Positions 1 through 64,000 of a DNA stretch of 64,000 nt are shown here, piece after piece. The position numbers and the translations under genes were made by a program. How positions within the stretch are numbered: the stretch's first letter is position 1; each line of letters begins with the position of its first letter. The DNA is taken from the NCBI GenBank assembly GCA_934154785.1, contig CAKPGL010000001.1, positions 266,814 to 330,813 of the forward strand, given 5' to 3'. The stretch comes from an uncultured Bacilli bacterium. GTDB taxonomy: Bacteria > Bacillota_I > Bacilli_A > RF39 > UBA660. The notes beneath the pieces were generated by a model that was given only the letters and a program-made list of their open reading frames with translations, did not search any database and had not been told where the DNA came from.

Positions 1-146
1 TGCGTAGTCATGCTTCTTGGTATTTAAAAGGTATACCAAATGCTAGTAGTTTACGTAGTAAAATAAACAAGGTTAATACTATAGAGGATTTTAATCAAAT
101 ATTGGATGAATTTTTGAAAGGAAATTATTATGAAGAGCAAATTTAG
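1..146 (+). CDS. dusB: tRNA-dihydrouridine synthase (Dus family), 3' end only, partial at the window edge
   Basis: Frame-3 translation ...RSHASWYLKGIPNASSLRSKINKVNTIEDFNQILDEFLKGNYYEEQI* resembles the conserved Dus C-terminus. Stop TAG at 144-146. dus-lysS neighbourhood as in Bacillus. Confidence 0.45.
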   Translation, partial: RSHASWYLKGIPNASSLRSKINKVNTIEDFNQILDEFLKGNYYEEQI

Positions 147-723
147 TAATAGATTTTTAGCGTATTTAATAGATATAATTATAGTTGCTTTAGTGTTTTT
201 ATGTTTAAATTCTTTTATGCCAAAAAATCATAATATTAGTGTCTTAGAAAATGAGATTACAGATTTACGTTCTAGTTATTTAAAAAAGGAGATAGATACT
301 AAAGTTTATTTTAATAGGTATGCTATTATCAGAAAAAACTTAGATCAACAATATATACCAAGTAATATTTTAAATGTAATTATAATTCTATGTTATTTTG
401 TTCTAGTTCCTTATTATTGGGATGGTAAAACAATTGGTAAAAAAATATTTAAACTTAAAATAGTTAAATCAGAACCTAATGAAAAAGTTAGTTTAAATAA
501 TTATTTAGTTCGTTCAATTATAAACAATGGTGTTTTGTGTTTTTTAATATCAATGTCTACAGTATTTTTATTTGACGATTCTAAATATCTTTTAATAACA
601 ATAATTTGTGGAATTTTACAATTTTTACTAGTAATTATTAGTAGTTTTATGATAATATATAGGCATGACAAAAAGGGAGTTCACGATTTAGTTAGTGGAA
701 CTCAAGTTATAAAAGAAGGGTAG
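130..723 (+). CDS. RDD-family integral membrane protein
   Basis: 197-aa ORF with N-terminal RFLAYLIDIIIVALVF (RDD-like) and several hydrophobic helices. ATG at 130 overlaps the dus stop. Confidence 0.45.
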   Translation: MKSKFSNRFLAYLIDIIIVALVFLCLNSFMPKNHNISVLENEITDLRSSYLKKEIDTKVYFNRYAIIRKNLDQQYIPSNILNVIIILCYFVLVPYYWDGKTIGKKIFKLKIVKSEPNEKVSLNNYLVRSIINNGVLCFLISMSTVFLFDDSKYLLITIICGILQFLLVIISSFMIIYRHDKKGVHDLVSGTQVIKEG

Positions 724-731
724 TGTATGAA

Positions 732-2201
732 ATGAGAGAACTTTCAGAACAAGAAATAGTAAGAAGAGATAAATTAGAGGAAATTAGAAAGTATACTAAT
801 CCTTATCCTGAAAAGTATGAAGTAACAAATACTTTGTTAGAAGCAAGAAGTTTAGAGGATGGTACTAAAGATGTTCGCATAGCGGGACGTATTGTATTTT
901 TAAGAAAAATGGGTAAGTTAAGTTTCTTTCGTTTACGTGATCTGGAAGCTGATATACAAGTTCAATTAAAAGCTGATGTAACTAATCCAGAGGATTATGA
1001 ATTCTTTAAAAAATTAGTTGATTTAGGTGACTTTTTAGGTGTGGATGGCGAAATCATTACAACCCAAACTGGGGAAAAGACTTTACTTGCTAGTTCCCTT
1101 AAGTTTTTAGGTAAAGCTTTAAAACCTCTTCCAGAAAAGTTTCATGGTTTAAATGATACTGAACTAAAATATCGTCAAAGATACGTAGATTTAATATCAA
1201 ACGAAGAATCTAGAAGAGTATTCTTAGGAAGAAGTAAATTATATTCTTTTATTCATAAATTTTTAGGTGAAAACGGTTTCCTACAAGTAGAAACACCAAT
1301 TATGCAAAATGCTGTTTGTGGTGCTGCAGCTAGACCATTCTACACACATCATAATGCTTTAGATATGGACTTCAATTTAAGAATTGCTCCAGAAACTTAT
1401 TTAAAACAATGTATTGCTGGTGGTTTTAATCGTGTTTATGAAGTTGCTAAATGTTTTAGAAACGAAGGAATGGATACTGAACACTTACAAGAATTTACAC
1501 AAGTAGAGTGGTATGCTTCATATTGGAATTTTGAAGATAATATTAAATTCTATCAAAGATTTATTAAATCTTTATTAATGGAATTATTAGGAACTACAAC
1601 AATTGAATATAAAGGTAATAATTTAGATTTTGGTGTTGAATCTTGGGACAAAATTAACTATGTAGAAAAAATGCGTGAAATTTTAGGCTTTGATTTCCTT
1701 GATATTGAAGATCCAACAGAATTGAAAAATAAAATAGTAGAAAAAGGACTATTTACTTTTGATGATTTAGAAGAATATAAGTCTGTTAGCCAAATTATTG
1801 ATTTTGTTTATAAGAAGACTATTAGAGAAAATATTGTTCAACCAACAATTATGTATAATTATCCAGCTTTCTTAATTCCACTTGCTCGTCGTAATGATAA
1901 CGACAGTAGAATAATAGATGTTTTCCAAGTTGTTGCGAGTGGTACAGAATTGTGTAAAGCTTATTCAGAATTAGTTAATCCAATTGAACAAAGAGCTGCT
2001 TTTGAAGACCAATTAAAAGCCAAGGCTCAAGGTGATGAAGAAACTATGGAAATTGATGAAGGATTTATGGGTGCCATGGAACAAGGTATGCCTCCAATTT
2101 CAGGATTAGGTTTCGGGATTGATAGATTACTTATGATTATTTATAATCAACCATCAATTAGGGATGTAGTATTATTCCCAATGATGAAAGATAAAGATTA
2201 G
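732..2201 (+). CDS. lysS: lysyl-tRNA synthetase (class II)
   Basis: Long ORF with class-II LysRS character. N-terminus ELSEQEIVRRDKLEEIRK...NPYP, class-II motif 1 ELLG and an FRNEG motif. Likely start ATG 732; the ORF track starts at GTG 723, which is too close to the GAAGGG RBS. Confidence 0.9.
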   Translation: MRELSEQEIVRRDKLEEIRKYTNPYPEKYEVTNTLLEARSLEDGTKDVRIAGRIVFLRKMGKLSFFRLRDLEADIQVQLKADVTNPEDYEFFKKLVDLGDFLGVDGEIITTQTGEKTLLASSLKFLGKALKPLPEKFHGLNDTELKYRQRYVDLISNEESRRVFLGRSKLYSFIHKFLGENGFLQVETPIMQNAVCGAAARPFYTHHNALDMDFNLRIAPETYLKQCIAGGFNRVYEVAKCFRNEGMDTEHLQEFTQVEWYASYWNFEDNIKFYQRFIKSLLMELLGTTTIEYKGNNLDFGVESWDKINYVEKMREILGFDFLDIEDPTELKNKIVEKGLFTFDDLEEYKSVSQIIDFVYKKTIRENIVQPTIMYNYPAFLIPLARRNDNDSRIIDVFQVVASGTELCKAYSELVNPIEQRAAFEDQLKAKAQGDEETMEIDEGFMGAMEQGMPPISGLGFGIDRLLMIIYNQPSIRDVVLFPMMKDKD

Positions 2202-2217
2202 ATAGGAGATAATAGAT

Positions 2218-3411
2218 ATGAAATTTTTATCTGTAAATGCTGGTAGTTCATCATTAAAGTTTCAAGTATATGAAATGCCAGAAGAAAAAGTATTAATTAG
2301 TGGTTATGTAGAAAAAATTGGTTTACCAGATTGCTTTTGGAATGTTAAAATCAATGGTGAAAAAATTAGAACAGAACGTTATTTAAAAGATCACTCTGAA
2401 GCAGTTCAAGTTTTAATTGATGAATTATTAAAAACCAACGTTGTTAAGAGTTTAGACGAAATTAAAGGAGTAGGACATAGAGTTGTTCATGCTGGTGAAA
2501 CATATTCTAATTCAGTAGTTATAACTGACGAAGTAATGAACGTAATTAAAGAAAATATCAAACTTGCTCCACTTCATAATCCTGGTAATATAGTTGGTAT
2601 TGAAGCTATGCAAAAAGCATTACCAGGTGTTCCAATGGTAGCGGTATTTGATACTGCTTTCCATCAAACAATGCCAAAAAAGAATTATATTTATCCTGTC
2701 CCTATGGAATGGTATACAAAATATGGAGTACGTAAATATGGTTTCCATGGTACTAGTCATAGATATATTACTGGTGCTATGCAAGAAAAATTAGGTAAAG
2801 AGAATGTAAACTTAATTATTTGCCATATTGGTAGTGGTGCTAGTATTTCCGCTATTAAAGATGGTAAAAGCTATGATACTACAATGGGTTTAACAGCACT
2901 AGATGGTTTAATGATGGGAACACGTAGTGGTTCTATTGATCCTTCAATAATAGAATATGTATGTAAAGAAACTGACAAGACAGTTGGTGAAGTTACTACA
3001 GCTTTAAATAAGCAAAGTGGTTTCTTAGGTATAGCTGGTGTATCTGATTGCCGTGATGTTGAAAGTCTTGCTAAAGAAGGAAATGAAAATGCTTTATTAG
3101 CTCTTGAAATGTATTCTGATAGAATAGCAAAATATATTGCTGATTACTATCTTGAATTAGATGGCAATGTAGACGCTATCGTATTTACAGCAGGTGTTGG
3201 TGAAAATGGTTTTGCTATGCGTAGTGCCATTGTTAAAAAATTAAATTGCATTGGTATTTGCTTAGACGAAGATTTTAATAGTAAAGTAGCAAGCTTTAAA
3301 GATATTAAAGAAGGAAAGATAAGTTCTAATGATTCAAAAGTAGATGTATATGTTGTACCTACAGATGAAGAAGTAATGATTATAAGAGATACTTATGAAT
3401 TAGTAAAATAA
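2218..3411 (+). CDS. ackA: acetate kinase
   Basis: 397 aa. MKFLSVNAGSSSLKFQVYEM N-terminus, HRVVHAG and FDTAFHQTMP motifs typical of AckA. RBS GGAGATAA upstream. Confidence 0.9.
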   Translation: MKFLSVNAGSSSLKFQVYEMPEEKVLISGYVEKIGLPDCFWNVKINGEKIRTERYLKDHSEAVQVLIDELLKTNVVKSLDEIKGVGHRVVHAGETYSNSVVITDEVMNVIKENIKLAPLHNPGNIVGIEAMQKALPGVPMVAVFDTAFHQTMPKKNYIYPVPMEWYTKYGVRKYGFHGTSHRYITGAMQEKLGKENVNLIICHIGSGASISAIKDGKSYDTTMGLTALDGLMMGTRSGSIDPSIIEYVCKETDKTVGEVTTALNKQSGFLGIAGVSDCRDVESLAKEGNENALLALEMYSDRIAKYIADYYLELDGNVDAIVFTAGVGENGFAMRSAIVKKLNCIGICLDEDFNSKVASFKDIKEGKISSNDSKVDVYVVPTDEEVMIIRDTYELVK

Positions 3412-3437
3412 TTGCGTCTTGCAATTATTTTTTTTGA
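3410..3437 (+). terminator. rho-independent terminator after ackA
   Basis: Hairpin AATTGC-gtct-TGCAATT followed by a T8 run. Confidence 0.6.
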
Positions 3438-3488
3438 GTTTTTTAAAAAATAGTGTATAATGGATTTGTATTAGATTGGCGGGATTTT

Positions 3489-4457
3489 ATGTATAGTAGC
3501 TTAATGTTTAATAAAATTTATAGAAAGATAAAAAAATATAATACTATTGTTATAGCACGTCACGTAGGTGCTGACCCTGATGCCTTAGCAAGTCAAATTG
3601 CTTTAAGGGACTCTATAAAGAAAACATTTCCTAAAAAAGATGTATATGCTATAGGATACCCGGCTTCTAAATTTAAATACTTAGGTAATTTGGATAAATT
3701 TCAAGAATCTATGTATGAAAACTCACTATTAATAGTTACTGATACACCTGATAAAAAAAGAATTGACGGTGTTGATCCTGATAGATTTGATTATTCAATA
3801 AAGATAGACCATCATCCTTTTATAGAAAAAACTTGTAAATTAGAATTAATTGATGATACTGCTAGTAGTGCTAGTCAATTAGTTATTGAATTAATATTTA
3901 AATCAGGATTAAAATTAGATAAAGATATAGCGGGTAAACTTTATATAGGTTTAGTTGCGGATACTAATAGATTCCTATTTTCGTATACGACAGATAAAAC
4001 ATTTTCATTAGTATCAAAATTAGTTAATAAGACTAATTTAAACTTTGGACCACTATATGATAATCTTTATATGCGACCTTTAAAGGAAGCAAGATTTCAA
4101 GGATATATAACAGAACATATGACTATTACAGAACATGGCTTAGGTTATATTTTATTGGATGAAAAAACATTAACTGATTTTGATGTTGATGCCGCAACGG
4201 CTGGCAATATGGTTAATAATTTTAATTATATTGATGAAATTGTTGCTTGGGTAGTTTTCTCTTATGATAAATCTAATGATACTATTCGTGGTTCTATTAG
4301 ATCTAGAGGTCCAATTATTAATGAAGTAGCGTCACATTTTAATGGTGGTGGTCATATATTTGCTAGTGGTGTTAGATTAAAAACTAATGAAGAAGTAGAT
4401 GCCCTAGTACAAGAATTAGACGAAGTATGTGATAAATATCTTGATAAAAATAAATAA
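3489..4457 (+). CDS. nrnA: DHH/DHHA1 phosphoesterase (NrnA-like bifunctional oligoribonuclease/pAp phosphatase)
   Basis: IARHVGADPDALAS, DTPD, DHH(P), GGGH motifs. Start moved to ATG 3489, because an extended -10 TGTGTATAAT (3448-3457) overlaps the ORF-track GTG start at 3453. Confidence 0.75.
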   Translation: MYSSLMFNKIYRKIKKYNTIVIARHVGADPDALASQIALRDSIKKTFPKKDVYAIGYPASKFKYLGNLDKFQESMYENSLLIVTDTPDKKRIDGVDPDRFDYSIKIDHHPFIEKTCKLELIDDTASSASQLVIELIFKSGLKLDKDIAGKLYIGLVADTNRFLFSYTTDKTFSLVSKLVNKTNLNFGPLYDNLYMRPLKEARFQGYITEHMTITEHGLGYILLDEKTLTDFDVDAATAGNMVNNFNYIDEIVAWVVFSYDKSNDTIRGSIRSRGPIINEVASHFNGGGHIFASGVRLKTNEEVDALVQELDEVCDKYLDKNK

Positions 4458-4485
4458 AAAATTTAGACAATGTTTCTAAATTTTT

Positions 4486-4872
4486 TTATATTATAGGATT
4501 TTCTACATCTGCCACTTGACCTTCATTAGTAGGGTTAAGCACGATATATAAAGTTATAATAGCGGCAATAATAGTTAAGTAAGACGCTGCTATTTGTAGT
4601 TCATAAGGCTTTAAATTTTCTCCTTGTTCTTTAGAAATTTTATATAATGCATAATTGATAATTAAAAATATAATGGCTGTTACTAAAATAAAGGTACGGT
4701 TAAAAACAGATATTTTTTGTGTCTGTTCAGCATTAAATAGTGTTTTTTCACCTTTAATCTCTAATTTTTCGTTATAAAGAAGTAATATAGAAACAATAAT
4801 TTCAATGATGCTAATAACAGATACAATTATTTGAGCATATATAGCAATAATTTCTTTTTCTTCATTACTCAT
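4486..4872 (-). CDS. hypothetical small membrane protein
   Basis: 128-aa ORF with 3-4 hydrophobic helices. Overlaps the upstream minus-strand gene by 8 nt (coupled). Confidence 0.3.
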   Translation of the reverse strand: MSNEEKEIIAIYAQIIVSVISIIEIIVSILLLYNEKLEIKGEKTLFNAEQTQKISVFNRTFILVTAIIFLIINYALYKISKEQGENLKPYELQIAASYLTIIAAIITLYIVLNPTNEGQVADVENPII

Positions 4873-6067
4873 TATATTCTCTTAACTTTTTAATTTCATT
4901 TAGCTCACTTATAGTAACAAATTGAAAACCCTTCTTTTTTAATGTATTTATAATTTCAGGTAGGGCATCCTTAGTTCTTTTATAAGTATCATGCATTAAG
5001 ATTATATCCCCATCTTTAGTATTTCTAGTCGCCCGTTTTATAATTTGTGTTTTATTTTTTAATTTCCAATCTAAAGTATCTACATTCCATAATGTTACTT
5101 CTAAATTTATTTCTTTTCGCATTTCTTTAGGAATATCTCCATAAGAAGGTCTAAATACTTTTGGTAAATATCTAGTATATTCAAATATTACTTCTTGGGT
5201 TTTACTTATTTGATTTTTAATTTCTATTTCATCAAGATGTGCTAACCATTTATGGTTATAGGTATGATTTCCTATTTCATTGCCATTTTCAAGCATTTTA
5301 AGTAAAGTTTCTTGACCATATGGTACCTTATTACCTAAGACAAAAAATGTTGCACAGATACCGTTATCTTTTAAAATATCAAGTATCTCATTTGTGTATT
5401 TACTAGGACCATCATCAAATGTTAGTGTTACTATAGGTTTATTAATATCTATAGTTTTTTCTTCTTTTTTAATACTATTTATATTATCTACATCTAATTT
5501 ATTTTTTTCATTTATTACAAAATTAAATTTAATATCTTCTAGAGGAATTTGAATTAAATATTCTTTTTTACTTAAATTAATGTAGAAGGTTAAATAATTT
5601 TTTCCAATATAATATTTATCTAAGTTAACACTATTATTTATTTTTTTATTGTATTTTGCTTTAAACTCTTTTTTTATGTTAGTAATTAGTTCTTTTTTAT
5701 TTAAAATGTCACCTATATCTATAAATTTATTATTATTTTTATCAAATAAATATGTATATATTTTTTCCTCTTTTTTATCTATAAATGTAGTTGCTTTAAT
5801 TATAATAGAAATATAATTTTCATTTATTATTTGGTATTCAAAGTCTATATTTAGTTCGGAGTCTTCTTTTTTTGAATTATTAAATTCATTTTTTATATGA
5901 TTTATATCTTTGCTAATAGCGTTATCTAATTCAAATATTCCAAAAACAGGGTATTCGATTATTGAAAACTCTTTATCTTTATTAATAGAAGTATGAATAT
6001 AATTATACTTTTCTTTTGTACAACCAGTAAAAGTAAGTAACACTAATAATATTAATAACTTTTTCAT
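4865..6067 (-). CDS. lipoprotein with C-terminal NodB-type polysaccharide deacetylase domain
   Basis: Lipobox LTFTGC at the N-terminus. C-terminal TFDDGP...HTYNH...LMHD motifs of the carbohydrate esterase 4 (NodB) family. Confidence 0.6.
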   Translation of the reverse strand: MKKLLILLVLLTFTGCTKEKYNYIHTSINKDKEFSIIEYPVFGIFELDNAISKDINHIKNEFNNSKKEDSELNIDFEYQIINENYISIIIKATTFIDKKEEKIYTYLFDKNNNKFIDIGDILNKKELITNIKKEFKAKYNKKINNSVNLDKYYIGKNYLTFYINLSKKEYLIQIPLEDIKFNFVINEKNKLDVDNINSIKKEEKTIDINKPIVTLTFDDGPSKYTNEILDILKDNGICATFFVLGNKVPYGQETLLKMLENGNEIGNHTYNHKWLAHLDEIEIKNQISKTQEVIFEYTRYLPKVFRPSYGDIPKEMRKEINLEVTLWNVDTLDWKLKNKTQIIKRATRNTKDGDIILMHDTYKRTKDALPEIINTLKKKGFQFVTISELNEIKKLREYNE

Positions 6068-6211
6068 ACCATCACCTTATTAATCTTATTCAAATAATCA
6101 TTTTAAATATGCTTGATAACAATTAATTATTTCTATATTTCTTAGTTAAAGTAAACATTTAATACTTCATTTTTGGAATATAATAAGGTGAATTTAGAGA
6201 GGAGGTATCAT

Positions 6212-6556
6212 ATGAATGGATTAATTCCTTCAAATTTATTAGATATTTTAATTTCTAGTACAGTTTTAGGTGTAATAGTCATGGCTATAATTCAAAAATT
6301 TAAAACGTTTGAATGTATTAATAATAGTTGTTATATATGGTTACTTAATATAATATTATCACTAGGCTTGGCAATACCATTTTCTATGTGCTTTTATAAC
6401 TATGATTTATTAACTAGTTTTTGGGTTGGAATATTCTCATTTGCGGAGGCTCCAACCATATATGACTGGCTAAAAAAACAAAACTTAATTGGTACAAAAG
6501 TAAATGTTTTTGAAAAAGAAAATAAAGAAGAAAAAAGTGAAAATCTAAAAAACTAA
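6212..6556 (+). CDS. hypothetical membrane protein
   Basis: ORF with 3 predicted TM helices. Start placed at ATG 6212, preceded by GAGGAGG; the ORF-track start at 6173 has no RBS. Confidence 0.3.
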   Translation: MNGLIPSNLLDILISSTVLGVIVMAIIQKFKTFECINNSCYIWLLNIILSLGLAIPFSMCFYNYDLLTSFWVGIFSFAEAPTIYDWLKKQNLIGTKVNVFEKENKEEKSENLKN

Positions 6557-6661
6557 ATTATTAAAAAACAACAAAAAAAGTAATTTTTCCAAAAAAGCGA
6601 ACATTACCGAAAATGACAATATTCCTTTATAAAATAAGGATAAATTGCTGTTTATATAACT

Positions 6662-6710
6662 AAAAGTTTATTTTAAAAAAATAAACTTTTTTTAGTTTTT
6701 TAAAAAACTA
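6662..6710. terminator. two adjacent perfect AT-only palindromes (13-bp stem hairpin and 18-bp palindrome)
   Basis: AAAAGTTTATTTT-aaa-AAAATAAACTTTT, then TAGTTTTTTAAAAAACTA, followed by T/A runs. Bidirectional terminator-like. Confidence 0.4.
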
Positions 6711-6806
6711 AATTTTTTAAAAAATATTTTTTTGCTATTTTTGTTGATATATAAGGGCAAACTATATACTACCGTTTTTTGTATCAAAAAAAGTCGAAAA
6801 AAAGCA

Positions 6807-6835
6807 TTGACTAATGAATTTTTATGATATACAAT
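6807..6835 (+). promoter_or_regulatory. sigma-A type promoter for nrdD
   Basis: TTGACT-17-TACAAT with a TG two nt upstream (extended -10-like). The ORF-track ATG at 6824 lies inside it. Confidence 0.45.
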
Positions 6836-6859
6836 TTAGGTGTAAAAAGTAGGAGAGAG

Positions 6860-9181
6860 ATGTATATGAACAAGACTGAAGAACTATTAGAAAATTTAAC
6901 TGTTGTTAAAAGAGACGGTAAAAAAGTTTCTTTTAATGGTACAAAAATTGCTGTAGCAATCAAAAAAGGCTTTGACAGCATTCCTAAAGTATATGATGAC
7001 GATGAAGAAGAAAAATCAGTATATACTGAAAAAGATATTCAAAAAGTTTATCAATCTGTAATTAATCGCATTGAAAAAGATTATAAAGATAGTGAAAAAA
7101 TTAAGATTGAAGAAATTCAAGATATTATTGAAGAGCAATTAAAAAAATTAAAATATGACGATGTATATGAATCTTTTTCAGAATATCGTGAGAGAAGAGC
7201 TCAATCTCGTGAAATGTTTATGGATGATAAAAAAAGACATAAATTTTTAAAAACCCTAGAAGGTTTAGGATTAAAATCCGCTAGTGAAGATGACACTAAA
7301 AGAGAAAATGCTAATGTAGATGGTGATACCGCAATGGGAACCATGCTACAATATGGTAGTACAGTTTCTAAAGAATTTGCTAAATCATACTTGATGAAGA
7401 AAAAATATTCTGATGCTCATGATGATGGTGATATTCATATTCATGATATGGACTTCTTACCAATGGGTACTACAACTTGTATGCAAATTGATTTGGAAAA
7501 ATTATTTAAAGGTGGTTTTTCTACGGGTCATGGACATTTAAGAGAACCAAATGATATTATGTCTTATACTGCTTTAGCAGCGATAGCTGTTCAGTCAGAT
7601 CAAAATGATCAACATGGTGGACAAAGTATTCCAGCTTTTGATTATTATATGGCACCTGGAGTTTTAAAAACATTTAAGAAGCAATTTAAACAACTAATTG
7701 CGGATTATCTAGATTATTCTGAATTTGGTAATTTTATTTGTATGAATACCATTGTTAAAGAAATAGATAAATTAGAAAGTATTGATGTTGATTTATCAAT
7801 CTTTGATAGAGTTTGTAAAGATTCAGATGAAGTAAAAAGATTATTTAAGTTAAGTTATGAAAAAGCTTTACAAAAAACAGACCGTATTACTTATCAAGCG
7901 ATGGAAGCATTTGTTCATAATTTAAATACAATGCATTCTAGAGCTGGAGCTCAAGTACCATTTTCTTCTATTAACTTTGGTACTGATACTTCTAGTGAAG
8001 GTAGAATGGTTATGAAAAACTATTTACTTGCTGTAGATGCGGGCCTTGGTCATAATGAAACACCAATATTCCCAATATCTATTTTTAAAATAAAAGAAGG
8101 GGTAAACTATAATCCAGAAGACCCTAACTATGATTTATTTAAACTTTCTTGTAAAGTATCCGCTAAAAGATTATTCCCTAATTTCTCATTCATGGATTCA
8201 CCATTTAATAAACAATATTATAAAGGTGATTACAAAACAGAAGTATGTTACATGGGATGTCGTACTAGAGTAATGGGCAATGTTGTAGATCCTGATAAAG
8301 CAGTTACTCCAGGACGTGGTAATCTATCATTTACATCTATTAACTTACCAAGACTTGGTATTAAACATGGTATAGTTCTTGGAAATAATGAAAAAACAGA
8401 TTTAAAAGGTTTCTATGCAGAACTTGATGATTTGATGGATTTAGTTAAAGATCAATTACTAGAAAGATTTGAAATTCAATGTAATAAAAGAGTTTATAAC
8501 TTCCCATTCTTATTAGGACAAGGTGTTTGGATAGACTCTGAAAAATTAAAACCAACTGATAGATTAAGAAAAGTATTAAAACATGGTACTTTATCAATTG
8601 GATTTATTGGTTTAGCAGAGTGCTTAAAAGCATTAACTGGTAAACATCATGGTGAAGACGAAAAATCTGCTAAATTAGGACTTGAAATAATTAAACATAT
8701 GCGTCAAAGATGTGATGAATATGCAGAGAAATATAATTTGAATTTTACGTTATTAGCAACACCTGCTGAAGGATTATCTGGAAGATTTGTTAATATAGAT
8801 AAAGCTGTATATGGAAAGATAAAAGGTGTTACAGATAGACCTTATTATACTAACTCATTCCATATCCCAGTTTACTTCCATATTTCTATAGCAAATAAAA
8901 TAAAATTAGAGGCACCTTATCATGAACTTACAAATGCTGGACATATTTCTTATATTGAATTAGATGGTGATCCTAGTAAGAATGTTGAAGCATTTGAAAA
9001 AATTGTTCGTATGATGAAAGAAAATAATATGGGATATGCCGCTATTAACCATCCAGTTGATAGAGACCCTGTATGTGGTTACGTAGGTGTAATTGGTGAT
9101 GTTTGTCCAGGTTGTGGCAGACGTGCTAATGAAGCTGTTAGTGTTGAAAAGTTACATAGTTTAAGTTGCGATTGTAAATAA
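6860..9181 (+). CDS. nrdD: anaerobic ribonucleoside-triphosphate reductase (class III RNR), catalytic body ending in the Zn-ribbon and lacking the glycyl-radical segment
   Basis: RBS AGGAGAGAG then ATG 6860/6866. C-terminus INHPVDRDPVCGYVGVIGDVCPGCG...SVEK aligns to the E. coli NrdD Zn-ribbon INHPVDRCHECGFTGE...CPKCG...SVTR. The ORF stops (TAA 9179-9181) exactly where RVCGYLG...FNAGK would follow. Confidence 0.9.
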   Translation: MYMNKTEELLENLTVVKRDGKKVSFNGTKIAVAIKKGFDSIPKVYDDDEEEKSVYTEKDIQKVYQSVINRIEKDYKDSEKIKIEEIQDIIEEQLKKLKYDDVYESFSEYRERRAQSREMFMDDKKRHKFLKTLEGLGLKSASEDDTKRENANVDGDTAMGTMLQYGSTVSKEFAKSYLMKKKYSDAHDDGDIHIHDMDFLPMGTTTCMQIDLEKLFKGGFSTGHGHLREPNDIMSYTALAAIAVQSDQNDQHGGQSIPAFDYYMAPGVLKTFKKQFKQLIADYLDYSEFGNFICMNTIVKEIDKLESIDVDLSIFDRVCKDSDEVKRLFKLSYEKALQKTDRITYQAMEAFVHNLNTMHSRAGAQVPFSSINFGTDTSSEGRMVMKNYLLAVDAGLGHNETPIFPISIFKIKEGVNYNPEDPNYDLFKLSCKVSAKRLFPNFSFMDSPFNKQYYKGDYKTEVCYMGCRTRVMGNVVDPDKAVTPGRGNLSFTSINLPRLGIKHGIVLGNNEKTDLKGFYAELDDLMDLVKDQLLERFEIQCNKRVYNFPFLLGQGVWIDSEKLKPTDRLRKVLKHGTLSIGFIGLAECLKALTGKHHGEDEKSAKLGLEIIKHMRQRCDEYAEKYNLNFTLLATPAEGLSGRFVNIDKAVYGKIKGVTDRPYYTNSFHIPVYFHISIANKIKLEAPYHELTNAGHISYIELDGDPSKNVEAFEKIVRMMKENNMGYAAINHPVDRDPVCGYVGVIGDVCPGCGRRANEAVSVEKLHSLSCDCK

Positions 9182-9199
9182 AGAATAGGAGATAATAAT

Positions 9200-9361
9200 A
9201 TGAAAGATGAAAAAAGTGTAAAAGAAACTTCAAAAAAAATGGTTGGTGAAGGTGTAGGTTTTGAAAGAATCAGAAGAATTACTGGTTATTTAGTAGGAAC
9301 TGTTGATAGATTTAACAATGCCAAACGTGCTGAAGTTGAAGATCGTGTAAAACATTCATAA
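9200..9361 (+). CDS. stand-alone NrdD glycyl-radical domain peptide (53 aa)
   Basis: Own RBS AGGAG (9187-9191) then ATG 9200, in a different frame from nrdD. Peptide ...GFERIRRITGYLVGTVDRFNNAKRAEVEDRVKHS matches the NrdD C-terminal radical motif R-x-C/T-G-Y-L...F-N-x-G/A-K-x-x-E-x-x-x-R-V-K-H. Confidence 0.6.
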   Translation: MKDEKSVKETSKKMVGEGVGFERIRRITGYLVGTVDRFNNAKRAEVEDRVKHS

Positions 9362-9362
9362 T

Positions 9363-9926
9363 ATGAAAATACGTTTAGCAACACCTAATATTCAAAAAGA
9401 TAGTGTTGTTGATGGTGAAGGTATCAGGGCAGTTATTTGGACGCAAGGTTGTTCTCACAACTGCCCTGGTTGTCATAATCCTGAAACACATGATTTTAAT
9501 TCAGGATATTTAGTAGATATTTGTGATGTAAAAAAACAAATTGAAGAATTGGTTGCTTCTCATAATGGAATAACATTATCTGGTGGAGACCCTTTAATGC
9601 AGGTAGATTCTTGTTTGGAATTAGCTAAATATGCTGAAAGTTTAGGGTTAAATGTTTGGTGTTATACAGGTTTTACTTTTGAAGAATTATTACTAGCGTC
9701 AAAATCAAAGCCTATTATAAAAGAATTCTTGAATACTATTGATGTATTAGTAGATGGAAGGTTTAAAATAGAAGAAAAAACCTTTGATGCTATATTTAGA
9801 GGTTCAAGAAATCAAAGAGTAATCGATACAAAAAAAAGTTTAATTAAAAATAAAGTTGTAGAAATACCTAAATATAAGGTAAATAAACCTATAAAAAAGG
9901 TACCAGAACAACATCTTTATATATAG
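9363..9926 (+). CDS. nrdG: anaerobic RNR activating protein (radical SAM)
   Basis: GCSHNCPGCHNPETH CxxxCxxC radical-SAM motif. 187 aa. ATG immediately after the stop of the small ORF. Confidence 0.85.
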   Translation: MKIRLATPNIQKDSVVDGEGIRAVIWTQGCSHNCPGCHNPETHDFNSGYLVDICDVKKQIEELVASHNGITLSGGDPLMQVDSCLELAKYAESLGLNVWCYTGFTFEELLLASKSKPIIKEFLNTIDVLVDGRFKIEEKTFDAIFRGSRNQRVIDTKKSLIKNKVVEIPKYKVNKPIKKVPEQHLYI

Positions 9927-9933
9927 TAAAAAT

Positions 9934-9967
9934 AGTTTAACAGATATAAAATGTTAAACTGTTTTTA
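9934..9967 (+). terminator. rho-independent terminator after nrdG
   Basis: AGTTTAACA-loop-GTTAAACT followed by GTTTTT. Confidence 0.55.
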
Positions 9968-10047
9968 TATCATACGATATTTATCATTGTAATGAAATGT
10001 AAAATTATGCTAAAATATTAATATATAGTATGGAGAGGTAGAAGTAC

Positions 10048-13000
10048 ATGAAAAAGATAAATCGAGTATTTGTTTTGGTATTTATAATTGCGTTAGCAAT
10101 AACATTAATTTCCGTTAAAATGATAGTTTTAACAAATTCAACTAAGAATATAGAAATAGTATTAAATAATGAATATTATTCTTATTTATCAAAGGAAGCA
10201 AAAGAATACGTTGAAGAAGTGTATGAAGAAACAGGTAAAGTAATTCTTACTGAAAAAAATAAAAAAGTAAACAAACCTTATTTAAATCCTGATTATATAG
10301 AGTACTTATCTTTAACTGCTGAACAAAAAAAGAAGGAGGGGGTTATTCCATCTCCAACAATCATTGATTATTACAGTAAAGATAACGCTATTAATAATAG
10401 CTTACCAAGTAGTTATGATCTAAGAAATGTAGATGGTAAAAATTATGTTACACCAGTAAGAGATCAAGGTAAGCTAGGATTATGTTGGACTTTTGCTTCA
10501 GCTGGTGCAGCGGAGTCTTATTTATTAAAAACAAGTAATACGACATATTCTAATAGTTCTCAGTTAATATCAGAAAGACAAATCGATTACGCTACTGCAA
10601 TTGATGGCATCAAAGATTATCGGAGTGAATATGTGTCATTTATTGGGAGAAAACTGGGTGAAGGTGGAAATATTTATATTTCTACTGTTGCTATGGCAAA
10701 TGGAATATCATTAATAGATTATAAAAAATTTAAGTCATATAATGATTCAGATTTACAAAAAATGGAATTAAATGATATTTTAAGTTATAAAAATTCTTTA
10801 TATGAAGTTAATGAGACAATTAATATGCCTATTTTAAATCTTCGTGAATCTACTGATGAATTGTCACAAGAAGACGTTGAAGTAAGAAATAGTTTTATAA
10901 ATGAAATAAAAGAAAATATAACAAAATATGGTGCTGCCTATGTTAGCACATATGTAACTTCAAGTTGTGCGTATGATGATACTAATTTAAATAATATGGT
11001 TGTTGATGTATATAGCTGTAGTATTGCCGGCGGTGGACATGCGATGCAGATAATTGGTTGGAACGATAATATAGAATATAATTATTGTAATGATAATAAC
11101 GTGCATAGCAGTGATTTAACAAATTGTAGTAATATAATAAATGGTAAAGGAGTATGGATTTTAAAAAATTCCTGGGGTGATAGTGATCAATATCCATATT
11201 TAACCTATGATTCTCTTAAAAGTAGCATTTCTTTTATTAAAAATATGACTACTAACTTGGATAAATCTTGGAATAACAATTATATTTTGGGAACTGATGC
11301 ACATAGTTCAAAAAAAGAATATCAATTATCTACAACAAGAATCAAAGATAATGAAAAAATAAAAAAAATTAAATTTATTTCTATGACTGGTACTTCGACT
11401 TATAACGTTAAAATTTTAGATATAAATGGCATATATACGGAAAAGAATGTATATGCAGAAACACCGGGTTTAATAACATTAGAATTTGATTCAGATGTTG
11501 TTGTAAATAAAGATTCAAACATAATAATTAGTACATCAAATAATAATGATGGCGAATTTCTTGACAAAGTTAGTTTATTTACAAGCAATGTTGATAATAC
11601 TCCCTATATATCTTTAGAGATTTATGAAAATATAAATCTTGCATATTCACCCAATAAAGTATTGTATTTAGAAACAAAAAATGTTCCTTCGGGTTCTAAT
11701 GTAACATTTAAATTATATAATAGTGAAAATAAAGAGGTAAATTCATATATATCTTATACAAATAACGTAGTGGCAGAAAATAACATTAATTTAAGACTTA
11801 GTGCTAGTACTGAATTACCTGCAGGTGATTATCGTTTAGATGCAATATATGACTCTAATGTTATTGCTTCTGTCAATGTAGTGTCACAAAGAATGCAAGG
11901 TTCAGGAACAGAAAGTGATCCTTATATAATCAAAAGTTCTGAAGATTTAAACCAAATAAGATACGATTTAGATGCTTATTATATCTTAGATAATGATATT
12001 GATCTAACAGAAGATACTAGCGAAGGTGGTAAATTATCACTTAAATCAGAAATCTGCCCACAAGGCTTCGGGTGGGAATCAATAAATGACTTTAATGGGA
12101 CACTAGATGGAAAAGGCCATGCAATTAAAGGATTGCATCAAAATAACTTTATATCTTGTAGTATAAATCAAGAAAAATGGAATGCATGGAATAATGCAGG
12201 CAATGGTTTATTTGGTTCTGCGTATGGCAATGTTGTTATTAAAAATCTAATATTAGAAGATTTTGATGTAAATTGTCAAGGAAGTTATTGTAGTGCATTA
12301 TTAACCGAATATAAAGCTGATAATGGGGATCAAAATAATACTAATGAATATAATGCTATATTTAAAAACATTGCTTTAAAGAATAGCAAAGTAAGTGGCA
12401 CATACAATAATAGAAATCCGATTAGTAGTTTGCAAAATTCATACGGTGGTGGTTTATTTGGGTATTTTGAATCCGTTTATGGTAATATCTCAATCTCTAA
12501 TATATATTTAGATTTTAAACTTGATAACAAAGATTTAAAAAATACAGCATATTTAATTAGCACCATTCAGGGAAATAATGTTGATATTAATAATATTTCA
12601 ATAAAAGGAAATATTAATGGCAAATATGCAGATGGAGACAACGACGCAGTATTAATTTATCGAATAGTTGATCAAATACTTATAAATGGCACATTTTTTA
12701 CAAAAAATATTTTATCGACAGTAACAGGTAAGAACGTATCGGGACTCTTATATAAGCATGGTACTGATGGTACTATAGCCAAAGTCAATTTATTAAACAT
12801 AAAAGACACACCTCTTTGCCAATATAAGTGTTCTAATGTAACAGGTATAAATATTTATGATAAAGATACAGAGTTAACAGAGTTAATAAGAAGAGAAAAC
12901 TATGAAACTTGGGAAAATTTTGATGAAAATTGGGTTATGAAGACAATCGATGGAATACCTAGAATACCAGTCCTAAAGTTTGTTGATTTTGAATATACAA

Positions 13001-15039
13001 AATTTGATGATATTGTGATAAATCAAGAGTTAAATAAAAAATATAATATTTATGATTACTTATATCCTAAGAATGATTCTGCTAAAAGAATAACTTTTAA
13101 ATCAAATGATGAAAGCATCGTTAAGATAAATGAAGACGGGACTATTATTCCACAATCTACAGGTAGAACAACTATTCATGTGGAAAGTTATTATGACGGA
13201 TATATAAATGATGTTCCTATTACGATTAATTATGTACCGCATTATACAGTTAAATTTGACGCCAACGGTGGAGTAGGAACAATGGAATCTATTGAAGTTG
13301 ATACTACCAATAATTATGCGTTACCAACAAATGTTTTTACGAAAGAAAATTATGAGTTTAAGGAATGGAATACAAATGCTGACGGAACAGGGATCTCCTA
13401 TAATAATCTAGCTTTGTTACCTGCAATGGAGGATAAAACCGTAGTTACCTTGTATGTACAATGGATAGGTGAAGAAAAAATAGTTACGTTTGATGCCAAT
13501 GGTGGAACAGTAAATCCTGATAAAAAAATTGTTCGTTATGGGGATACCTATGGAGATTTACCAATACCTATCAAACCTGGTAACGGCTTTAATGGCTGGA
13601 GAGCAGGTTCCGTTTCAGTAAATTCTAATTCAAGCTTATATGGTTACAACTTAATAGCAAGTTGGAGAGAGAATGCTTATACAATCATATACGATGCTAA
13701 TGGTGGAACAGTAAATACAGATGATGAAAATTTAAAATATTTAAGGCTTATGTCTAATTCTACCGCAACTACTATTGCCTTTAATGGAAAAGAAAAAGAA
13801 CTTGCTAAGAATTTTTATAAAAAATCAGGTTATGCGTTTAAAGAATGGAATACTAGTGCTGATGGAACAGGTACGTCTTACAAAGATACTGATAAGATAA
13901 ATTTTGATAATGTGGAAAATTCAACATTTAGATTATATGCACAGTGGGAATTAGAAAGTTATTATGTAACTTTTAATCCTAATGGTGGAATAGGAACTAT
14001 GGATAACCAATCTTTTGTTCCAAATGTGGAACAAAATTTAGTATTTAATAAATTCACAAAGGATGGTTATATATTTAAAAGTTGGAATACGAATGCTGAT
14101 GGAACCGGTGCATCTTATAAAGATGGCGAGACTATAAAAATTACAAATAATTTAACTTTATATGCGATTTGGAGTCCAATAGAATATGGTGTAACTTATG
14201 AAGCGAATAACGGTACAGGTAATGAATTAATACAAAATACACACTATGGTGATGATATTTTACTAAATTACAATACGTTTACAAAAATAGGTTATACATT
14301 TAAGGAATGGAATACAAATGCTGACGGAACAGGTATTTCATATAAAGAGGGACAATCTATAAATATTAAAGAAAATATAGTATTATACGCTATCTGGAGT
14401 CCGATAAAATATAGTATCACTTATAAAGCAAACAATGGTACAAGTGATTTTGTTAGTACTCAGGAGGCATACTATGGTGAGAGTATTATTTTATATAATA
14501 ATGTATTCTCTAAGGATGGTTATATGTTTGCAGAATGGAATACAAATATTGACGGAACAGGTACTTCATATAAAGAAGGACAATATATGAATATTACAGA
14601 AAATTTAGTATTATATGCTGTATGGAAAGAAACATATTCTTATGTAATTGATCTATACGATTATGATGATAATGAAAATTTTATAGAAATTCCTATTAAC
14701 ATTACACAAGATATTTTAAGAAGTCATATTAAATTAAATAGTAATTATAGAATAGAAATAATGACATCTTATAGTATGTTACATACTGGTAGTAAAGTAA
14801 GAATATATAACAATAACCGTTTAATAAAGGAATATACTAATGTTGTAAGGGGGGATGTAAATGGAGATGGTAAAATATCTTCAGCAGATTATGTTAAAAT
14901 AAGAAAATATATTATGGGTACAGGAATTATAAATGATAAATACTTGTTTAAGTCTGCTGATGTTAATAATGATAAAAAAATATCTTCGGCAGATTATGTT
15001 AAAATAAGAAAATATATTATGAATGGAGAAGGTTTATGA
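10048..15039 (+). CDS. very large secreted/surface modular protein: papain-like (C1) cysteine peptidase, beta-helix-like region, Ig-like (Big_2) domain, about 7 Listeria-Bacteroides (Flg_new) repeats and 2 C-terminal dockerin-like Ca-binding repeats
   Basis: N-terminal TM/signal. C1 catalytic signatures QGKLGLCWTFAS (Cys), GGGHAMQIIGWND (His), LKNSWG (Asn). GSGTESDPYIIKSSEDLNQIRYDL...DIDL beta-helix start. ITFKSNDESIVKINEDGTI Big_2-like. Repeated [FY]KEWNTNADGTG[IT]SY units. DVNGDGKISSADYVKIRKYIMG and DVNNDKKISSADYVKIRKYIM dockerin-type repeats. Confidence 0.8.
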   Translation: MKKINRVFVLVFIIALAITLISVKMIVLTNSTKNIEIVLNNEYYSYLSKEAKEYVEEVYEETGKVILTEKNKKVNKPYLNPDYIEYLSLTAEQKKKEGVIPSPTIIDYYSKDNAINNSLPSSYDLRNVDGKNYVTPVRDQGKLGLCWTFASAGAAESYLLKTSNTTYSNSSQLISERQIDYATAIDGIKDYRSEYVSFIGRKLGEGGNIYISTVAMANGISLIDYKKFKSYNDSDLQKMELNDILSYKNSLYEVNETINMPILNLRESTDELSQEDVEVRNSFINEIKENITKYGAAYVSTYVTSSCAYDDTNLNNMVVDVYSCSIAGGGHAMQIIGWNDNIEYNYCNDNNVHSSDLTNCSNIINGKGVWILKNSWGDSDQYPYLTYDSLKSSISFIKNMTTNLDKSWNNNYILGTDAHSSKKEYQLSTTRIKDNEKIKKIKFISMTGTSTYNVKILDINGIYTEKNVYAETPGLITLEFDSDVVVNKDSNIIISTSNNNDGEFLDKVSLFTSNVDNTPYISLEIYENINLAYSPNKVLYLETKNVPSGSNVTFKLYNSENKEVNSYISYTNNVVAENNINLRLSASTELPAGDYRLDAIYDSNVIASVNVVSQRMQGSGTESDPYIIKSSEDLNQIRYDLDAYYILDNDIDLTEDTSEGGKLSLKSEICPQGFGWESINDFNGTLDGKGHAIKGLHQNNFISCSINQEKWNAWNNAGNGLFGSAYGNVVIKNLILEDFDVNCQGSYCSALLTEYKADNGDQNNTNEYNAIFKNIALKNSKVSGTYNNRNPISSLQNSYGGGLFGYFESVYGNISISNIYLDFKLDNKDLKNTAYLISTIQGNNVDINNISIKGNINGKYADGDNDAVLIYRIVDQILINGTFFTKNILSTVTGKNVSGLLYKHGTDGTIAKVNLLNIKDTPLCQYKCSNVTGINIYDKDTELTELIRRENYETWENFDENWVMKTIDGIPRIPVLKFVDFEYTKFDDIVINQELNKKYNIYDYLYPKNDSAKRITFKSNDESIVKINEDGTIIPQSTGRTTIHVESYYDGYINDVPITINYVPHYTVKFDANGGVGTMESIEVDTTNNYALPTNVFTKENYEFKEWNTNADGTGISYNNLALLPAMEDKTVVTLYVQWIGEEKIVTFDANGGTVNPDKKIVRYGDTYGDLPIPIKPGNGFNGWRAGSVSVNSNSSLYGYNLIASWRENAYTIIYDANGGTVNTDDENLKYLRLMSNSTATTIAFNGKEKELAKNFYKKSGYAFKEWNTSADGTGTSYKDTDKINFDNVENSTFRLYAQWELESYYVTFNPNGGIGTMDNQSFVPNVEQNLVFNKFTKDGYIFKSWNTNADGTGASYKDGETIKITNNLTLYAIWSPIEYGVTYEANNGTGNELIQNTHYGDDILLNYNTFTKIGYTFKEWNTNADGTGISYKEGQSINIKENIVLYAIWSPIKYSITYKANNGTSDFVSTQEAYYGESIILYNNVFSKDGYMFAEWNTNIDGTGTSYKEGQYMNITENLVLYAVWKETYSYVIDLYDYDDNENFIEIPINITQDILRSHIKLNSNYRIEIMTSYSMLHTGSKVRIYNNNRLIKEYTNVVRGDVNGDGKISSADYVKIRKYIMGTGIINDKYLFKSADVNNDKKISSADYVKIRKYIMNGEGL

Positions 15040-16409
15040 AGAAGTTGAAATATTTAATAGTTACGATATTATTAACATCTTGCTTTTTGCCAATGAGTAC
15101 TTTAGCAGTAGGTAGTATTGATGTTTCTACAACAAACTTAAACATTACCAAAGGTAAAACTGCAACATTTACAGTAACCGCAAATAATGCTGCAGGTAGA
15201 ATAGACATATCATCATCCAACCCCTCTGTTGCAAGCGTTTCAAATTCCAGTGTATTTTTGGATATGCAAAGCAGCACTATTACTGTTACAGGTAATAGTG
15301 CTGGTACTACAATAATTAAAGTACAAGTAACTGATGCAACTACTTACGATGATGAAGATTTATCGTTAACAACGTATACTATTACAGTAAATGTAACTGA
15401 TCCAACAAGTAGCAATAACAATAATAACGATAATAATAGTAATAATAACAATAATACAAGTAACCTATCTAAGAACAACAAATTAAAAGAGTTATCTGTA
15501 GAAGGATTTGAACTCGTAAAAACTGGTAATAATAATTATACATTACTAGTAAGTAATGATATAACTAGTGTAAATATTAAAGCTATAGCAGAAGATAATA
15601 AGGCTAAAATTTCTGGCACTGGTTCTCATGAGTTAAAAATTGGTGAAAATAGTATTGACATTGTTGTAACATCAGAATCAGGTTTAAAAAACAAAATAAA
15701 TATTAAGGTAACTAGAAAAGATGGTTATGATTTGAATGATTTAGAAAAATTACTTAATGATTCTAATGTAAATGATATTAATGTTAATATTAATCTTGGA
15801 GATACAATATCTTCTAATTTATTAGAATTAATTAAAAATAGTAAAAAAGTTGTTAGATTAAACTACTTTGATGATAATAAAAAATTAGTATATAGTTGGA
15901 TTATTGATGGTTCTAAAATTGAATCTGTAAAAGAATTTTCTACTGATGTATCTTTGGTATCAGAAAACAAGCAACAAATAGATAAATTGTCTAATTATGC
16001 TAATGGAATATGCGTTAATATCAAACATTCTGGAGATCTCCCAGTGGGTACAAAAATTAAATTATATGTTGGTGATAACTATTTAGATGGGAATTTACTA
16101 AATGTTTATTATTATAATAGTATAAATAAAAAATTAGATTTAATTAAAGATAACTTATTAGTAGAAACTGGTTATATTGAATTTTCTGTAGAACATTCTT
16201 CTGAATATTTTATAACAATGTCTAATATAGGTGAAGCTACAACTAAAAATATTACATCTACTAAATATAATATATTTATTATTGTATCGGTAATTGAATT
16301 TATCATTATTGTATGTATGATAACCTTCTATATCTTAAAAGTTAAGTGTACTAAGTTTAACAAGAATAAAAGTAATATTACGGAAAAACCTATTTATATT
16401 GAAGAATAA
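15036..16409 (+). CDS. membrane-anchored surface protein with Big_2-like and cadherin-like beta-sandwich domains and a C-terminal TM anchor
   Basis: ATGA start/stop overlap with the upstream gene (translational coupling). Signal peptide. Big_2-like NLNITKGKTATFTVTANN...SNPSVASVS. Asn-rich linker. Cadherin-like LKELSVEGFELVKTGNNNYTLLVSNDITSVNIKAIA. C-terminal hydrophobic IFIIVSVIEFIIIVCMITFYIL plus basic tail. Confidence 0.55.
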   Translation: MKKLKYLIVTILLTSCFLPMSTLAVGSIDVSTTNLNITKGKTATFTVTANNAAGRIDISSSNPSVASVSNSSVFLDMQSSTITVTGNSAGTTIIKVQVTDATTYDDEDLSLTTYTITVNVTDPTSSNNNNNDNNSNNNNNTSNLSKNNKLKELSVEGFELVKTGNNNYTLLVSNDITSVNIKAIAEDNKAKISGTGSHELKIGENSIDIVVTSESGLKNKINIKVTRKDGYDLNDLEKLLNDSNVNDINVNINLGDTISSNLLELIKNSKKVVRLNYFDDNKKLVYSWIIDGSKIESVKEFSTDVSLVSENKQQIDKLSNYANGICVNIKHSGDLPVGTKIKLYVGDNYLDGNLLNVYYYNSINKKLDLIKDNLLVETGYIEFSVEHSSEYFITMSNIGEATTKNITSTKYNIFIIVSVIEFIIIVCMITFYILKVKCTKFNKNKSNITEKPIYIEE

Positions 16410-16434
16410 AAAGCAACTTACCGTTGCTTTTTAT
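16408..16434 (+). terminator. rho-independent terminator
   Basis: AAAGCAAC-ttacc-GTTGCTTT followed by TT. Confidence 0.55.
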
Positions 16435-16475
16435 CTTTATTTATGTTACTATATTTTCGCTAAGTGGGGGATAAT

Positions 16476-16793
16476 ATGAAACTAGAATTAAAAAATATAG
16501 AGAAAGAGGATATTGTATTAAATTATGGCTCTGATATTGAAAATATAGATGCCATATTAAGCGTTTTAAATGATTTAGATATTGTTGAAGAAACAGATGA
16601 TTTTTTTGAATTAATATGTTTAATTGCTTTAGATATAGAAACAGAAAATAATTCTACCCTTAATAAAGAGTGTGGTATCAAAAGAAGTTTAAAAGAAATA
16701 ATAATTGATAAAATTTATGAAAAGTATGAAAATCTTGAAGATTTAACTTCAAATAGTCAAAACAAAGTGAAAAGATATGTTAATAGTTTATAA
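16476..16793 (+). CDS. hypothetical small acidic protein
   Basis: GGGGG RBS then ATG 16476. About 105 aa, Asp/Glu-rich, no recognisable motif. Confidence 0.3.
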   Translation: MKLELKNIEKEDIVLNYGSDIENIDAILSVLNDLDIVEETDDFFELICLIALDIETENNSTLNKECGIKRSLKEIIIDKIYEKYENLEDLTSNSQNKVKRYVNSL

Positions 16794-16848
16794 ATAATTT
16801 TTTCTATATAGAAGAAAATATCTAGTTTTAATAGGCTAGATATTTTGT

Positions 16849-17310
16849 TTATAAATAAAATTCATCAATTTCTGTTTCGTAGTGGTCATTATTTCTTTTG
16901 ATTGACCAAATTTCTTTCATAGTATTTAATATGTCAAATTCATTATTGTTTAATATATCAGAAAATGATACTATTCCTACTAATTTGTGTTCATCATTAA
17001 CTAATACACGTTTAACCTTGTTTTTACGCATAACATTTAAAATTTTACTAACATTATCATCTATATTTACACTAATAACATTCTTAGTAGCGTATTCTTT
17101 TATTGGTGTATCTAAGTTACATTTATTACTAATAGCGTTTACTACTATATCACGATCAGTAATAACCCCAATAATTTTATTATCATTTGATATTGGAATA
17201 AAACCAATATCTTTTTCTTTCATAATTCGTGCAACTTCACTGATACTAGTATTATCATTCATAATAATTAAATTTCTACTCATTATATCTTGTGCTTTCA
17301 ATTTTATCAC
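16849..17310 (-). CDS. CBS-domain pair protein
   Basis: 153 aa with two CBS-like repeats (IMSRNLIIMNDNTSISEV... and ...VISVNIDDNVSKILNVMRKNKVKRVLV). Confidence 0.55.
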   Translation of the reverse strand: MIKLKAQDIMSRNLIIMNDNTSISEVARIMKEKDIGFIPISNDNKIIGVITDRDIVVNAISNKCNLDTPIKEYATKNVISVNIDDNVSKILNVMRKNKVKRVLVNDEHKLVGIVSFSDILNNNEFDILNTMKEIWSIKRNNDHYETEIDEFYL

Positions 17311-17370
17311 CTAACGTATTATTTACATAATTATTAAAATTTATTCACATAAAATTAAATAGGTGATATT

Positions 17371-18135
17371 ATGCATAGAAAAATTCGTTTGAAGAAAAAA
17401 ATTAGAATTCATATTAAAGGTTTTACAAATAAAATATTTTTAATAATAGTCTTACTATTAATAGGACTTATTTTAACCTTTAAGTACATAAATACTAGAG
17501 TATCACCAGTAATTAGTGATTACGCTAAAATAGAAGCTAAAACACTTTCTACTTATATAATTAATAAATCTATAGCACGTAATATTTCGGGTATAATAAA
17601 TACTGATGAGTTATTTTTAATTACAAAAAACGCTAATAATGAAATAAATACCATTGATTTTAATCCTATTATTGTAAATAAAGCTTTAACAGAAATAACA
17701 AAATATATTCATGAAGATTTAACTGCTTTAGAACGTGGTGAAGTAGATAAACTAGAATTACCTACCAGTAATTATTATAGTAATTTTAAAAAAAGAAATA
17801 AAGGTATAATTTTTGAAATACCTAGTGGTGTAGTTTTTAATAATGCAATACTATCTAATATTGGACCTAAAGTACCAGTTAAAATATCTTTTATTGGTGA
17901 TATATTTAGTAGTATCAATACCAAGGTAACTAATTATGGGATAAATAATGCTTTAGTAGAAATAAACTTACATATTAAAGTAACAGAGAAAGTAATATTA
18001 CCAGTATCTATAAATGAATTGGAAATAGAACTATCTATACCTATCGCTATAAAATTAGTTCAAGGTAATGTGCCAAGTTATTATTTAAATGGCTTAATGG
18101 GAAATTCTTCAGTTTTAACTGTTCCAATAGAATAA
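17371..18135 (+). CDS. yunB: sporulation protein YunB
   Basis: 254 aa, N-terminal TM. Conserved block IGPKVPVKISFIGDIF...TKVTNYGINNALVEINL...QGNVPSYY matches B. subtilis YunB (LGPKVPVHFSVIGDAF...YGINNALVDI). Confidence 0.65.
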   Translation: MHRKIRLKKKIRIHIKGFTNKIFLIIVLLLIGLILTFKYINTRVSPVISDYAKIEAKTLSTYIINKSIARNISGIINTDELFLITKNANNEINTIDFNPIIVNKALTEITKYIHEDLTALERGEVDKLELPTSNYYSNFKKRNKGIIFEIPSGVVFNNAILSNIGPKVPVKISFIGDIFSSINTKVTNYGINNALVEINLHIKVTEKVILPVSINELEIELSIPIAIKLVQGNVPSYYLNGLMGNSSVLTVPIE

Positions 18136-18181
18136 AAATAAATATTGTGTTATACTAATAATAGTAAGGTAGGTAGTAATA

Positions 18182-19861
18182 ATGAAGTTAGTTTTAAAAT
18201 ATACATTTGTCTTTTTATTAGCACTTTTTACATCATTATTAATATTTAATACTTTTAAAGATAAAGGTATTAGTATATTAACAAAAGATTATTTTATTGC
18301 GGGCTTAGATAATGAAGTATCTATTTATAATGATAACTTTGAAGAGGTAAAGAAAGTATATCGTGGTACTAAAGTAAAGAGCGATGGTAAAACAATTGAC
18401 AATAGTGATAAAAAATACCAAGAAATAAATTATAATAACTCTACTTACTATATACTAAAAGATAACTTAGTTGATAATAAAGCAAAAGTAGTATTAGAAA
18501 AAGTAAGGTATATAAGAACTCCAGTTACTGTTTATGAAAGTATTGATACTTCTAAGATTTTATCTTTTATTAAAAAGGGTGAAAAAGTAGAAGTTTTAGA
18601 ATATAGCTCTCTTTCTAATGAAGGAATAGTTGATAAATATAAAATTAAATATAATAATATAGAAGGATATATTTATGGAAAATATACAGTTAGTAGTGAA
18701 GAACTGGCCTTAAGAAATTACGATGAAGATGGAAATTATCAAATTCATAAAAGTCGTACTAACACCTTAGGTGGTGGTAGTGCTGGTAACTTAGATTATT
18801 ATCCTAATGAAAAAGTTAAATTTACTGATAATGTAATGCCTACAGAAGTAAGAAGTTTATATATAAATTCTGGTGCGATATATAATGTTGATAAATATAT
18901 TGAGTTTGCTAAAGAAAATAATATTAATGCTTTTGTTGTTGATATCAAAGATAATACATCTCCAGCTTATAAGTCTCCAGTAATGAAAAAATATTCACCA
19001 ACTAATTATCAAAAAGCTTTTAATTCCTTAGAAAATTATCAAACATATATAAAGAAGTTAAAGGATGCTGGCTTTTATGTAATAGGAAGAATTACAGCAT
19101 TTAAAGATGATTATTACGCAATTGATCATCCAGAAAATACTATATTTGATAAAGATACAAATTCAGCTTTTATACATAATGGTTCAAAATGGCCTAGTGC
19201 TTTTAATAGAGATGTTTGGGAATTTAATGTAGAACTTGCTAAAGAGGGAATTACGTTAATAGGTTTTAATGAAATTCAATTTGATTATGTTAGATTTCCT
19301 GATAGAGTAGGAGCAACAAGAGAACAAACACTTGATTATAGAAATAAATATAATGAAGAAAAAGCCCAGGCTATCCAGAATTTCTTATTTTACGCTGCTG
19401 ATGAAATACACAGTGTTCATGGCTATATATCTGCTGATGTATTTGGTGAATCAGCCCATAATTATGTATCTGCTTATGGTCAATATTGGGCTGCCATATC
19501 TAATGTTGTTGATGTAATAAGTGGTATGCCTTATCCTGATTTATTTAATAAATATGAATATGGATTTAAGGTCCCAGTATGGACAGTACCTTATGATTTA
19601 CTAAGTTTTTGGGCTAATAATTATGTAGTAAAACAACAAAATACTATTCCAACACCCGCTATAGTAAGAACCTGGGTAGCAGCATATGATGCTTATTGGA
19701 AAAGTCCTAACTTTATTTGTGACGCAAATACCATGGACAAGCAGATAGATGCTTTATATGATGCTGGTCTTACTGGTGGTTATATTACTTGGAATGCTAA
19801 TTCTAGTATAGGTAAATATACAGCCTTAAAAGATTCGTTTAATAAAAATCATTTAGAATAA
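18182..19861 (+). CDS. secreted putative glycoside-hydrolase-like TIM-barrel protein (DUF4015/GHL-type), uncertain
   Basis: Signal/TM N-terminus. 559 aa. Pattern NAFVVDIKDN...GRITAFKD...WEFNVELAKEG...NEIQFDYVRFP is reminiscent of hypothetical glycosyl-hydrolase-like families. No firm catalytic motif identified. Confidence 0.35.
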   Translation: MKLVLKYTFVFLLALFTSLLIFNTFKDKGISILTKDYFIAGLDNEVSIYNDNFEEVKKVYRGTKVKSDGKTIDNSDKKYQEINYNNSTYYILKDNLVDNKAKVVLEKVRYIRTPVTVYESIDTSKILSFIKKGEKVEVLEYSSLSNEGIVDKYKIKYNNIEGYIYGKYTVSSEELALRNYDEDGNYQIHKSRTNTLGGGSAGNLDYYPNEKVKFTDNVMPTEVRSLYINSGAIYNVDKYIEFAKENNINAFVVDIKDNTSPAYKSPVMKKYSPTNYQKAFNSLENYQTYIKKLKDAGFYVIGRITAFKDDYYAIDHPENTIFDKDTNSAFIHNGSKWPSAFNRDVWEFNVELAKEGITLIGFNEIQFDYVRFPDRVGATREQTLDYRNKYNEEKAQAIQNFLFYAADEIHSVHGYISADVFGESAHNYVSAYGQYWAAISNVVDVISGMPYPDLFNKYEYGFKVPVWTVPYDLLSFWANNYVVKQQNTIPTPAIVRTWVAAYDAYWKSPNFICDANTMDKQIDALYDAGLTGGYITWNANSSIGKYTALKDSFNKNHLE

Positions 19862-19865
19862 TCAT

Positions 19866-19896
19866 AAATTTCTTGCAATTATCTTGCAAGAAATTT
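19866..19896 (+). terminator. terminator-like perfect palindrome
   Basis: AAATTTCTTGCAA-ttatc-TTGCAAGAAATTT immediately after the stop. Confidence 0.5.
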
Positions 19897-19932
19897 TATT
19901 TACTGATATTATAAAAATAGTTGGTGATAAAG

Positions 19933-20220
19933 ATGAAAGAGAAAATATATACATATAATGAAATAAATTATAAATTAGTAACAGACTATAAAGATGCTTT
20001 TGATAATGAACAAGTTTTAGCAAAAGCAACAGACTATTTTAATGAATATGATTATATAGTAGGTGATTGGTCTTATGGTAGTTTAAGATTAAAAGGTTTC
20101 TGTAAAAAAGAAAACAAATTATTTAATAAGATAAATGATTTTAATAAGTTAGAAGAGTATTTAAAGAACAACTGTGCTTATGGTTGTAAGTATTTTGTCT
20201 TAGAAAAAGTTTCAAATTAG
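19933..20220 (+). CDS. YutD-like protein (DUF1027)
   Basis: GGTGATA RBS then ATG 19933. KEKIYTYNEINYKLVTDYKDAFDNEQVLAKATDYFNEYDYIVGDWSYGSLRLKGF fits the YutD family. Confidence 0.5.
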   Translation: MKEKIYTYNEINYKLVTDYKDAFDNEQVLAKATDYFNEYDYIVGDWSYGSLRLKGFCKKENKLFNKINDFNKLEEYLKNNCAYGCKYFVLEKVSN

Positions 20221-20265
20221 ACTGTATTTTGTTATAGTCTTTTTTGTTTACAAAATTTTAAAAAA

Positions 20266-20339
20266 TTAGCACTCATATATTGACAATGCTAACATATAAT
20301 AGTATAATGAAATTAGCATTCAGGAAAATGGAGTGCTAG
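20266..20339 (+). promoter_or_regulatory. hrcA/dnaK heat-shock promoter: sigma-A promoter flanked by two CIRCE operators
   Basis: CIRCE-1 TTAGCACTC-ATATATTGA-CAATGCTAA (20266-20292, degenerate right arm). TTGACA (20280-85) -17- TATAAT (20303-08). CIRCE-2 TTAGCATTC-AGGAAAATG-GAGTGCTAG (20313-20339). Confidence 0.8.
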
Positions 20340-20349
20340 AGGTGATTTA

Positions 20350-21336
20350 ATGATAAGTCAAAGACAAAGTTTATTACTCAAACTAATTGTTGAAGATTAC
20401 ATTAAGACTGCTAAACCAATTGGTTCTAAGTCATTATGTAAAATTATGAAATGCTCTTCAGCAACTATCCGTAATGAGATGAGTGAACTAGAAGAATTAG
20501 GATTACTAGAAAAAACACATATTTCATCTGGACGTATACCTAGTGAAAAGGGTTATAGATATTATGTGGATAATATAATGAAACCTAAAGAACTAAGCGG
20601 CGATGATATGTTAAAATTACAAACAGTTTTCCACAATAAAAATTTAGTTCTTAGTGACGCTATTATACAAAGTATGGAAATTATATCTGATTTAACTAAT
20701 TATACCGCTATTGTATTAGGTGAATCGTCAAATGAAAATAAGGTAAGTAGAGTAGAGGCAATTCCTTTAAATGATGTAGAATTAACCGCTATTGTTATTA
20801 CAGATAAAGGACATGTAGAACATAAGAAAGTAATGTTGGAAGAAAGAGTTTCTGTAGATGAAATAAAACAAACTGTTGACTTAATTAATAAATTACTAAT
20901 TGGAACGCCAATTGATGAAGTAAGTCAAGCGTTAGAATTTGAAATAAAACCAATTATAGGAAAATATGTAAAACAACATGAAGCCTTATATAATGCTTTT
21001 TATACAGCATTTTCAGATTTTACACATGACGCTAATGTTAAGATGGCAGGAACAAAAAATATTTTAATGCAACCAGAGTTTGACAATGTAAATAAAATAA
21101 AAGAAATTATCGGAAAATTTGAAGATAAAGATTTGATTAATAGTATTAAAACCGAAGATAAAGATGTTAAAATTTATATTGGAAGTGAAAATGAATTTGA
21201 TGATGATATGACCGTTATTAAAACCAGATATTCCATTAATGGTGAAGAAGGTACCATAGCGTTAATTGGACCTAAGAGAATGGAATACGAGCGTGTTATT
21301 ACTTTGTTAAATTATATCAAAGATAATTTCGAATAG
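20350..21336 (+). CDS. hrcA: heat-inducible transcription repressor HrcA
   Basis: MISQRQSLLLKLIVEDYIKTAKPIGSKSL N-terminal winged-helix signature. 328 aa. Preceded by CIRCE. Confidence 0.9.
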   Translation: MISQRQSLLLKLIVEDYIKTAKPIGSKSLCKIMKCSSATIRNEMSELEELGLLEKTHISSGRIPSEKGYRYYVDNIMKPKELSGDDMLKLQTVFHNKNLVLSDAIIQSMEIISDLTNYTAIVLGESSNENKVSRVEAIPLNDVELTAIVITDKGHVEHKKVMLEERVSVDEIKQTVDLINKLLIGTPIDEVSQALEFEIKPIIGKYVKQHEALYNAFYTAFSDFTHDANVKMAGTKNILMQPEFDNVNKIKEIIGKFEDKDLINSIKTEDKDVKIYIGSENEFDDDMTVIKTRYSINGEEGTIALIGPKRMEYERVITLLNYIKDNFE

Positions 21337-21347
21337 GAGGATGACCA

Positions 21348-22004
21348 GTGGAAGAAAAAGAAAAGAATACTTGTGGGTGTGAAAATGCGTCTTGCAAGTG
21401 TGAAGATAAACATATAGATGAAAAGCAAGAACAATGTAATTGTGGTGAAAAGTGCCATTGTGATGAAGAAAAACATCAAGATAATAAATGTTCTTGCAAA
21501 GAAGAACACAAAGATGAACATAAAGATAAGAAAAAGTTCTTCAAAGGAAAAGATGAAACTAAAGAATTAAAAGAATTAGTTGAAAAGTTAAAAAGCGAAA
21601 GTTTAACTGCTAAAGCTGATTTAATTAATTATCGCAAGCGAAAAGATGATGAGGTAAGTAGAATGCTAAAATACGCTAATGAAGATTTAGCAAAAGAAAT
21701 ATTACCAATCATAGATAATTTTGAACGTGCTATCAACATGGACGATGATAATCTTGAAGATGAAGTTTCTAAGTTTTTAGCGGGATTCAAAATGATATAT
21801 TGTGGTTTAGTTGGTACAATGGAAAAATATGGTGTAAAGGCTATTGATGGCTCTAATAAACCATTTGATCCAACTTACCATCAAGCTGTAATGACTGAAC
21901 ATCGTGATGGTGTTGAACCTGGCATGGTGTTAGAAGTATTACAAAAAGGTTATTTACTTAAAGATAAAGTTATTCGACCAGCAATGGTTAGAGTATCAGA
22001 ATAA
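21348..22004 (+). CDS. grpE: nucleotide exchange factor GrpE with a Cys/His-rich N-terminal extension
   Basis: AGGAGG RBS then GTG 21348. Conserved GrpE core LINYRKRKDDEVSRMLKYANEDLAKEILPIIDNFERA. The first ~60 aa contain five CxC pairs and several His. Confidence 0.85.
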   Translation: MEEKEKNTCGCENASCKCEDKHIDEKQEQCNCGEKCHCDEEKHQDNKCSCKEEHKDEHKDKKKFFKGKDETKELKELVEKLKSESLTAKADLINYRKRKDDEVSRMLKYANEDLAKEILPIIDNFERAINMDDDNLEDEVSKFLAGFKMIYCGLVGTMEKYGVKAIDGSNKPFDPTYHQAVMTEHRDGVEPGMVLEVLQKGYLLKDKVIRPAMVRVSE

Positions 22005-22015
22005 AGGAAAGGTGA

Positions 22016-23848
<1,833 letters not shown>

Positions 23849-23910
23849 TTAAACATAATAAAATAGTGAAGTTCTAGGATGACTAGAACTTCCACTGTTA
23901 TGGAGGATAC

Positions 23911-25692
23911 ATGGAAAAAGAGAAGCTTAGAAGTGAAATCAAAGATTGTTTTAAATGGGATGCAGATAAATTAGTTGATAATTTTGATGCTACTGAAAAA
24001 GAAGTCTTAAGTGCTTTGGATGAATTATTAAAATGTAAAGGACATATAATGGATAATGCTGATAGTTTACTTAAATTTTATCAGTTAGATGAAAAACTTA
24101 ATAGAAAAGCAGACTATCTATTTATGTATGCACATCTTTCTTCTGATGTTGATACAACCAATAATGATTATCGTATTTTAAAAATGCGTACGGAAAAGTT
24201 GATGGAAACAATTTCTGATAAATTATCATTTGTTGTACCAGAATTATTGGAAAATGATTTTTCTAAAGTTTTAGAGTTTATAAAAGATAATAAAGATTTA
24301 GCAAAATATAAATTTGATTTAGAAAAAGTATTTAGATATAAAGAACATACTTTAAGCAAAAATGAAGAAGAAATAGTTACCAAGGCAACTAATGCATTTG
24401 GTACTGGTGATGAAGTATTTAATAATATAGATAATACAGATATATATTTGGGTACTATTAATGTTGATGGCGAAGAAGTAGAACTTACTAACAGCAATTA
24501 TATTAAATATATGAATCATAAAGATCGTAATGTAAGAATAGATGCATTTAATAAGATGTATACTTATTTTAAGAATCGTATTAATACTATTGCTGCTTGT
24601 TTAAAAGGAAATATTAAGGAAAATTTCTTTGTTAGCGATGTAAAAAAATATAATAGTCCATTAGAAATGAGTTTATACGCTGATAATATTGATATATCTG
24701 TATATAAAGATTTAATTGAAGTTACACATGATAATTTAGATAAACTATATAAATATATGGCTATTCGTAAGAAAATGTTAAATTTAGATGAAATGCACAT
24801 GTATGATATATATTTAGATTTAGGAGCTGAAGAACCAAAAGACATACCTTTTGAGGAAGGTAAGAAAATTGTTTTTGAAGCTCTAGCACCTTTAGGTGAT
24901 GAATATATAAAAGATTTAAACAAAGCTTTTGATGAGCATTGGATAGATATATATCCTAATAAAGGTAAAAAGAGTGGCGCCTATAGTTGGGGATGTTATG
25001 ATACTAAACCTTATCTATTATTAAATTATAATAATACAATAGATTCTGTTAGCACAATGGCCCATGAATTAGGTCATTCAATGCATTCTTACTATTCAAA
25101 AACATTAGATTATACTTATCATGCTTATCCTATATTTCTAGCGGAAATAGCATCTACGGTTAATGAAGTCTTACTTAATGATTATTTATATAAACATGCT
25201 AAAACAAAAGAGGAGAAAATCTTATATACCGCAGATATATTGGATAAGGTTAGAACAACTATTTATCGTCAGACTCAATTTGCGGAGTTTGAAATGTTAA
25301 TGCATGATAAAGAAGCAAACGGTATTCCACTTACTGCGCAAGAGTTTTCTGATACTTATTATGATTTAAATAAACTTTATTATGGTGATAATGTTGTTAG
25401 TGATGATTTAATTAAGTATGAGTGGGCTAGAATACCACATTTCTATACTTCATTTTATGTATATAAGTACGCAACTGGATTAACTAGTGCTTTAGCAATC
25501 GCATCAGAAATACTAAAAGGTAATACAGAAGTGCGCGATAAATATTTGGAATTTTTACATAGTGGTGGTAGTGATTATCCACTTAATATATTAAAAAATA
25601 CTGGTGTTGATATAGAGAAAAAAGAAACACTACAAAAAGCTTTTGATTTCTTTGATAAAAAACTTAATGATTTAGAAGAACTTACTAAGTAG
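23911..25692 (+). CDS. pepF: oligoendopeptidase F (M3B family)
   Basis: 593 aa. HELGHSMH zinc motif with downstream E. M3B-like length and pattern. Confidence 0.8.
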   Translation: MEKEKLRSEIKDCFKWDADKLVDNFDATEKEVLSALDELLKCKGHIMDNADSLLKFYQLDEKLNRKADYLFMYAHLSSDVDTTNNDYRILKMRTEKLMETISDKLSFVVPELLENDFSKVLEFIKDNKDLAKYKFDLEKVFRYKEHTLSKNEEEIVTKATNAFGTGDEVFNNIDNTDIYLGTINVDGEEVELTNSNYIKYMNHKDRNVRIDAFNKMYTYFKNRINTIAACLKGNIKENFFVSDVKKYNSPLEMSLYADNIDISVYKDLIEVTHDNLDKLYKYMAIRKKMLNLDEMHMYDIYLDLGAEEPKDIPFEEGKKIVFEALAPLGDEYIKDLNKAFDEHWIDIYPNKGKKSGAYSWGCYDTKPYLLLNYNNTIDSVSTMAHELGHSMHSYYSKTLDYTYHAYPIFLAEIASTVNEVLLNDYLYKHAKTKEEKILYTADILDKVRTTIYRQTQFAEFEMLMHDKEANGIPLTAQEFSDTYYDLNKLYYGDNVVSDDLIKYEWARIPHFYTSFYVYKYATGLTSALAIASEILKGNTEVRDKYLEFLHSGGSDYPLNILKNTGVDIEKKETLQKAFDFFDKKLNDLEELTK

Positions 25693-25707
25693 TTAGAGAG
25701 GTGCAGT

Positions 25708-26829
25708 ATGGAAAAAAGAGATTATTATGAAGTCCTAGGAGTTAGTAAGACTGCTAGTGATGATGAAATAAAAAGTGCTTTTAGAAAATTAGCAAAGAAG
25801 TATCATCCAGATGTTTCTAAAGAACCAGATGCTGCGGAAAAATTTAAAGAGGCTCAGGAAGCATACGCTGTATTATCTGACGCTAATAAAAGAAAACAAT
25901 ATGACCAATTTGGTCATGCAGCATTTGAACAAGGCGGTGCTGGAGGTGCCGGTGGCTTTGATTTTTCTGGTTTTGATTTTTCAGATATTTTTGGCGATTT
26001 GTTTGGCGGAAACTCTGGCTTTGATTTTGGCTTTGGTGGTAGTCGTGGTGGTAGAAACAGTAATCGTGCCACTAAAGGAAGAGATTCTTTAATTAAAATG
26101 GATTTAACTTTTGAAGAAGCTGTATTTGGATGTAAAAAGGATGTCAAAGTAGATACCTACGAAGAATGTAAAGACTGTAAAGGTAATGGTGGAACTGGTG
26201 AAACCAAATGCCCAGAGTGCCACGGTAGTGGTATTTCTACTACAGAACAAAGAACTTTATTTGGAACTTTTATGAGTAGAACTACTTGTTCTAGATGTGG
26301 TGGCCATGGAAAAATTTATGAAAGTAAGTGTTCTACTTGCCGTGGTGAAGGTAAAGTAAGAGTAAATAAAACTTTATCTGTAACTGTTCCAGCAGGAGTT
26401 GATACTGGTAACCAATTACGTTTGGCAGGTAAAGGCGAAGCCGGAACAAATGGTGGACCTAATGGCGACATCTATCTAGAATTTAGTGTTAAAGAACATC
26501 CATTATTTAAACGTGACGGAAATGATATATATATAGATTTTCCGATTACAATAACAGAAGCTATATTTGGATGTAAAAAAGAAGTACCAACTATTTCTAG
26601 TAGTGTTAAATTAACCATAGATGCTGGTGCGGAAACTGGTGACAAATATCGTTTACGTGGTAAAGGTGTTGAAGATGTTCATTCTTCTCGTAAGGGCGAT
26701 ATGTATGTAGTCATAAAAGTTATGATACCAAGAAAAATAAATAGAGAACAGAAAAAATTATTAGAACAATTGGCAGATACAGATTTAACTAACGCTGATG
26801 AAACTAAAATAATCGAAAAATACTTATAA
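25708..26829 (+). CDS. dnaJ: chaperone DnaJ
   Basis: J-domain DYYEVLGV...HPD. G/F-rich linker. Four CxxCxGxG zinc-finger repeats. Confidence 0.9.
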
Positions 26830-26852
26830 AGACCTACCTTGGTCTTTTTTTC
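26829..26852 (+). terminator. rho-independent terminator after dnaJ
   Basis: AAGACC-tacctt-GGTCTT followed by a T7 run. Confidence 0.65.
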
Positions 26853-26938
26853 TTTATTTAATAATGCTTTTGGAAAAAAATCTTCAAAATTAGTTTATCT
26901 ATGTTCATAAAAAATGATACAATGTTATTGGTGATAGT

Positions 26939-28051
26939 ATGAAATATGATTATTTAATAGTTGGTTCTGGTCTTTTTGCTGCTACATTTGCTTTTGAAAT
27001 GACAAAGCACGGTAAAAAGTGCCTAGTTATTGAGAAAAGAAATCATGTGGGTGGCAATGTATATTGTGAAAAAATTAATAATATTAATGTTCATAAATAT
27101 GGACCACACATATTTCATACCTCTAATAAAGAAGTATGGCAGTATGTTAATCAATTTACAGAATTTAATAATTTTGTTAATCAACCTTTAGCATGCTACA
27201 AAAATGAAATATATAATTTACCATTCAATATGAATTTATTTGTTCAACTATGGAGAGATGTAAAAACTCCAGAGGATGCAATAAATAAAATTACGTCTCA
27301 AGTTAAAAGCGCCAATATTACTGAGCCCAAAAATTTGGAAGAGTTTGCTATATCACAAGTAGGTAAAGACATATATGATAAATTTATAAAAGAATATACC
27401 GAAAAGCAATGGGGAAGACCATGTGACAAGTTACCAATGTTTATTATTAAAAGAATTCCAGTTCGATATACATTTAATAATAATTATTTTAATGATATTT
27501 ACCAAGGAATTCCTGTTTTAGGATATAATCACATAATAGAAAAAATGCTTGAAAAATGTGATGTTGTTTTAAATGTAAATTATAATTTAGAAAAAGACAA
27601 ATATAAATTCATGGCAAAAAAGGTATTATATACCGGCATGATTGATGAATATTTTAATTATGAATTTGGTCCTTTAGATTATCGTTCTTTAAAATTTGAA
27701 AATGAAATTTATAGTAATATAGATAATTATCAAGGTAATGCTGTTGTTAATTATACTGATAAAAGTGTCAAATATACAAGAATAGTAGAACATAAGTTTT
27801 TTGAAAATAACACTTGTAAGGGTACAATTATAACAAAAGAGTATCCATTTGCTTATGACAAATCTACAGAAGCTTACTATCCTGTAAATGATGATAAAAA
27901 TAATAGTTTGTATGAAAAATATAGAACACTATGTTCAAAGGAAAAAGATGTGTTATTTGGTGGTAGATTAGGAGATTATAAATACTATAATATGGACGAA
28001 ACAATAGAAAAAGCTTTAGCGCTTAGTAAGGTAGAACTAAATGAAAAATAA
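26939..28051 (+). CDS. glf: UDP-galactopyranose mutase
   Basis: MKYDYLIVGSGLFAATFA...VIEKRNHVGGN...HKYGPHIFHT, near-identical in pattern to E. coli Glf. 370 aa. Confidence 0.9.
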   Translation: MKYDYLIVGSGLFAATFAFEMTKHGKKCLVIEKRNHVGGNVYCEKINNINVHKYGPHIFHTSNKEVWQYVNQFTEFNNFVNQPLACYKNEIYNLPFNMNLFVQLWRDVKTPEDAINKITSQVKSANITEPKNLEEFAISQVGKDIYDKFIKEYTEKQWGRPCDKLPMFIIKRIPVRYTFNNNYFNDIYQGIPVLGYNHIIEKMLEKCDVVLNVNYNLEKDKYKFMAKKVLYTGMIDEYFNYEFGPLDYRSLKFENEIYSNIDNYQGNAVVNYTDKSVKYTRIVEHKFFENNTCKGTIITKEYPFAYDKSTEAYYPVNDDKNNSLYEKYRTLCSKEKDVLFGGRLGDYKYYNMDETIEKALALSKVELNEK

Positions 28052-29489
28052 AAATAGTTCATTGACAAAAAATTATATTTATAATTTAATTTATCAACTA
28101 TTTACATTCTTACCATTACTAATAATAACCCCTTATTTATCCCATGTTCTTGGTGCTCAAAAAATAGGTATATATAGTTTTACAACGTCAATACTTTCAT
28201 ATTTTGTATTGTTTGGATGTTTAGGTGTAAATTTATATGGTCAAAGGCAAATAGCCGCAACTAGAAATAATTTAAAGAAAATGACTAACACATTTTATGA
28301 ACTATTTTTCTTAAAAACTATATTTATTTTGCTAAGTTCATTAGTTTATATTTGTTTTTGCTTTAGTGATTCTGTTTATGGAGTATATTATAAAATACTT
28401 ATTTTTCAACTACTATTTAATATTTTTGATATAACGTGGTTTTATCAAGGAATAGAGGATTTTAAAACTATATCAGTTCAAACCATGATTGTTAAAATAG
28501 TCCTAACATTATCAATTTTTCTATTTATTAAAGATGAAAACTCATTATTAATATATTTTATTATAATGGTGATATCATATTGCCTTACACAAACTTTATT
28601 ATTAATACATTTAAAAGAGAATATTGGTAAATTTAATATTAAAGAAATAAATATATTTAAGCATTTTAAAAATACAATTATAATATTTATTCCACAAATT
28701 GCTATTCAAATTTATACAGTTTTAGATAAAACGATGATTGGCTGGATTCTTAATGACATGAAAGAAGTAGGTTACTATGAACAGGCTCAAAAGTTAATTC
28801 ATTTATGTTTAATGGTGATTACTTCGTTTGGAACTGTTATGGTACCACGAATTTCTAATCTTTATGCAAAACAAAAGCAAGATGAATTAAATGAAAAAAT
28901 TAATCAGTCTTTTAAAGTGGTATCATTTATAGCATTCCCAATGTGCTTTGGATTAATGGCTATAACCAATTGTTTAGTCCCTTGGTTTTTTGGTGAACAA
29001 TTTATTTCATTAAATAAATTACTACCAGTATTAAGTTTACTTTTTTTAGCAATTGGTTTTAATAATATAACAGGAATTCAGTATGCTATATCAACAAGTC
29101 ATCAACAAAAATTTACAGTGTCAGTTATCGTTGGGGCTTTAATAAATATAGTGTTAAACTTGATATTGATTCCAAATTATGGAGCATTAGGTGCTTCCAT
29201 AGCGTCAGTTGTTGCGGAAACAGTCATATTTATTGTTCAAATATTTTACTTTAAATCTATATTTGATTTTAAAAAAATATTTTTATCAAATATAAAATAT
29301 TTCTATTTTTCTATTATAATGGCAATCGTGGTATATATAGTAGGAATGATTTTTTCAAGCAATATTTTTACAACAGTTTTACAAATTGCAATTGGTTTAG
29401 TAATTTATTTTGTCTTATTACTAATTAGCAAGGATGATTTTTTATATCAACAATTAAATATGATTAAAGCTAAATTTATCAAGCATTAA
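28041..29489 (+). CDS. wzx: polysaccharide biosynthesis flippase (Wzx/RfbX-type, MOP superfamily)
   Basis: 482 aa with about 12-14 TM helices. Overlaps the glf stop by 11 nt. Typical Wzx hydropathy and N-terminal pattern. Confidence 0.65.
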   Translation: MKNKNSSLTKNYIYNLIYQLFTFLPLLIITPYLSHVLGAQKIGIYSFTTSILSYFVLFGCLGVNLYGQRQIAATRNNLKKMTNTFYELFFLKTIFILLSSLVYICFCFSDSVYGVYYKILIFQLLFNIFDITWFYQGIEDFKTISVQTMIVKIVLTLSIFLFIKDENSLLIYFIIMVISYCLTQTLLLIHLKENIGKFNIKEINIFKHFKNTIIIFIPQIAIQIYTVLDKTMIGWILNDMKEVGYYEQAQKLIHLCLMVITSFGTVMVPRISNLYAKQKQDELNEKINQSFKVVSFIAFPMCFGLMAITNCLVPWFFGEQFISLNKLLPVLSLLFLAIGFNNITGIQYAISTSHQQKFTVSVIVGALINIVLNLILIPNYGALGASIASVVAETVIFIVQIFYFKSIFDFKKIFLSNIKYFYFSIIMAIVVYIVGMIFSSNIFTTVLQIAIGLVIYFVLLLISKDDFLYQQLNMIKAKFIKH

Positions 29490-29518
29490 AATTTATGATG
29501 TGAGGTGTTATAACACAA

Positions 29519-31501
29519 ATGAGAATAAAAAAAATTATTAAAAAAATAATAGGTGAAAACAAAATAATTAAGTATCATAAAGTTAATTCTTTGTATAATG
29601 ATTCCAATATATTAAAAAAATTTGTATTAATAAAAAATATTAAGGTTTATACTAGTACTAATTTTTCTAGAATCCTAGTTGATTCAAAAGAAAATATATT
29701 ATTTTCCGAACATTATGCTTACTTTGTAGATTTTAAATATTTAATAAAGTATACTGATACATTAAATAAAAATATGACACCAGATTATAGTATTATTTTA
29801 GAAAATAGTTTAAACGACTTAAAAGAAAAATTTAAGGGAAATTCTACCGAAACTGCATTTATCTTGGAATTAGAAAACTATATCGATACATATATTAATA
29901 AAATATGTAGTTACAATATTAAAAACAAAAATAACATTATTAAATATATTGAAAACATAAAAACAAAAAAATGTAAAAGTTTTATAGAGGCTATTCAACG
30001 TATTTTATTTTTTAATCAACTATTTTGGCAATTTGGATATAATTTATGTGGCTTAGGTAGAATAGATTTTTTATTAGATTATTATTATGAAAAAGATAAA
30101 AAGCAAAAGAAAATAGATGAAAATGAAACTAGAGGTTTAATTCAAGAATTTTATTATTTGTTGCACCAATACTACAATGAAAAAAGCAATTGTTTAATTG
30201 GTGATACTGGTCAAATTATAGTTGTAGGAGGCATGGATAAAAATAATGTAAATTTTGAAAATGATTTAACTTTATTTTTGCTAGAGGAATTAAAAAAATT
30301 TAATAAACCAGAACCTAAAATATTTTTAAGAGTTAATAAAGATACATCTAACAAAATATTAGAGACTGCTATTTCTTGTATTGCTAGTGGCATCGGGTCT
30401 CCTTTAATATCAAATGATAAAATTGTAATTCCTAAATTAATAAATTTTGGATATGATGCTTCAGATACTTGGAATTATGTGCCTGCAGCATGTTGGGAAC
30501 CATCAATTTGTGGAAATTCAATAGATTTAAACAACAATTTCATTATAAATTTGTTGGAACCATTAAAAGACTTAATTAAAGAAAACGAAAACTTTACATT
30601 AGAAAAAATAGAAGACATTTATATAAATAATTTAATAACATATCTTGATACAATGATACAAAAGCATCGTGTTATTAATTACGATAAACAACCATACTTA
30701 TCACTTTTTATAAAAGATTGTATTAATAACAAAGCAATGATTTCTGCTGAAATTATAAAATATAAAAACGTTGGTTTTACGATGATTGGACTACCAAATG
30801 TTGTTAATAGCATTCTAAATATTGAAACAATTATTAGTAAAAAAATAATTAGTGTTTCGGAATTGATTTTGGCTAAAAAAAATAATTTTCAAGAAGAATA
30901 TATATTAGATATATTAAAAAACAATAATTCAAATGGCTTTGGTTCAAGTAATGAACACGCTATAGAATTAACAAATAAAATAATCAATACTGTTTCTACA
31001 ACTTTAGATAAATATCAAACAAATTATGGTGGTAAATTTAAGTTTGGTTTAAGTTCACCTTCATATGTAGAAATCGGTAAAAAGACTTTAGCTACTTATG
31101 ATGGTAGAAAGAACTATGAACCATTAGGAAATCATATTTCATCACTATATAACAACTATTTAGATTTAATGGAATTTGCTAGTAAAATAAAATATCCTAA
31201 AAATTGTATAAATGGTAATGTAGTAGATTTTATAATTAATACATCTTTTATAGAAAATAATATGGAAAAATTTACAAAATATATAAAGGCATATTTAAAT
31301 AGAAATATTTATCAATTACAAATAAATGTACTTGATAGTAAAACTTTAATGGCTGCAAAAGCTAATCCAGAGTTATATAAAAATCTAATTGTCAGAGTTT
31401 GGGGATTTAGTGCTTATTTTAATGATTTACCAGAAGAGTATAAGGATATTATTATAAAAAGAGCTATTAGTGCCGAAAGGAATTATATTGATAATGAATA
31501 A
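29519..31501 (+). CDS. compact glycyl radical enzyme (PFL-like fold; eliminase/dehydratase-type C-x-E active site)
   Basis: C-terminus NLIVRVWGFSAYFNDLPEEYKDIIIKRAISAE aligns to the PFL radical motif [23 protein letters not shown]. Also GLGRIDFLLDYYY, SGIGSPLISND, active-site loop VPAACWEPSICG (Cys-x-Glu), TMIGLPN, SSPSY...YDGR. Only 660 aa, so shorter at the N-terminus than typical ~800-aa GREs. Confidence 0.8.
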   Translation: MRIKKIIKKIIGENKIIKYHKVNSLYNDSNILKKFVLIKNIKVYTSTNFSRILVDSKENILFSEHYAYFVDFKYLIKYTDTLNKNMTPDYSIILENSLNDLKEKFKGNSTETAFILELENYIDTYINKICSYNIKNKNNIIKYIENIKTKKCKSFIEAIQRILFFNQLFWQFGYNLCGLGRIDFLLDYYYEKDKKQKKIDENETRGLIQEFYYLLHQYYNEKSNCLIGDTGQIIVVGGMDKNNVNFENDLTLFLLEELKKFNKPEPKIFLRVNKDTSNKILETAISCIASGIGSPLISNDKIVIPKLINFGYDASDTWNYVPAACWEPSICGNSIDLNNNFIINLLEPLKDLIKENENFTLEKIEDIYINNLITYLDTMIQKHRVINYDKQPYLSLFIKDCINNKAMISAEIIKYKNVGFTMIGLPNVVNSILNIETIISKKIISVSELILAKKNNFQEEYILDILKNNNSNGFGSSNEHAIELTNKIINTVSTTLDKYQTNYGGKFKFGLSSPSYVEIGKKTLATYDGRKNYEPLGNHISSLYNNYLDLMEFASKIKYPKNCINGNVVDFIINTSFIENNMEKFTKYIKAYLNRNIYQLQINVLDSKTLMAAKANPELYKNLIVRVWGFSAYFNDLPEEYKDIIIKRAISAERNYIDNE

Positions 31502-32369
31502 CAAACTTATTGTTAATTCTATTCAGAGATCTTGTTTTCATGATGGACCAGGTATAAGAACAACTGTGTTTTTACATTCTTGTTCTTTAAAATGTCCTTG
31601 GTGTTCAAATCCTGAATGTAGCATGACAAACTACAGGTATGTAATTAACAATCGTTGTCGTAAATCTAATGGCAAATGTATTTATAATATAGATTGTCCT
31701 AGTACTAAGAATAAAAAATCAAACGATGATTTGAAAAGTTTTATAGATAAGTGCCCAGTTTTAGCTATAGAAAATAATTTTAGACCATATTCTATTGACG
31801 AATTAAAAGAAACTTTAGTTCAAGATAAATTTTTATTTGACACAGAGGGCGGGGTAACATTTTCTGGAGGAGAACCATTATTACAAAGTTATAATCTTGG
31901 TGAACTTATTAAAGAATTAAAAAAAGAGCAAATCAATATTGCCGTTGAAACATGTTTATTTGTGAAACATGAAAATTTATTGTCTGTAGTTGATGATATT
32001 GATTTATTTATAGTTGATTTAAAAATTTTGGATGCTAAAGAATGTTCCAAGATATTAGGTGGAGATCTTAAAGAGTTTTTAAATAATATAGAAATTTTAT
32101 TTGCTAAAAAGAAGGATATCGTTTTTCGTGTGCCACTTATTAAACCATATATTACAAATAAAAATAATATGTCGCTTATATATAAATTTCTTACTAGATA
32201 TAAACCTTTAAAAGTTGAGTTATTAAAAGGTCATAATTTAGCCAAAGAAAAATACCAAAAATTAGGTATTGAATACAAATTAGTTTCAACTATAAACGAA
32301 ACAGAAATAAATGATATTTTAAAAGAAATGACCAACATAGGAATAAACGCTACTATTATAGATTTTTAA
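31494..32369 (+). CDS. glycyl-radical enzyme activating protein (radical SAM, with extra ferredoxin-like Cys cluster)
   Basis: SIQRSCFHDGPGIRTTVFLHSCSLKCPWCSNPE (CxxxCxxC). Additional cysteines C-x12-C-x6-C-x5-C...C. Start ATG 31494 overlaps the GRE stop; the ORF track begins at 31470. Confidence 0.8.
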   Translation: MNNKLIVNSIQRSCFHDGPGIRTTVFLHSCSLKCPWCSNPECSMTNYRYVINNRCRKSNGKCIYNIDCPSTKNKKSNDDLKSFIDKCPVLAIENNFRPYSIDELKETLVQDKFLFDTEGGVTFSGGEPLLQSYNLGELIKELKKEQINIAVETCLFVKHENLLSVVDDIDLFIVDLKILDAKECSKILGGDLKEFLNNIEILFAKKKDIVFRVPLIKPYITNKNNMSLIYKFLTRYKPLKVELLKGHNLAKEKYQKLGIEYKLVSTINETEINDILKEMTNIGINATIIDF

Positions 32370-33146
32370 TTAATTAAAACCTATAAATCGTAGCATTTTT
32401 CTTTTTATAATACCTAGACGTTGTTTAAAAAGGGGTTCTTCAATATTATATACAGGTAATTCTTTAATTTTTAATTTGTCTTTGTTTTTTTCGATATAAA
32501 CATTTAGTAGTCTTTCTGATATAAATCCAAATACTCTTTTATTGTAATCGTCGTATTTGCTTATATCGATTTTCTTTTCTAAATCAAATAATATATCAAA
32601 AAGCCAATTACAGTAATCATCCAAAAACTCTTTTTTTGCTATTATCATATTGAAACAATATGCCCATTTTTTTTTCAATACTATATCAAAACTAGTTTCA
32701 AATTCAGGATATTTCTTTTTTATAATGTTTTTACATTCTAGTAAGTCTTTAATGTGATGTTTAACATCGTAATTGTTTTCAACTGATATATTAAAATAGT
32801 ATGGCATTGGTAGAATTATATCATACTTGTTTGTTATTTTATTTATATCGTTTTTTGATAAAATATTCTTTTTACTTTTAAAGATATTTTTATAGAAATA
32901 TCTACGATAATGACATAATCCAAGCACTTTATCTTTTTTAATATTTTTCCACATATAATAAATAACTGTTAATTCACAATAATTAGGATTCTTAGAAGAT
33001 ATATTAATTCCTTCGTCGTCTTTTAAGTATCCTAATTCTTTGTTAATTTTAGCACCACATTGTATAGGAATATATCCTTGTTTTAGAGGAAAATCAAATT
33101 TTTTATGTATTGCTACAAAGATTTCAATTGACTTCATTAATATCAC
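32370..33146 (-). CDS. DUF4422-like putative glycosyltransferase (capsule/Galf-associated family)
   Basis: 258 aa. IFVAIHKKFDFP...NPNYCELTVIYYMWKN...CHYRRYF...FGFISERLLNVYI pattern typical of DUF4422 proteins in polysaccharide loci. Its stop abuts the activase stop (convergent, no gap). Confidence 0.45.
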   Translation of the reverse strand: MILMKSIEIFVAIHKKFDFPLKQGYIPIQCGAKINKELGYLKDDEGINISSKNPNYCELTVIYYMWKNIKKDKVLGLCHYRRYFYKNIFKSKKNILSKNDINKITNKYDIILPMPYYFNISVENNYDVKHHIKDLLECKNIIKKKYPEFETSFDIVLKKKWAYCFNMIIAKKEFLDDYCNWLFDILFDLEKKIDISKYDDYNKRVFGFISERLLNVYIEKNKDKLKIKELPVYNIEEPLFKQRLGIIKRKMLRFIGFN

Positions 33147-33253
33147 CTTACTTCTATAAACTATTTTATATTGATTTGGTTACAATGTAAATATTATATT
33201 TTAAAAATATTAATACTGTGTTATAATAATTTTATCAAATAGGAGACAAAGAT

Positions 33254-34432
33254 ATGAGTTTTTTTGATAAATTGAATAATAAATTTTCTAAATTTTATGA
33301 TAAAGTTACAACTATTGAAACTATTCGCAATATATTTTTTTATTTGGGAATTACACTATTTTTTATTGGTGATTCCTCTGATTATTCGATTATAGGTTTT
33401 ACCCCATTGGTTAAAAATTTATTGCTATACTCAGGTTTTACGTTATTAGTATTAAAGATATTTTTAACACAAGAAAGTTTATATAATTACATCAAGTATT
33501 TTATTTACATTTTGATAGCGATTATTCTTGATAATATCATTGGTACCAAAGTAATTGCCTTATCAATTGTTCTTTATATTATTAGTTCAAAAAAAGTAGA
33601 CATAAATAAATTTTTTAAATATCTTTTTTTTATAAATAGTATTATTTTAATTTTTAATTTGTACGTTTATATAGCAAATCAGTTCTTGGATTTTAATTTA
33701 TTTGGCGCTAGAATTTCTCCAGAATATTATTTGTATCGTAATAATTTAATTAGACATGGATTTTATTTTTATCATCCAAACGCATTTTCTTTTTATTTAT
33801 TTTGGACATATATGTTATATATATATTTACAATGGGATAGTTTTAAAAGCGCAAAACAATATATTAAAGTTTTTATTGCTTCCGTATTACTAGCAATAGT
33901 ATGCTTCTTTTGTACACAAACAAGGATCGCAACTATATTTTTCTTAATAACAGTACCGTTATTGTTTGTTTTTAAAAATAAAAAATTTCAAAATAGTAGG
34001 TTAATCAAATGGATTTTATCATACTTTTATGTAATTTTATTTATCATTTCTATGTTATTATTAGTTTCATATGGCTTAAATAATGTGTTAGGTGTAATTT
34101 CTTTAAAAATAAGTGATATTTTAAACGGCAGAATATGGTTAGGTAATTTAGAATTAACAAAATATGGTTTAACGCTGTTTGGCCAACCTGGTTTAGCATC
34201 AAAATTTTTTGTGGTTGACAATGGATATTATCATATTTTAATTAAGTATGGTTTATTAGCAACATTGTTCTTTCTGTGTTTGTTTGTTAAAACATCTAAA
34301 CGTTTATGTATTAACAAGGATTATAAATGTTTATATTTAATAACGTTATTTTGTGTATATAATTTTATTGAGGCTTTGTTAGTTCACCCACAAGCATGTA
34401 TTATTTATGCAATTTTAGGAATGTTTATTTAA
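33254..34432 (+). CDS. polysaccharide polymerase-like membrane protein (Wzy/EpsG family)
   Basis: 392 aa, about 10-11 TM helices, Phe/Tyr-rich. No catalytic motif recognisable. Placement next to glf/wzx. Confidence 0.4.
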   Translation: MSFFDKLNNKFSKFYDKVTTIETIRNIFFYLGITLFFIGDSSDYSIIGFTPLVKNLLLYSGFTLLVLKIFLTQESLYNYIKYFIYILIAIILDNIIGTKVIALSIVLYIISSKKVDINKFFKYLFFINSIILIFNLYVYIANQFLDFNLFGARISPEYYLYRNNLIRHGFYFYHPNAFSFYLFWTYMLYIYLQWDSFKSAKQYIKVFIASVLLAIVCFFCTQTRIATIFFLITVPLLFVFKNKKFQNSRLIKWILSYFYVILFIISMLLLVSYGLNNVLGVISLKISDILNGRIWLGNLELTKYGLTLFGQPGLASKFFVVDNGYYHILIKYGLLATLFFLCLFVKTSKRLCINKDYKCLYLITLFCVYNFIEALLVHPQACIIYAILGMFI

Positions 34433-34547
34433 AAAATTAGTATTATCTTGTAATATAAGGATATTAATTGTTATTTTTGTTAAAAATGGAATTCACAAGG
34501 ATAAATATCCATGATATAATATATCTTGATTGAAAAGGAGATTTTTT

Positions 34548-35090
34548 ATGAATGATATTTTAATGGAAACTGAATTAAAAATGGAGTCCGCTATTGAGAA
34601 TATGGATAAAAGATTATTAAATATTCGTGCGGGACGTGCTAATCCATCTATATTAGATGGTGTAATGGTATCTTATTATGGAGCACCAACACCATTAAAA
34701 CAACTTGCTACTATATCTGTACCTGAAGCTAGACAATTAATGATTAAACCTTTTGATAGAAGTTGTTTATCCGCTATTGAAAAAGGTATATATGAAGCAA
34801 ATGTTGGACTTACACCAAACAATAATGGTGAAGTAATAATATTAAATATTCCAGCACTAACTGAAGATACTAGACGTGAATATGTTAAACAAGCTAAGAC
34901 TGTTGCGGAAGAATGCAAAATTGCTCTTCGTAACATTAGACAAGACGCTAATAACGATATTAAAAAGTTAGAAGTGCCAGAAGATGATATTAAAAATGGT
35001 CAAGATGAAGTACAAGAATATATTAATAAATATAATAAAATAGTAGATGAAAAATTAAAGATGAAAGAACAAGAATTGATGACAGTATAG
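34548..35090 (+). CDS. frr: ribosome recycling factor
   Basis: AAAGGAG RBS then ATG 34548. MNDILMETELKMESAIENMDKRLLNIRAGRANPSILDGVMVSYYG is the canonical Frr N-terminus. The ORF track starts at TTG 34530. Confidence 0.9.
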   Translation: MNDILMETELKMESAIENMDKRLLNIRAGRANPSILDGVMVSYYGAPTPLKQLATISVPEARQLMIKPFDRSCLSAIEKGIYEANVGLTPNNNGEVIILNIPALTEDTRREYVKQAKTVAEECKIALRNIRQDANNDIKKLEVPEDDIKNGQDEVQEYINKYNKIVDEKLKMKEQELMTV

Positions 35091-35091
35091 T

Positions 35092-35679
35092 ATGAAAAAT
35101 TTAAATAAAAGTAGTGTCAAAGATGCTACAACTAACGCAACATTAGATAGAATAGTCTCAGAGTATAGAAGTGCTATAAAAAAAATCACTACATGTTCTG
35201 ATAATTCAATGGATGACACTATGGCTACAATACTATGTAATAGCATGTGTGGTAATCTAGATATTTGTAATTCTATAGTTTCTGTTTGTAGTCCTACTGG
35301 TAATCATTATGTATTAGCACTCGAATTAGAAGAAAAATACTATATATTAGATGTAACATTTAATAATTATATAAAAGGTGCTAATTACAAAATTACAGAA
35401 AAAAATTTAGTAGAAAGATTTAATTGCTTGCCATCTTTCTTTATTATAAAAAATGAAAATGGTAGAGATTTTATGGATGAATTACTAAAGAATGGTTATT
35501 TTGAGTGTACAGAACAAAATATGAAATTATATTGTGATGGTTTTGTTTTAGCATGCTACAATAAAAACAAGAAAAATAAAGATGTAGTTTATAATACAAA
35601 TATTACTGGTGAAGAATACTTATCTAGTATGGTACTTAGAAAAATGATTGATTCGAATGGTCGTCAAAAAATAAAGTAG
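35092..35679 (+). CDS. hypothetical Cys-rich protein
   Basis: ATG 1 nt after the frr stop. 195 aa with CNSMCGNLDIC and a possible Cys...His(GNHYVLAL)...Asp(ILDV) arrangement. No confident family. Confidence 0.3.
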   Translation: MKNLNKSSVKDATTNATLDRIVSEYRSAIKKITTCSDNSMDDTMATILCNSMCGNLDICNSIVSVCSPTGNHYVLALELEEKYYILDVTFNNYIKGANYKITEKNLVERFNCLPSFFIIKNENGRDFMDELLKNGYFECTEQNMKLYCDGFVLACYNKNKKNKDVVYNTNITGEEYLSSMVLRKMIDSNGRQKIK

Positions 35680-35689
35680 GGGGAATATA

Positions 35690-36853
35690 ATGTTTAAAAG
35701 AAAAGCTAATTCGGCTAAATTAGATACTGGCAACTTAAATGAAGTAATTACATTATCGAAAGCCATTTTAAAAATACTTTTTGTAGTTATGATTATTGCG
35801 GGAGTCTATGGTTTAACAATTTTATTAAAAGAGTTAGGAATAACTAAATTCTTTGTAGAATTACTAAAGATAATTTCACCTTTATTTATAGGTATTGTAA
35901 TAGCGTGGTTATTTAATCCTCTTATGAAGTTCTTTTCTAAAAAGGGAATTCGTAGAGGACTTGGTGCTGCTATAATATATATTGCTTTAAGTGCTATAAT
36001 TTTTCTTTTAATAAAAGCTATAATTCCACTTATGTTTGAACAAATTAATGATTTAGTAAGTACTATACCATCAACATTAAAGGGAATTGTTAATTGGATT
36101 AGTGACTTATTTAATAAAGTTAGTAATAATTCTAATGTTGATTTAACTAGCGTTAAAACAGAAATTATTTCTAAAATAGAAAACTATGGTATGAATATTG
36201 CTAGTTCTCTTCCAGAAGTTATGGTTAATACAGTAAAATCATTCTTTTCTGGTATTGGTACATTTTTAATAGGAGCAATTATTGGTTTTTTCTTACTTAT
36301 TAGTTTTGATGGAACTGATAAAGTAATGGATTTTTTACCAGATAAAATACATAATAATGTAACATCTTTATTTAGTAAAATAGAAGACTCTTTAAGAAGA
36401 TATGTCCAGGGAACTTTAACACTATCTACTTTAGTATTTGTTGTAAGTACAATAGGATTTATGATAAGTGGTTTAAAATCTGCTTTATTATTTGGATTAT
36501 TTTGTGGCATCACCAATATTATTCCTTATGTTGGTCCTTACTTAGGAGCGGCACCAGCATTAATAGTTGGTTTTTCCCAAGGAACACCAATAGGTATTGG
36601 GGTCCTAATAACAGTAGTTATAGTTCAAACTATTGAAGGTAATATATTAAATCCAATTGTAATGAGTAAAACTATGAAACTACATCCTGTTACAATTATA
36701 ATAGGATTATTAGTATTTGAACATTTCTGGGGTATTCTAGGAATGATTCTTGCAACACCGATAATTGCGACAATTAAAGTTATTTTTGAATACTTTAATG
36801 AAAAATATGGTATAATAAATAAGAAATTTGAACAAAACGTTGAAGAAGAATAG
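35690..36853 (+). CDS. AI-2E family transporter (UPF0118/PerM-like)
   Basis: 387 aa, about 8 TM helices. PALIVGFSQG...ILNPIVMSKTMKLHPV pattern typical of the AI-2E family. Confidence 0.65.
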   Translation: MFKRKANSAKLDTGNLNEVITLSKAILKILFVVMIIAGVYGLTILLKELGITKFFVELLKIISPLFIGIVIAWLFNPLMKFFSKKGIRRGLGAAIIYIALSAIIFLLIKAIIPLMFEQINDLVSTIPSTLKGIVNWISDLFNKVSNNSNVDLTSVKTEIISKIENYGMNIASSLPEVMVNTVKSFFSGIGTFLIGAIIGFFLLISFDGTDKVMDFLPDKIHNNVTSLFSKIEDSLRRYVQGTLTLSTLVFVVSTIGFMISGLKSALLFGLFCGITNIIPYVGPYLGAAPALIVGFSQGTPIGIGVLITVVIVQTIEGNILNPIVMSKTMKLHPVTIIIGLLVFEHFWGILGMILATPIIATIKVIFEYFNEKYGIINKKFEQNVEEE

Positions 36854-36867
36854 TACATAATTATTAA

Positions 36868-37030
36868 TTGATAGAGAGCTTATGGTTGATGGAAATAAGT
36901 AATTAATATTATGGAAGCTACTTTAGAGTGTAGTTAAATACTACCGGTGTAAACCGTTATAATAATTAAGTTTAATTAGGATGGTACCGCGGCTTTTTCG
37001 TTCCTAGAAATAGTGGCGGTTTTTCTTATT
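36868..37030 (+). promoter_or_regulatory. T-box riboswitch leader, probable Ala (GCU) specifier
   Basis: AGAGAG box (36873-78). Specifier-loop context GAAGCUACUUUAGAG (GCU at 36917-19) is parallel to the thrS leader UUACUACUUAAGAG. Conserved T-box AAUUAGGAUGGUACCGCGG (36974-36992). Downstream U-rich terminator-like segment GGCGGTTTTTCTT. Confidence 0.75.
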
Positions 37031-37047
37031 TTAAAGGAGGACGACTT

Positions 37048-37599
37048 ATGGAATATATTGATAAAAAACCAAAGATTTATGTGATTTCAGGTAAAGCAAA
37101 AAGTGGTAAAGATACGATTGCTAATATAATTTGTAATTACTATAAAGATAAAAAATGTAAAAAGATATCTTATGCCTACTATTTAAAAGAATATATTAAA
37201 AATATATTTGATTGGGATGGCAAAGAAGAAACTAAACCAAGAGATCTATTACAGAGTATTGGTATTGATTTACTACAAAAAAAGATTGATGAACATTTTT
37301 TAATAGATAGAGTTGTAGAAGATATAAAGGTTTATTCTTACTTTTATGATGTAATAATTATAACTGACGCTAGACTGGTAGATGAAATAGAAATACCTAA
37401 AAATAAATTTTCTAATGTTACAACTATTAGAATAAATAACAATAGTGATAATGATTTAACACTAGAACAGAAAAAACATATTACAGAAACAGCTTTGGAT
37501 AATTATACTAATTTTGATTATGTAATAAATAATACAAGTGATTATAATGCTTTAAAACAAAGTGTTAATAAAATTTTGGAGGTAAATCATGAAAAATAA
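37048..37599 (+). CDS. deoxynucleoside-monophosphate kinase-like P-loop protein (phage T4 gp1-like)
   Basis: KIYVISGKAKSGKDTIANII vs T4 gp1 KLIFLSGVKRSGKDTTADFI. LLQSIGIDLL vs LMQALGTDLI. IIITDARLVDE vs IVPDTRQDHE. KHITETAL vs THITEAGL. Confidence 0.55.
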   Translation: MEYIDKKPKIYVISGKAKSGKDTIANIICNYYKDKKCKKISYAYYLKEYIKNIFDWDGKEETKPRDLLQSIGIDLLQKKIDEHFLIDRVVEDIKVYSYFYDVIIITDARLVDEIEIPKNKFSNVTTIRINNNSDNDLTLEQKKHITETALDNYTNFDYVINNTSDYNALKQSVNKILEVNHEK

Positions 37600-38143
37600 T
37601 ATTATAGCAATAGTAGGTATGTGTGGTGCTGGTAAATCTGTTGCGTCAGATATTCTAGAAAATAAAGGGTACAAAAAAGTATACTTTGGTGGCGTTACCA
37701 TGGAAAAATTAAAAGAAGAAGGATTAGAAATTAATCCAGAAAATGAACGTATGATGCGTGAGCGTCTTAGAAAAGAATTAGGTATGGGAGCATTCGCTAA
37801 AATATTATTACCAAGAATAAAAGAATACGCTAAAGAAGGTAACACCGTACTTGATGGTTTGTATTCTTGGGATGAACTTAAAATATTAAAAGATGAATTT
37901 GGTGATGATTTAACTTTAATAGCGGTAATTGCTGATAAAAATATTCGTTATGAAAGATTATCCAAAAGGGAAATTCGTCCATTTACTAAAGATGAGGCTA
38001 TAAAAAGAGATTTAACAGAAATAGAAAATGTTGCCAAAGCCGGACCAATTGCGTATGCAGACTATTACATAGATAATAATCATGACTTAGAAAGTTATAA
38101 AAATAGATTAAATAATATTTTAGATATTATTGGAGGTAAATAA
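37589..38143 (+). CDS. P-loop nucleoside/nucleotide kinase-like protein
   Basis: IIAIVGMCGAGKSV Walker A. Arg-rich lid-like segment RYERLSKREIRPF. Overlaps the neighbours by 11 and 14 nt (coupled). Confidence 0.5.
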   Translation: MKNNIIAIVGMCGAGKSVASDILENKGYKKVYFGGVTMEKLKEEGLEINPENERMMRERLRKELGMGAFAKILLPRIKEYAKEGNTVLDGLYSWDELKILKDEFGDDLTLIAVIADKNIRYERLSKREIRPFTKDEAIKRDLTEIENVAKAGPIAYADYYIDNNHDLESYKNRLNNILDIIGGK

Positions 38144-38144
38144 A

Positions 38145-39902
38145 ATGAATTTAAAAGATTTATATATAAATTTCTTTATAAGTAAAGGACACAAACAAAT
38201 ACCTAGTGCTCCAGTTATACCAGAAAACGATCCCTCAGTACTTTTTAATACTGCGGGAATGCAACCATTAGTACCTTATTTAATGGGACAACCCCATCCT
38301 TATGGCACTAGACTTGTTGATTATCAAAAATGTATTCGTACTAATGATTTAGAAAGTATTGGAGATACTACACATCATACTTTCTTTGAAATGTTAGGTA
38401 ATTGGAGTTTAGGTGATTACTTTAAAAAAGAGAGTATTAGTTGGAGTTTTGAATTTTTAACTAAAGTATTAAATATGCCAGTAGAAAGACTTGCTGTAAC
38501 AGTATTTGCTGGTAATGATAAAATAGAAGAAGATAAAACCTCTATTGAAATATGGAAAAGTTTGGGCATTAAAGAAAGTAGAATTGCTAAAACTAAAGAT
38601 GATAATTTTTGGATAGCAGGTGAAACTGGTCCTTGTGGCCCAGATTCAGAAATATTCTATTTCCGTAGTGATGATGAAATACCTGAAGTATTTGACCCAG
38701 AAGATTCTCGTTGGGTAGAAATTTGGAATAACGTATTTATGCAATATAATAAAGATGCATCTGGTAATGTTACAGAACTACCAAAGAAAAACGTTGATAC
38801 TGGTATGGGAGTAGAAAGAGTAACAGCAGTATTGGAAGGTGTTAATGATAACTACATGACTTCTATTTGGAAAGATGTTATTTCTAAAATAGAAGAACTT
38901 TCTCATAAAAATTATAATGATTCTGAAGAAATTAAAAAGAGTATGCGTATTATAGCGGATCATATTCGTACTGCAGTATTTATTTCTGCTGATCCTGCAG
39001 GAATCAAACCATCTAATACTGATCAAGGATATATTCTAAGAAGACTTATTAGACGTGCTATTAGACATGCTAAAAAATTAAATATTGATGAGAATAGTAA
39101 TTGGGAACAACAAATAGCGTTAATCATTTTAGATAAATATGCTAAGTATTATCATGAACTTGTTGATAATAAAGATGTTGTTTTAGAAGTACTTACTAAT
39201 GAAAAAAATAAATTTAATCGTACTCTAGAAAAAGGTTTAAAAGAGTTTGAAAGAATTACTAAGAATATTACTGATGGTAAATTAAATAAAGATTTAGCAT
39301 TTAAATTATATGATACTTATGGTTTTCCAATTGAACTTACAGTAGAACTAGCTAGTGAACTTGGAATCAAAGTAGATGTAGAAGGCTTTAAAGAAAAATT
39401 TAAGGCTCATCAAGAATTATCTCGTGCAGGAGCAGAACAAAAATTTAAAGGTGGTCTTGCTAGTACTGGTGAAATAGAAACTAAATATCATACTGCAACA
39501 CACTTACTAAATGCCGCTTTAAAAGTAGTAGTTAATAAAGATGTACATCAAAAGGGTAGTAATATTACTTCTGAAAGAATGCGTTTTGACTTCTCTTGTG
39601 ATCATAAATTAACGGATGAAGAAAAGAAAGCGACAGAAGATTTAGTAAATAAATGGATTAGTGAAGGAATACCAGTAGTAGTTACAGAAATGAAAAAGGA
39701 AGACGCTGTTAAATCTGGAGCGGAATGTATGTTTATTGAAAAATATCCAGATATTGTAACAGTATATTCAATAGGTGATGTATCAAAAGAACTTTGCGGT
39801 GGACCACATGTAAAAAATACAAATGAACTAGGACATTTTAAAATTCAAAAAGAAGAAGCTAGTAGTGCTGGCGTTAGAAGAATTAAGGCTATTTTAGAGT
39901 AG
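38145..39902 (+). CDS. alaS: alanyl-tRNA synthetase, short form (aminoacylation plus editing domains, no C-Ala domain)
   Basis: GGAGG RBS then ATG 38145. FISKGHKQIPSAPVIPENDPSVLFNTAGMQP, QKCIRTNDLESIGDTTHHTFFEMLGNWSLGDYFK, editing-domain HTATHLLNAALK and CGGPHV motifs. 585 aa, whereas a typical AlaRS is about 870 aa. Confidence 0.85.
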   Translation: MNLKDLYINFFISKGHKQIPSAPVIPENDPSVLFNTAGMQPLVPYLMGQPHPYGTRLVDYQKCIRTNDLESIGDTTHHTFFEMLGNWSLGDYFKKESISWSFEFLTKVLNMPVERLAVTVFAGNDKIEEDKTSIEIWKSLGIKESRIAKTKDDNFWIAGETGPCGPDSEIFYFRSDDEIPEVFDPEDSRWVEIWNNVFMQYNKDASGNVTELPKKNVDTGMGVERVTAVLEGVNDNYMTSIWKDVISKIEELSHKNYNDSEEIKKSMRIIADHIRTAVFISADPAGIKPSNTDQGYILRRLIRRAIRHAKKLNIDENSNWEQQIALIILDKYAKYYHELVDNKDVVLEVLTNEKNKFNRTLEKGLKEFERITKNITDGKLNKDLAFKLYDTYGFPIELTVELASELGIKVDVEGFKEKFKAHQELSRAGAEQKFKGGLASTGEIETKYHTATHLLNAALKVVVNKDVHQKGSNITSERMRFDFSCDHKLTDEEKKATEDLVNKWISEGIPVVVTEMKKEDAVKSGAECMFIEKYPDIVTVYSIGDVSKELCGGPHVKNTNELGHFKIQKEEASSAGVRRIKAILE

Positions 39903-39926
39903 TCTTTTTTTCTTTTGTGTCAGATT

Positions 39927-39955
39927 TTGACAAAGAACTCAAATAATGTTATACT
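39927..39955 (+). promoter_or_regulatory. sigma-A type promoter for engB
   Basis: TTGACA-17-TATACT. Confidence 0.5.
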
Positions 39956-39990
39956 GATGTAGTCACAAAATTTTAGTGAGGGTGGTATTC

Positions 39991-40572
39991 GTGAAAATTA
40001 ACAGTGTTAATTTAGAAGTTAGTGCGGTAAGACGTAGTCAATATCCAACTGACAATAAACCTGAATTTTTATTGGTAGGACGTTCTAATGTAGGTAAAAG
40101 TAGTTTTATTAATACGATTATTAATCGTAAAAACTATGCTAGAACATCTGCTAATCCGGGAAAAACACAAACTATTAATTTTTATCTTGTTAATGATGAA
40201 TTTTATTTGGTTGATGCTCCAGGATATGGATTTGCTAACTTAAGTAAATCTAAACAAAAAAAATTTGGTCTAATGATGGAAGATTATATGACCAATAGAA
40301 AAAATTTAAAACAGGTTTTTATGTTAATAGATTTTCGTCATAAACCATCAAGTGATGATATTATGATGTATAATTATTTAAAACACTATAAAATTCCAGT
40401 AACGATTGTTGCTACGAAAACAGATAAAATAGGTATTACTTTACAACAAAAGCAAAGAACTACTATTTTAGATGATTTAGAATTAGTTGTAGGAGATGAC
40501 TTTATAATGTTTTCCAATGTAACTAAAAATGGTCGTGCTGAAGTATGTGATAAAATTGAAAGAACTATTTAA
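39991..40572 (+). CDS. engB: ribosome biogenesis GTP-binding protein YsxC/EngB
   Basis: GAGGGTGG RBS then GTG 39991. PEFLLVGRSNVGKSSFIN, DAPGYGF, TKTDK G-motifs. Confidence 0.8.
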   Translation: MKINSVNLEVSAVRRSQYPTDNKPEFLLVGRSNVGKSSFINTIINRKNYARTSANPGKTQTINFYLVNDEFYLVDAPGYGFANLSKSKQKKFGLMMEDYMTNRKNLKQVFMLIDFRHKPSSDDIMMYNYLKHYKIPVTIVATKTDKIGITLQQKQRTTILDDLELVVGDDFIMFSNVTKNGRAEVCDKIERTI

Positions 40573-40618
40573 TTATCTCTTATTTTGAATATTTTCATAC
40601 AATATTTTAGGTGATGAT

Positions 40619-41128
40619 ATGAAAATTAACTACATCGATGAGAATAATATAATAGTTTTTTTAAATAAGATAAAGATTAAAGATAAGTTATTACTATCTA
40701 GTAGTTATTTAGAAAACTATTTTCGTAATTTATTTCTAATTTTAAAAGAAAAATATCAAATTAATATAAGCGGTTATTGTAATGTAACTTTATATCAGGA
40801 TAATATATATGGAGTTATTGTTGATATAAAAAAAGAATTTACAGATTATTTTGATTACTTTGATAACCAAGTAGATATGAAAATAGATATTGCTAAGAAT
40901 ACCGTTTTTTTATACAAAGTAAATTCTTTATCTAATTTATGTGAAAAAGATTATTCGTTATTTTCTATATATTTATATAATGATAATATATATTTAAAGC
41001 CTAAAAAAAATATTAGTCAACTAACACTTGGTTCATTAATCGAAAATAGTACTATTGTATATGGAGATTTATGTAACAAGGTATTAAAATATGGAAAAAA
41101 GATAAAAAGTAAATACATTTTTGTATAG
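40619..41128 (+). CDS. MecA/YpbH-like adaptor protein (short form), tentative
   Basis: 169 aa. N-terminus MKINYIDENNIIVF resembles MecA MEIERINE.TVKFY. C-terminal SLFSIYLYNDNIYL...LKYGKKI resembles MecA TLYSFENRYYLY...LEEYGKLI. Confidence 0.35.
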   Translation: MKINYIDENNIIVFLNKIKIKDKLLLSSSYLENYFRNLFLILKEKYQINISGYCNVTLYQDNIYGVIVDIKKEFTDYFDYFDNQVDMKIDIAKNTVFLYKVNSLSNLCEKDYSLFSIYLYNDNIYLKPKKNISQLTLGSLIENSTIVYGDLCNKVLKYGKKIKSKYIFV

Positions 41129-41166
41129 ATTATGTTATAATATGAATATTTAATGGAGGTGGCACT

Positions 41167-42486
41167 ATGAAAAAACCAGTTGTAGCGTTATTAGGACGTC
41201 CTAATGTAGGAAAATCAACAATATTTAATCGTTTAGTAGGAAAAAAAATATCTATTATAGAAGATACTCCAGGTATTACGAGAGATAGAATTTATGGTAC
41301 AGTAAATTATAAAGATTATAGTTTTCACTTAATTGATACTGGTGGTATTGATATTGGTGAAGACACTTTTAATGAAGAAATTAAAGTTCAAGCTAGTCTT
41401 GCTATTGACGAAGCAGACTTAGTACTATTTATTGTAGATGGTAAAGAAGGTCTTACCGCTAATGACTTAGTAGTAAAAGATATGTTAATGAAAGCTCATA
41501 AAGATGTTATTGTAGTAATAAATAAAACAGATAGTAAATTATCTAATGATAATATTTATGACTTTTATGAATTAGGATTTGATACTTATATACCAATAAG
41601 TGGAGAACAAAATATTGGTACTGATGATTTATTAAATGAGATAATAAAAAGAATACCTGAATACAGTGAAGATCCTCTTGATTCTTTAATTAAGTTCTCA
41701 GTAATTGGTCGCCCTAACGTTGGTAAGAGTAGTTTAGTAAATGCGTTACTTAATGAAGAAAGAGTTATTGTATCAAGTGAAGCAGGTACTACGAGAGACG
41801 CTATTGATACACATTTTACTTATCATGGTGAAGAATATGTTGTTATTGATACTGCTGGTATGCGTAAAAAAGGTCGTATCTATGAAAATGTTGAAAAGTA
41901 TAGTTTGTTACGTTCTTTAAAAGCTATAGATCGTTCTGATGTATGTTTACTTGTACTAAATGCTGAAGAGGGTATTATAGAACATGATAAACATATAGCG
42001 GGTTATGCCCTAGAAGCTGGTAAACCAGTTGTAATAGTAGTTAATAAATGGGATACAATTGAAAATAAAGATTCCGCAATTAAAGAATTTACTACTAAAA
42101 TACGTAATAATTTTCAATTTATGCCTTACGCTCCAATTGTATTTTTATCAGCCTTAACTAAAAAACGTATTCATACACTTATGCCACAAATATTAAAATG
42201 TTATGAAAATAGTCATAAAGAAATTAAAACTAATTTATTAAATGATGTAATAATGGATGCTTACACTTTAAATTTACCTCCTTCTTATAAAGGAAAACGT
42301 CTAAAAATTTATTTTAGTAAACAAGTATCTACTTGTCCACCTACATTTGATATTCAGGTAAATAGTAAAGGTTTAATTCACTTTTCTTATGAAAGATATA
42401 TTGAAAATAAGATTCGTGAATCATTTGATTTTGAAGGTACTCCAATTGTATTACAATTTAAAAATAAAGGAGAAGAAGAAAACTAG
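41167..42486 (+). CDS. der: GTPase Der/EngA (tandem GTP-binding domains)
   Basis: Two G-domains ([12 protein letters not shown] and [12 protein letters not shown], each with DTGG/DTAG and NKxD) and a C-terminal KH-like domain. 439 aa. Confidence 0.9.
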
Positions 42487-42550
42487 TTGTTACTTCTTCT
42501 TTTTTTAACCTTAAAATATAATTAACATATAATAATTTAGAGGTGTTTAT

Positions 42551-42796
42551 ATGTTTAATTTTTCAGATAGTTTTTTTAATAAGGTAGAAAAGAAAACTAA
42601 TGTTGGCAAAGATACTATTTTGAATTTGGCAGCCAAGTTACAACAATCTAATTTAAAAGATGAAGCAACATTACGTGAGGTAATCAAGGAACTTGGTAAA
42701 ATGACCGGTAAAGATGTATCTAAAGAAAAGGAAGATAAAATTATTAACGCTGTAGTTAATGATAAAGTACCTAAAGATGTAAGTGGAATGTTTTAA
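42551..42796 (+). CDS. small hypothetical protein (possibly SpoVIF/YjcC-like)
   Basis: 81 aa. ...LREVIKELGKMTGKDVSKEKEDKIINAVVNDKVPKDVSGMF. The family assignment is from memory only. Confidence 0.25.
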   Translation: MFNFSDSFFNKVEKKTNVGKDTILNLAAKLQQSNLKDEATLREVIKELGKMTGKDVSKEKEDKIINAVVNDKVPKDVSGMF

Positions 42797-42857
42797 AATG
42801 TTAAAAAATGTTGTGCATACTTAAATATTTGTGATACAATGATACTAGGGTGATGGT

Positions 42858-43445
42858 ATGAAAGATGTCTCTATTATAGAAGAATATAGTAAAGATATAG
42901 AAAACTATATTGTTTTAATAAGCCAGATTACTTATGACGCAACCGCTAATAACATAGAGATTCTTGAAAATAATATCTTAACTTATTTACATGATAAGTT
43001 TCCTAATATGAGTGTCTCTAAAGAAGAAATTCATGAAATCATCCTAAAGATATATCAAACTAGAAATTATAATTTAAAAAAAGAAGTAGAGTGTAATTTA
43101 GGAAAAACTAAATTTGCTTTTGAAGATGAAAAAGAAGACCCTAAAAAAATTATTATAGAAGAGATAAATAAATTAAGAAAACTTTTTAATAGTATTAAAA
43201 GTGGTACTAATTATTACTATTTAGGTTTGGTAGATAAATGTACACAAGAAATAATAGGGCAATTAATTAGATGGCATAATTCTATAGCTTTTTCTAAAGA
43301 ATCTGAATATACTAAAGAATATATTAGAAACTTAATTGCTAATAATTATAAACTTATTATGAATAGTGCCGGTGATAAATTATTAGAACTAATAGTAACA
43401 CCACTTGAAGATAAATATAATTATAATAAAGTAATAACAAAATAA
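42858..43445 (+). CDS. hypothetical protein
   Basis: 195-aa ORF with no recognisable motif. Confidence 0.3.
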   Translation: MKDVSIIEEYSKDIENYIVLISQITYDATANNIEILENNILTYLHDKFPNMSVSKEEIHEIILKIYQTRNYNLKKEVECNLGKTKFAFEDEKEDPKKIIIEEINKLRKLFNSIKSGTNYYYLGLVDKCTQEIIGQLIRWHNSIAFSKESEYTKEYIRNLIANNYKLIMNSAGDKLLELIVTPLEDKYNYNKVITK

Positions 43446-43538
43446 TAATATGATTAACAATTGTTACATCATATTTTTTTTACATATATTTTCATATTTA
43501 TTCATATAGTTTATTGAATAAGAGAAAGTAGGGATTAT

Positions 43539-45014
43539 ATGGAAAAAACAGAAATTATAAAAAGTATTACAGAACGTACAGGGGGAGAATTATATTTAGG
43601 TGTAGTTGGTGCTGTACGTACAGGTAAGTCTACTTTTATAAAAAAGTTTATTGAGAATTTAGTTGTGCCTAATATAGAAGATGAGTATGAAAGAAAAAGA
43701 GCCTTAGATGAAATACCACAAAGTGCTCAAGGTAAAACAATTATGACTACTGAACCTAAGTTTGTACCAAGTAATGCTGCTAGTATAAAAATAGATGACT
43801 TTACTACTAGTGTTCGTTTAGTAGATTGTGTAGGATATGTTATACCGGAAGCAAAAGGTTATGAAGATGATAATGGTCCAAGAATGGTTAAGACTCCTTG
43901 GTATGATGAGGAAATTCCTTTTGTAGAAGCTGCAGAAATAGGAACTGAAAAAGTTATAAAAGATCATTCAAGTATTGGTATTGTTGTTACTACCGATGGT
44001 TCTATTGGTGAAATATCACGTAATAGTTACGTAGAAGCTGAAGAAAGAGTAGTATCGGAATTAAAAGAAATTGGTAAGCCATTTATAGTATTATTAAATT
44101 CAACACATCCAATGTTACCAGAAACAGAACGTTTAGCAGAAAGTCTAAAAGATAATTATGGTGTTCCTGTTTTACCTGTAAGTGTTGAAAACATGGTTGA
44201 AAAAGATATATATTCTATTTTACGAGAAGCTTTATATGAATTCCCAGTATTAGAAGTAAAAGTTAATATGCCAGAATGGATAGCGTGTTTAAATCCAGAT
44301 AATTGGTTAAAGAAAGTATATATTGAAAAAATAAGAGAAAGTGTTATTGAAGTAGATAAACTACGCGATGTAGAGCACATAACAGCTCACTTTAGTGACT
44401 GTGAATATATTAGTAAAGCTTACTTATCTGATGTTGATACATCTACTGGTGAAGTAACAGTTACATTACAAGCTCCAGATGATTTATATAATAGGGTATT
44501 AAAAGAAATAATTGGTGTCGATATTACAAGTAAAACACAATTATTAAATATGTTCCAAGAATATAATGAAGCTAAGACTGAGTATGATCAGATTAAAACA
44601 GCATTAAAAATGGTTAAAACTACTGGTTACGGTGTTGCATCTCCAACACTATCGGATATGAAACTTGATACTCCAGAAATAATAAAACAGGGTAGCCGTT
44701 ATGGAATTCGTCTTAAAGCAGTAGCACCTTCTATACATATGGTTAGGGTAGATGTTGAATCAACATTCGAACCGATTATTGGTTCTGAATTACAAAGTAA
44801 GGAATTAATTAACTATATTATGAAAGACTATGATAATGATGCTGATAGTATTTGGAAAAGTGAAATATTTGGTCGTAGTTTAGACGTTATTGTAAAGGAG
44901 GGTATTCAAGCTAAACTTTCTATGTTACCAGAAAATGCTCGTTATAAATTACAACAAACATTATCTAAATTAGTTAATAAAGGTTCTGGTAATTTAATAG
45001 CGATAGTATTCTAA
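43539..45014 (+). CDS. spoIVA: stage IV sporulation protein A (spore coat morphogenetic ATPase)
   Basis: MEKTEIIKSITERTGGELYLGVVGAVRTGKSTFIKKFIENLVVPNI...IPQSAQGKTIMTTEPKFVP is near-identical in pattern to B. subtilis SpoIVA. 491 aa. Confidence 0.85.
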   Translation: MEKTEIIKSITERTGGELYLGVVGAVRTGKSTFIKKFIENLVVPNIEDEYERKRALDEIPQSAQGKTIMTTEPKFVPSNAASIKIDDFTTSVRLVDCVGYVIPEAKGYEDDNGPRMVKTPWYDEEIPFVEAAEIGTEKVIKDHSSIGIVVTTDGSIGEISRNSYVEAEERVVSELKEIGKPFIVLLNSTHPMLPETERLAESLKDNYGVPVLPVSVENMVEKDIYSILREALYEFPVLEVKVNMPEWIACLNPDNWLKKVYIEKIRESVIEVDKLRDVEHITAHFSDCEYISKAYLSDVDTSTGEVTVTLQAPDDLYNRVLKEIIGVDITSKTQLLNMFQEYNEAKTEYDQIKTALKMVKTTGYGVASPTLSDMKLDTPEIIKQGSRYGIRLKAVAPSIHMVRVDVESTFEPIIGSELQSKELINYIMKDYDNDADSIWKSEIFGRSLDVIVKEGIQAKLSMLPENARYKLQQTLSKLVNKGSGNLIAIVF

Positions 45015-45046
45015 AAAAATTTGACTTATTGAGTCAAATTTTTTTG
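45014..45046. terminator. bidirectional terminator between convergent genes
   Basis: AAAAAAATTTGACT-tattg-AGTCAAATTTTTTT. Confidence 0.6.
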
Positions 45047-45055
45047 CTTTTATTC

Positions 45056-45925
45056 TTATTTATTAGTTATTCTATAAAAATTAAAAGATGGTTTATTAAA
45101 GAATCTAAAATCTAATTCTGATGTACCTAAACCGCTAGATATATAGAAGTCTGTAGTTCCTAAATCATAATATTCATCGTAGTATTTTTTTGATTCTTTA
45201 GGTAAAATAATTGGTCCTATAAACGGTAGTCTAACCTGTCCATTATGCGAGTGACCCCCTAAAATAAGGTTATATCTACTAATATCAATATTATCAACAA
45301 AATCTGTTTCATGAACAAGTAATATATTGTAAATAGTATTTATATTATCTTTATCAATACTATTTTTTATAGTATTATAACGGCTATTTACATCTTCTGC
45401 ATCTTGGAGAGAACTTAATCCTGATATAAGAATGGGTTCATAATTATTAATATATATATAATCATAACTATTATCTAAATTTATAAAATTACTATCATTA
45501 ATAATATCTTTCCATTTATCGAATACATAATCATGATTACCTCTAATTGCGTATTTACTAGTAGTAACGTTTATTTTAGAAAGAGAAGTAGTAATAGAAT
45601 TAATATCATCATCAGTTAACTTTGTATCTCTATCAATTAAATCTCCAGTAATAACGACAATATCTGGCTTAATTAAGTTTATTCTTTCCACTATTTTTTC
45701 TAATCTTTTTTTATCAATAATTCTCCCATAGTGTATATCACTTAAGTGAACAATTTTTAAACCACTTATATTATCAGGTATATTCTCATTTACTATTTTA
45801 TATTCTTTAACTTTTAATCCACTGGTAGATACAAATCTACTATAAAGAAGCATTGAAAAAGCAATTAGTAATAGTATAAATATAATTTTTAATATTGGAT
45901 GTTTTTTCTTTTCTTTTTCTTCCAT
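45056..45925 (-). CDS. membrane-anchored metallophosphoesterase (calcineurin-like, YkuE-type)
   Basis: N-terminal TM. GDLIDRD, GNHD, GGHSHNGQ motifs. Confidence 0.7.
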   Translation of the reverse strand: MEEKEKKKHPILKIIFILLLIAFSMLLYSRFVSTSGLKVKEYKIVNENIPDNISGLKIVHLSDIHYGRIIDKKRLEKIVERINLIKPDIVVITGDLIDRDTKLTDDDINSITTSLSKINVTTSKYAIRGNHDYVFDKWKDIINDSNFINLDNSYDYIYINNYEPILISGLSSLQDAEDVNSRYNTIKNSIDKDNINTIYNILLVHETDFVDNIDISRYNLILGGHSHNGQVRLPFIGPIILPKESKKYYDEYYDLGTTDFYISSGLGTSELDFRFFNKPSFNFYRITNK

Positions 45926-45929
45926 AGAA

Positions 45930-46850
45930 TTACCTTCCTAGCAATAATAGTATTAATTGTAATGTCATAGTTATTCCATTATGTAAAAAGTGAAATCCCA
46001 TTGAGGTAAAAATATTTTTGGTTTTAGTAAGCATGTACGCAAAAGCCATACCAGGAATAGAGTAAGGTACTAAGTAAAGTAAATCAATAGGTGCATTAAC
46101 ATTACCAATTACATGTAATCCGCCAAATATTAAACCAGACATGATAATAAATACTTTATCATTCGTAAAAATATTTCTAACACCTTGTCTAAAAGTTAAT
46201 TCTTCTAGTATTGGAGCAATTATAACAGCACTAAAATACATATAAAGAGGGGCTTTAGAAAATAATTCTCTTACAGTTTGTTCATTACCCGCTATATTTC
46301 CAGCATTAACTATACTAATTATAATATTACTAAGAGCCATTAGAACTAACGCTATTAAATAATATTTACCGCAACTAGAAAAGTAATTTTTATGATTTTT
46401 CTTTATATCTTTAATACACTTTCTAATTTCATCTCTTAATATATAAACAATTATTCCCACTTGTATTAATTCATATAAGGATAAATAAATAGTCTTTGTA
46501 AATATTGGTAAATTTTGATAATTAGGTTCGAGTAAGTATAAAAATACTCCTTCAAAAATAGTTGTAAAGAAGTATGTAAATATTACTAAAATTCCTTTTC
46601 TTAAGGTATAACTTCTTTTAATTTTTTCTTTATTATCAAGTATACTTAATTTTTTATAATTAAAAAACGCTACAAAGGCACAAATAAGAGCATATACAAA
46701 TGACATTCCCGCTATTAAATTAGATGGTAATTTAATAGATATACTAGTTAAGTTTAAAATTATAAATGGCATTATCATTAAAAATAAATACAAATAAATG
46801 ATAGTTATAAGAATATTTCTACTTGTATTTTTAATAGTTTCCTTATCCAT
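45930..46850 (-). CDS. CPBP-family intramembrane metalloprotease (CAAX protease/Abi type)
   Basis: EELTFRQG, FGGLHV, HFLHN motifs. Multiple TM helices. Confidence 0.65.
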   Translation of the reverse strand: MDKETIKNTSRNILITIIYLYLFLMIMPFIILNLTSISIKLPSNLIAGMSFVYALICAFVAFFNYKKLSILDNKEKIKRSYTLRKGILVIFTYFFTTIFEGVFLYLLEPNYQNLPIFTKTIYLSLYELIQVGIIVYILRDEIRKCIKDIKKNHKNYFSSCGKYYLIALVLMALSNIIISIVNAGNIAGNEQTVRELFSKAPLYMYFSAVIIAPILEELTFRQGVRNIFTNDKVFIIMSGLIFGGLHVIGNVNAPIDLLYLVPYSIPGMAFAYMLTKTKNIFTSMGFHFLHNGITMTLQLILLLLGR

Positions 46851-46967
46851 AAATCAATCCTCCTACTGTTATATTATACACTATTTTTAAAATTTAGAAA
46901 ACTAAAATACTTGAATATCTTTAGTACTTATGATAAAATTACTAGTAGATAATTAGGAGGCCTGAAT

Positions 46968-47537
46968 ATGAAAAGATACCACAATAAAAAAGTTCGTTAT
47001 ATTATTATATCTTTAATAGCATTATTTGCATTTACCGTAACTGTAGCGTATGCATTGCTTAGTAAAACACTTACTATTGGTGGTAATGTTAATCAAAAAG
47101 GAGGTACCTGGAATATATATTTAGCTGAGCCTACAGTATATCAAGTAACTGGTGCTGCTAAATCAGAAAAAGCAGAAATAACCAATAATAATACAACATT
47201 AAATATTATGCCATCATTAACCCAACCAGGTGATAGTATTACATATACTTTTAAAGTTAAAAATGGTGGAACAGTTAATGCCAGATTTTTAGGTTGGCAA
47301 TTCGTAAATGCTAGCGAATTTAATTCTTTAGCTAATAAATATAAAATAACTACAACTTTAACTTATCTTGATGGTACATCTTTACAATCTTATACGGATA
47401 TTTTAAATGCCAAAACAGAAAAAACTTTAAAACTAACATTTAAATATACAGGCACCAGTCCTATAAATGATGATGATGTATTTATACCAATAGAACTGCG
47501 ATTAGAATATAGTCAGGTTAACTTGGCAACATCTTAA
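46968..47537 (+). CDS. hypothetical secreted protein with N-terminal signal/anchor
   Basis: Basic N-terminus, hydrophobic stretch, AYALLS. Possible TasA/camelysin-like but not supported by motifs. Confidence 0.3.
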   Translation: MKRYHNKKVRYIIISLIALFAFTVTVAYALLSKTLTIGGNVNQKGGTWNIYLAEPTVYQVTGAAKSEKAEITNNNTTLNIMPSLTQPGDSITYTFKVKNGGTVNARFLGWQFVNASEFNSLANKYKITTTLTYLDGTSLQSYTDILNAKTEKTLKLTFKYTGTSPINDDDVFIPIELRLEYSQVNLATS

Positions 47538-47547
47538 AATATAAATT

Positions 47548-47571
47548 AGTACTATAATAGTACTTTTTTTT
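47548..47571 (+). terminator. rho-independent terminator
   Basis: AGTACTAT-aat-AGTACT followed by a T8 run. Confidence 0.6.
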
Positions 47572-47614
47572 AACAGAAAAAATTGTTATAATTATTAGCG
47601 AAGTAGGTGATTAT

Positions 47615-48751
47615 ATGAATCAAAAGAAAATATATAAAAATATGTTAAGAGAAAAAAATTTAAGTAAATATGCTTGCTTAGATAAAAACGCTATTAGATT
47701 GAATGAATATAAAGGTGATATTAGACCTAATTATTTTAGAGATATAGATCGTATTATTTATTCACTTTCTTATACTAGGTATATGGATAAAACACAGGTA
47801 TTTACTACACAAAAAAACGATCATATCAGTAAGAGAATGGTTCACGTACAACTAGTTAGTAAAATAGCACGTACTATTGGTAGAGCACTATCTCTTAATG
47901 AAGATCTAATCGAAGCCATAGCACTAGGACATGATATTGGACATGTTCCTTATGGGCATTTAGGTGAAAGAATACTTAATTCTATAAGCAAAGAATGCAA
48001 TGAAGGAGTATTTATGCACAACGTTCAAAGTGTTAGAACATTTATGAATGTTGAGAATAATGGTAATGGTAGTAACTTAACTGTTCAAGTATTAGATGGA
48101 ATACTATGTCATAATGGTGAAGAATTTTTACCAAAGTACGAGTATAAGAGTAAAACCGCTAAAGAGTTTTTAAAGGATTATAAAAGTTGTTATAAATCAA
48201 AGGAAAATATTAATAATTTGGTACCTATGACTTTAGAAGGTTGCATAGTAAGAGTAAGTGATGGTATAGCGTATTTAGGTAGAGATTTAGAAGATGCTAA
48301 TATACTTGGTCTTGTCTCAAAAAAAGATTTACCTAAAGAAATAACTAGTGTATTAGGTTATGAAAATAGGGATATAATTAATACTATTATATTAGATATA
48401 ATTGATAATAGTTTAGGAAAAAATTATATTGCTATTTCACCTAAAGTTTATACCGCTATGAATGATTTAAAAACATTTAATTATCAATATATTTATAATA
48501 AGGCTAACTCTAATGACGATATTAAAAAGATTGAGAAGATGTTTCGAAAAGTATTTACTACTAATGTATATTTTCTTGAAAATAAAATATTAGATAGTGA
48601 TATTTATACTGTATTTTTAAATAATATGTCTAAAAAATATATTAATGGTAATACAATAGAAAGAATAGTTATTGATTATATAGCGGGTATGACTGATGAT
48701 TTCTTTAAAAAGCAGTATGATAAAGCAAAAAAATATGATATACTTAAATAG
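47615..48751 (+). CDS. dgt: HD-domain dNTP triphosphohydrolase (dGTPase-like)
   Basis: RDIDRIIYS...TRYMDKTQVF, HVQLVS, ALGHDIGHVPYGHLGE motifs. 378 aa. Confidence 0.7.
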   Translation: MNQKKIYKNMLREKNLSKYACLDKNAIRLNEYKGDIRPNYFRDIDRIIYSLSYTRYMDKTQVFTTQKNDHISKRMVHVQLVSKIARTIGRALSLNEDLIEAIALGHDIGHVPYGHLGERILNSISKECNEGVFMHNVQSVRTFMNVENNGNGSNLTVQVLDGILCHNGEEFLPKYEYKSKTAKEFLKDYKSCYKSKENINNLVPMTLEGCIVRVSDGIAYLGRDLEDANILGLVSKKDLPKEITSVLGYENRDIINTIILDIIDNSLGKNYIAISPKVYTAMNDLKTFNYQYIYNKANSNDDIKKIEKMFRKVFTTNVYFLENKILDSDIYTVFLNNMSKKYINGNTIERIVIDYIAGMTDDFFKKQYDKAKKYDILK

Positions 48752-48771
48752 AAAATAGGAGTGGATATTTT

Positions 48772-49287
48772 ATGGCAGAGAATTTAGCTAAGAGTTTGGT
48801 AGGGGTTTTTGGAGGTTTAACAGCACTTAAATATGGTAAAGAATTAATAGTATTTATTATTTCAATGCTTCCAATATTAGAGTTGCGTGGAGGCTTAATA
48901 GCGGCTTCATTATTAAATTTAAATATAGTATCAAGTTTTATTATTTGTTTTATAGGTAATATATTACCAGTACCATTTATACTATGGTTTATTACACCAA
49001 TATTTGATAAATTAAAGAAAACTAAAAAACTATCAAAATTTGTTAATAAGTTAGAAAACAAAGCAATGTCTAAGAAAGATCAGATAGAAAAATATCAATA
49101 CTTGGGATTAATGCTATTTGTAGGTATTCCTTTACCAGGTACTGGTGCTTGGACAGGGTGTTTAATAGCGGCTTTACTTGGTATGGATAAGAAAAAATCT
49201 TTCGTATTTACTACATTAGGAGTATTAATGGCTGGTATTATAATGTTAATTTTATCCTTTGGGGTACTTGGTAATATAATTCGTTAA
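48772..49287 (+). CDS. small membrane protein (small multidrug-export-like/COG2426 type), tentative
   Basis: 171 aa, 4-5 TM helices, LELRGGLIAA motif. Confidence 0.35.
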   Translation: MAENLAKSLVGVFGGLTALKYGKELIVFIISMLPILELRGGLIAASLLNLNIVSSFIICFIGNILPVPFILWFITPIFDKLKKTKKLSKFVNKLENKAMSKKDQIEKYQYLGLMLFVGIPLPGTGAWTGCLIAALLGMDKKKSFVFTTLGVLMAGIIMLILSFGVLGNIIR

Positions 49288-49334
49288 TTATGTATTATAA
49301 ATATTAATTTGGTAGGAATAATAGGGGTGATAGA

Positions 49335-51842
49335 ATGAATAAAGTTATAAAGAAAATAGTGTTCACTTGCTTTTTAGTTGTGTCTATCTTTTTTTCTGTA
49401 ACGGGAGTAAAAGCTAACGATATTAGTAGAATAGATATGGATATATATATTGACGCTAATGGTAATGCAACAGTAACAGAAGTGTGGAAGGCATACTTAA
49501 ATAGTGGTACTCAAGGCTATAAAAAATATTCAGAACTTGGTAATTCATCTATATCTAATTTTATTGTTAGTGATGATAGTGGACAAGAATATGAATCCTT
49601 ACCTAGTTGGAATGTTAATGCAAGTTTTAATAGTAAAGCTTACAAAAGCGGAATAAATGAAATATCTGATGGCGTTGAACTATGTTGGGGAATATCAAAT
49701 TATGGAAATAGGCAATATACATTAAAATATAATATCAGTAATTTTGTAAAGCAATATACTGATACACAGGGTATATATACTAATTTCCTTGATTTAGATC
49801 TATCTGTTTCAAAGGTCACAGTAACAATACGTTCAGATATAAAGTTCTCATTAGAAAATTCTAGAATCTGGGCTTTTGGGTACAATGGAACAATCAATTT
49901 TGTAGACGGAAAAATAGTTTTAGATTCGGGTGGAAATCTAAGTAAACAACAATATATGGTTGGTTTAGTTAGGTTTAATAGTAACATATTCGACACAACC
50001 AATAAAGTAAATAAATCGTTTGATGAAGATTATAATTCCGCTATGAAGGATGTTGATAAAGGCGAATATACTTCTAAAAACTCAATTAAATCTATTGATA
50101 TGGATGTATATATTGATGCCAGTGGTAATGCAACAGTAACAGAAACATGGAAAACATATTTAAATGAAGGTACAGAAGGTTATAGAAAATATACTAAACT
50201 TGGTAATTCATCTATATCTAATTTTACTGTTAGTGATGATAGTGGACAAGAATATGAATCCTTACCTAGTTGGAATGTTAATGCAAGTTTTAATAGTAAA
50301 GCTTACAAAAGCGGAATAAATGAAATATCTGATGGCGTTGAACTATGTTGGGGAATATCAAATTATGGAAATAGGCAATATACATTAAAATATAATATCA
50401 GTAATTTTGTAAAGCAATATACTGATACACAGGGTATATATACTAATTTCCTTGATTTAGATCTATCTGTTTCAAAGGTCACAGTAACAATACGTTCAGA
50501 TATAAAGTTCTCATTAGAAAATTCTAGAATCTGGGCTTTTGGGTACAATGGAACAATCAATTTTGTAGACGGAAAAATAGTTTTAGATTCGGGTGGAAAT
50601 CTAAGTAAACAACAATATATGGTTGGTTTAGTTAGGTTTAATAGTAACATATTCGACACAACCAATAAAGTAAATAAATCGTTTGATGAAGATTATAATT
50701 CCGCTATGAAGGATGTTTCAGATTCCAGTGGAAATAATAATTCTAGTTTAAATTCCAAACCTCGAAAAAAGTATAACATTTTGAATTTCTTGTTAAGCCC
50801 TAATGCTTTATTTATAATACCTGCAATATTGTGGATAATATTTGATATACTAGGAAAGAAAAAAGGTAAAACTTGGGTTTGGGGTTCTAAGAGAAAATCA
50901 GGAGAATTGAATTTTGGACAATATGGAAGAACTTTGCCAAGTGATACTCAAATAAATTATTGGAGAGAAATACCTTGCAACAAGGATTTAGAAAGAGCCT
51001 ACTGGGTATGCTATCAATATAGTGTTGTTTCTGACGAAACATTAGAGCAAGGAATTATTGGTGCTATTTTATTAAAATGGATCAAAAATGGTTATGTTAC
51101 GGTTTCAAAAACAAAAAAAGGTTTATTCAGTTTTAAAGATAATAACTATGCTATTAACTTTAAAAATATGACACACGCAGATAACGAAATAGAAAATGAA
51201 CTATTTGATATGCTAGTATCTGCTTCAGGATTTAATAGAATACTAGAGGCTAAAGAGTTTTCAAAATGGAGTAAAAAGAATTATCAAAAAGTTAATTCTT
51301 GGTTTTCAAACATAATATATGAAGAACAAAGCAACCTAGAGCAACAAGGTTTAATAACTAGTAAAACAGAAGAAACTGCTGGTATGTTTGGAAGTACCAG
51401 AACTATTATTGTTAAAAATGTTAATCCACAGTTAAGAGAAGATGCAATACAAATGAAAGGATTAAAAAAATTTTTGCTTGACTTTAGTATGATGCCAGAA
51501 AGACCGTATTTTGAAGTACACATTTGGGAAGAATATTTGATATTTGCTCAATTATTAGGTATTGCTGATAAAGTTGAAGAGCAATTTAGTAAATTATATC
51601 CAAATTTTGATCAGGTATCATTACTTAATACAGCAGTAACAACGGTTGTTATTAGAAATATGAGTGAAATATGTTATGAAGGAGTCCAATATGGTGTTGC
51701 ACGAGCAGCTGAAAGAGCAAGACGAGAAAGCTTATTTTCTAATGATTATAGTGGCTCTGACAGAGATTCCGGTGGCGGAGGTAGCAGTTATGATAGTGGT
51801 GGTAGTTCCGCTGGTGGTTCATCTGGTGGTGGATTTAGATAA
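49335..51842 (+). CDS. DUF2207-family membrane protein with tandemly duplicated N-terminal extracellular domain and Gly/Ser-rich C-tail
   Basis: Signal peptide, two about 221-aa repeated domains, TM segment ALFIIPAILWIIFDIL, C-terminal GGGGSSYDSGGSSAGGSSGGGFR characteristic of DUF2207 proteins. Confidence 0.55.
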   Translation: MNKVIKKIVFTCFLVVSIFFSVTGVKANDISRIDMDIYIDANGNATVTEVWKAYLNSGTQGYKKYSELGNSSISNFIVSDDSGQEYESLPSWNVNASFNSKAYKSGINEISDGVELCWGISNYGNRQYTLKYNISNFVKQYTDTQGIYTNFLDLDLSVSKVTVTIRSDIKFSLENSRIWAFGYNGTINFVDGKIVLDSGGNLSKQQYMVGLVRFNSNIFDTTNKVNKSFDEDYNSAMKDVDKGEYTSKNSIKSIDMDVYIDASGNATVTETWKTYLNEGTEGYRKYTKLGNSSISNFTVSDDSGQEYESLPSWNVNASFNSKAYKSGINEISDGVELCWGISNYGNRQYTLKYNISNFVKQYTDTQGIYTNFLDLDLSVSKVTVTIRSDIKFSLENSRIWAFGYNGTINFVDGKIVLDSGGNLSKQQYMVGLVRFNSNIFDTTNKVNKSFDEDYNSAMKDVSDSSGNNNSSLNSKPRKKYNILNFLLSPNALFIIPAILWIIFDILGKKKGKTWVWGSKRKSGELNFGQYGRTLPSDTQINYWREIPCNKDLERAYWVCYQYSVVSDETLEQGIIGAILLKWIKNGYVTVSKTKKGLFSFKDNNYAINFKNMTHADNEIENELFDMLVSASGFNRILEAKEFSKWSKKNYQKVNSWFSNIIYEEQSNLEQQGLITSKTEETAGMFGSTRTIIVKNVNPQLREDAIQMKGLKKFLLDFSMMPERPYFEVHIWEEYLIFAQLLGIADKVEEQFSKLYPNFDQVSLLNTAVTTVVIRNMSEICYEGVQYGVARAAERARRESLFSNDYSGSDRDSGGGGSSYDSGGSSAGGSSGGGFR
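49422..50747 (+). repeat. near-perfect tandem duplication, 2 x 663 bp, inside the DUF2207 gene
   Basis: Copy 1 at 49422-50084, copy 2 at 50085-50747. Identical antisense ORFs at 49700-50002 and 50363-50665 show that at least about 300 nt, and probably about 490 nt, are identical. The encoded domains differ only in the first ~45 residues. Confidence 0.85.
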
Positions 51843-51904
51843 TGATTATTTTCATAAAAATATTCTAAAAGGTAATTTCTAAAATATCAAGATTGGGTTA
51901 TTGA

Positions 51905-51941
51905 AGTAAGTGAATTTAATAGTATTTCACTTACTTTTTTT
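51905..51941 (+). terminator. rho-independent terminator after the DUF2207 gene
   Basis: AGTAAGTGAA-loop-TTCACTTACT followed by a T7 run. A second hairpin on the minus strand (about 51981-52020) serves the convergent gene. Confidence 0.6.
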
Positions 51942-52043
51942 GTATAGTTATCTTATGTTGAACAAAAGTATGGAATATCTCAGTAAAAGGAAAATAAAAA
52001 AGTTAGCGTTTTTACGCCAACTTGAAATATTAATATCATTTAT

Positions 52044-52952
52044 TTATGCAAAATGTTTTCCTACAGTTTCACTTGTGTAATTCTTGTCAAGTTCAGGATT
52101 ATAATAATAATTTTCTCTGCCTACTGCCAATTTTTTTAATCCTTCTCTTACTTTAGGATCACTTTCTCTTTGAATCATTGCATCTATTTGTTCTGATGAT
52201 AGAGTAGGAATAACTACAGGCATTGGGTGTTCGTATCCACCTATTTGTTTCATATTTTTTAATCCATGTTCTTGATTTAATGGAACAATATATGAAAATT
52301 TTTCACCGTTTACGTTATTTTCGTAAGTATAGTATGCTGTATCTAACATGTCTCTTCTAAATGAACGCTTTGTTTTGAAATAGTTAGAAGGAGAATTTAA
52401 ACCTTGTCTTGCCGCAAAAAGCATAGAGCCTACATTTATTGATTTAATATCATCAGCTAATTCAAGTTGTGGAAAAGTTACTTCTTCTTTTAATTGCATA
52501 ATACCGTCTTTTGTAAAAATAAATTTTTCTGCATTAGTGAAGTTATCACATTTTCCAACCTTAGAATTAACATTATTTACTAAAGAATGGTTTTTTATCA
52601 ATGTAATATCACCATTATCATTAATGCTTGCTGTATTTTCTTGTGCTATTTTTTCTGTAGTAACAAGACCATCTAAAGTTTCCTTTTTATCAAGAGTTAT
52701 ACAATTAAGTACTTGAGGTTGATAACTACTTATAATCATAGAATGTTTTGTAGAATCGTTAGAATTCCAGTTGAAGATAATTTTACCTTCTTCTTTTTGA
52801 ACTGCTATACTATTAGCATTTTGAAACCAACGTATATAATTTTCTAGTATTTCATTGAATGCTGGATTTTCTTTAAACTTTGAATCAATTCCTAAATTAA
52901 ATATTTCTTTTTCAAGATTATTTATCACATCTGTTTTATCGTAATAGTTCAT
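52044..52952 (-). CDS. hypothetical protein
   Basis: 302-aa ORF, no recognisable motifs. Has its own terminator hairpin GTTGGCG-taaaaa-CGCTAAC followed by a T-run on the minus strand. Confidence 0.35.
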   Translation of the reverse strand: MNYYDKTDVINNLEKEIFNLGIDSKFKENPAFNEILENYIRWFQNANSIAVQKEEGKIIFNWNSNDSTKHSMIISSYQPQVLNCITLDKKETLDGLVTTEKIAQENTASINDNGDITLIKNHSLVNNVNSKVGKCDNFTNAEKFIFTKDGIMQLKEEVTFPQLELADDIKSINVGSMLFAARQGLNSPSNYFKTKRSFRRDMLDTAYYTYENNVNGEKFSYIVPLNQEHGLKNMKQIGGYEHPMPVVIPTLSSEQIDAMIQRESDPKVREGLKKLAVGRENYYYNPELDKNYTSETVGKHFA

Positions 52953-53192
52953 TTTTTGTCATCTCCTATAGTATCATTATACTATATCAAATTATTTGTT
53001 GGCAAGTAAAACTTAAAATTATAAAAAAGATCGTATAGTTATTTAATTATACTAAAAATGTATTCTTTTTCGTTGATAATCTTGTAAAAGGCTATACAAA
53101 TGCCTTTTTTTATGCTATACTTAATGTGTGTTGAACAAATTAGAGTGGGTAACCCCACTCTTTAGTTTAGTTATTAGTAAGGAGGAATTGTT

Positions 53193-53450
53193 GTGGAAGA
53201 GAAAATTAAGTCTTTATTAGAACCAATAATTAAAGAAAATGGTTATATCTTAGACTCTGTAGTTTTTGAAAAAGAGGGAAGTACTAATTTTCTTAGAATT
53301 GTAATTGATAAACAAGGTTTTATTAATGTTGATGATTGCGTTACAGTATGTAATTTAATAAATCCAATTCTAGATGAATATGATCCTATTGAAGAAAACT
53401 ATATGTTAGATGTTTGTTCAAAAGAAAAAGGAAGTGATATAGATGAATAG
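53193..53450 (+). CDS. rimP: ribosome maturation factor RimP, N-terminal domain only (85 aa)
   Basis: LRIVIDKQGFINVDDCVTVCNLINPILDEYDPIEENYMLDVCSKEKG matches the RimP N-domain. Ends early, overlapping the nusA start. Confidence 0.6.
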   Translation: MEEKIKSLLEPIIKENGYILDSVVFEKEGSTNFLRIVIDKQGFINVDDCVTVCNLINPILDEYDPIEENYMLDVCSKEKGSDIDE

Positions 53451-54621
53451 TAAAGAATTTAAGACTGCTTTAGATTTAATAGTAAAAGAAAAAGGAATAG
53501 AGAAAAGTGTTATATTAGAAGCAATGGAATTAGCATTAACCTCAGCTTATAAAAAGAATTATCATTCATTATCAAACGTACGTGTTGATGTAAATGGTGA
53601 CACTGGTGAAATTCATGTTTATTCTTTTAAAACAGTAGTTCCTGATAATTATGAAGAATTAGAAGAATGGGATTTATTAGAGAAAAAAGAAGAAGAAAAA
53701 GAGAAACAAGAAGTAAAAGATAATGATGAAGAAACTGAAGAAGAAGAAAAAGAACCATTTATTTTTGATGAGAGAATTCATATTCCACTTACAGAAGCAC
53801 GTGCTATAGTACCAAATATTGAAGTTGGTGAAACAATTGAAGAAGAAGTTACTCCAAAAGATTTTGGTCGTGTAGCAGCTTCTACTGCTAAACAAGTTGT
53901 TGTTCAAAAAATTAGAGAAGCAGAAAGAAACGCTATTGTTGAAGAATTTAGTGATAAACAAGATGAGATGGTTTCTGGTACAGTAGAAATGGAAGATGTA
54001 CGTAATTACTATATTAATTTAGGTAGAACACAAGGTATTTTACCTAAAACTGAAACTATACCTGGTGAAACTATTAAGATGGGTTCTAATATAAAAGTAT
54101 ATATTAGTAAAGTTGAAAATGGTTCTAAAGGTCCACTTATTCTACTTTCAAGAAATCATTATGGCTTTGTAAAAAGATTGCTTGAACTTGAAATACCAGA
54201 AATAAATGATGGAACTATCTTAGTATATAGTGTTGCTAGAGATGCTGGTAATCGTAGTAAGGTAGCAGTTTATTCTGAAAACCCTAATGTTGATCCTGTA
54301 GGGGCTTGTATTGGTGAAAAAGGAATGCGTATTGCTAATATTTTAAAAGAATTAGGTGGCGAAAAACTAGACATTGTAAACTATGATAAAGATGCTAGTA
54401 AATTTATTGCTAATGCTTTAAGTCCTGCTAAAGATGTCCACGTATTTATTACTAATGAAAAAGACCATGAAGCTTTAGTTGTTGTTAATAATGATAACTT
54501 ATCTCTTGCTATTGGTAAAAAAGGTATGAATGTACGTCTTGCAGCACGTTTAACACATTATAAATTAGATGTTAAAACTTTCGAACAAGCTCGTGAAGCT
54601 GGTATTAATATAGTAGAATAG
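53443..54621 (+). CDS. nusA: transcription termination/antitermination factor NusA
   Basis: Characteristic NusA N-terminus (MNSKEFKTALDLIVKEKGIEKSVILEAMELAL), S1 and two KH regions. Acidic insertion EEEKEKQEVKDNDEETEEEEKE. 392 aa. Confidence 0.9.
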   Translation: MNSKEFKTALDLIVKEKGIEKSVILEAMELALTSAYKKNYHSLSNVRVDVNGDTGEIHVYSFKTVVPDNYEELEEWDLLEKKEEEKEKQEVKDNDEETEEEEKEPFIFDERIHIPLTEARAIVPNIEVGETIEEEVTPKDFGRVAASTAKQVVVQKIREAERNAIVEEFSDKQDEMVSGTVEMEDVRNYYINLGRTQGILPKTETIPGETIKMGSNIKVYISKVENGSKGPLILLSRNHYGFVKRLLELEIPEINDGTILVYSVARDAGNRSKVAVYSENPNVDPVGACIGEKGMRIANILKELGGEKLDIVNYDKDASKFIANALSPAKDVHVFITNEKDHEALVVVNNDNLSLAIGKKGMNVRLAARLTHYKLDVKTFEQAREAGINIVE

Positions 54622-54629
54622 GTGATTCT

Positions 54630-54887
54630 ATGAAGGTAAAAAAAATACCAATGCGTACTTGTATTGTTACTCGTGAAAAATTACCTAAAGGACAATTAGT
54701 TCGTGTAGTTAGAACACCAGAAGGTACGGTTGTAATTGATACAACTGGTAGAACTAATGGACGAGGAGCATACTTAAAAAAAGATTTACAAGTTATTGAA
54801 AAAGCTATGACATCTAAAGTATTAAATAGAGCATTAGAAACAGAAGTTCCTAGTGAAATATTTGAGCAGTTAAAAGAATTAGTTTAA
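54630..54887 (+). CDS. ylxR: YlxR-family RNA-binding protein (DUF448)
   Basis: [22 protein letters not shown] and GRGAYL signature. Position downstream of nusA. Confidence 0.75.
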
Positions 54888-54910
54888 TAAAGATAGAACG
54901 GGGTAGTACA

Positions 54911-55390
54911 ATGAAAAGAAAAGAATATATTAGTTGGGATGAATATTTTATGGGTGTTGCTCTTTTAGCAGCAGAACGTAGTAAAGATCCTTCTACTCAG
55001 GTTGGAGCGTGTATTGTCAGTACAGATAATAAGATAGTTTCTACTGGTTATAATGGAGCTCCACGTGGTTACGATGATGATGAATGTATGTGTTGGGAAC
55101 GAGAAGGGAATTTCTTAGATACTAAGTATGCTTATGTTTGTCATGCCGAGTTAAATGCTATACTAAATTCACCACATTCTGTAAATGGTTGTAAAATATA
55201 TGTTGCATTATTCCCTTGTAATGAATGTGCTAAAGCAATTATTCAATCAGGAATAAAAGAGATAATTTATATGGATGATAAATACGCCAAAACAGATGGT
55301 GTAATTGCATCTAAAAAGATGTTAGATGCTTGTGGTGTAACTTATCGTAAGTATGAATCTAAAGGAAAAACACTAAAATTAAACTTATAA
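54911..55390 (+). CDS. dCMP deaminase (ComEB/cytidine-deaminase fold zinc enzyme)
   Basis: HAELNAI and PCNECAKAI zinc-binding motifs. 159 aa. Confidence 0.8.
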
Positions 55391-55476
55391 TTTGTCTATT
55401 GATAAATATAATAAAACCTTGCTTGTAGTGTATACTATATAGTAAGTGATAAAATTAAAGAAAAGAGGTGCATATT

Positions 55477-57600
55477 ATGATGACAGTTTTAGAATATGCA
55501 GAAGATGTAAACAAAACTGTAGATTATGTGTTAAAAAAATGTCAAACTTTAGGAATAAATGTTTCTAATGATGATGATTTATTAAGTGATGAAGATATTA
55601 CTATTTTAGATAGTGAGATAAATAATGAGTCAGAAATTGATAGTTATGAAGATAATATTAATGATGACGATTATGAAGAAATAGTTGAAGAAATAGTAGA
55701 AAACACTAAGATTGATATTGATAACACAATTGCTAAACAAAAATTAAAAAAGAAAAACAATAATCAAAATAGTACAAAAAAGGATTTTGCTAACAAAAAG
55801 AAGCAAATGTATAAACATAAAGAAAAACTTATGTCAAATAAAACTAAAGAAGATAGTAATGTTGTTTTATATAAAGATGATATGACTATTGGTTCTTTAG
55901 CGGAATCTCTAGGTATTAGTAGTGCAGAAATAATAAAGAAATTATTCAATTTAGGTGTAATGGCTACTATTAATCAACCTATTAGTTTTGAGAATGCCGA
56001 AATATTAGTACTTGATTATGGTAAAGAATTAAAAAAAGAAGAAACTATGGATGTAAGTAATTTTGAATCTTACGAAGTAGTTGATGATGAAGAATATTTA
56101 GTAAGTAGACCACCAGTAGTAACAATAATGGGACATGTAGACCATGGTAAAACTACCTTACTAGATACTATTAGAAAAACTAATGTAGCGGATGGTGAAG
56201 CCGGTGGTATTACACAAGCAATTAGTGCTTATCAAGTTAAATATAATGATAAACTAATTACATTTATTGATACTCCAGGACATGCTGCATTTACAGAAAT
56301 GCGTGCTAGAGGTGCTAGTATTACAGATATTATTATAATAATAGTTGCGGCTGATGATGGTGTAATGCCTCAGACAAAAGAAGTTATTGATCATGCTAAG
56401 GCTGCTAAAGTACCAATTATTGTTGCTATTAATAAAATGGATAAGCCTGGTGCTAATCCAGATTGTATTATGACAGAACTTACTGAGTATGGTCTTACTC
56501 CAGAAGAATGGGGTGGAGATACTTTATATAATAAGATATCTGCTAAAAGTGGTGCTGGTGTTAATGAACTACTAGAAAATATCTTATTAATTGCGGATAT
56601 GGAAAATTATCGTGCTAATCCAAGCCGTTATGCTCTAGGTACTGTAATTGAATCTCGTCTTGATAAACAAGTGGGACCAGTTGTAACATTACTTGTTCAA
56701 AATGGTACACTTCGTTTAGGAGATCCAATTGTGGTTGGTACAGCATTTGGTAAAATAAGAACTTTAAAAAATGATAAAGGTGAAGAAATTACTATGGCTT
56801 TACCTAGTCAACCAATTGAAATTACTGGTATTAATGCGGTTCCTACTGCTGGAGATAAGTTTATGGCTTTTGAATCTGAAAAAGAAGCTCGTGCCGTTGC
56901 GGAAGAAAGAAAAGATAATTTACGTAAGAAAGAAAATGCTAGTAAAACTTCTGTTAGTTTAGATGATTTATTCTCTAAAATTCAAGAAGGTGTTAAAGAG
57001 ATTAACGTTCTGATTAAAGCCGATGTTAATGGTAGTAGTGAAGCAGTTAAAAATTCTTTAGAGAAGATTGAAGTAGAAGGCGTTAAAGTTAATGTTATTC
57101 GTAGTAGTGTTGGTGCTATTACCGAAAGTGACATTGTTTTAGCAAAAGCTTCTAATGCTCTTATTATAGGATTTAATGTTAGACCATCAAATAGTATTAA
57201 AGATTACGCTAATGAGCAAGGTGTAGAAATTAGATTATATAATATTATTTATAAAGCAGTTGAAGAAATGGAAGCTGCTATGAAAGGTATGCTTGATCCT
57301 GTATTTGAAGAAAAAGTATTAGGTACAGCAGAAGTAAGACAATTATTTAAATTTTCTAAAGTTGGAACTATTGCTGGTTCTTATATAACAGAAGGTCTTA
57401 TCAAAAATAATAGTAAGGCTCGTGTAATTCGTGATGGCGTCGTTATATATGATGGCGAAATTGGTTCATTACAACGTGAAAAAGATTCTGTTAAAGAAGT
57501 TAAAAAAGGTTTAGAGTGCGGAATAACTATTGAAAATTATTCTGATATTAAAGTTGGCGATGTCATTGAAGCTTATGAAATGGTAGAAGTAAAAGCGTAA
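55477..57600 (+). CDS. infB: translation initiation factor IF-2
   Basis: GAGGTG RBS then ATG 55477. [21 protein letters not shown] GTPase motifs. Acidic N-terminal region. Confidence 0.9.
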
Positions 57601-57601
57601 T

Positions 57602-57946
57602 ATGAGTATTAAAATTGATAGAATAGGTAGTAACCTAGTAAAAGAAATTAGTTATATTTTAGCTATGGAAATAAAAGATCCAGATATTAAGTTTGTAACT
57701 ATTACAGATTGTAAAGTAACTAATGACTTAAGTTTTGCTAAGGTATACTATACAGTATTAGATATGTCTCGCCAAAAAGAAACAGATAAAGCTTTAAAAA
57801 ATGCTAGTGGATATATTAGACATTTATTGCATGATAGAGTTGACATTCGTCATATACCAGAATTAACATTTGTATTTGATGAATCAATTGCGTATGGTAA
57901 AAAAATAGAAGATATAATAGAAGAAATTCACGAAGATAATAATTAA
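57602..57946 (+). CDS. rbfA: ribosome-binding factor A
   Basis: 114 aa. Located immediately after infB. KH-like RbfA pattern. Confidence 0.75.
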   Translation: MSIKIDRIGSNLVKEISYILAMEIKDPDIKFVTITDCKVTNDLSFAKVYYTVLDMSRQKETDKALKNASGYIRHLLHDRVDIRHIPELTFVFDESIAYGKKIEDIIEEIHEDNN

Positions 57947-57978
57947 TATAATAAAGGAATTGCTAAGGCGATTCCTTT

Positions 57979-58007
57979 TTTGACAAATTAAGAAATTAAT
58001 ACTATAA
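57979..58007 (+). promoter_or_regulatory. perfect-consensus sigma-A promoter
   Basis: TTGACA-17-TATAAT directly after the rbfA terminator hairpin (57952-57980). Confidence 0.55.
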
Positions 58008-58036
58008 TATAACATCGTTGAAAAGAGGGAACAACG

Positions 58037-58627
58037 ATGTTTAAAATAAAGAAATTAACACTAAATAATAATACTTTATTTATTACTGATAGGCATGGTA
58101 AGGTTTATAGTACGAATATAAATAATTCTAATATTTCTAGTTTATTACCATTAGCAAGTAATAGAAGTGCTAGTATTGATAAAAATATTAAATATATGAA
58201 TAAATATTTTAAGGTAGCAATGTCTTGTGTGGCAATCTGTGCGATAGGAGCGCTAACACCAGTAATACTTGGTAAATATTGTGCTGAAGCATTTGTATTA
58301 ATGTTTGGTGGGCTTGGTATGGCTAGTCTTTCTCTAGCAGTAGCAAGTAAAATTTATAAAAAATGGTTAAAAAAGTATTCCATTAGTAATGAATATTGGG
58401 AACAAATATATAATTTATTAACAAATAAAACAACATATGAAAGTACTAAAAGTAATAGTATTAATTATAGTAATTCATATAATAACTCTTATAGTATAAA
58501 TAACAGTTATAAAAAAGGAACATCAAAGATTGATGATTCTAATGAATGCACTTATAGTTATAGTAAAAATCAAATTATTCAAGATTATGATGAAAAAGCC
58601 AAAGTTAAAACATATAAAAGATATTGA
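58037..58627 (+). CDS. hypothetical membrane protein, Asn/Ser/Tyr-rich C-terminus
   Basis: 196 aa. Two central TM helices. Low-complexity NSYSINNSY tail. Confidence 0.3.
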   Translation: MFKIKKLTLNNNTLFITDRHGKVYSTNINNSNISSLLPLASNRSASIDKNIKYMNKYFKVAMSCVAICAIGALTPVILGKYCAEAFVLMFGGLGMASLSLAVASKIYKKWLKKYSISNEYWEQIYNLLTNKTTYESTKSNSINYSNSYNNSYSINNSYKKGTSKIDDSNECTYSYSKNQIIQDYDEKAKVKTYKRY

Positions 58628-58660
58628 AAAAAGTATTATTTATGATATAATACTTTTAAC

Positions 58661-59002
58661 GGGGCTGTTCAGGTTTCGACAGATATAGATGACTATGAAT
58701 TGCAAGTCGAAGGTACGCGTTAAGTACAAAAAATAATAACTGGAAACAGAAATCAATTAGCTTTCGCTTAATAGAAATTTAGAAGGCGCTTCTTATTATC
58801 ATTTTCTACGGGGTATTAAGAGGCTCGATTTAGTAGAATATATTTATACTAATGCTTATAGGTATAAATGAATAACATAAGCTAACTAATTTATTGGTTG
58901 TTGATTACTTTATAAATTAGAACATTTATTAATCAACTAAACTTGTAGATATTTATAGAAAGATATATTTGGACAGGAGTTCAATTCTCCTCAGCTCCAC
59001 CA
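58661..59002 (+). ncRNA. ssrA: tmRNA (SsrA)
   Basis: 5' end GGGGCTGTTCAGGTTTCGACAG. 3' tRNA-like end GGACAGGAGTTCAATTCTCCTCAGCTCCACCA. Internal tag reading frame ...ACU GGA AAC AGA AAU CAA UUA GCU UUC GCU UAA UAG gives a tag ending ...NRNQLAFA with a double stop. Confidence 0.9.
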
Positions 59003-59012
59003 ATTAGTTAGT

Positions 59013-59038
59013 AAAGCCTTATATTTCAAGGCTTTTTT
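59013..59038 (+). terminator. rho-independent terminator after ssrA
   Basis: AAAGCCTT-atatttc-AAGGCTTT followed by TTT. Confidence 0.65.
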
Positions 59039-59408
59039 ATTTATTTACAGTTACAAGCACACTTCTAAACGCACTTTTTATAATTTATTTAATATTTCAG
59101 TCATTTTATTAAACTCAGATTTAAACATATGAGTTTAAATATTTAAAGTAACAGAAGTGCTTCCATGTCCTAGATATTTTGATATTAAAACAGGTGTGAT
59201 ATCTTTTTAGTTAGAGACATTTTGTCTTCAACTTATTCTCTTGTTTGTTTCCATCAAATTAATAGCAAACATAATTATCAAAAACAATAGAAGATATGTT
59301 ATAATTTATATAGAGGATACTTTTACTTTAATTAATGAAACTTAATGTGAATTTAAAGTATTAAACAGTAATATATTTTATTTATATAATATAATTAAGT
59401 GTGGTGAT

Positions 59409-60113
59409 ATGATGAAAGTTTTAGTTAGTGATTATGATAGGACACTTTATCGCGATGATGAAGAAATAAAATTAAATGTAGAAATTATTAATAAGTTTAT
59501 TAAAAATAATAACATATTTATAATCGCTACTGGTAGATCAGAATTAGATATAAAAACAGTAATAAAAAAATATAATATAAACTATAATTATTTAATAGTT
59601 AATCATGGAGCGTCCATCATAAAAAATGATAAAGTTATTTATAATGCTTCTATAGATAATAATATAAAAAATAATATCTTAGAAATACTAAAAAATTATA
59701 AATATAGTGACTTATTTGTTTGTACCAAAGAAAATAGTAGGGCAAATATAACAGAACCTAATTTAACTAAAATTCATGTTACATTTAATAATAAAAATAT
59801 GACTTCTTTCATAAAAAAATTATTAGAGGATAAATATAGTGAATTTGTTAATATATATTTTGCAAGTCAGGGATCATCATTAGAGATTGTTCCTGCTTCA
59901 GTAGGTAAAGTAATCGCATTAGATTATTTAAGTGAATTAGAAAATTTTGATAAAAATCTTATTTATACTGTTGGTGATGATATTAGTGATAAATGTATGT
60001 TAGAAAAATATAATGGTTACGCTATTGATAGTGCCATTAAAGAAATAAAAGAAACTATACCAAATAAGTGTACGAGCGTATTTGATTTAGTAAATACTTT
60101 AAACAAAGAGTAA
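59409..60113 (+). CDS. HAD-superfamily Cof-type phosphatase
   Basis: MMKVLVSDYDRTLY (DxD motif I). ATGRS. GDDISD motif IV. 234 aa. Confidence 0.65.
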   Translation: MMKVLVSDYDRTLYRDDEEIKLNVEIINKFIKNNNIFIIATGRSELDIKTVIKKYNINYNYLIVNHGASIIKNDKVIYNASIDNNIKNNILEILKNYKYSDLFVCTKENSRANITEPNLTKIHVTFNNKNMTSFIKKLLEDKYSEFVNIYFASQGSSLEIVPASVGKVIALDYLSELENFDKNLIYTVGDDISDKCMLEKYNGYAIDSAIKEIKETIPNKCTSVFDLVNTLNKE

Positions 60114-60295
60114 ATATATTTTGAAGGAATATAAATTATTAAATATTCCTTTTTATTATAAAAATTTTATAAACATTATAAAACAAGTATACTATAAGTA
60201 AATTAAAAAATATAAATTGATAAATATATTAAATATCATTTACTTTTATATTTTTATTTTGATATAATTAAGTTAATTAACAGGGTGGTGGTTTT

Positions 60296-61588
60296 GTGCA
60301 AATAATACTTTTACCAGCAGATACTTATATAGTATCTAATAAAGCTGTTATAACAGAGTATAGTAGAAAAATTATATCTATGTTATATCAACCTATAATA
60401 GGCGCAACCGCTACTAGTTTATACTTTTCTTTTTGGGCAAATTTAGATGCTAATCAAGTTATGTCTGTTATTAGGACACATCATAGTTTAATGACTAGTA
60501 TGGGCTTAAGTATTGATGATATTACTGAAGCTCGTGAAAAATTAGAAGGCATAGGCCTAATTAAAACATATGTAAGTAAAGGTAGTATTAATCAATATAT
60601 ATATGAATTATATGCCCCTTTAAATGCTGATGAATTTTTTATTAATCCAATTTTGAGTACGGCACTTTGTAATTTTATTGGTAAACAAGAATATGATAAA
60701 TTAGTATCTTATTTTATTATTCCTAAATTAAATTTAAAAAATTATCAAGAAGTAACATGTTCATTTCATGATGTATTTAAAATTGTCCCAAGTACACCAT
60801 TAGAACAGATAAATAACATTCGTACTAATTCTAAATTGGGATTAACTTTTGCTCCTACAATTGATTTAAATAATGTATTATCACTTATACCTAGAGAAAT
60901 GTTAGAACATAATAAAATAACTAAGGATATGAAAGATTTTCTTTATAAAATAGCATTCATTTATAATTTAAATGATGAAGTTTTTGTCGGTATAATTAGA
61001 GATTCTATAAATGAAGCTCATTTGATTGATAAAGAATTATTAAAAGATAATTGCCGTAAATATTATTCATTTGAAAATATTGGTAAATTACCAACTATTG
61101 TTTATAAAAATCAACCAGAATTTTTACGTAAAGAGATAACTGACACCTCTAAACGTTCTAAGTTTATTTATACTATGGAAACAACATCACCATTTGACTT
61201 TTTAACAATTAAAAATAATAATATACGTCCTTCTAAAAGTGATTTACAAATATTAGAAATGTTACTTGTAGATTATGATTTACCACCAGGTGTAGTTAAT
61301 GTATTAATAGATTATGTTTTAAAAATAAATAATAATAAACTTATTAAATCTTTTATAGAAAATATTGCTATTCAGTGGAAGCGTAGTAATATAAAAACAG
61401 TTGAACAAGCCATGGAAATTGCGACAAAAGAAAATAGTATTAAAAAAGGTAAGAGTGTTAAAGTAAATGTAAATAATAATGTTATAAAAGAACAAAAACC
61501 AGATTGGTTTGATAAAGATGTTGAAAGTAATGAAGTAACTGATGATGAAGCTAATGCTTTCATGGAAAAATTAAAAAAAGTAAAGTAG
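60296..61588 (+). CDS. dnaB: replication initiation and membrane attachment protein DnaB (Firmicute DnaD-domain primosome protein)
   Basis: GGGTGGTGG RBS then GTG 60296. MLYQPIIGATATSLYFSFW...EKLEGIGLIKTYV closely parallels the B. subtilis DnaB N-terminus (LYQPLIGPVAFSLY...EKLEGIGLLRVYV). Confidence 0.65.
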   Translation: MQIILLPADTYIVSNKAVITEYSRKIISMLYQPIIGATATSLYFSFWANLDANQVMSVIRTHHSLMTSMGLSIDDITEAREKLEGIGLIKTYVSKGSINQYIYELYAPLNADEFFINPILSTALCNFIGKQEYDKLVSYFIIPKLNLKNYQEVTCSFHDVFKIVPSTPLEQINNIRTNSKLGLTFAPTIDLNNVLSLIPREMLEHNKITKDMKDFLYKIAFIYNLNDEVFVGIIRDSINEAHLIDKELLKDNCRKYYSFENIGKLPTIVYKNQPEFLRKEITDTSKRSKFIYTMETTSPFDFLTIKNNNIRPSKSDLQILEMLLVDYDLPPGVVNVLIDYVLKINNNKLIKSFIENIAIQWKRSNIKTVEQAMEIATKENSIKKGKSVKVNVNNNVIKEQKPDWFDKDVESNEVTDDEANAFMEKLKKVK

Positions 61589-61596
61589 GTGACTAA

Positions 61597-62517
61597 GTGA
61601 AAACTACAACAGAAATAATTGGTGATTTAAAGTTAAAACCATCTATTAAAGATAAATTAAAAAAAGATTATGAAGATGCTCTTAAAGATGAAGATTTTAG
61701 TTTATTAGTTAGTAAATTAAAAGTATCTAAAGAAGTACTTATTAATAATACATCTACATTAGAAGAGTGTGCTAAAAATTATAAACGATGTTTACCCTGT
61801 AAAAGTATATTAACATGTCCTTATCAAATGTCTGGATATTGTTATTTACCTAAAGTAATTGATAATAATCTTACTTTTTCTTATATACCTTGTAAATTTA
61901 AAAAGAAATTAATAAAAGAACAGAATTATTTAAATAACATTTATTTATTTGATATACCAAAAGAAATAAAAGAAGCAAGACTAGATAAAATATATATGAA
62001 AGACGCTAATAGATTTGAAGTAATAGAATGGTTACATAAATTTGTTAATAATTATGATACTAATAAAAATCAAAAGGGATTATATTTATATGGTAACTTT
62101 GGTTGTGGAAAAACTTATTTAGTATCAGCAATGTTTAATGAATTAGCTCACAAAAATGTAAAGAGTGCTATAATTTATTGGCCGGAATATTTAAGAGATT
62201 TAAAGAGTTCTTTTGATACTGATTTTAAAGACAAGTTTGAATATATTAAGAAAGTTCCTCTTTTATTAATAGATGATATTGGAGCGGAATCAGTTACAAG
62301 CTGGAGTAGAGATGAAATATTAGGACCAATTTTACAGTATCGTATGCAAGAATCATTACCAACATTTTTTACATCTAATCTTGATATTAAAGCATTAGAA
62401 TTACATTTATCGATGAGTAAAGAGGGAATAGAAAATATTAAAGCCAAAAGGATTATTGAAAGGATAAGTCAATTGTCAGAAATAAAGACAATGATTAGTA
62501 AAAATTTAAGGAAGTAG
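61597..62517 (+). CDS. dnaI: primosomal protein DnaI (helicase loader, AAA+)
   Basis: N-terminal Cys-rich CLPCKSILTCPY zinc module. Walker A GNFGCGKTYL. Walker B LLIDDIG. Follows dnaB as in Bacillus. Confidence 0.8.
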   Translation: MKTTTEIIGDLKLKPSIKDKLKKDYEDALKDEDFSLLVSKLKVSKEVLINNTSTLEECAKNYKRCLPCKSILTCPYQMSGYCYLPKVIDNNLTFSYIPCKFKKKLIKEQNYLNNIYLFDIPKEIKEARLDKIYMKDANRFEVIEWLHKFVNNYDTNKNQKGLYLYGNFGCGKTYLVSAMFNELAHKNVKSAIIYWPEYLRDLKSSFDTDFKDKFEYIKKVPLLLIDDIGAESVTSWSRDEILGPILQYRMQESLPTFFTSNLDIKALELHLSMSKEGIENIKAKRIIERISQLSEIKTMISKNLRK

Positions 62518-62522
62518 TGTAA

Positions 62523-63086
62523 ATGAATAATAAAATATTAAAAATCCATAAGATTGATGAGAGGTACGTTTTATCTGAGAGAAAGTTTTTATATACTTTT
62601 GGATATTTGTGTTTAGAAGATGAATTAATAAAAAATAAAAGTATGTCTAAAAAACAATTATATTATTTTTTAGAACAAAGATTAGAACCTGCTAGTGAAT
62701 ACGAAGTAACACTTGAAAATGTTGTTACAGGTAAAATAATTTTAGTAGGACGTGGTAATAATTTCCGAGCATATTATCGCCCTATAGAAAATATTTATAC
62801 TAAATATAATGAATGTGATAGAGATTATAGTGAGGAAGAGTGTGCAAGTTCTTATGATGAACCAACAAATGAAGAGGATGTTTCACATGGTTCTTTAAAA
62901 AAGTTATCAACTTTAATAGAAGAATATTATAAAAATGAATTTGAAGAAGAAGGTCTTATTTATCTAAAAGAAATTTTAGAACGTGCTAATATAAGTTATC
63001 GTCAAGAGAAAATGCCATTAGTTCATCATGCTAGAAGTAAAATAAAGTGTTATAAGAAAAATTTAAATAGATATATTGACAAATAA
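62523..63086 (+). CDS. hypothetical protein (position of yttA-like gene between dnaI and thrS)
   Basis: 187-aa ORF with no motif recognised. Confidence 0.3.
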   Translation: MNNKILKIHKIDERYVLSERKFLYTFGYLCLEDELIKNKSMSKKQLYYFLEQRLEPASEYEVTLENVVTGKIILVGRGNNFRAYYRPIENIYTKYNECDRDYSEEECASSYDEPTNEEDVSHGSLKKLSTLIEEYYKNEFEEEGLIYLKEILERANISYRQEKMPLVHHARSKIKCYKKNLNRYIDK

Positions 63087-63139
63087 ATTAAACGTGATAA
63101 AATAAAAAACGAAAGCGAAGATTAAGACAAGATTATATA

Positions 63140-63310
63140 AAGAGTTTTTTAGAGAGTTTGTGGTCGGTGAAAACAAATAAATGAATTATATAGTTACTAC
63201 TTAAGAGCAGGACTCGAAAGATGTTCCCGGTAATACCGTTATAAAAATTAAGACCAAAGTAGGATGGTACCGCGCATATTCGCTCCTTATATATTTATAA
63301 GGAGTTTTTT
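63140..63310 (+). promoter_or_regulatory. T-box riboswitch leader with Thr (ACU) specifier
   Basis: AGAGAG (63151-56). Specifier UUACUAC (ACU at 63196-98). T-box AGGAUGGUACCGCG (63261-74). Perfect terminator CTCCTTATA-tat-TTATAAGGAG followed by a T6 run (63284-63310). Confidence 0.8.
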
Positions 63311-63334
63311 ATTTATAAGAAAAGAGGAATGAAA

Positions 63335-64000
63335 ATGGAAAATATTAAAGAAAATGAAAAATTAAATGTTTTAAACCATTCTTGTGCTCATTTACTTGCA
63401 CATGCTGTAAAACATTTATATCCTAATGCTAAATTTTGGGTAGGACCTGTAATAGAAGAAGGATTTTACTATGATATTGATTTAGATGATGAAGTTATTA
63501 AAGAAGAAGATTTACCTAAAATAGAAAAAGAAATGAAAAAAATATCTAAAGATAATAAACTTATTAAACGTATAGAACTTACTAAAGAAGAAGCTTTAGA
63601 TATGTTTAAAGATGATCCTTATAAAATAGATTTAATTAGTAGAATGGATGAAAATGATACAATAATTTCTGCTTATAAACAAGAAGATTTTATTGACTTA
63701 TGTCGTGGACCACATATGGATTCTACTAAACAAATAAAATACTTTAAACTATTAAAAGTAAGTGGTGCTTACTGGAAGAATGATGCTAAAAATAAAATGT
63801 TACAAAGAATATATGGTGTATGCTTTGAAACAGAGGAAGATTTAAATAAATATTTAGAAGAGTTAGAGGATCGTAAAAGTAGAGATCACAGAAAAATAGG
63901 TAAAGACTTAGATATATTTATGACTCACGAATTAGTTGGACAAGGTTTACCTTTATGGCTTCCAAATGGAGCATTTGTTTTTCATGAATTAGAAGAATAT
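63335..64000 (+). CDS. thrS: threonyl-tRNA synthetase, 5' part (runs off the window)
   Basis: AAGAGGA RBS then ATG 63335. MENIKENEKLNVLNHSCAHLLAHAVKHLYPNAKFWVGPVIEEGFYYD is the canonical ThrRS N-terminus. Confidence 0.9.
   Translation, partial: MENIKENEKLNVLNHSCAHLLAHAVKHLYPNAKFWVGPVIEEGFYYDIDLDDEVIKEEDLPKIEKEMKKISKDNKLIKRIELTKEEALDMFKDDPYKIDLISRMDENDTIISAYKQEDFIDLCRGPHMDSTKQIKYFKLLKVSGAYWKNDAKNKMLQRIYGVCFETEEDLNKYLEELEDRKSRDHRKIGKDLDIFMTHELVGQGLPLWLPNGAFVFHELEEY

What the first reader, a model, noticed from the sequence alone, without database searches (positions are those of the whole stretch)
9050..9362. Class III ribonucleotide reductase with its glycyl-radical domain split off as a separate 53-aa gene
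The main nrdD ORF ends (TAA 9179-9181) right after the Zn-ribbon (…CPGCGRRANEAVSVEK LHSLSCDCK*). That is the position where E. coli, T4 and Lactococcus NrdD continue with …RRVCGYLG…FNAGKQEEVKRRVKH. Nineteen nt later, after a good AGGAG RBS, a separate ORF in another frame (9200-9361) encodes MKDEKSVKETSKKMVGEGVGFERIRRITGYLVGTVDRFNNAKRAEVEDRVKHS, which is the radical-glycine loop plus the conserved FNxxK…E…RVKH tail. nrdG starts 1 nt after it. The roughly 35 extra residues (9 on the NrdD end, about 25 on the peptide N-terminus) and the dedicated RBS argue against a simple sequencing frameshift. This would be a two-piece class III RNR in which the radical-harbouring domain is a detachable and potentially replaceable subunit, analogous to the PFL spare part GrcA/YfiD, which I have not seen described for NrdD. 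The first CxxC of the Zn site is degenerate (DPVC). A terminal CDC in the main ORF may compensate.
Basis: partly seen in the sequence, partly recalled or inferred. Interest (0 to 1): 0.8.

Follow-up and report, generated by a model that had tools for sequence, protein, structure and literature searches.

The report
Two-piece anaerobic ribonucleotide reductase operon
In this gut bacterium, and in a large group of relatives, the short protein loop that carries the free radical of the oxygen-sensitive DNA-precursor enzyme (class III ribonucleotide reductase) is made from its own 53-codon gene instead of being the tail of the main enzyme, an arrangement I could not find described for this enzyme.

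Summary
nrdD (6866-9181, 771 aa) stops right after its Zn ribbon. After 18 nt and an AGGAG, a 53-aa ORF (9200-9361) encodes exactly the missing radical-glycine loop and C-terminal tail. nrdG follows 1 nt later. Profiles split cleanly: PRK07111 positions 3-711 match the large ORF and 711-744 the small one.

One correction: the small ORF is in the same frame as nrdD, behind an in-frame TAA, not in another frame.

The exact 53-aa sequence is on 157 public contigs. In 80 species-representative genomes, 63 have a separate small ORF next to a large nrdD, 9 are fused and 8 have an orphan small gene. Frame offsets are 0, 1 and 2 (21/26/16) and gaps run from -1 to 298 nt. The small ORFs have their own SD and ATG, and dN/dS is about 0.11. 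This rules out sequencing error, frameshifting and readthrough as the general mechanism.

New here: the large subunit's 19-aa tail is a decayed copy of the glycyl-radical segment (hhalign P=1.4e-6), which implies origin by duplication. NrdD-type stand-alone radical-loop genes also occur as a ~97-aa chromosomal family and on phage contigs.

A 2026 review states that spare-part proteins are known only for formate lyases. I rate this a new variant of a known kind. Function in trans is inferred, not shown.

The parts
6807..6835 (+). Promoter-like site TTGACT-17 nt-TACAAT upstream of nrdD
   Evidence: Consensus scan, 10 of 12 matches. This is a pattern match only. It lies inside the mechanically longest ORF (start 6824), which supports ATG 6866 as the real start.
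6866..9181 (+). nrdD large subunit, 771 aa. Contains an ATP-cone (aa 12-112), NxN flap RENANV (aa 146-151), beta-A Cys in TTTCMQ (aa 202-207), finger loop YMGCRTRV (aa 462-469, single-Cys formate type), and Zn ribbon DRDPVC...CPGCGR (aa 732-752). It has no radical glycine.
   Evidence: PF13597 630.6 bits covering profile 1-532 of 562; PF03477 56 bits; NCBIfam PRK07111 1023.8 bits (cut-off 764) covering 3-711 of 746. 8p23 alignment 12-753 to 8-705. Motif coordinates. Identical 771-aa gene call on 19 contigs. AF2 model mean pLDDT 87.
9122..9178 (+). Relic tail of the large subunit (RANEAVSVEKLHSLSCDCK): a decayed, truncated copy of the glycyl-radical segment. The first Cys of CDC sits at the position of the radical Gly.
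   Evidence: hhalign of 63 large-subunit tails against the small-ORF cores: probability 90.5%, P=1.4e-6, 40 gap-free columns. None of 200 column shuffles reached the score (maximum 11.6 against 28.9). dN/dS 0.69 against 0.15 for the Zn ribbon. AF2 pLDDT falls from 80 to 44 over aa 751-771.
9179..9181 (+). TAA stop of the large subunit, in frame with the small ORF
   Evidence: TAA is the large-subunit stop in 47 of 63 split loci.
9187..9191 (+). Shine-Dalgarno AGGAG, 8 nt before the ATG of the small ORF
   Evidence: In relatives, 50 of 72 small ORFs have at least 5 nt of AGGAGG at this position.
9200..9361 (+). Small subunit, 53 aa. It has a Lys/Glu-rich variable leader (aa 1-15) and a conserved core, VGEGVGFERIRRITG29YLVGTVDRFNNAKRAEVEDRVKH. 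The radical glycine is Gly29 (codon GGT, 9284-9286).
   Evidence: PF13597 profile 533-562 (32.1 bits, above the 26.2 cut-off) and PRK07111 711-744. Aligns to 8p23 residues 707-738. The best 120 database hits are all 49-85-aa proteins. The exact sequence is on 157 contigs. dN/dS 0.11.
9363..9926 (+). nrdG, the radical-SAM activase (187 aa)
   Evidence: TIGR02491 150.1 bits (cut-off 126.1); PF13353 131.9 bits. nrdG lies directly downstream of the small ORF in most loci (an nrdG match in 61 of the 81 sequences examined, some of which are cut by contig ends).
9928..9966 (+). A/U-rich hairpin with a U run after nrdG; a possible terminator of the three-gene operon
   Evidence: RNA fold gives a 15-bp stem at -13.6 kcal/mol. 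The consensus terminator scan did not call it because it lacks G-C pairs. No terminator-like site was found between nrdD and the small ORF.

Best explanation
The window carries a three-gene operon, nrdD-large / nrdD-small / nrdG. It encodes a class III (formate-type) anaerobic ribonucleotide reductase whose glycyl-radical loop is a separate 53-aa subunit.

Shown by sequence:
- The 771-aa protein has the ATP-cone, catalytic barrel, finger-loop Cys and Zn ribbon, but no radical glycine.
- The 53-aa ORF has its own SD and ATG. It encodes precisely the missing segment: the RRITGY loop with Gly29 plus the FNxxK...RVKH tail.
- The arrangement is conserved under purifying selection across a broad, diverse clade.

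Inferred mechanism:
- The small protein is translated independently.
- NrdG with S-adenosylmethionine abstracts the pro-S hydrogen of Gly29.
- The activated peptide inserts non-covalently into the barrel of the large subunit, next to the finger-loop Cys (C465 in YMGCRTRV). There it generates the thiyl radical that starts nucleotide reduction, as the covalently attached C-terminal segment does in fused NrdDs.
- O2 cleaves glycyl-radical proteins at the radical glycine. Damage would therefore cost only a 53-aa consumable peptide, while the 771-aa body is reused.
- A free peptide also removes the need for the radical domain to flip out of the barrel for activation.

Origin (inferred from homology): the radical-segment coding region was duplicated or acquired as a second copy. 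The resident copy then decayed into the 19-aa relic tail that still ends the large subunit.
For: Complementary profile coverage: large ORF 3-711 and small ORF 711-744 of PRK07111; 1-532 and 533-562 of PF13597. The same boundary is seen against the solved P. copri NrdD.

Not an error: the identical peptide is on 157 contigs and the identical large protein on 19. The same three genes occur in independent human-gut assemblies.

Conservation:
- All 120 best hits to the peptide are 49-85-aa proteins.
- Of 80 species-representative loci, 63 are split with an adjacent large nrdD, 9 are fused and 8 are orphans.
- Among the best 150 50%-identity cluster representatives of the large protein, 59 end without a radical glycine, 44 are fused and 47 are unclear.

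Independent translation: frames 0/1/2 = 21/26/16; gaps of -1 to 298 nt; several in-frame cases contain 2-4 stops. Starts are almost all ATG (69 of 72), and 50 of 72 have an SD of at least 5 nt.

Selection: dN/dS is 0.11 for the small-ORF core. Catalytic motifs are intact in the large ORF. An nrdG match is present in 61 of the 81 sequences examined, directly downstream of the small ORF in most.

Relic tail homologous to the radical segment.

Precedent that a radical domain can work in trans: YfiD/GrcA and T4 Y06I rescue PFL after activation by PFL-AE (PMC8683613). The radical domain must leave the core for activation by NrdG (PMC12662201).
Against: There are no expression, EPR or activity data.

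Only 64 kb of this genome is available, so a second, intact nrdD elsewhere cannot be excluded.

In this window the two ORFs are in frame behind a single TAA, so a low level of readthrough product cannot be ruled out for this particular organism.

In a rough NJ tree, the fused Ruminococcus forms nest inside the split clade. The direction and number of split and fusion events are therefore unresolved.
Confidence: 0.8

Rival explanations
1. The split is a sequencing or assembly error, or a recent pseudogenising nonsense mutation in a normal fused nrdD.
For: In this window the two ORFs are in frame and separated by one TAA. On its own that looks like a simple nonsense mutation.
Against: The identical 53-aa and 771-aa products occur on 157 and 19 independently assembled contigs. 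There are about 36 extra residues between the Zn ribbon and the radical loop that fused relatives lack. The SD and ATG are conserved. The arrangement is conserved in 63 species-level loci with dN/dS 0.11.
Confidence: 0.01
2. Translational recoding (stop-codon readthrough here, frameshifting elsewhere) joins the two ORFs into one conventional NrdD polypeptide.
For: The in-frame arrangement with a single stop is seen in the window and in 13 other loci.
Against: Across split loci the small ORF is in frame 0, 1 or 2 in near-equal numbers. Gaps reach 298 nt, and some in-frame spacers hold 2-4 stops. Almost every small ORF has its own ATG and SD. The leader sequence is poorly conserved in sequence and length. 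No known recoding signal was found by Rfam in the window. The TAA is followed by A.
Confidence: 0.05
3. The small gene is a true spare part (GrcA-like) for another, intact NrdD encoded elsewhere. The truncated large ORF would then be inactive, or would be activated in some other way.
For: Stand-alone NrdD-type radical-loop genes do exist away from nrdD: 8 of 80 genome loci, a 97-99-aa family next to metK, and 78 of 80 viral-contig loci. Only 64 kb of this genome can be seen.
Against: The small gene sits between nrdD-large and nrdG in 63 species-level loci. The large ORF keeps all catalytic motifs and is as conserved as fused NrdDs. A truncated, useless 771-aa protein, often still carrying inteins that must splice, would not be maintained across such divergence.
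Confidence: 0.08
4. The two products are joined after translation, by split-intein-like trans-splicing or ligation.
For: Inteins are common in this NrdD clade.
Against: The large-subunit tail (19 aa) and the peptide leader (about 15-20 aa, Lys/Glu-rich, variable) are far too short and too variable to be split-intein halves. No Hint or intein profile hits either of them.
Confidence: 0.01

Closest known systems
Canonical class III ribonucleotide reductase NrdD/NrdG (E. coli, phage T4, L. lactis; nearest solved structure Prevotella copri NrdD, PDB 8p23)
   Same: The same family by curated profiles: ATP-cone, NxN flap, beta-A Cys, MGCR finger loop, Zn ribbon, RRITGY radical loop, FNxxK...RVKH tail and an adjacent NrdG activase.
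   Different: The polypeptide is cut between the Zn ribbon and the radical loop (between 8p23 residues 705 and 707). The radical glycine is on a separate 53-aa gene product. The large chain ends in a decayed copy of the radical segment.
GrcA/YfiD of E. coli and Y06I of phage T4: autonomous glycyl radical cofactors, the 'spare parts' of pyruvate formate-lyase
   Same: A small stand-alone protein made of a variable or disordered N-terminal part plus a glycyl-radical segment. It is presumably activated by the cognate activase and works in trans with a large catalytic body. Phage-borne versions exist.
   Different: GrcA is homologous to the PFL radical domain (PF01228), whereas this peptide matches only NrdD (PF13597). 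GrcA replaces a domain that the enzyme normally has and loses to O2. Here the large subunit has no functional radical glycine, so the peptide is obligatory. The gene is inside the nrdD-nrdG operon. The 2026 review states that only formate lyases have known spare parts.
Naturally split RNRs of other classes: Pseudomonas aeruginosa class II NrdJa/NrdJb (Crona et al. 2015, cited in PMC9669993) and phage Aeh1 class Ia NrdA-a/NrdA-b (own knowledge: Friedrich et al. 2007)
   Same: One RNR catalytic polypeptide is encoded as two adjacent ORFs that must associate.
   Different: Those splits are in classes I and II and do not separate the radical-harbouring element. The Aeh1 split was caused by insertion of a homing endonuclease gene. 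Here there is no inserted gene and there is evidence of a duplicated segment.

Membership tests
Class III RNR catalytic subunit NrdD | Match to curated NrdD models above the cut-off | tested here: met
   PRK07111 1023.8 bits (cut-off 764); TIGR02487 582.4 bits (cut-off 326); PF13597 630.6 bits.
Class III RNR catalytic subunit NrdD | Finger-loop cysteine (thiyl radical site) and beta-A cysteine | tested here: met
   YMGCRTRV at aa 462-469 and TTTCMQ at aa 202-207, aligned to the same motifs of 8p23. The MGCR single-Cys motif marks the formate-dependent type according to PMC9669993.
Class III RNR catalytic subunit NrdD | Radical glycine (RxxGY) at the C-terminus of the same polypeptide | tested here: not met
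   The large ORF ends at ...EKLHSLSCDCK without a G-Y motif. The motif RRITG29Y is on the separate 53-aa ORF.
Class III RNR catalytic subunit NrdD | Four-Cys Zn ribbon before the radical loop | tested here: inconclusive
   The ribbon has only three Cys (DPVC...CPGC), with Asp in place of the first Cys. The whole clade shares this, fused members included. Metal binding cannot be tested here.
Class III RNR activase NrdG | Radical-SAM activase gene adjacent, above the curated cut-off | tested here: met
   TIGR02491 150.1 bits (cut-off 126.1) at 9363-9926.
GrcA/YfiD autonomous glycyl radical cofactor (spare part) | Small stand-alone protein that carries a glycyl-radical segment | tested here: met
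   A 53-aa ORF with its own SD and ATG.
GrcA/YfiD autonomous glycyl radical cofactor (spare part) | Homology to the PFL-type radical domain (PF01228 / GrcA models) | tested here: not met
   Only PF13597 and NrdD NCBIfam models match the peptide. There is no PF01228 or GrcA hit.
GrcA/YfiD autonomous glycyl radical cofactor (spare part) | The partner enzyme has its own radical domain, which the small protein replaces after O2 cleavage | tested here: not met
   The partner large subunit has only a decayed relic without the glycine.
GrcA/YfiD autonomous glycyl radical cofactor (spare part) | Radical installation by the activase and restoration of activity in trans | not testable with these tools
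   This needs anaerobic biochemistry and EPR.
Split (genes-in-pieces) RNR | Adjacent ORFs that together cover one RNR catalytic chain, conserved in relatives | tested here: met
   Complementary profile coverage. 63 of 80 species-level loci are split.

The most novel reading that the evidence does not exclude
The NrdD radical loop is a free-standing, exchangeable and mobile 'consumable cofactor protein'. A large clade of gut anaerobes has become dependent on a trans-acting radical peptide after the resident copy decayed. Related stand-alone peptides would serve as spare or booster radical carriers that plug into host NrdD bodies. These are the 97-99-aa chromosomal family next to metK and the small genes on many phage contigs. 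Phages would then be supplying a 50-aa auxiliary gene to restore or raise host dNTP synthesis under oxygen stress or during infection.
Probability: 0.35. Interest if true: 0.9.

Novelty: new variant of a known kind. Interest (0 to 1): 0.78.

Why it matters
Glycyl radical enzymes are described as single chains whose C-terminal domain carries the radical. The only known trans-acting radical domains are the PFL spare parts YfiD and Y06I, and the field has speculated that other enzymes might have them (PMC8683613; the 2026 review PMC13450708 says none are known).

Here a natural, widespread class III RNR has the radical loop as an obligate separate subunit. This has several consequences:
- It gives a ready-made system for studying how the radical domain is presented to the activase and how it re-docks.
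- It allows the cost of O2 damage to be measured, since the loss is a 53-aa peptide rather than a 771-aa enzyme.
- It affects annotation. The large subunits are named as complete NrdDs. The small ORFs are named 'hypothetical protein' or given the full enzyme name, or are dropped by length filters (for example the 400-aa minimum in PMC9531940).
- It affects phylogenies and metabolic models of abundant gut Clostridia and Bacilli.
- The phage-borne copies suggest a new, very small auxiliary metabolic gene.

Tried and rejected
- Structure of the complex. Docking of the peptide was therefore not modelled.
- AF2 of the large subunit alone. The core is modelled well, but the relic tail is only a short helix of falling confidence. 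No coordinates or contacts are returned, so this says little about where the tail sits.
- AF2 of the 99-aa orphan family. Confidence was low (pLDDT 62), so I did not run a fold search on it.
- The CxC motif as a fourth Zn ligand. Rejected as a general explanation: close relatives end in ...ASLDVH or ...ASLDME without Cys, and fused relatives have the same DPVC ribbon.
- Frameshift or readthrough as a general mechanism. Rejected on frame and spacer statistics.
- Split intein. Rejected on length and the lack of Hint matches.
- Consensus terminator scan. It found nothing between the genes, and also missed the A/U-rich hairpin after nrdG.
- Literature. Six full-text searches and targeted reading found no description of a split class III RNR. 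Subscription-only papers and RNRdb could not be searched.
- NJ tree of the large subunits. It is too rough to decide between a single origin and multiple origins.
Full report
OBSERVATION

- A long ORF ends ...DRDPVCGYVGVIGDVCPGCGRRANEAVSVEKLHSLSCDCK with TAA at 9179-9181.
- AGGAG lies at 9187-9191.
- ATG 9200 opens a 53-codon ORF: MKDEKSVKETSKKMVGEGVGFERIRRITGYLVGTVDRFNNAKRAEVEDRVKHS, with its stop at 9359-9361.
- nrdG starts at ATG 9363.

Corrections to the finding:
- The gap is 18 nt, not 19.
- The small ORF is in the SAME frame as nrdD (9200-6824 = 792 codons). Only the TAA and six codons (RIGDNN) separate them.
- A promoter-like TTGACT-17-TACAAT at 6807-6835, and the gene call found in public assemblies, place the nrdD start at ATG 6866 (771 aa).

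WHAT THE TWO ORFs ARE

The two ORFs are exactly complementary on curated profiles.
- NCBIfam PRK07111 (746 positions): the large ORF matches 3-711 (1023.8 bits, cut-off 764) and the small ORF matches 711-744.
- Pfam PF13597: positions 1-532 and 533-562 respectively. The small ORF scores 32.1 bits, above the 26.2 gathering score.

The nearest solved structure is Prevotella copri NrdD (8p23). The large ORF aligns to chain residues 8-705, and the small ORF (aa 21-52) to 707-738, which puts Gly29 on the radical glycine. According to the P. copri paper, the C-terminal radical domain comprises the Zn site, the buried Gly loop and a C-terminal tail (PMC11226230). The cut here falls between the Zn ribbon, which stays on the large chain, and the Gly loop plus tail, which form the small chain.

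The large chain keeps the following:
- the ATP-cone;
- the NxN flap (RENANV);
- the beta-A Cys (TTTCMQ);
- the single-Cys finger loop YMGCRTRV, which PMC9669993 associates with formate-dependent enzymes.

nrdG scores 150.1 bits on TIGR02491 (cut-off 126.1).

NOT AN ARTEFACT, NOT A PSEUDOGENE
- The identical 53-aa sequence is recorded on 157 contigs (NCBI, ENA, Logan; the longest is 650 kb). The identical 771-aa protein is on 19 contigs.
- Six independent human-gut assemblies show the same 771/53/187-aa gene trio.
- The 120 best database hits to the peptide are all proteins of 49-85 aa with PF13597.

A scan of one genome per species (GTDB) gave at least 592 matching stretches. I classified the best 80 loci from raw DNA:
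- 63 have a large nrdD that ends after the Zn ribbon, followed by a separate small ORF;
- 9 are fused (Ruminococcus/Oscillospiraceae, 735-815 aa, with junction CPKCGRKEGSNGVGFERIRRITGYL);
- 8 have a small ORF with no nrdD or nrdG nearby.

In the 63 split loci:
- the gap between the large-ORF stop and the small-ORF start is -1 to 298 nt (median 26);
- the relative frame is 0, 1 or 2 in 21, 26 and 16 cases;
- several in-frame spacers contain 2-4 stops.

Almost all of the 72 small ORFs start with ATG (69 of 72), and 50 of 72 have at least 5 nt of AGGAGG upstream. An nrdG match is present in 61 of the 81 sequences examined, directly downstream of the small ORF in most. The core of the small ORF has dN/dS of about 0.11. 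The N-terminal leader varies in length and sequence. These facts exclude sequencing error, a recent nonsense mutation and programmed recoding as the general mechanism.

Among the 150 best 50%-identity cluster representatives of the large protein (out of 1.84 billion proteins):
- 59 end after the Zn ribbon with a short tail and no radical glycine;
- 44 are fused;
- 47 are incomplete or unclear;
- 43 of the 59 split-type proteins are longer than 830 aa; the three checked (P0124, P0129, P0137) carry inteins.

Taxa carrying the split include many Bacilli and Clostridia MAGs, Oscillospiraceae, Acutalibacteraceae (including the isolate Acutalibacter caecimuris M00118), Mogibacterium, Fibrobacter and Desulfovibrio. 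Labels such as Muribaculaceae or Rickettsiales may be binning errors.

A RELIC IN THE LARGE SUBUNIT (NEW)

After CPxCGR, the split-type large subunits continue with a conserved tail. In Clostridia-type proteins it is EGEGVSvEKLrELRKKYPNMPxFxGIE. In Bacilli-type proteins, including this window, it is EGEaVSvEKLhsLxCxCK. Some are longer, for example ...EVLKKLKGYSK...EEADK....

A profile-profile comparison of 63 tails with the small-ORF cores gives probability 90.5% and P=1.4e-6 over 40 gap-free columns. The consensus GEgVs-EkL-eL...ee-dR aligns with GEGV-FERIRRITGYLVGT-DRFNNAKRAEe-DRVKH. None of 200 column-shuffled controls came close (maximum score 11.6 against 28.9).

The tail is therefore a decayed copy of the radical segment. 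In the window, GEAVSVEKLHSLSCDCK aligns with GEGVGFERIRRITGYLV, with a Cys where the radical Gly would be. The tail evolves almost freely (dN/dS 0.69, against 0.15 for the adjacent Zn ribbon). It is modelled with falling confidence (pLDDT from 80 to 44).

I infer that a second copy of the radical segment arose by tandem duplication or acquisition, became the working one, and the resident copy decayed. In a rough NJ tree the fused Ruminococcus forms nest among split forms. The polarity and the number of events remain open.

MECHANISM (INFERRED)

The peptide is translated on its own, activated by NrdG/SAM at Gly29, and docks in the barrel next to Cys465 to start catalysis.

Two published facts make this plausible:
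- The radical domain must leave the core to be activated (PMC12662201).
- PFL activity can be restored in trans by YfiD or Y06I after activation by PFL-AE (PMC8683613).

Likely benefits are cheap replacement after O2-dependent cleavage at the radical glycine and easier access for the activase. None of this is shown here, and the complex could not be modelled.

COMPARISON WITH WHAT IS KNOWN
- By profiles this is a class III RNR. It fails one defining feature, the radical glycine on the catalytic chain.
- It works like GrcA/YfiD but is not a member of that family. There is no PF01228 homology, and the partner has no radical glycine of its own, so the peptide is obligatory rather than spare.
- Split RNRs are known in class II (P. 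aeruginosa NrdJa/b, cited in PMC9669993) and class Ia (phage Aeh1, own knowledge). None of them separates the radical carrier.
- Six full-text searches and targeted reading found no report of a split class III RNR.
- Public records name the small ORFs 'hypothetical protein' or 'anaerobic ribonucleoside-triphosphate reductase'. A large RNR phylogeny discarded sequences under 400 aa.
- NCBIfam and PHROGs have no dedicated model; only the C-terminal ends of NrdD models match.

The literature library excludes most subscription journals, and RNRdb could not be consulted, so prior description cannot be fully excluded.

RELATED OBSERVATIONS
- A conserved 97-99-aa family has a beta-alpha-beta-beta N-terminal domain joined to an NrdD-type radical segment and a Cys-rich ...EEIA end. 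It has at least 120 clusters at 90% identity, and where examined it sits just upstream of metK.
- In IMG/VR viral contigs, 78 of the best 80 hits are small orphan radical-segment ORFs without nrdD or nrdG within 4 kb. Terminase, endolysin and anti-repressor genes lie nearby.

These show that NrdD-type radical segments exist widely as independent genes, which strengthens the in-trans reading.

VERDICT

This is a new variant of a known kind: widespread, conserved and experimentally tractable. Confidence is about 0.95 in the two-gene architecture and about 0.8 in the in-trans mechanism.

Noticed in passing
L057 3848-4147; L066 2969-3268; L081-L084 6001-6300: A conserved 97-99-aa protein family in Ruminococcus/Eubacteriales MAGs. 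It has a novel N-terminal domain of about 52 aa (M.I.VTGGTL.Q.EIDAYV.QLKE.NPDKYIK...DVKY.YD.VP) fused to an NrdD-type radical segment (FERIRRITGYLVGT.DRFNNAKRAEVEDRVKH) and a Cys-rich ...C.CSLEEIA end. There are at least 120 clusters at 90% identity. It sits immediately upstream of metK and has no nrdD or nrdG nearby. It could be a GrcA-like spare part for NrdD.
   Followed up: partly
L085-L164 (IMG/VR viral contigs), e.g. L093 about 3994-4170, L107 about 3970-4130: 78 of the 80 best viral-contig hits are orphan small ORFs that encode an NrdD-type radical segment, with no nrdD or nrdG within 4 kb. Neighbouring genes include terminase large subunit, endolysin, anti-repressor and DNA ligase (PHROGs). 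This parallels T4 Y06I for PFL. PHROGs has no dedicated family for these ORFs.
   Followed up: partly
L165 (Eggerthella phage EL753P1, OP172808.1) 673-4134: A cultured phage carries an intein-containing nrdD (960 aa) that ends after the Zn ribbon without a radical glycine. It is followed by a 102-aa ORF and then a small radical-segment ORF that the record shows broken at RRI|TGY by a frameshift (3920-4048 and 4045-4134). This could be a sequencing error, a pseudogene or recoding; I did not resolve which.
   Followed up: partly
L005 3971-4132: In Candidatus Crickella equi, a 53-aa orphan radical-segment gene lies between a Crp/Fnr-like regulator and a rubrerythrin-like gene (4153-4740). That is an oxidative-stress context. 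The neighbours were read by eye and not profile-tested.
   Followed up: no
window 9167-9175 (CDC); tails listed: A CxC or CC motif recurs at the extreme C-terminus of either the large-subunit relic tail (window: SCDCK), the small subunit (for example ...FDCSCK) or the fused proteins (for example ...TCECCGAEEAV). It is common but not universal. In the relic alignment, the first Cys falls on the radical-Gly position. Its function is unexplained.
   Followed up: partly
P0123-P0270 (representatives of the large subunit): Most split-type large subunits in the 50%-identity representative set are 900-1700 aa. Insertions align at about query positions 463-466 and 638. Pfam confirms intein splicing, LAGLIDADG and Hint domains in the three that were checked.
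   Followed up: partly
window 10048-15039: A 1663-aa ORF with an N-terminal papain-family peptidase C1 segment, six Flg_new (Listeria-Bacteroides) repeats and a C-terminal dockerin. It is strain-variable: present in L167 and L169, but replaced by one or two short ORFs in L166, L168, L170 and L171.
   Followed up: partly
window 58661-59002; 36831-37008; 63109-63290: tmRNA and two T-box leaders (Rfam gathering threshold). Window GC is 27%. A YunB sporulation gene lies nearby in sister strains. The source is a low-GC, spore-forming gut Firmicute.
   Followed up: no
window 9363-9926 (NrdG aa 157-187): NrdG has a Lys-rich C-terminal extension of about 30 aa beyond the TIGR02491 profile. The Bacilli-type split loci share it (tblastn alignments reach aa 187), but the Clostridia-type and fused loci do not. 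Its significance is unknown.
   Followed up: no

Follow-up and report, generated by a model that had tools for sequence, protein, structure and literature searches.

Our analyses suggest, with reasonable but not high confidence, that two adjacent genes of an uncultured Bacilli bacterium constitute an enzyme-plus-anchor surface-display operon, in which the C-terminal dockerin of a large putative cysteine protease (gene A) would dock on the N-terminal Ig-like domain of a membrane anchor encoded immediately downstream (gene B). Both genes lie in a 64-kb stretch of DNA, referred to here as the window. According to the proposed mechanism, B would be exported and its C-terminal helix would fix it in the membrane. 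Its N-terminal Ig-like domain would then point outward, carried by a stalk in which an Asn-rich linker is followed by a cadherin-like domain and a juxtamembrane C-domain. A would also be exported and its Ca-dependent type-I dockerin would bind the N-domain of B non-covalently, with the consequence that this large C1 protease and its Flg_new repeats would stay on the surface of the producer. Dockerin and N-domain would make up a matched cassette that sets specificity (type I in this locus) and moves as one unit from lineage to lineage and from one enzyme head to another. A surface-display pair had already been proposed in an earlier note on this DNA, and comparative genomics supports that idea but not the receptor region proposed there (B residues 229-400).

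Organisation of the gene pair

The coordinates and lengths of both ORFs (Table 1) coincided exactly with those given in the earlier note, and the ATGA overlap that it described was confirmed, with the ATG of B at 15036-38 and the TGA of A at 15037-39. A GGAG is placed 7 nt 5' of the ATG of B, and the RNA of the terminator folds with -16.8 kcal/mol (z = -6.5). The promoter-like site is a consensus match only, and shuffled sequence gives such matches at least as often. A and B make up a self-contained operon of two genes, which has a promoter-like site of its own and ends in a strong terminator, and their translational coupling together with the private terminator is in support of docking.

Table 1. 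Features of the A/B gene pair, in window coordinates
Feature	Position	Strand	Description
Promoter-like site	9987..10016	+	TTGTAA, 18 nt, TG-TAAAAT; within the 121-nt gap after nrdG
Ribosome-binding site of A	10032-10038		GGAGAGG; downstream of the promoter-like site
Gene A	10048..15039	+	1663-aa putative multidomain cysteine protease, predicted exported, C-terminal dockerin
N-terminal export signal of A	10048..10131	+	MKKINR, then ~20 hydrophobic residues
C1 (papain-family) catalytic domain of A	10402..11202	+	Pfam Peptidase_C1, residues ~119-385
Catalytic residues of A	10483-10485, 11038-11040, 11167-11169		Cys146, His331 and Asn374, respectively
Flg_new (Listeria-Bacteroides) array of A	13243..14631	+	six repeats; Pfam; DNA repeat families D1-D3
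Type-I dockerin of A	14854..15024	+	two 22-residue Ca-binding repeats, 14854-14919 and 14959-15024; Pfam, DNA repeat D4
Gene B	15036..16409	+	457-aa type-I membrane anchor (predicted topology)
Signal peptide of B	15036..15107	+	residues 1-24, ends ...STLA before VG
N-terminal Ig-like (Big_2-like) domain of B	15108..15398	+	residues 25-121; proposed dockerin receptor, cohesin slot
Asn-rich low-complexity linker of B	15399..15467	+	residues 122-144; pLDDT below 50
Cadherin-like beta-sandwich of B	15468..15719	+	residues 145-228; Pfam PF12733 and structure model
Juxtamembrane C-domain of B	15720..16235	+	residues 229-400; uncharacterised alpha/beta domain
TM helix of B	16266..16337	+	residues 411-434; sequence and model helix 413-441
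Intrinsic terminator	16406..16434	+	12-bp stem, then T-tract, immediately 3' of the B stop codon

The export signal of A carries no clear A-x-A site, a pattern shared by its homologues, and it may be cleaved as a signal peptide or kept as a signal-anchor; if it were an uncleaved anchor, a second tether would be less obviously needed. The papain-like catalytic domain that the earlier note had recognised matched Pfam Peptidase_C1 in two stretches (E 6e-12; 46.5 bits, cut-off 20.7). Within it, QGKLGLCWTF (Cys146) and NSWG (Asn374) aligned to the catalytic motifs of cathepsin K, while His331 (GGGHAMQIIGW) was assigned by its sequence position between them, HMMER having printed no alignment there. 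With the catalytic Cys, His and Asn in order, A is a member of the Peptidase C1 family and a putative protease. The Flg_new array was equally evident (Pfam E 9e-61), although it comprises six stretches and not about seven as previously counted. The beta-helix-like segment and the Ig-like domain that the earlier note saw in A are putative, residues 1004-1060 having given weak Pfam matches alone (HL_N-beta, E 0.008; Big_2, E 0.11).

At the C-terminus of A, residues 1602-1657 matched Pfam Dockerin_1 (PF00404) over model positions 2-56 of 57, with E 3.6e-11 and 43.5 bits in the whole protein and 1.1e-13 and 51.6 bits for the isolated segment (cut-off 22.9). The segment also matched solved dockerins such as that of CelS. 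Both repeats announced in the earlier note are present, but they are not identical at the protein level, reading DVNGDGKISSADYVKIRKYIMG and DVNNDKKISSADYVKIRKYIMN; similarly, the underlying DNA repeat is real but spans 63 nt (14854-14916 and 14959-15021, 87% identical). The repeats (DVNGDGKISSAD... and DVNNDKKISSAD...) carry Asp/Asn at Ca-ligand positions 1, 3, 5 and 12, which are constant across all dockerin types, and in the present typing this dockerin belongs to sequence type I. No other dockerin ORF was found within the 64-kb window.

The architecture that had been outlined for B, consisting of signal peptide, Big_2, cadherin-like domain and C-terminal TM helix, was borne out by the Pfam matches and the predicted helix. 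Big_2 (PF02368) matched residues 24-100 with E 5e-5 and 23.6 bits, above the curated cut-off of 22.8, and Cadherin-like matched residues 164-228 with E 1.7e-6. The signal peptide includes a helix at residues 2-17 of the structure model, its homologues reading ...VFAA before G/S, and the Lys-rich tail that follows the TM helix is presumably cytoplasmic.

Co-variation of the dockerin and the N-domain of B

We compared 164 related loci from genomes and metagenomes. Among B-type N-domain ORFs with upstream DNA available, 88 of 89 were located directly behind a large dockerin-ended ORF (about -4 to +20 nt), with L083 as the sole exception; because the N-domain HMM was mixed, its alignment including the cohesin-type N-domains of L050, L056 and L059, these counts are valid for any B-type N-domain. 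The set amounted to 80 distinct pairs, and Pfam Dockerin_1 was present in 76/76 tested C-termini. Proteins carrying the N-domain without the C-domain (L051, L053, L066 and L085; N-domain only in L063, L072 and L076) followed a dockerin gene in 18/19 cases. The dockerin and the anchor were constant while the enzyme heads varied (C1, S8+LRR, glucosaminidase): in 42 upstream proteins we found matches to 19 Peptidase_C1, 17 Peptidase_S8, 18 LRR_5 and 3 Glucosaminidase.

The dockerins fell into at least four sequence types, which co-varied with the N-terminal Ig-like domain of the anchor. The correlation reached r=0.85, and r=0.83 (p=2e-4) in a partial Mantel test controlling for the C-domain, whose permutations remove shared phylogeny incompletely. 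N-domains shared 70% identity when their dockerins were of one type and 33% when they were of different types, as compared with 64% vs 63% for the cadherin-like domain and 51% vs 49% for the C-domain. The residues that define the types occupy repeat positions 9-11, 13-14 and 17-18, which we take to be the cohesin-contact positions of type-I dockerins. One MAG (RGIG5819) carried two pairs: in one, dockerin and N-domain are both of type II, and in the other a type IV N-domain accompanies a type IV-like dockerin.

The same pattern might arise if A and B did not bind directly. The dockerin would then recognise another target, such as a cohesin protein elsewhere, the cell wall or a glycan, or would be a mere Ca-stabilised C-terminal module, B being an independent co-expressed adhesin and the co-variation a product of joint recombination. 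The coding segments of dockerin and N-domain are ~100 nt apart, so that the exchange of one cassette could give co-variation without binding; this reading also gains from the Big_2-like rather than cohesin nature of the N-domain and from giant-adhesin dockerins of related genomes that sometimes have no recognisable receptor next to them. However, for the 124 residues of A just before the dockerin the correlation was weak (r=0.40, compared with 0.85 in the case of the N-domain), which places breakpoints at the domain boundaries on both sides. In addition, the four types have been kept matched over many species and both head types, they differ at positions that contact cohesin in classical dockerins, true cohesins fill the same slot in homologous anchors, and both the two matched pairs of a single MAG and the solitary dockerin ORF of the window argue against it. 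We therefore regard the absence of direct binding as unlikely, although it deserves serious consideration.

Another explanation would be that the Ig-like N-domain of B acts as an inhibitor, immunity protein or chaperone of the upstream hydrolase, comparable to chagasins, the Ig-like proteins that inhibit C1 proteases. An inhibitory role would be consistent with co-expression alongside a protease, and one cohesin-type N-domain gave a sub-threshold match to Inhibitor_I42 (chagasin; E 1.2e-5), which was absent from the N-domain of the window. Against this, heads of three kinds (C1, S8 and glucosaminidase) are combined with one and the same anchor family, N-domain variation follows the dockerin and not the catalytic domain, and N-domain identity was 42% within and 40% between head types. 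Since N-domain type is independent of head type, we rejected the chagasin-like inhibitor, which we consider highly improbable.

Docking on B is the preferred reading. While the domain content, the operon structure, the near-obligate adjacency, the co-variation and the cohesin-equivalent slot (see below) are observed, we infer physical binding of A to B, its Ca dependence, the membrane topology and a benefit to the cell, which is probably the harvesting of peptides from host or dietary protein by a small-genome gut Bacilli member.

The N-domain and known cohesin-dockerin systems

Pfam Cohesin (PF00963) gave no match at E<=1 in B residues 25-121. The N-domain profile of types I-III matched SbsC and no cohesin, whereas cohesin-type N-domains, used as positive control, did match solved cohesins. 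With ~97 aa, the domain also lacks a cohesin-type fold (~140 residues), and its direct hhalign comparison with cohesin gave a probability of 9.6%. A connection appeared stepwise, in that types I-III matched type IV at 91% and type IV matched the cohesin-type domains at 90%, so that the domain may descend from a cohesin. On these profile comparisons, the N-domain of B is a Big_2-like Ig domain and not a recognisable cohesin.

Bona fide cohesins do occur in anchors of the same clade that share the architecture of B and its position behind a dockerin gene. In the full-length B homologue of L050, which also has the cadherin-like domain and the C-domain, the N-domain is a Pfam Cohesin (37.9 bits, cut-off 24.1), and L023 encodes two anchors (311 aa and 364 aa) with Cohesin, cadherin-like domain and TM helix behind additional dockerin genes. 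The N-terminal slot of B is therefore equivalent to the slot of true cohesins in these homologous anchors, which differ from B in that its own N-domain is tied to cohesin transitively only, via type IV, at ~90% for each step. The SbsC Big_2 domains matched by types I-III (PDB 4uid, 4uj7) belong to an S-layer protein; they are structural S-layer units, and we know of no dockerin binding by them.

Small cadherin-like proteins are likewise encoded after the giant dockerin adhesins of L071 and L080 and close to the A homologues of L010, L018 and L025, and their N-terminal 180-220 residues contain no Pfam-recognisable receptor. A recognisable receptor is thus not always next to the giant-adhesin dockerins of related genomes.

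Cellulosomal type-I cohesin-dockerin pairs with surface-anchoring scaffoldins, such as SdbA/OlpB of C. thermocellum and ScaE of R. flavefaciens, are among the closest known systems. As in those pairs, A is an enzyme with a C-terminal two-repeat Ca-binding dockerin, its partner is non-catalytic and predicted to be surface-anchored, and specificity classes are set by helix positions 10-11 and 17-18. Unlike them, the candidate receptor is an Ig domain instead of a cohesin, each anchor carries one receptor and no polyvalent scaffoldin is involved, anchoring relies on a C-terminal TM helix in place of SLH domains or a sortase signal, the dockerin is borne by a protease or peptidoglycan hydrolase and not by a plant-cell-wall CAZyme, and enzyme and anchor come as one coupled gene pair. 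With one receptor domain in B, one dockerin ORF in 64 kb and heads that are proteases or glucosaminidase, this is not a polyvalent cellulosome. In Ruminococcus flavefaciens FD-1, dockerins are also found on putative peptidases and leucine-rich-repeat proteins, and dockerin groups correlate with protein classes, but there they are components of a large cellulosome built on cohesins (PMC2930009). In the small-genome gut Bacilli described here, the candidate partner is instead a membrane anchor with an Ig-like domain, encoded by the neighbouring gene.

A literature search for this system, or for a dockerin receptor of Ig-like or Big_2 type, returned nothing relevant; its coverage was incomplete, which makes it weak evidence of novelty. 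To our knowledge, no Ig-like dockerin receptor has been described. Many genomes carry dockerins with few or no recognisable cohesins, and the binding partner of such orphan dockerins has long been a puzzle. This locus family supplies a clonable candidate, a ~100-residue Ig-like domain just downstream that co-varies with the dockerin in at least four types. If the binding were true, dockerin receptors would reach past the cohesin fold, and synthetic biology would gain several small orthogonal Ca-dependent protein-protein connectors. It would also explain how uncultured Bacilli with small genomes, which are abundant in human and animal guts, keep giant adhesins, BspA-like LRR proteins and large proteases on their surface, with a bearing on host-protein degradation and colonisation.

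The juxtamembrane C-domain of B

The earlier note had described B residues ~230-400 as uncharacterised, in agreement with the lack of any Pfam match, and had proposed this region as a cohesin-like dockerin receptor. Both its size, the largest of any unannotated extracellular segment of B, and its good conservation spoke for this. Nevertheless, neither cohesin sequence nor cohesin fold was found in it, its partial correlation with the dockerin was r=0.08, and proteins with the C-domain but no N-domain followed a dockerin gene in 0/11 cases. The proposal is largely refuted, and we give it almost no credence.

Residues 229-400 are a new domain, not cohesin-like, with a possible remote ZU5/FIIND/GAIN-like fold. 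Comparison with the autoproteolytic ZU5/FIIND/GAIN domains (ankyrin, UNC5B, CARD8, NLRP1, adhesion GPCRs) concerns the C-domain of B alone, and it showed no relationship at sequence level and no significant Foldseek match. A bacterial GAIN/ZU5-like juxtamembrane domain would be of evolutionary interest of its own. A joint reading that we consider speculative and rather improbable would hold that in gut Bacilli cohesin was replaced by a Big_2-like Ig receptor, that at least four mutually orthogonal dockerin/receptor types are cassette-swapped among proteases and cell-wall hydrolases, and that the ZU5/GAIN-like C-domain self-cleaves at H-x-S. If it were true, surface enzymes could possibly remain with the cell that made them in communities of related species, and self-cleavage of the C-domain could allow the whole enzyme-receptor assembly to be held non-covalently and shed.

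Truncated C-domain proteins of 156 aa, ending after '...EHC*', were present in L057 and L060, with the missing strand in no reading frame. In B, the turn that connects the last two strands of the C-domain contains the motif E-H387-S388-S389-E-Y-F (16191-16211). Across the C-domain family, the His was conserved in 47% and Ser389 in 83%, and deep-branching members keep H[C/A/F]S.

Organisation and domains of the A-B pair

The genes of the dockerin-ended C1 protease A and the membrane anchor B looked like a private two-gene operon, because they overlapped by an ATGA, A had its own promoter-like site and a GGAGAGG ribosome-binding site, and a hairpin with a T-tract followed B. The overlap, already claimed in the earlier note, was confirmed: the TGA of A shared bases with the ATG of B, and a GGAG was located 7 nt 5′ of this ATG. 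The window was AT-rich (G+C about 27%) and the neighbourhood was ordinary chromosome, with nrdD/nrdG upstream and yunB, DUF4015 and hrcA-grpE-dnaK-dnaJ downstream. Identical copies were present on long human gut metagenome contigs (one sample Hadza), and the named relatives were 'Bacilli bacterium' MAGs and Candidatus Aphodocola (Bacilli incertae sedis). The nrdD gene (anaerobic ribonucleotide reductase) was apparently split, and it was called likewise in three independent contigs.

Features of the window and of protein B
Feature	Position	Strand	Remarks
nrdD body	6824-9181		785 aa
nrdD small ORF	9200-9361		53 aa, 18 nt past the body; glycyl-radical motif (...RIRRITGYLVG...)
Promoter-like site	9987-10016	+	TG extension; 5′ of A
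ORF A	10048..15039	+	1663 aa
Start of A	10048-10131		K/R-rich, then ~20 hydrophobic residues
Palindrome in A	14013-14036		perfect 10-bp, TTTTGTTCCA AATG TGGAACAAAA
ORF B	15036..16409	+	457 aa
12-bp hairpin, then T-tract	16406-16434	+	directly 3′ of B; -16.8 kcal/mol, z = -6.5
B signal peptide			N-terminus
B Big_2-like domain (N-domain)	residues 25-121		Pfam score at threshold
B linker			Asn-rich; between Big_2-like and cadherin-like domains
B cadherin-like domain	residues 145-228
B C-domain	residues 229-400		unannotated
B TM helix	residues 411-434		Lys-rich tail after

Pfam recovered in A the Peptidase_C1 and Dockerin_1 domains that had been proposed, while the Flg_new repeats amounted to six stretches instead of about seven. 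The Cys146 and Asn374 motifs aligned with cathepsin K, with His331 between the two, and the dockerin also matched solved type-I dockerins. A and its homologues shared the K/R-rich start followed by hydrophobic residues and showed no clear A-x-A site; therefore, enzyme A may stay membrane-anchored N-terminally besides its C-terminal docking. The palindrome within the Flg_new region scored as terminator-like on both strands and may be a chance product of AT-rich repeat DNA. The AF2 model of B was confident (mean pLDDT 83.7, all three domains above 90), and its family was large (more than 700 proteins at E<=1e-3).

Gene pairing and co-variation of dockerin and N-domain

Two B homologues, 51% and 60% identical, were located after a C1-Flg_new-dockerin gene and a Peptidase_S8-LRR-dockerin gene, respectively, with the same 4-bp overlap. 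We then fetched related loci, 78 of them in genomes of different species and 79 in metagenomes. When upstream DNA was available, ORFs carrying a B-type N-domain lay directly after a large ORF with an extreme C-terminal dockerin in 88 out of 89 cases, and Pfam Dockerin_1 was found in all 76 non-redundant upstream C-termini tested. The remaining anchor (L083:9410-10810, Anaerocolumna MAG) had a displaced N-domain match (residues 76-179). The enzyme heads of 42 upstream proteins included Peptidase_C1 (19), Peptidase_S8 (17) and Glucosaminidase (3), and BspA-type LRR_5 was matched by 18 of the 42. Dockerin type and N-domain type were both independent of head type. The constant parts of the pairs were the dockerin and the anchor, and the head was interchangeable.

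Dockerins fell into type I, that of the window (...SSADYVKIRK...), type II (...IDIIDYIRIMK...), type III (...NYLDYVNVYN..., with an insert), type IV (...NSADLLKIRQ...) and rarer types with various signatures. Pairwise distances among 39 species pairs split the domains into two blocks, dockerin with N-domain (r=0.85) and cadherin-like with C-domain (r=0.84), with between-block correlations of about 0.35; in A, the 124-residue stretch directly before the dockerin correlated with it at only r = 0.40. Among 26 closely related loci, identities within and between dockerin types were 70% and 33% for the N-domain, 64% and 63% for the cadherin-like domain, and 51% and 49% for the C-domain. In partial Mantel tests, the dockerin followed the N-domain when the C-domain was controlled (r 0.83, p 2e-4). 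The earlier note had proposed residues ~230-400 as a candidate dockerin receptor, a role that these comparisons did not support: the correlation of the C-domain with the dockerin, controlling for the N-domain, was r 0.08 (p 0.10), and none of 11 C-domain proteins lacking the N-domain (seven clearly intact, genome set) followed a dockerin gene. Anchors with the N-domain and no C-domain still had a dockerin gene upstream, and N-domain-only Lachnospiraceae and Clostridia proteins were among those after dockerin genes.

The main rival explanation is that the co-variation arises only because the two coding segments are neighbours and physically linked. The breakpoints, however, coincided with domain boundaries on both sides, and homologous anchors carried a true cohesin in the same slot. 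Both observations make the rival less likely, as do the two matched pairs in the MAG RGIG5819, type II dockerin with type II N-domain and type IV-like dockerin with type IV N-domain, whose anchors were otherwise only 39% identical. The type-defining dockerin residues occupied positions 9-11, 13-14 and 17-18 of both repeats, and the Ca-ligand positions 1, 3, 5 and 12 were constant across types; positions 10, 11, 17 and 18 are the classical cohesin-recognition positions of type-I dockerins. Judging from these sequence comparisons, we lean towards the dockerin of A docking to the N-domain of B. In the mechanism proposed, whose binding step, Ca dependence and topology we infer, B would be a type-I membrane protein that captures the dockerin of co-translated A with its distal Ig-like domain. 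The 180-kDa protease would thereby be displayed at the surface of the producing cell. Dockerin and N-domain would form a matched, exchangeable specificity cassette.

Relation of the N-domain to cohesins

The Erysipelotrichaceae B homologue of locus L050, likewise located after a dockerin gene, comprised an N-domain, three cadherin-like domains, a C-domain and a TM helix, and its N-domain was a Pfam Cohesin (37.9 bits, cut-off 24.1, full model covered). Locus L023 carried more dockerin genes and 311-aa and 364-aa Cohesin + cadherin-like + TM proteins. As a positive control, the cohesin-type domains of both loci matched solved cohesins. Of the 76 N-domains scanned, 24 matched Pfam Big_2, and none of types I-III matched Pfam Cohesin. 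The types I-III profile matched SbsC Big_2-like domains (E 6e-7) and gave zero cohesin matches; directly aligned with hhalign, the window's type and the cohesin-type set reached 9.6% probability. By these comparisons the window's N-domain falls outside the cohesin family, yet occupies the cohesin's place. Because type IV joins both sides (~90% probability each), the Ig-like N-domain may be either a much-reduced cohesin descendant or an unrelated replacement. In L023:1973-16739, three dockerin genes accompanied a single B-type anchor, whose N-domain was of a rare type, and a pair of anchors built of Cohesin + cadherin-like + TM, and the dockerin adjoining the B-type anchor was of another type than the remaining two.

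Cohesin-dockerin pairs outside cellulosomes are already known. R. flavefaciens is known to carry dockerins on peptidases and LRR proteins (PMC2930009). In the literature searched, we found no description of the five features combined at the A-B loci, namely a minimal translationally coupled pair of enzyme and anchor, a monovalent TM-anchored receptor protein, an Ig-like domain at the cohesin position, several co-diversified types and a broad spread among gut Bacilli.

Giant proteins (1000-5500 aa; 7 to >30 cadherin-like repeats) with a C-terminal dockerin were encoded at L064, L071, L073, L075, L079, L080, L082 and L084. At L071 and L080, two such genes preceded a cadherin-like protein of 528-600 aa, and no Pfam family matched its N-terminal part (180-220 residues). 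These loci may be more dockerin-anchor modules with other receptor types.

Possible self-cleavage of the C-domain

Autoproteolysis at H-x-[S/T] is a known property of the ZU5/GAIN-like fold class, which the C-domain may remotely resemble; GAIN domains are cut in the membrane-adjacent turn that precedes their last strand. B presented E-H387-S388-S389-E-Y-F in the corresponding turn, 20 residues ahead of the TM helix. H[C/A/F]S was retained in deep-branching members (one 'HFS'); family-wide, the His was present in only 47% and Ser389 in 83%. We hypothesize that the C-domain of B may self-cleave at H-x-S. Stand-alone 156-aa C-domain-only proteins (L060:9971-10453, Clostridium methylpentosum DSM 5476, and L057:9288-9770) stopped exactly after '...EHC', just before the conserved Ser and last strand, and no frame downstream encoded the missing strand. 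Such a protein could be naturally truncated at the putative cleavage site, or its gene could have decayed.

What the first reader, a model, noticed from the sequence alone, without database searches (positions are those of the whole stretch)
29519..32369. Compact glycyl radical enzyme plus activase embedded in a Galf/Wzx/Wzy polysaccharide locus
Between the Wzx flippase (28041-29489) and the Wzy/EpsG-like polymerase (33254-34432), and right after glf, lies a 660-aa protein with an unmistakable GRE C-terminus. VRVWGFSAYFNDLPEEYKDIIIKRAIS matches PFL [23 protein letters not shown]. Internal GRE landmarks are also present (SGIGSPLISND, TMIGLPN, SSPSY…YDGR). The active-site loop is VPAACWEPS, a Cys-x-Glu arrangement typical of the 1,2-eliminase/dehydratase class (glycerol dehydratase, CutC, HypD, IslA) rather than the PFL Cys-Cys class. 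It is followed, with overlapping stop/start, by a GRE activase that has the extra ferredoxin-like Cys cluster typical of non-PFL activases. GREs are normally central-metabolism or catabolic enzymes. One placed inside a surface-polysaccharide assembly cassette flanked by dnaJ and frr suggests O2-sensitive radical chemistry, such as dehydration or elimination on a sugar, polyol or nucleotide-sugar precursor, feeding a glycan. Its small size (N-terminally shortened relative to ~800-aa GREs) may indicate a new GRE subfamily. The activase stop and the convergent DUF4422 transferase stop abut with zero gap.
Basis: partly seen in the sequence, partly recalled or inferred. Interest (0 to 1): 0.85.

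Follow-up and report, generated by a model that had tools for sequence, protein, structure and literature searches.

The report
Glycyl radical enzyme built into glycan assembly
An oxygen-sensitive radical enzyme of a class known only from fermentation and breakdown pathways (plus anaerobic DNA-precursor synthesis) sits here inside a cell-surface sugar-polymer gene cluster, and its relatives sit in such clusters in hundreds of gut anaerobe species, sometimes fused to a sugar transferase or the lipid-sugar flippase, which points to an undescribed radical step in surface-glycan synthesis.

Summary
Window 29519-31501 encodes an intact 660-aa glycyl radical enzyme (GRE) with an invariant radical Gly629 and a Cys325-x-Glu327 loop. 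Its radical-SAM activase (31494-32369) overlaps it. The pair lies in a six-gene island (glf, wzx, GRE, activase, GT111 galactofuranosyl-transferase, multi-TM protein) between dnaJ and frr of a spore-forming anaerobe.

The protein belongs to a compact (~640-700 aa) GRE subfamily found in at least 590 species genomes, including Methanobrevibacter. All 86 loci examined place it inside glycan-assembly operons and none in a catabolic context. Of 41 loci with long flanks, 37 carry a galactofuranose (Galf) marker. GRE plus activase behaves as an optional cassette, typically between wzx and glf, and is swapped for another gene in an otherwise near-identical locus. Reproducible fusions exist: GlfT-like GT2-GRE and Wzx-GRE.

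The catalytic dyad is kept, but the acid/base and bulky pocket residues of glycerol dehydratase and PflD are replaced (His164 to Asn85, His-Asp to Asn-Asn, Tyr640 to Ser).

Best reading: a glycan-tailoring GRE that acts on a Galf-bearing precursor between transfer and flipping. The substrate and chemistry are inferred, not shown. I found no description of such a role in the literature available here.

The parts
26828..26847 (+). Terminator-like hairpin after dnaJ; upstream boundary of the island
   Evidence: 7-bp stem followed by a T-run; a 109-nt gap to glf
26939..28051 (+). glf, UDP-galactopyranose mutase (makes UDP-Galf)
   Evidence: Pfam GLF 2.3e-74 and NAD_binding_8
28041..29489 (+). Wzx-type MOP flippase of a Glf-linked subfamily
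   Evidence: Pfam Polysacc_synt 1e-25. In this subfamily Glf lies within 6 kb in 22/26 GRE-minus and 32/38 GRE-plus loci with adequate flanks
29519..31501 (+). Compact glycyl radical enzyme, 660 aa
   Evidence: Pfam PFL-like and Gly_radical; AlphaFold2 pLDDT 91.3, pTM 0.92; Foldseek matches to GDH, PD and PflD with TM 0.75-0.80
29771..29773 (+). Asn85, invariant; occupies the position of glycerol dehydratase His164 (the proposed general acid)
   Evidence: profile alignment to 1r8w; invariance; role of His164 from PMC13450708
30488..30502 (+). Cys loop A324-C325-W326-E327-P328 (thiyl radical Cys plus general-base Glu, the CxE motif)
   Evidence: C325, W326, E327 and P328 are invariant and A324 nearly so; aligned to GDH C433/E435 and to the PflD Cys loop
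30530..30535 (+). Asn338-Asn339, replacing the His-Asp pair of GDH (H446/D447) and PflD
   Evidence: alignment; N338 invariant and N339 at least 90% conserved
31394..31420 (+). Glycyl radical loop R626-V-W-G629-F-S-A-Y-F
   Evidence: invariant R626, V627, W628, G629, F630, S631; Pfam Gly_radical
31494..32369 (+). GRE-activating radical-SAM enzyme; C30-x3-C34-x2-C37 at 31581-31604; atypical 5-Cys insert at 31617-31754
   Evidence: TIGR02494 at 223.6 bits, above its cut-off; Cys analysis; start codon and ribosome-binding site
32370..33146 (-). DUF4422 / GT111-type galactofuranosyltransferase, convergent with the activase
   Evidence: Pfam DUF4422 6.5e-80; family profile hits the WbbM N-terminal domain (6u4b) at 6.8e-59; GT111 Galf-transferase assignment from PMC12269835
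33254..34432 (+). Multi-TM membrane protein, possibly a polymerase or ligase (Wzy-like); unproven
   Evidence: about 10 hydrophobic segments; only a faint Wzy_C hit, E=2.6; conserved at this position in L001

Best explanation
The 660-aa protein is a catalytically competent glycyl radical enzyme. Its adjacent activase installs the radical on Gly629, and the radical is relayed to Cys325. The enzyme works as a tailoring step in assembly of a galactofuranose-containing surface glycan.

Proposed sequence of events. Glf makes UDP-Galf. A Galf transferase (GT111 here; a GlfT-like GT2 in other loci) places Galf on the lipid-linked unit at the cytoplasmic face of the membrane. The GRE abstracts a hydrogen from a carbinol carbon of that sugar. 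Glu327 deprotonates the hydroxyl, and the ketyl radical expels a beta leaving group. The most economical candidate is dehydration of the exocyclic C5-C6 diol, which is chemically a glycerol or propanediol mimic; a PflD/YbiW-type C-O ring cleavage is the alternative. The product would be a deoxy-carbonyl sugar. A cognate Wzx then flips the modified unit.

Shown: intact catalytic motifs and fold; adjacent activase; invariable glycan-locus context; strong linkage to Galf genes; cassette behaviour; GT2-GRE and Wzx-GRE fusions.

Inferred: Galf as the substrate, the lipid-linked stage, and the regiochemistry.

My rough sub-probabilities are 0.9 for a role in glycan biosynthesis, 0.65 for a Galf-derived substrate, 0.5 for action at the lipid-linked stage, and 0.25 for 5,6-diol dehydration specifically.
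For: Catalytic integrity. Gly629 and C325-W-E327-P are invariant in 84 sequences and are kept in about 100 clusters at 50% identity. The model has pLDDT 91 with a GRE fold. An activase lies within 4 kb in 77/86 loci.

Context. All 86 non-redundant loci are glycan operons. At least 590 species genomes carry the family signature.

Galf link. Among 41 loci with at least 8 kb of flank, Glf is present in 27, GT111 in 17 and the GlfT-like GT2b in 18; 37/41 have at least one. GT111 matches WbbM at 7e-59. The best PDB hit for GT2b is GlfT2 (1.5e-17) and its best NCBIfam hit is GlfT1.

Cassette behaviour. The Wzx subfamily is Glf-linked whether or not the GRE is present, and only 14/80 of its metagenome loci carry the GRE, typically in the order Wzx>GRE>AE>Glf. 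L106 and L113 share GT111, GT4 and Glf at 98-99% amino-acid identity, but their DNA homology breaks exactly at GRE+AE versus the gene called U9, and their Wzx proteins drop to 74% identity.

Fusions. GT2b-GRE is a single ORF in L049, L051 and L063 and in P0131, whose cluster has 146 members on many contigs. Wzx-GRE occurs as P0155 and P0202, each with 3 full-length members from independent assemblies, in the context GT111...Glf-[Wzx-GRE]-AE.

Chemistry. Every characterised CxE GRE uses hydrogen abstraction, Glu deprotonation and beta-elimination (PMC13450708). The closest folds are the 1,2-diol dehydratases and the sugar-phosphate isomerase PflD. The pocket substitutions make the site smaller-sided and rich in amide and hydroxyl groups, which suits a sugar (H164 to N85, Y640 to S512, the Y339 loop deleted, HD to NN).
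Against: There are no biochemical or glycan-structure data for any member.

Glf itself is seen near only 27/41 long-flank loci, and 4/41 show no Galf marker at all. GT2b scores far below the GlfT1 cut-off and is also similar to rhamnosyltransferases.

The general acid that protonates the leaving OH in glycerol dehydratase is absent (Asn85), so a simple diol-dehydratase mechanism is not a given.

The window island has no reductase or aminotransferase to process a reactive carbonyl product, and no priming phosphoglycosyl transferase, so the acceptor is unknown.

All characterised PFL-like GREs act on small soluble molecules.

Fusions prove functional coupling, not the order of steps.
Confidence: 0.55

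Rival explanations
1. The GRE acts one step earlier, on the soluble nucleotide sugar (UDP-Galf or another NDP-sugar). It would create a new activated donor, such as a UDP-deoxy-keto-hexofuranose, which the partner GT (GT111, GT2b or U9) then transfers.
For: The GT2b-GRE fusion fits substrate channelling from GRE to GT equally well. GRE+AE usually sits directly beside glf. In one clade a stand-alone PglD_N-like domain (the nucleotide-sugar-binding N-terminal domain of the PglD/NeuD family) lies immediately upstream of the GRE (U11; 26.7 bits against a gathering score of 23.4). In loci of the form GT2c>GRE>AE>GtrA>GT-C the GRE sits between a polyprenyl-phosphate GT and its flippase. Class III RNR shows that a GRE can handle nucleotides (established knowledge).
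Against: Wzx-GRE fusions tether the enzyme to the membrane flippase. The Wzx allele co-varies with presence of the GRE (74% identity against 98-99% for the neighbours), which is easier to explain if the flipped lipid-linked unit is what differs, although a modified donor would change that unit too.
Confidence: 0.25
2. The GRE tailors glycans, but its substrate is not galactofuranose. It could be another residue or substituent with a hydroxylated side chain (ribitol- or glycerol-phosphate, nonulosonic acid, heptose), or a different sugar ring. On this reading the Galf association is inherited from the Wzx-Glf module into which the cassette usually inserts.
For: Among 18 long-flank loci that lack the Glf-linked Wzx, only 3 have Glf and 6 have GT111. 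TarI-like, LicD and NeuB genes occur in several loci. Four of 41 long-flank loci have no Galf marker.
Against: 37/41 loci have at least one Galf marker. The minimal window island contains only Galf genes besides the GRE. The fusion partner GT2b is most similar to Galf transferases. No other sugar-specific gene approaches this frequency.
Confidence: 0.13
3. The GRE does not modify the glycan. It acts as an oxygen- or redox-sensitive regulator or gate of the flippase, so that export is coupled to anaerobiosis through the O2-labile glycyl radical, or it plays a purely structural role.
For: Wzx-GRE fusions; tight Wzx adjacency in either gene order; the missing general acid.
Against: The full catalytic apparatus (Gly, Cys, Glu and pocket polar residues) is invariant across roughly 35-100% identity. 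A third of loci use ABC or GtrA exporters and lack this Wzx. A GT2-GRE fusion makes no sense for a flippase gate. There is no precedent.
Confidence: 0.04
4. An ordinary catabolic or central-metabolic GRE (a glycerol/propanediol dehydratase-, PflD- or PFL-like enzyme) that merely happens to lie next to polysaccharide genes in this genome.
For: The best database names are 'formate C-acetyltransferase' and 'PFL2/glycerol dehydratase family'.
Against: It scores far below every family cut-off (TIGR01774: 209 bits against 678). None of 86 loci is catabolic or microcompartment-associated. The pocket residues differ. Synteny is conserved across phyla and domains, and gene fusions to a GT and to Wzx exist.
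Confidence: 0.02

Closest known systems
B12-independent glycerol dehydratase and 1,2-propanediol dehydratase (GRE C-O 1,2-eliminases; PDB 1R8W, 5I2G)
   Same: Best Foldseek matches (E 1e-34 and 5e-33; TM 0.75-0.80). Same Gly loop, CxE Cys loop and TIGR02494-type activase. The vicinal-diol chemistry is what the exocyclic C5-C6 diol of Galf would offer.
   Different: Only 23% identical and about 125 residues shorter. His164 is replaced by Asn85, H446/D447 by N338/N339 and Y640 by S512; the Y339 loop is deleted; H281/S282 are not conserved. It scores below the TIGR01774 cut-off. It is never found in catabolic or microcompartment loci and always in glycan operons.
PflD / YbiW GRE isomerases (1,5-anhydromannitol/glucitol-6-phosphate to 1-deoxyfructose-6-P; PDB 8ID0, 8YJO, 8ID7)
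   Same: Best sequence hits in the PDB (1.1e-43 for the single sequence, 3.3e-84 for the profile) and the lowest rmsd (3.0 A). They are the only characterised GREs that act on a sugar-like ring. They share the CxE motif (PMC13450708).
   Different: 22% identical. The His-Asp pair after the Cys loop and the His of the first active-site loop are replaced by Asn. PflD and YbiW are catabolic ('anhydroglycolysis') and act on small phosphorylated substrates. There are no fusions to a GT or a flippase.
Class III anaerobic ribonucleotide reductase (NrdD/NrdG)
   Same: The only GRE known to serve biosynthesis, and one that deoxygenates a furanose carbon next to a carbinol radical on a nucleotide-bound sugar (established knowledge; review section 5.2 listed). 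A copy lies in this same window (6824-9181; activase 9363-9926).
   Different: A different GRE branch (Pfam NRDD, not PFL-like). It needs an external reductant (formate or thioredoxin). It has no relation to glycan loci.
NDP-hexose 4,6-dehydratases and other SDR- or PMP-dependent deoxysugar enzymes of polysaccharide loci
   Same: Functional analogy only: sugar deoxygenation or keto-sugar formation as a tailoring step encoded within glycan gene clusters (established knowledge; SDR genes of this type occur in some of the same loci).
   Different: An unrelated fold and cofactor (NAD+ hydride chemistry, against a protein radical that requires strict anoxia and a radical-SAM activase).

Membership tests
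Glycyl radical enzyme superfamily, PFL-like branch | C-terminal glycyl radical motif RVxG[FYW] | tested here: met
   R626-V-W-G629-F-S is invariant in 84 sequences; Pfam Gly_radical 1.6e-12
Glycyl radical enzyme superfamily, PFL-like branch | Catalytic Cys on the Cys loop at the barrel centre; ten-stranded barrel fold | tested here: met
   C325 invariant; AlphaFold2 pLDDT 91.3; Foldseek probability 1.00 to 50 or more GRE structures, TM 0.73-0.80
Glycyl radical enzyme superfamily, PFL-like branch | Dedicated radical-SAM activase encoded nearby | tested here: met
   31494-32369: CX3CX2C present; TIGR02494 at 223.6 bits, above the 174.35 cut-off; an activase within 4 kb in 77/86 loci
Glycyl radical enzyme superfamily, PFL-like branch | Formation of an EPR-detectable glycyl radical | not testable with these tools
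   Requires anaerobic reconstitution
CxE class (GRE 1,2-eliminases and isomerases) | Cys-x-Glu on the Cys loop, with the Glu acting as a substrate-hydroxyl base | tested here: met
   C325-W-E327 invariant; definition of the motif from PMC13450708
Glycerol/propanediol dehydratase family (TIGR01774 and GDH active site) | Family HMM score above its cut-off | tested here: not met
   209.3 bits against a cut-off of 678.2
Glycerol/propanediol dehydratase family (TIGR01774 and GDH active site) | General acid His164 and pocket residues H281, S282, Y339, D447, Y640 | tested here: not met
   N85, Y174, N175, loop deleted, N339 and S512 respectively
PflD / YbiW anhydrohexitol-6-P isomerases | Equivalog-level similarity and conserved His / His-Asp pocket residues | tested here: not met
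   NF007437 at 164 bits against a cut-off of 1109; 22% identity; His replaced by Asn85 and HD by NN
Non-PFL GRE activases with two auxiliary ferredoxin-like clusters | An insert carrying two CX2CX2CX3C motifs (8 Cys) | tested here: not met
   The window activase insert has 5 Cys with CX12CX6CX5CX18C spacing; most family activases have 0-1 Cys and no insert
GT111 galactofuranosyltransferase (DUF4422) | DUF4422 domain homologous to the WbbM N-terminal domain | tested here: met
   Pfam 268.5 bits; profile against 6u4b 6.8e-59. Transferase activity was not tested
Wzx (MOP) flippase | Polysacc_synt domain on a multi-TM protein | tested here: met
   Pfam Polysacc_synt 91.2 bits against 28.2. Flipping activity is not testable here
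Wzy / O-antigen polymerase (33254-34432) | Wzy_C or EpsG family match | tested here: inconclusive
   Wzy_C at E=2.6, 8.3 bits against 31.7; no EpsG hit; about 10 TM-like segments

The most novel reading that the evidence does not exclude
This would be the first anabolic PFL-like glycyl radical enzyme. It would be a membrane-proximal, flippase- and glycosyltransferase-coupled radical dehydratase or isomerase that converts galactofuranose (as UDP-Galf, or on the lipid-linked repeat unit) into a previously undescribed deoxy-carbonyl furanose. That would give hundreds of strictly anaerobic gut and rumen bacteria and methanogenic archaea an oxygen-sensitive, serotype-switching surface-glycan modification.
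Probability: 0.35. Interest if true: 0.92.

Novelty: new variant of a known kind. Interest (0 to 1): 0.85.

Why it matters
According to the 2026 review (PMC13450708), every characterised PFL-like GRE serves fermentation or catabolism of small molecules, and that review contains no occurrence of 'polysaccharide', 'glycan', 'capsul', 'nucleotide sugar' or 'UDP'.

A GRE wired into glycan assembly would add radical C-H activation to the known toolkit of polysaccharide biosynthesis. It predicts new sugar structures on the surfaces of abundant gut Clostridia, Lachnospiraceae and Methanobrevibacter. It would also give a biochemical reason why some glycan variants can exist only under anoxia.

The cassette-like swap (GRE+AE versus U9, with a co-diverging Wzx) suggests that the system contributes to antigenic or phage-receptor diversity.

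The Wzx-GRE and GT-GRE fusions offer natural constructs for studying how tailoring is coupled to flipping. The family is an unannotated, directly testable target for GRE enzymology.

Tried and rejected
(1) N-terminal amphipathic membrane-anchor helix. The window's KKIIKKII start looked suggestive, but across the family the hydrophobic moment (median 0.46) is no higher than background (0.47). I dropped the idea; only the Lys-richness remains.

(2) Wzx as a dedicated GRE partner. Wzx proteins from GRE loci are unusually conserved (median 41% identity). However, a scan of that Wzx subfamily showed that only 14/80 loci carry the GRE. The subfamily is Glf-linked, not GRE-specific.

(3) U9 as a distant GT111 relative. 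hhalign gave probability 0.4%, and there is no PDB or Pfam hit. Its function is unknown.

(4) Promoter scan of the island. It is uninformative in 23% GC DNA (66 hits against 75 expected).

(5) Family boundary. Contexts of more distant compact GREs (P0203, P0221, P0244) came only from 2-4 kb contigs, so the boundary was not resolved.

(6) Literature. Ten full-text searches combined 'glycyl radical' with galactofuranose, UDP-galactopyranose mutase, flippase, capsule, exopolysaccharide, nucleotide sugar or O-antigen, and found nothing relevant. Levin et al. 2017 is not held in the library.

(7) Model coordinates are not exposed to scripts, so pocket volume and docking could not be computed.

(8) The PFL-type (Cys-Cys) acetyl-transfer reading was rejected because the motif is CxE.


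Full report
**What is there.** The window comes from a low-GC (about 27%), spore-forming strict anaerobe. It carries SpoIVA, NrdD/NrdG, a dockerin protein, T-box leaders and a tmRNA.

Between the heat-shock genes hrcA-grpE-dnaK-pepF-dnaJ and frr lies a six-gene island with lower GC and GC skew:
- glf (26939-28051)
- wzx (28041-29489)
- a 660-aa glycyl radical enzyme (29519-31501)
- its activase (31494-32369; the ATG has a ribosome-binding site and overlaps the GRE stop)
- a convergent DUF4422 gene (32370-33146, minus strand)
- a multi-TM protein (33254-34432)

Pfam gives PFL-like 3e-51 plus Gly_radical 2e-12. The activase passes TIGR02494.

Two details need trimming. The activase insert has five Cys, not the canonical two ferredoxin motifs, and most family activases lack any insert. 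The 'Wzy' gene has no significant family match.

**It is a real GRE of its own subfamily.** An AlphaFold2 model built on 84 homologs is confident (pLDDT 91.3, pTM 0.92). It superposes on glycerol dehydratase, propanediol dehydratase, PflD, CutC, HypD and others at TM 0.73-0.80, but at only 18-23% identity to each. The protein falls far below every NCBIfam GRE cut-off.

Homologs form a family of about 640-700 aa proteins, with a median of 676 aa in the loci examined. The signatures [ST][SA]ACWEP and RVWGFS[AST] are kept across about 100 representative clusters at 50% identity. Gly629 and Cys325-Trp-Glu327-Pro are invariant.

Profile alignment to solved GREs shows about 70 N-terminal residues missing, together with systematic replacement of pocket residues:
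- GDH His164, the proposed general acid (PMC13450708), becomes invariant Asn85.
- The His-Asp pair of GDH and PflD becomes Asn338-Asn339.
- GDH Tyr640 becomes Ser512.
- The Tyr339 loop is deleted.
- A family-specific G-D-T-G-Q motif appears.

So the radical machinery of the CxE class is kept, while the substrate pocket is different, roomier and lined with amide and hydroxyl groups.

**Context is conserved across domains of life.** They include Clostridia, Lachnospiraceae, Oscillospiraceae, Bacilli/Tenericutes, Bacteroidales, Coriobacteriia, Synergistaceae, an Aeromonadales MAG, the termite spirochaete Breznakiella, and nine Methanobrevibacter assemblies. All are gut or rumen anaerobes.

I clustered all neighbours in 86 non-redundant loci and annotated the clusters. 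Every locus is a glycan-assembly operon, containing GT2, GT4, Wzx or ABC-2 or GtrA-type export, Glf, GT111, SDRs, LicD, TarI-like genes, NeuB and pyruvyl transferases. None is catabolic or microcompartment-associated. The activase is within 4 kb in 77/86 loci.

**The specific link is to galactofuranose.** DUF4422 is the GT111 Galf-transferase fold (PMC12269835; family profile against WbbM 6u4b 7e-59). A second recurrent neighbour, GT2b, is most similar to mycobacterial GlfT2 and GlfT1, although below family cut-offs.

Among 41 loci with at least 8 kb on both sides, Glf is present in 27, GT111 in 17 and GT2b in 18. At least one of these markers is present in 37/41.

The adjacent Wzx belongs to one conserved subfamily (median 41% identity). 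A separate scan of that subfamily in metagenomes (at least 498 loci) showed that it is Glf-linked whether or not a GRE is present: 22/26 GRE-minus and 32/38 GRE-plus loci with adequate flanks have Glf nearby. Only 14/80 of these loci carry the GRE.

GRE+AE is therefore an optional cassette, usually inserted between wzx and glf.

A natural swap shows this directly. L106 (..GT111-GT4-Wzx-GRE-AE-Glf) and L113 (..GT111-GT4-Wzx-U9-Glf) share GT111, GT4 and Glf at 98-99% amino-acid identity. Their DNA homology breaks exactly at GRE+AE versus U9, and their Wzx proteins fall to 74% identity. This is the pattern expected if the flipped unit differs.

GRE-plus loci are enriched for GT2b (17/38 against 4/26), for GtrB-like GT2c with DUF2304 (13/38 against 1/26), and for U9 (12/38 against 3/26).

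**Gene fusions.** In L049, L051 and L063 the GlfT-like GT2b is fused in frame to the whole GRE, giving proteins of 989-996 aa. The representative P0131 heads a cluster of 146 members seen on many contigs.

Two further representatives, P0155 (1125 aa) and P0202 (1053 aa), are Wzx-GRE fusions. Each has three distinct full-length members from independent assemblies, and both retain SACWE and RVWGFSAYF. One sits in the context GT111-GTs-Glf-[Wzx-GRE]-AE.

If the C-terminus of this Wzx is cytoplasmic, as reported for other Wzx/MOP flippases (established knowledge, not tested here), the GRE domain is tethered at the inner face of the membrane.

**Mechanistic reading.**

Shown:
- a competent GRE and activase pair
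- obligate glycan-locus residence
- linkage to Galf genes
- cassette behaviour with a co-varying Wzx
- physical fusion to a Galf-type GT and to the flippase

Inferred:
- The enzyme acts after Galf transfer and before flipping, on the lipid-linked unit. The rival is that it acts on UDP-Galf before transfer.
- It uses the generic CxE route: hydrogen abstraction at a carbinol carbon, deprotonation by Glu327, then beta-elimination.
- The exocyclic C5-C6 diol of Galf is a glycerol or propanediol mimic, and the closest folds are the diol dehydratases, so dehydration to a 5-deoxy-6-aldehydo or 6-deoxy-5-keto furanose is the most economical guess. A PflD/YbiW-like C-O cleavage is the alternative.

Points against or still open:
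- Glf is not seen near every locus.
- GT2b might be a rhamnosyltransferase.
- The GDH-type general acid is missing.
- No reductase accompanies the GRE in the window island.
- No glycan structure from any carrier is known.

**Comparison and novelty.** The protein is a member of the GRE superfamily and of the CxE class by motif. It fails membership of the GDH/PD, PflD/YbiW, HypD, CutC and sulfonate-lyase families, both by score and by pocket residues.

[quoted passage not shown] Ten literature searches found no report of a GRE in glycan biosynthesis.

I rate it a new variant of a known kind: a known radical platform in an undescribed anabolic, membrane-coupled role. Interest is high.

Noticed in passing
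window 6824-9181 and 9363-9926: A second glycyl radical system lies in the same window. It is the class III anaerobic ribonucleotide reductase NrdD (Pfam NRDD 3.6e-189, with an ATP-cone) and a 187-aa radical-SAM activase (Fer4_12 2.5e-38). It confirms a strictly anaerobic lifestyle.
   Followed up: partly
L113:4733-5710; L009:8973-9956; L006:9019-9984 (family 'U9', alignment A3): A conserved soluble protein of about 325 aa (motifs ILAGYKEF and KxDEDIF) has no Pfam, NCBIfam or PDB match and no hhalign relation to GT111. It sits next to the GRE in 18 loci, and it replaces GRE+AE at the same slot between Wzx and Glf in L113 compared with L106. It may be a novel glycosyltransferase or tailoring enzyme.
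   Followed up: partly
L026:9582-9992, L055:4617-5015, L079:9420-9866 and others (family 'U11', alignment A5): A small protein of about 135 aa with a Rossmann-like domain lies 3-60 bp upstream of the GRE in one clade (11 loci). It has a weak but above-threshold PglD_N match (26.7 bits against 23.4), and some copies carry an N-terminal TM helix. It could be an accessory subunit.
   Followed up: partly
L053:12742-15114, L049:5544-8267, L063:12688-14943: A fusion protein of 750-900 aa combines a ferredoxin, an FrhB/FdhB-like (F420 dehydrogenase beta) domain and a polysaccharide pyruvyl transferase. It lies directly downstream of GRE-AE in the clade that also has the GT2-GRE fusions. A redox partner or reductase role for a carbonyl product is conceivable but untested.
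   Followed up: no
P0221, P0223, P0226-P0250 (representatives); L169, L170: A sister group of compact GREs (about 640-700 aa, 27-30% identical to the window protein) has the distinct signatures AACWEF[IV] and RVWGWSG. Only 2-4 kb contigs were retrieved, so its genomic context and function are unknown.
   Followed up: partly
L064 (GRE at 1-1950 and 9479-11524); L050 (two GRE copies): Some polysaccharide regions carry two divergent GRE (and AE) copies within about 10 kb.
   Followed up: no
L168:12114-13019: A second radical-SAM gene (Radical_SAM plus Radical_SAM_C) lies immediately after the activase in the Wzx-GRE fusion locus.
   Followed up: no
window 10048-15039: A 1663-aa secreted-type protein combines a papain-like Peptidase_C1 segment, five Listeria-Bacteroides repeats and a C-terminal type I dockerin. 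A 457-aa Big_2/cadherin-like protein follows it at 15036-16409.
   Followed up: no
window 36831-37008, 63109-63290, 58661-59002: There are two T-box leaders; the first lies about 40 nt upstream of the 37048-37599 ORF, in a same-strand run that continues to an alanyl-tRNA-synthetase-like gene at 38130-39902. There is also a tmRNA with the tag GNRNQLAFA.
   Followed up: no
window 25708-35090 versus L001:3529-15622: The island occupies the same dnaJ-frr site in a relative whose GRE is 62% identical. That relative has two extra genes (a GT4 and an Acyl_transf_3 O-acyltransferase) upstream of glf. The window island has a single glycosyltransferase and no priming phosphoglycosyl transferase, so its acceptor must be made elsewhere.
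   Followed up: partly

Follow-up and report, generated by a model that had tools for sequence, protein, structure and literature searches.

The question raised by this locus is why two nucleotide-kinase-like genes, here called K1 and K2, stand between a T-box leader and alaS, the logical target of such a switch. The locus lies in a stretch of 64,000 nucleotides (the window), on whose forward strand a T-box with an alanine specifier and an intrinsic terminator precedes K1, K2 and alaS, in a gene order that recurs in relatives and with products that fall into recognizable families. The earlier note on this DNA had offered three explanations: a phage-derived insertion captured in the leader, a coupling of alanyl-tRNA status to (d)NMP phosphorylation, or an unrecognised modifying pair. 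The observation is real but mostly ordinary: we hold with reasonable confidence that an Ala T-box controls a K1-K2-alaS operon in which resident kinases occupy an old slot and are co-regulated incidentally.

The leader and its predicted transcription unit

The leader runs from Stem I to the antiterminator (36831–37008, + strand). It aligns to the full-length Rfam model RF00230 (positions 1–219) with 108.7 bits, above the gathering score of 93 (E 4.3e-23), and was recovered at E 4e-51 by nhmmer with an alignment of related leaders; the canonical T-box proposed earlier is thus confirmed by the covariance model. Its proposed start at 36868 is too far downstream: the region does hold the T-box, but Stem I starts near 36837 and extends over the final codons and the stop (36851–36853) of an AI-2E family transporter gene (35690–36853, + strand; Pfam PF01594, E 9.5e-64). 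Most relatives, too, have this gene as the upstream neighbor of their kinase slot.

The conserved elements follow in order on the + strand: AGAGAG, the Stem I AG-bulge motif (36873–36878); downstream of it the distal loop GGUUGAUGG (36884–36892); the specifier context GAAGCUACUUUAGAG (36914–36928); and the T-box sequence AAUUAGGAUGGUACCGCGG (36974–36992), with its UGGU bulge at 36982–36985. The AGAGAG, T-box and specifier strings quoted in the earlier note are all present at these positions. In the cmscan alignment the specifier codon is GCU (Ala; 36917–36919), in the context GAA-GCU-A (36914–36920) with a purine after the codon, and it matches the downstream alaS; GCU is kept in seven homologous leaders (among them L011, L006, L001, L022, L104, L108), so that the alanine specificity proposed earlier stands. 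The parallel drawn with the thrS leader holds as well: the second T-box in the window (63109–63290; 95.1 bits) has the specifier ACU and lies 5' of thrS. SpoIVA is also encoded within the window. The discriminator of tRNA-Ala is A73, with which the last U of the UGGU bulge would pair. As a rule, the UGGN bulge of a T-box pairs with the tRNA discriminator (PMC7778990).

Antiterminator and terminator are mutually exclusive. The intrinsic terminator (36986–37032, + strand) consists of a hairpin (36986–37020; pairings ACCGC/GCGGU, GCU/AGU, and UUUC/GAAA) followed by UUUUUCUUAUUUU, with the U-run at 37021–37032; the hairpin folds at -16.3 kcal/mol (z -3.49; none of 200 shuffles was as good), and its 5' arm (ACCGC) is common to the competing antiterminator, which is weak (-4.9 kcal/mol). 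This terminator was missed by a consensus terminator scan because of bulges in the hairpin, and was revealed by folding. Uncharged tRNA-Ala is predicted to stabilize the weak antiterminator and allow read-through; otherwise the hairpin and U-run would halt transcription just before the operon. Transcripts leaving the AI-2E gene would meet the same terminator. Immediately 5' of the leader no convincing promoter was found; the best upstream candidate (ATGAAA-17-TATAAT, 36674–36702) lies within the AI-2E gene. A good -35/-10 pair, 30–40 nt upstream of the leader, is confined to L001 and L022, two loci that lack a preceding AI-2E gene; none was found 5' of the leader in the window, L011, L104, or L108.

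K1 (183 aa; 37048–37599, + strand) is preceded by the Shine-Dalgarno sequence AAAGGAGG (37033–37040). K2 (184 aa; 37589–38143, + strand) overlaps K1 by 11 nt, and alaS (585 aa; 38145–39902, + strand) follows K2 after a 1-nt gap, with the Shine-Dalgarno sequence GGAGG at 38133–38137. Both of these junctions had been described before. A further overlap of 14 nt had been listed, which requires TTG 38130 as the start of alaS; homologues start at MNLKDLY and ATG 38145 has a GGAGG 7 nt ahead of it, and the 1-nt gap is therefore the true K2/alaS junction. Between 37048 and 39902 no terminator-like site was found on the + strand, and promoter-like sites were at chance level (22 found, 22.5 expected), although a weak internal promoter may exist in sequence of 27% GC. 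Since the genes overlap or abut, with no terminator and no above-chance promoter between them, the three-gene unit described earlier is retained, and K1-K2-alaS would be read as one transcript.

The products of the three genes

The third gene is alaS, as had been recognized. Its product scores 808 bits against NCBIfam NF002436 (cut-off 529; model positions 5–593 of 595) and has the Pfam domains tRNA-synt_2c and tRNA_SAD only; no C-Ala/DHHA1 domain was found by Pfam in the 585 residues. It is a short-form alanine-tRNA ligase with catalytic, tRNA-recognition and editing domains, without C-Ala. As the synthetase gene comes third here, tools that use the first downstream gene mislabel the T-box specificity of such leaders.

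K1 belongs, by its profiles and its modelled fold, to the family of the T4 gp1 dNMP kinase and animal phosphomevalonate kinase. It matches Pfam PF21448 (DNMK; E 9e-12, 45.5 bits, cut-off 27.1) and PHROG phrog_139 (E 1.2e-32 over residues 6–179); its PDB profile matches are 1DEK (2e-9) and the phosphomevalonate kinase (PMK) 7XND (6e-9), and the best Foldseek matches of its AF2 model (pLDDT 86) are 7XND, 3CH4, and 1DEK. The "strong similarity" to T4 gene 1 claimed in the earlier note is sound at the level of the family but overstated for the pair, where phmmer gives E 1e-3 and about 20% identity to 1DEK. Alignments to 1DEK show a P-loop, RxLxQxxGxD, DxR, and HITE in common with T4 gp1, and residues S14–K21, R65, L68, Q69, G72, D107, R109, H144, T146, and E147 are invariant across 42 K1 homologues. 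A phosphomevalonate kinase is allowed by the fold and less likely on these motifs (a single Arg in DxR; HITE as in T4 gp1). K1 is accordingly described as a predicted enzyme of the dNMP-kinase family, with a putative dNMP substrate.

K2 is a predicted NMP-kinase-fold protein of the archaeal UPF0200 / SSO1041 "AdkA-like" family. It aligns end to end with the solved UPF0200 member SSO1041 (PDB 3LW7/3H0K; E 7e-18, 28% identity), and its AF2 model (pLDDT 90) gives Foldseek TM scores of 0.80–0.86, with an rmsd of 2.6 A to 3LW7; the P-loop nucleotide kinase recognized earlier is in keeping with both. Its Pfam matches are AAA_18 and AAA_17 only, and a homologue is named "dephospho-CoA kinase" in one database. 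K2 did not match the Pfam cytidylate-kinase models (PF02224) and matched the archaeal-type cmk model TIGR02173 only weakly (26.7 bits; cut-off 102); failing the Cmk models, it is at most a functional analogue of Cmk, not a member.

That K2 may be such an analogue follows from its alternation with cmk. In some close relatives (L002, L004, L006, L017, L020, L025) canonical cmk stands exactly where K2 would be, and the two never occur together in the slot across about 35 related loci. The exchange is clean between two species whose AlaRS proteins are 87% identical: the DNA of L003 (CANPYQ01; K2) and L004 (CANQPA01; cmk) aligns at 84–85% identity on either side, right to the borders of the middle gene, which is non-homologous. 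K2 also fills the slot in L015 (GCA_948728675.1). No cmk was found in the 64-kb window. K2 is thus probably a UPF0200-type NMP kinase doing the job of cytidylate kinase; we tentatively suggest that UPF0200, an uncharacterised kinase family, thereby receives its first functional assignment, as a CMP/dCMP kinase analogue. No paper was found in the literature on UPF0200 or SSO1041, nor on a T-box with cytidylate kinase.

The kinase slot in relatives and the predicted control by tRNA-Ala

The comparison covered some 35 related loci of gut MAGs, read as 10-kb stretches. Flanked by the AI-2E transporter gene and alaS, the slot is variable and holds K1, K2, cmk, K1 and K2, K1 and cmk, or nothing. In a K1-based genome search alaS was directly downstream in 11 of 13 loci, and in K2-based look-ups K2 was directly upstream of alaS in all four. 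An AlaS-based metagenome search found K1, cmk, or nothing upstream where AlaS was at least 68% identical, and no slot kinase upstream in other lineages (AlaS below 60% identity). The layout is also found beside a full-length AlaRS of another type (40–44% identity), with K1 upstream of an 898-aa AlaRS in L008 and K2 upstream of an 897-aa AlaRS in L104. Such adjacency with a different AlaRS type could reflect more than inherited synteny. The kinase-alaS order is an old, variable, clade-wide feature of uncultured gut Bacillota, and the slot appears to be prone to recombination. The organism of the window is itself present in human faecal samples.

A GCU T-box is present in roughly a third to half of the distinct loci. 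It precedes K1-K2-alaS in the window, L011, and L108; K1-cmk-alaS in L006; cmk-alaS in L025; K2 and a full-length alaS in L104; and alaS directly in L022. It is absent, with gene order unchanged, from L003-5, L014, L017, L024, L026, L027, L030, and L106. Where it is present it precedes the entire block in every case and never stands between the kinases and alaS; on the AlaS tree the different architectures are intermingled. A scan of 13 K1 loci at the Rfam gathering threshold had given no T-box; this is a threshold effect, as the relatives' leaders, recovered by E-value scans and an nhmmer profile, score 65–92 bits, just under the cut-off of 93.

A recent insertion, by which a phage dNMP-kinase cassette would have come between T-box and alaS, has in its favor that K1 strongly matches a phage dNMP-kinase family (PHROG 139), and that K2 matches both a PHROG of phage "kinase" proteins (E 6e-12) and an anti-phage dCTP deaminase in its kinase-like domain. 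Phage proteins, however, reach at best 26–37% identity to K1, against more than 900 chromosomal homologues at 59–97% identity; the composition of both genes is native (GC and GC3, the latter 0.11–0.16, like those of the neighbors); and no integrase, repeats, or other phage genes were found nearby. The low phage identity and native composition leave a recent insertion unsupported, and K1, K2, or cmk upstream of alaS at the same position throughout the clade, including lineages with full-length AlaRS, speaks against capture in the leader. The recent-passenger reading is largely refuted and is the most improbable of those weighed here. A defence-system role for K2 was considered separately and rejected, since K2 matches no part of the dCTP deaminase beyond the kinase-like domain, and K1 had no PADLOC hit.

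Could the kinases have been placed behind the T-box on purpose, (d)NMP phosphorylation tracking the charging of tRNA-Ala, for instance as a growth-state signal? The recurrence of the T-box-kinase(s)-alaS layout in several diverged lineages, one with full-length AlaRS, and the constant place of the T-box upstream of the kinases would fit such a design, which we nevertheless consider unlikely: many relatives have the same genes without a T-box, in L022 the T-box precedes only alaS, loci with and without a T-box are mixed on the tree, and no physiological logic is known that leads from alanine charging to dNMP or CMP kinases. The coupling suggested earlier therefore survives only trivially, as co-transcription, and is facultative and probably incidental. 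Rather less credible is an action of K1 and/or K2 on tRNA-Ala, AlaRS or its product, as RNA or protein kinases or AlaRS partners, instead of on free nucleotides. Either kinase lies immediately upstream of alaS, often overlapping it, despite the change of AlaRS type (L008, L104); yet either is dispensable from the slot, a plain cmk replaces K2, K1 adjoins pgk-tpi or stands alone in two Clostridium MAGs, and both proteins have ordinary small NMP-kinase folds without an RNA-binding domain. K1 without K2 and K2 without K1 were both found, so that the two are not an obligate pair, and the modifying pair proposed earlier is left unsupported by this and by the interchange of K2 with an ordinary cmk. 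A true functional partnership with alanyl-tRNA synthesis or editing, beyond inherited synteny, is given little credence.

Incidental co-regulation thus remains the favored reading. K1 and K2 would be resident housekeeping nucleotide kinases that tRNA-Ala controls for no other reason than that the T-box precedes all genes of the block; that control looks positional, not a dedicated coupling. Two by-products follow: a predicted function for a UPF0200-type protein as a stand-in for cytidylate kinase, in a family with a solved structure; and a natural series of related operons with and without a T-box, with long or C-Ala-less AlaRS, which could serve to ask what the loss of a T-box costs.

Comparison with known systems

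The T-box adds no new mechanism; it is of the standard transcription-attenuating type, specific for tRNA-Ala. With the alaS T-box leaders of Firmicutes (RF00230; TBDB, PMC7778990) it shares Stem I with AG bulge and distal loop, the GCU specifier followed by a purine, the UGGN bulge, the competing antiterminator and terminator, and a downstream synthetase gene for the cognate amino acid; it differs in that alaS is the third gene, with two kinase genes between, and in that the leader starts on the upstream stop codon without an obvious promoter of its own.

K1 has the P-loop SGK(x)KSGKDT, the R-x-L-(L/M)-Q-x-(I/L)-G-x-D-L block, D-x-R, and HITE of T4 gp1 (1DEK; PF21448; PHROG 139), whereas it is shorter (183 against 241 aa), lacks the insert of about 90 residues that separates the P-loop helix from the NMP-binding block, is equally close to animal phosphomevalonate kinase in sequence and fold, and is chromosomal and clade-conserved, not phage-borne.

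K2 resembles Cmk (PF02224) in its slot position, not in sequence models. The whole of K2 aligns with the kinase-like domain of the anti-phage dCTP deaminase (NCBIfam NF041025, PADLOC dCTPase; E 6.5e-15), which suggests a place for K2 in a cytidine-nucleotide-binding kinase lineage, although it has neither the deaminase domain nor a defence-island context. With the archaeal "adenylate kinase-related protein" SSO1041 it shares the end-to-end alignment and the fold (TM 0.80–0.86); unlike SSO1041, K2 is bacterial, is part of an operon with alaS, and alternates with cmk.

The alanine T-box and the genes that follow it

The leader at 36831–37008 (+ strand) is a full-length match to the T-box model (Rfam RF00230; 108.7 bits, gathering score 93; E 4.3e-23), with the AGAGAG motif at 36873–36878, the specifier context GAAGCUACUUUAGAG at 36914–36928 and the T-box sequence AAUUAGGAUGGUACCGCGG at 36974–36992, all on the + strand. 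The strings quoted in the earlier note were all located in the window, and its assignment of the specifier to alanine holds: the leader reads GAA-GCU-A, an Ala codon with the usual purine after it. The T-box bulge is UGGU; the discriminator of tRNA-Ala is A73, with which the last base of this bulge would pair. Pairing of the last base of UGGN with the tRNA discriminator is the rule as used in TBDB (PMC7778990). In folding, the terminator hairpin at 36986–37020 (−16.3 kcal/mol, z −3.49, no shuffle equally good), followed by UUUUUCUUAUUUU, has its 5′ arm ACCGC in common with a weak antiterminator (−4.9 kcal/mol); the element is of the standard transcription-attenuation form.

Three genes follow on the + strand: the first kinase gene, K1, at 37048–37599 (183 aa; Shine-Dalgarno sequence AAAGGAGG 8 nt upstream); the second, K2, at 37589–38143 (184 aa; 11-nt overlap with K1); and alaS at 38145–39902 (585 aa). 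The alaS start is most likely ATG 38145, leaving a 1-nt gap after K2, because GGAGG precedes it by 7 nt and the homologues begin MNLKDLY; the alternative start TTG 38130 would produce the 14-nt overlap noted earlier. A 12-nt string, TGGAGGTAAAT(C/A), which contains the Shine-Dalgarno sequence and directly precedes the start codon, is common to the K1/K2 (37577–37588) and K2/alaS (38131–38142) junctions. From the leader to the end of alaS, no + strand terminator-like site was found in a terminator scan, and promoter-like sites are no commoner than expected by chance (22, against 22.5); neither signal was found between the kinases and alaS, in keeping with the operon proposed. The sequence TTGACA-17-TATACT with TG at 39927–39955, 3′ of alaS and 5′ of engB, makes a good promoter-like site.

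The leader starts on the stop codon of the AI-2E transporter gene in the window and in four related loci (L011, L108, L006, L104), and the sole promoter-like site 5′ of it is a moderate one inside the AI-2E gene (36674–36702, 130–160 nt upstream); this layout suggests that the T-box terminator may also end frr-orf-AI-2E transcripts from upstream. Loci L001 and L022, without the AI-2E neighbour, have a strong −35/−10 pair 30–40 nt 5′ of the leader. In L104, where the GCU T-box (4793–5010) precedes K2 and a full-length alaS, a GC-rich terminator hairpin is lacking; in its stead a U-rich stretch is paired to the Shine-Dalgarno region AAGAGGAGGA (−11.4 kcal/mol), and control may be translational, not transcriptional.

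Elsewhere in the window are a second T-box (63109–63290; Rfam 95.1 bits; specifier ACU, Thr) 5′ of thrS (63334–64000), which extends past the window end and whose product (N-terminus MENIKENEKLNVLNHSCAHLL) apparently begins at the editing domain, without the N-terminal TGS domain; a tmRNA gene at 58661–59002 (148 bits in Rfam; tag peptide GNRNQLAFA by ARAGORN); a glycyl-radical enzyme and its radical-SAM activase (29519–32369); and SpoIVA (43539–45014), 3′ of engB-orf-der. The source organism is an uncultured gut Bacillota of about 27% GC, with identical proteins in human faecal metagenomes; since it encodes SpoIVA, it probably forms spores, even though some related MAGs are labelled 'Tenericutes'.

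Variation between the AI-2E gene and alaS

Searches begun from K1, AlaS and K2 agree on local gene order. K1 gave 13 loci among species-representative genomes (all of them MAGs from gut; the labels are Bacilli, Tenericutes or Clostridium, and Muribaculaceae for one), with alaS directly downstream in 11; K2 is directly upstream of alaS in all four look-ups. In metagenomes, loci at ≥68% AlaS identity have K1, cmk or nothing upstream, and some 70 loci of other lineages (48–59%) have no kinases there, except for a K1 fragment in L095. The AI-2E-to-alaS region therefore behaves as a slot of variable content: K1-K2 (window, L003, L005, L011, L108; L001 with extra ORFs); K1-cmk (L002, L004, L006, L017); K2 only (L014, L106, L104); cmk only (L025; L020 and L023, where upstream sequence ends at the contig end); K1 only (L007, L010, L024, L026, L027, L030, L008); nothing (L021, L022).

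A GCU-specifier T-box was found in the window, L011, L108, L006, L025, L104, L001 and L022, in each case 5′ of the entire block; many other loci searched have none, and in these the AI-2E gene runs up to or into the first kinase gene. T-box and slot states are interspersed on the AlaS neighbour-joining tree, which implies repeated T-box loss and repeated exchange of slot content.

Several related loci carry further elements: in L017–L019 (one species; 4543–5920; no T-box), the toxin-antitoxin genes mazE-mazF (PemK) together with a Fic-domain gene, inserted after the AI-2E gene and before K1; small ORFs (131, 331, 160 aa) separating alaS from the kinase or cmk gene in L001 (6116–7524) and L023 (550–1032), with N-termini alike by eye (LGFTEE / LGYTEED ... 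IKNI / IRNN); an Rfam RT-14 RNA match in L005 (9639–9776; 53.6 bits against 48.1); and a roughly 150-nt perfect-looking hairpin in L021 (5362–5511), 3′ of alaS and a HIT-family-like ORF, matching plant miRNA precursor models (E 2e-12) and probably a palindromic repeat element.

Origin and control of the kinase genes

The earlier note offered three readings of the kinases. Capture from a phage is not supported: K1's best phage relatives are 26–37% identical, against more than 900 chromosomal homologues at 59–97%; K1 and K2 do not differ from their neighbours in GC or GC3; and the arrangement extends across the clade. Nor is an obligate modifying pair supported, as K1 is found without K2 and K2 without K1, and K1 adjoins pgk-tpi or stands alone in two Clostridium MAGs. 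Coupling to tRNA-Ala charging stands as co-transcription in the T-box-keeping subset, and not beyond it: the T-box is often lost with unchanged gene order and sits directly on alaS in L022, which argues that it is their position that places the kinases under Ala control. The earlier note's condition for a recent passenger has a mixed answer: one relative does have the T-box on alaS alone, but the layout with kinases is of old date and wide occurrence and is no recent passenger. Kinase-alaS adjacency is kept across two AlaRS types, the one feature for which simple synteny accounts less comfortably; a true functional partnership is nevertheless rated improbable. The observation is confirmed and its interpretation partly supported: the element is a regular T-box family member before a lineage-typical kinase-alaS operon.

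Comparison of K1, K2 and AlaRS with known enzymes

K1 passes the cut-off of Pfam PF21448, the T4-gp1-type dNMP kinase family (45.5 bits; cut-off 27.1), and matches PHROG 139 (phage dNMP-kinase; E 1.2e-32). A profile of 42 homologues matches T4 Dnk (1DEK, 2e-9) and animal phosphomevalonate kinases (7XND, 6e-9; 3CH4, 6e-8) about equally, and all three are the top Foldseek matches of the AlphaFold model (pLDDT 86). By motifs (P-loop, RxLLQxIGxDL, single-Arg DxR, HITE), T4 gp1 is nearer to K1 than PMK is, although the long insert of T4 gp1 is missing from K1.

K2 and SSO1041, a UPF0200 protein from Sulfolobus, align end to end (E 7e-18; model pLDDT 90, Foldseek TM 0.80–0.86). K2 also aligns with the kinase-like domain that anti-phage dCTP deaminases carry (E 6.5e-15); it has no match to bacterial Cmk models, and one source labels a homologue 'dephospho-CoA kinase'. 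None of the loci compared has both K2 and cmk in the slot, and some have neither. In two rabbit-gut MAG species, L003 (K1-K2-alaS) and L004 (K1-cmk-alaS), AlaRS is 86.6% and K1 78.9% identical, and DNA is 84–85% identical up to both edges of a non-homologous middle gene (K2, L003 5615–6070; canonical cmk, L004 5615–6168): one cassette has been cleanly exchanged for another, probably through recombination in the conserved flanking DNA. This swap and the homology to the kinase domain of a cytidine-nucleotide enzyme suggest that K2 may perform the cytidylate kinase job. The main value lies in this predicted displacement and in the operons with and without a T-box, which form a natural series.

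The housekeeping AlaRS of the window is the short form (NCBIfam NF002436, 808 bits against 529), with catalytic, tRNA-recognition and editing domains; it stops directly after the last, without C-Ala/DHHA1. At least 598 relatives occur in metagenomes, the best 80 aligning over nearly full length. Full-length AlaRS (897–898 aa; 40–44% identical to that of the window) is encoded at this position too, downstream of one of these kinases, in L008 (K1; alaS 5555–8251) and L104 (K2; alaS 5552–8245). The four-domain AlaRS prototype was still described as conserved throughout biology in 2023 (PMC10036535).
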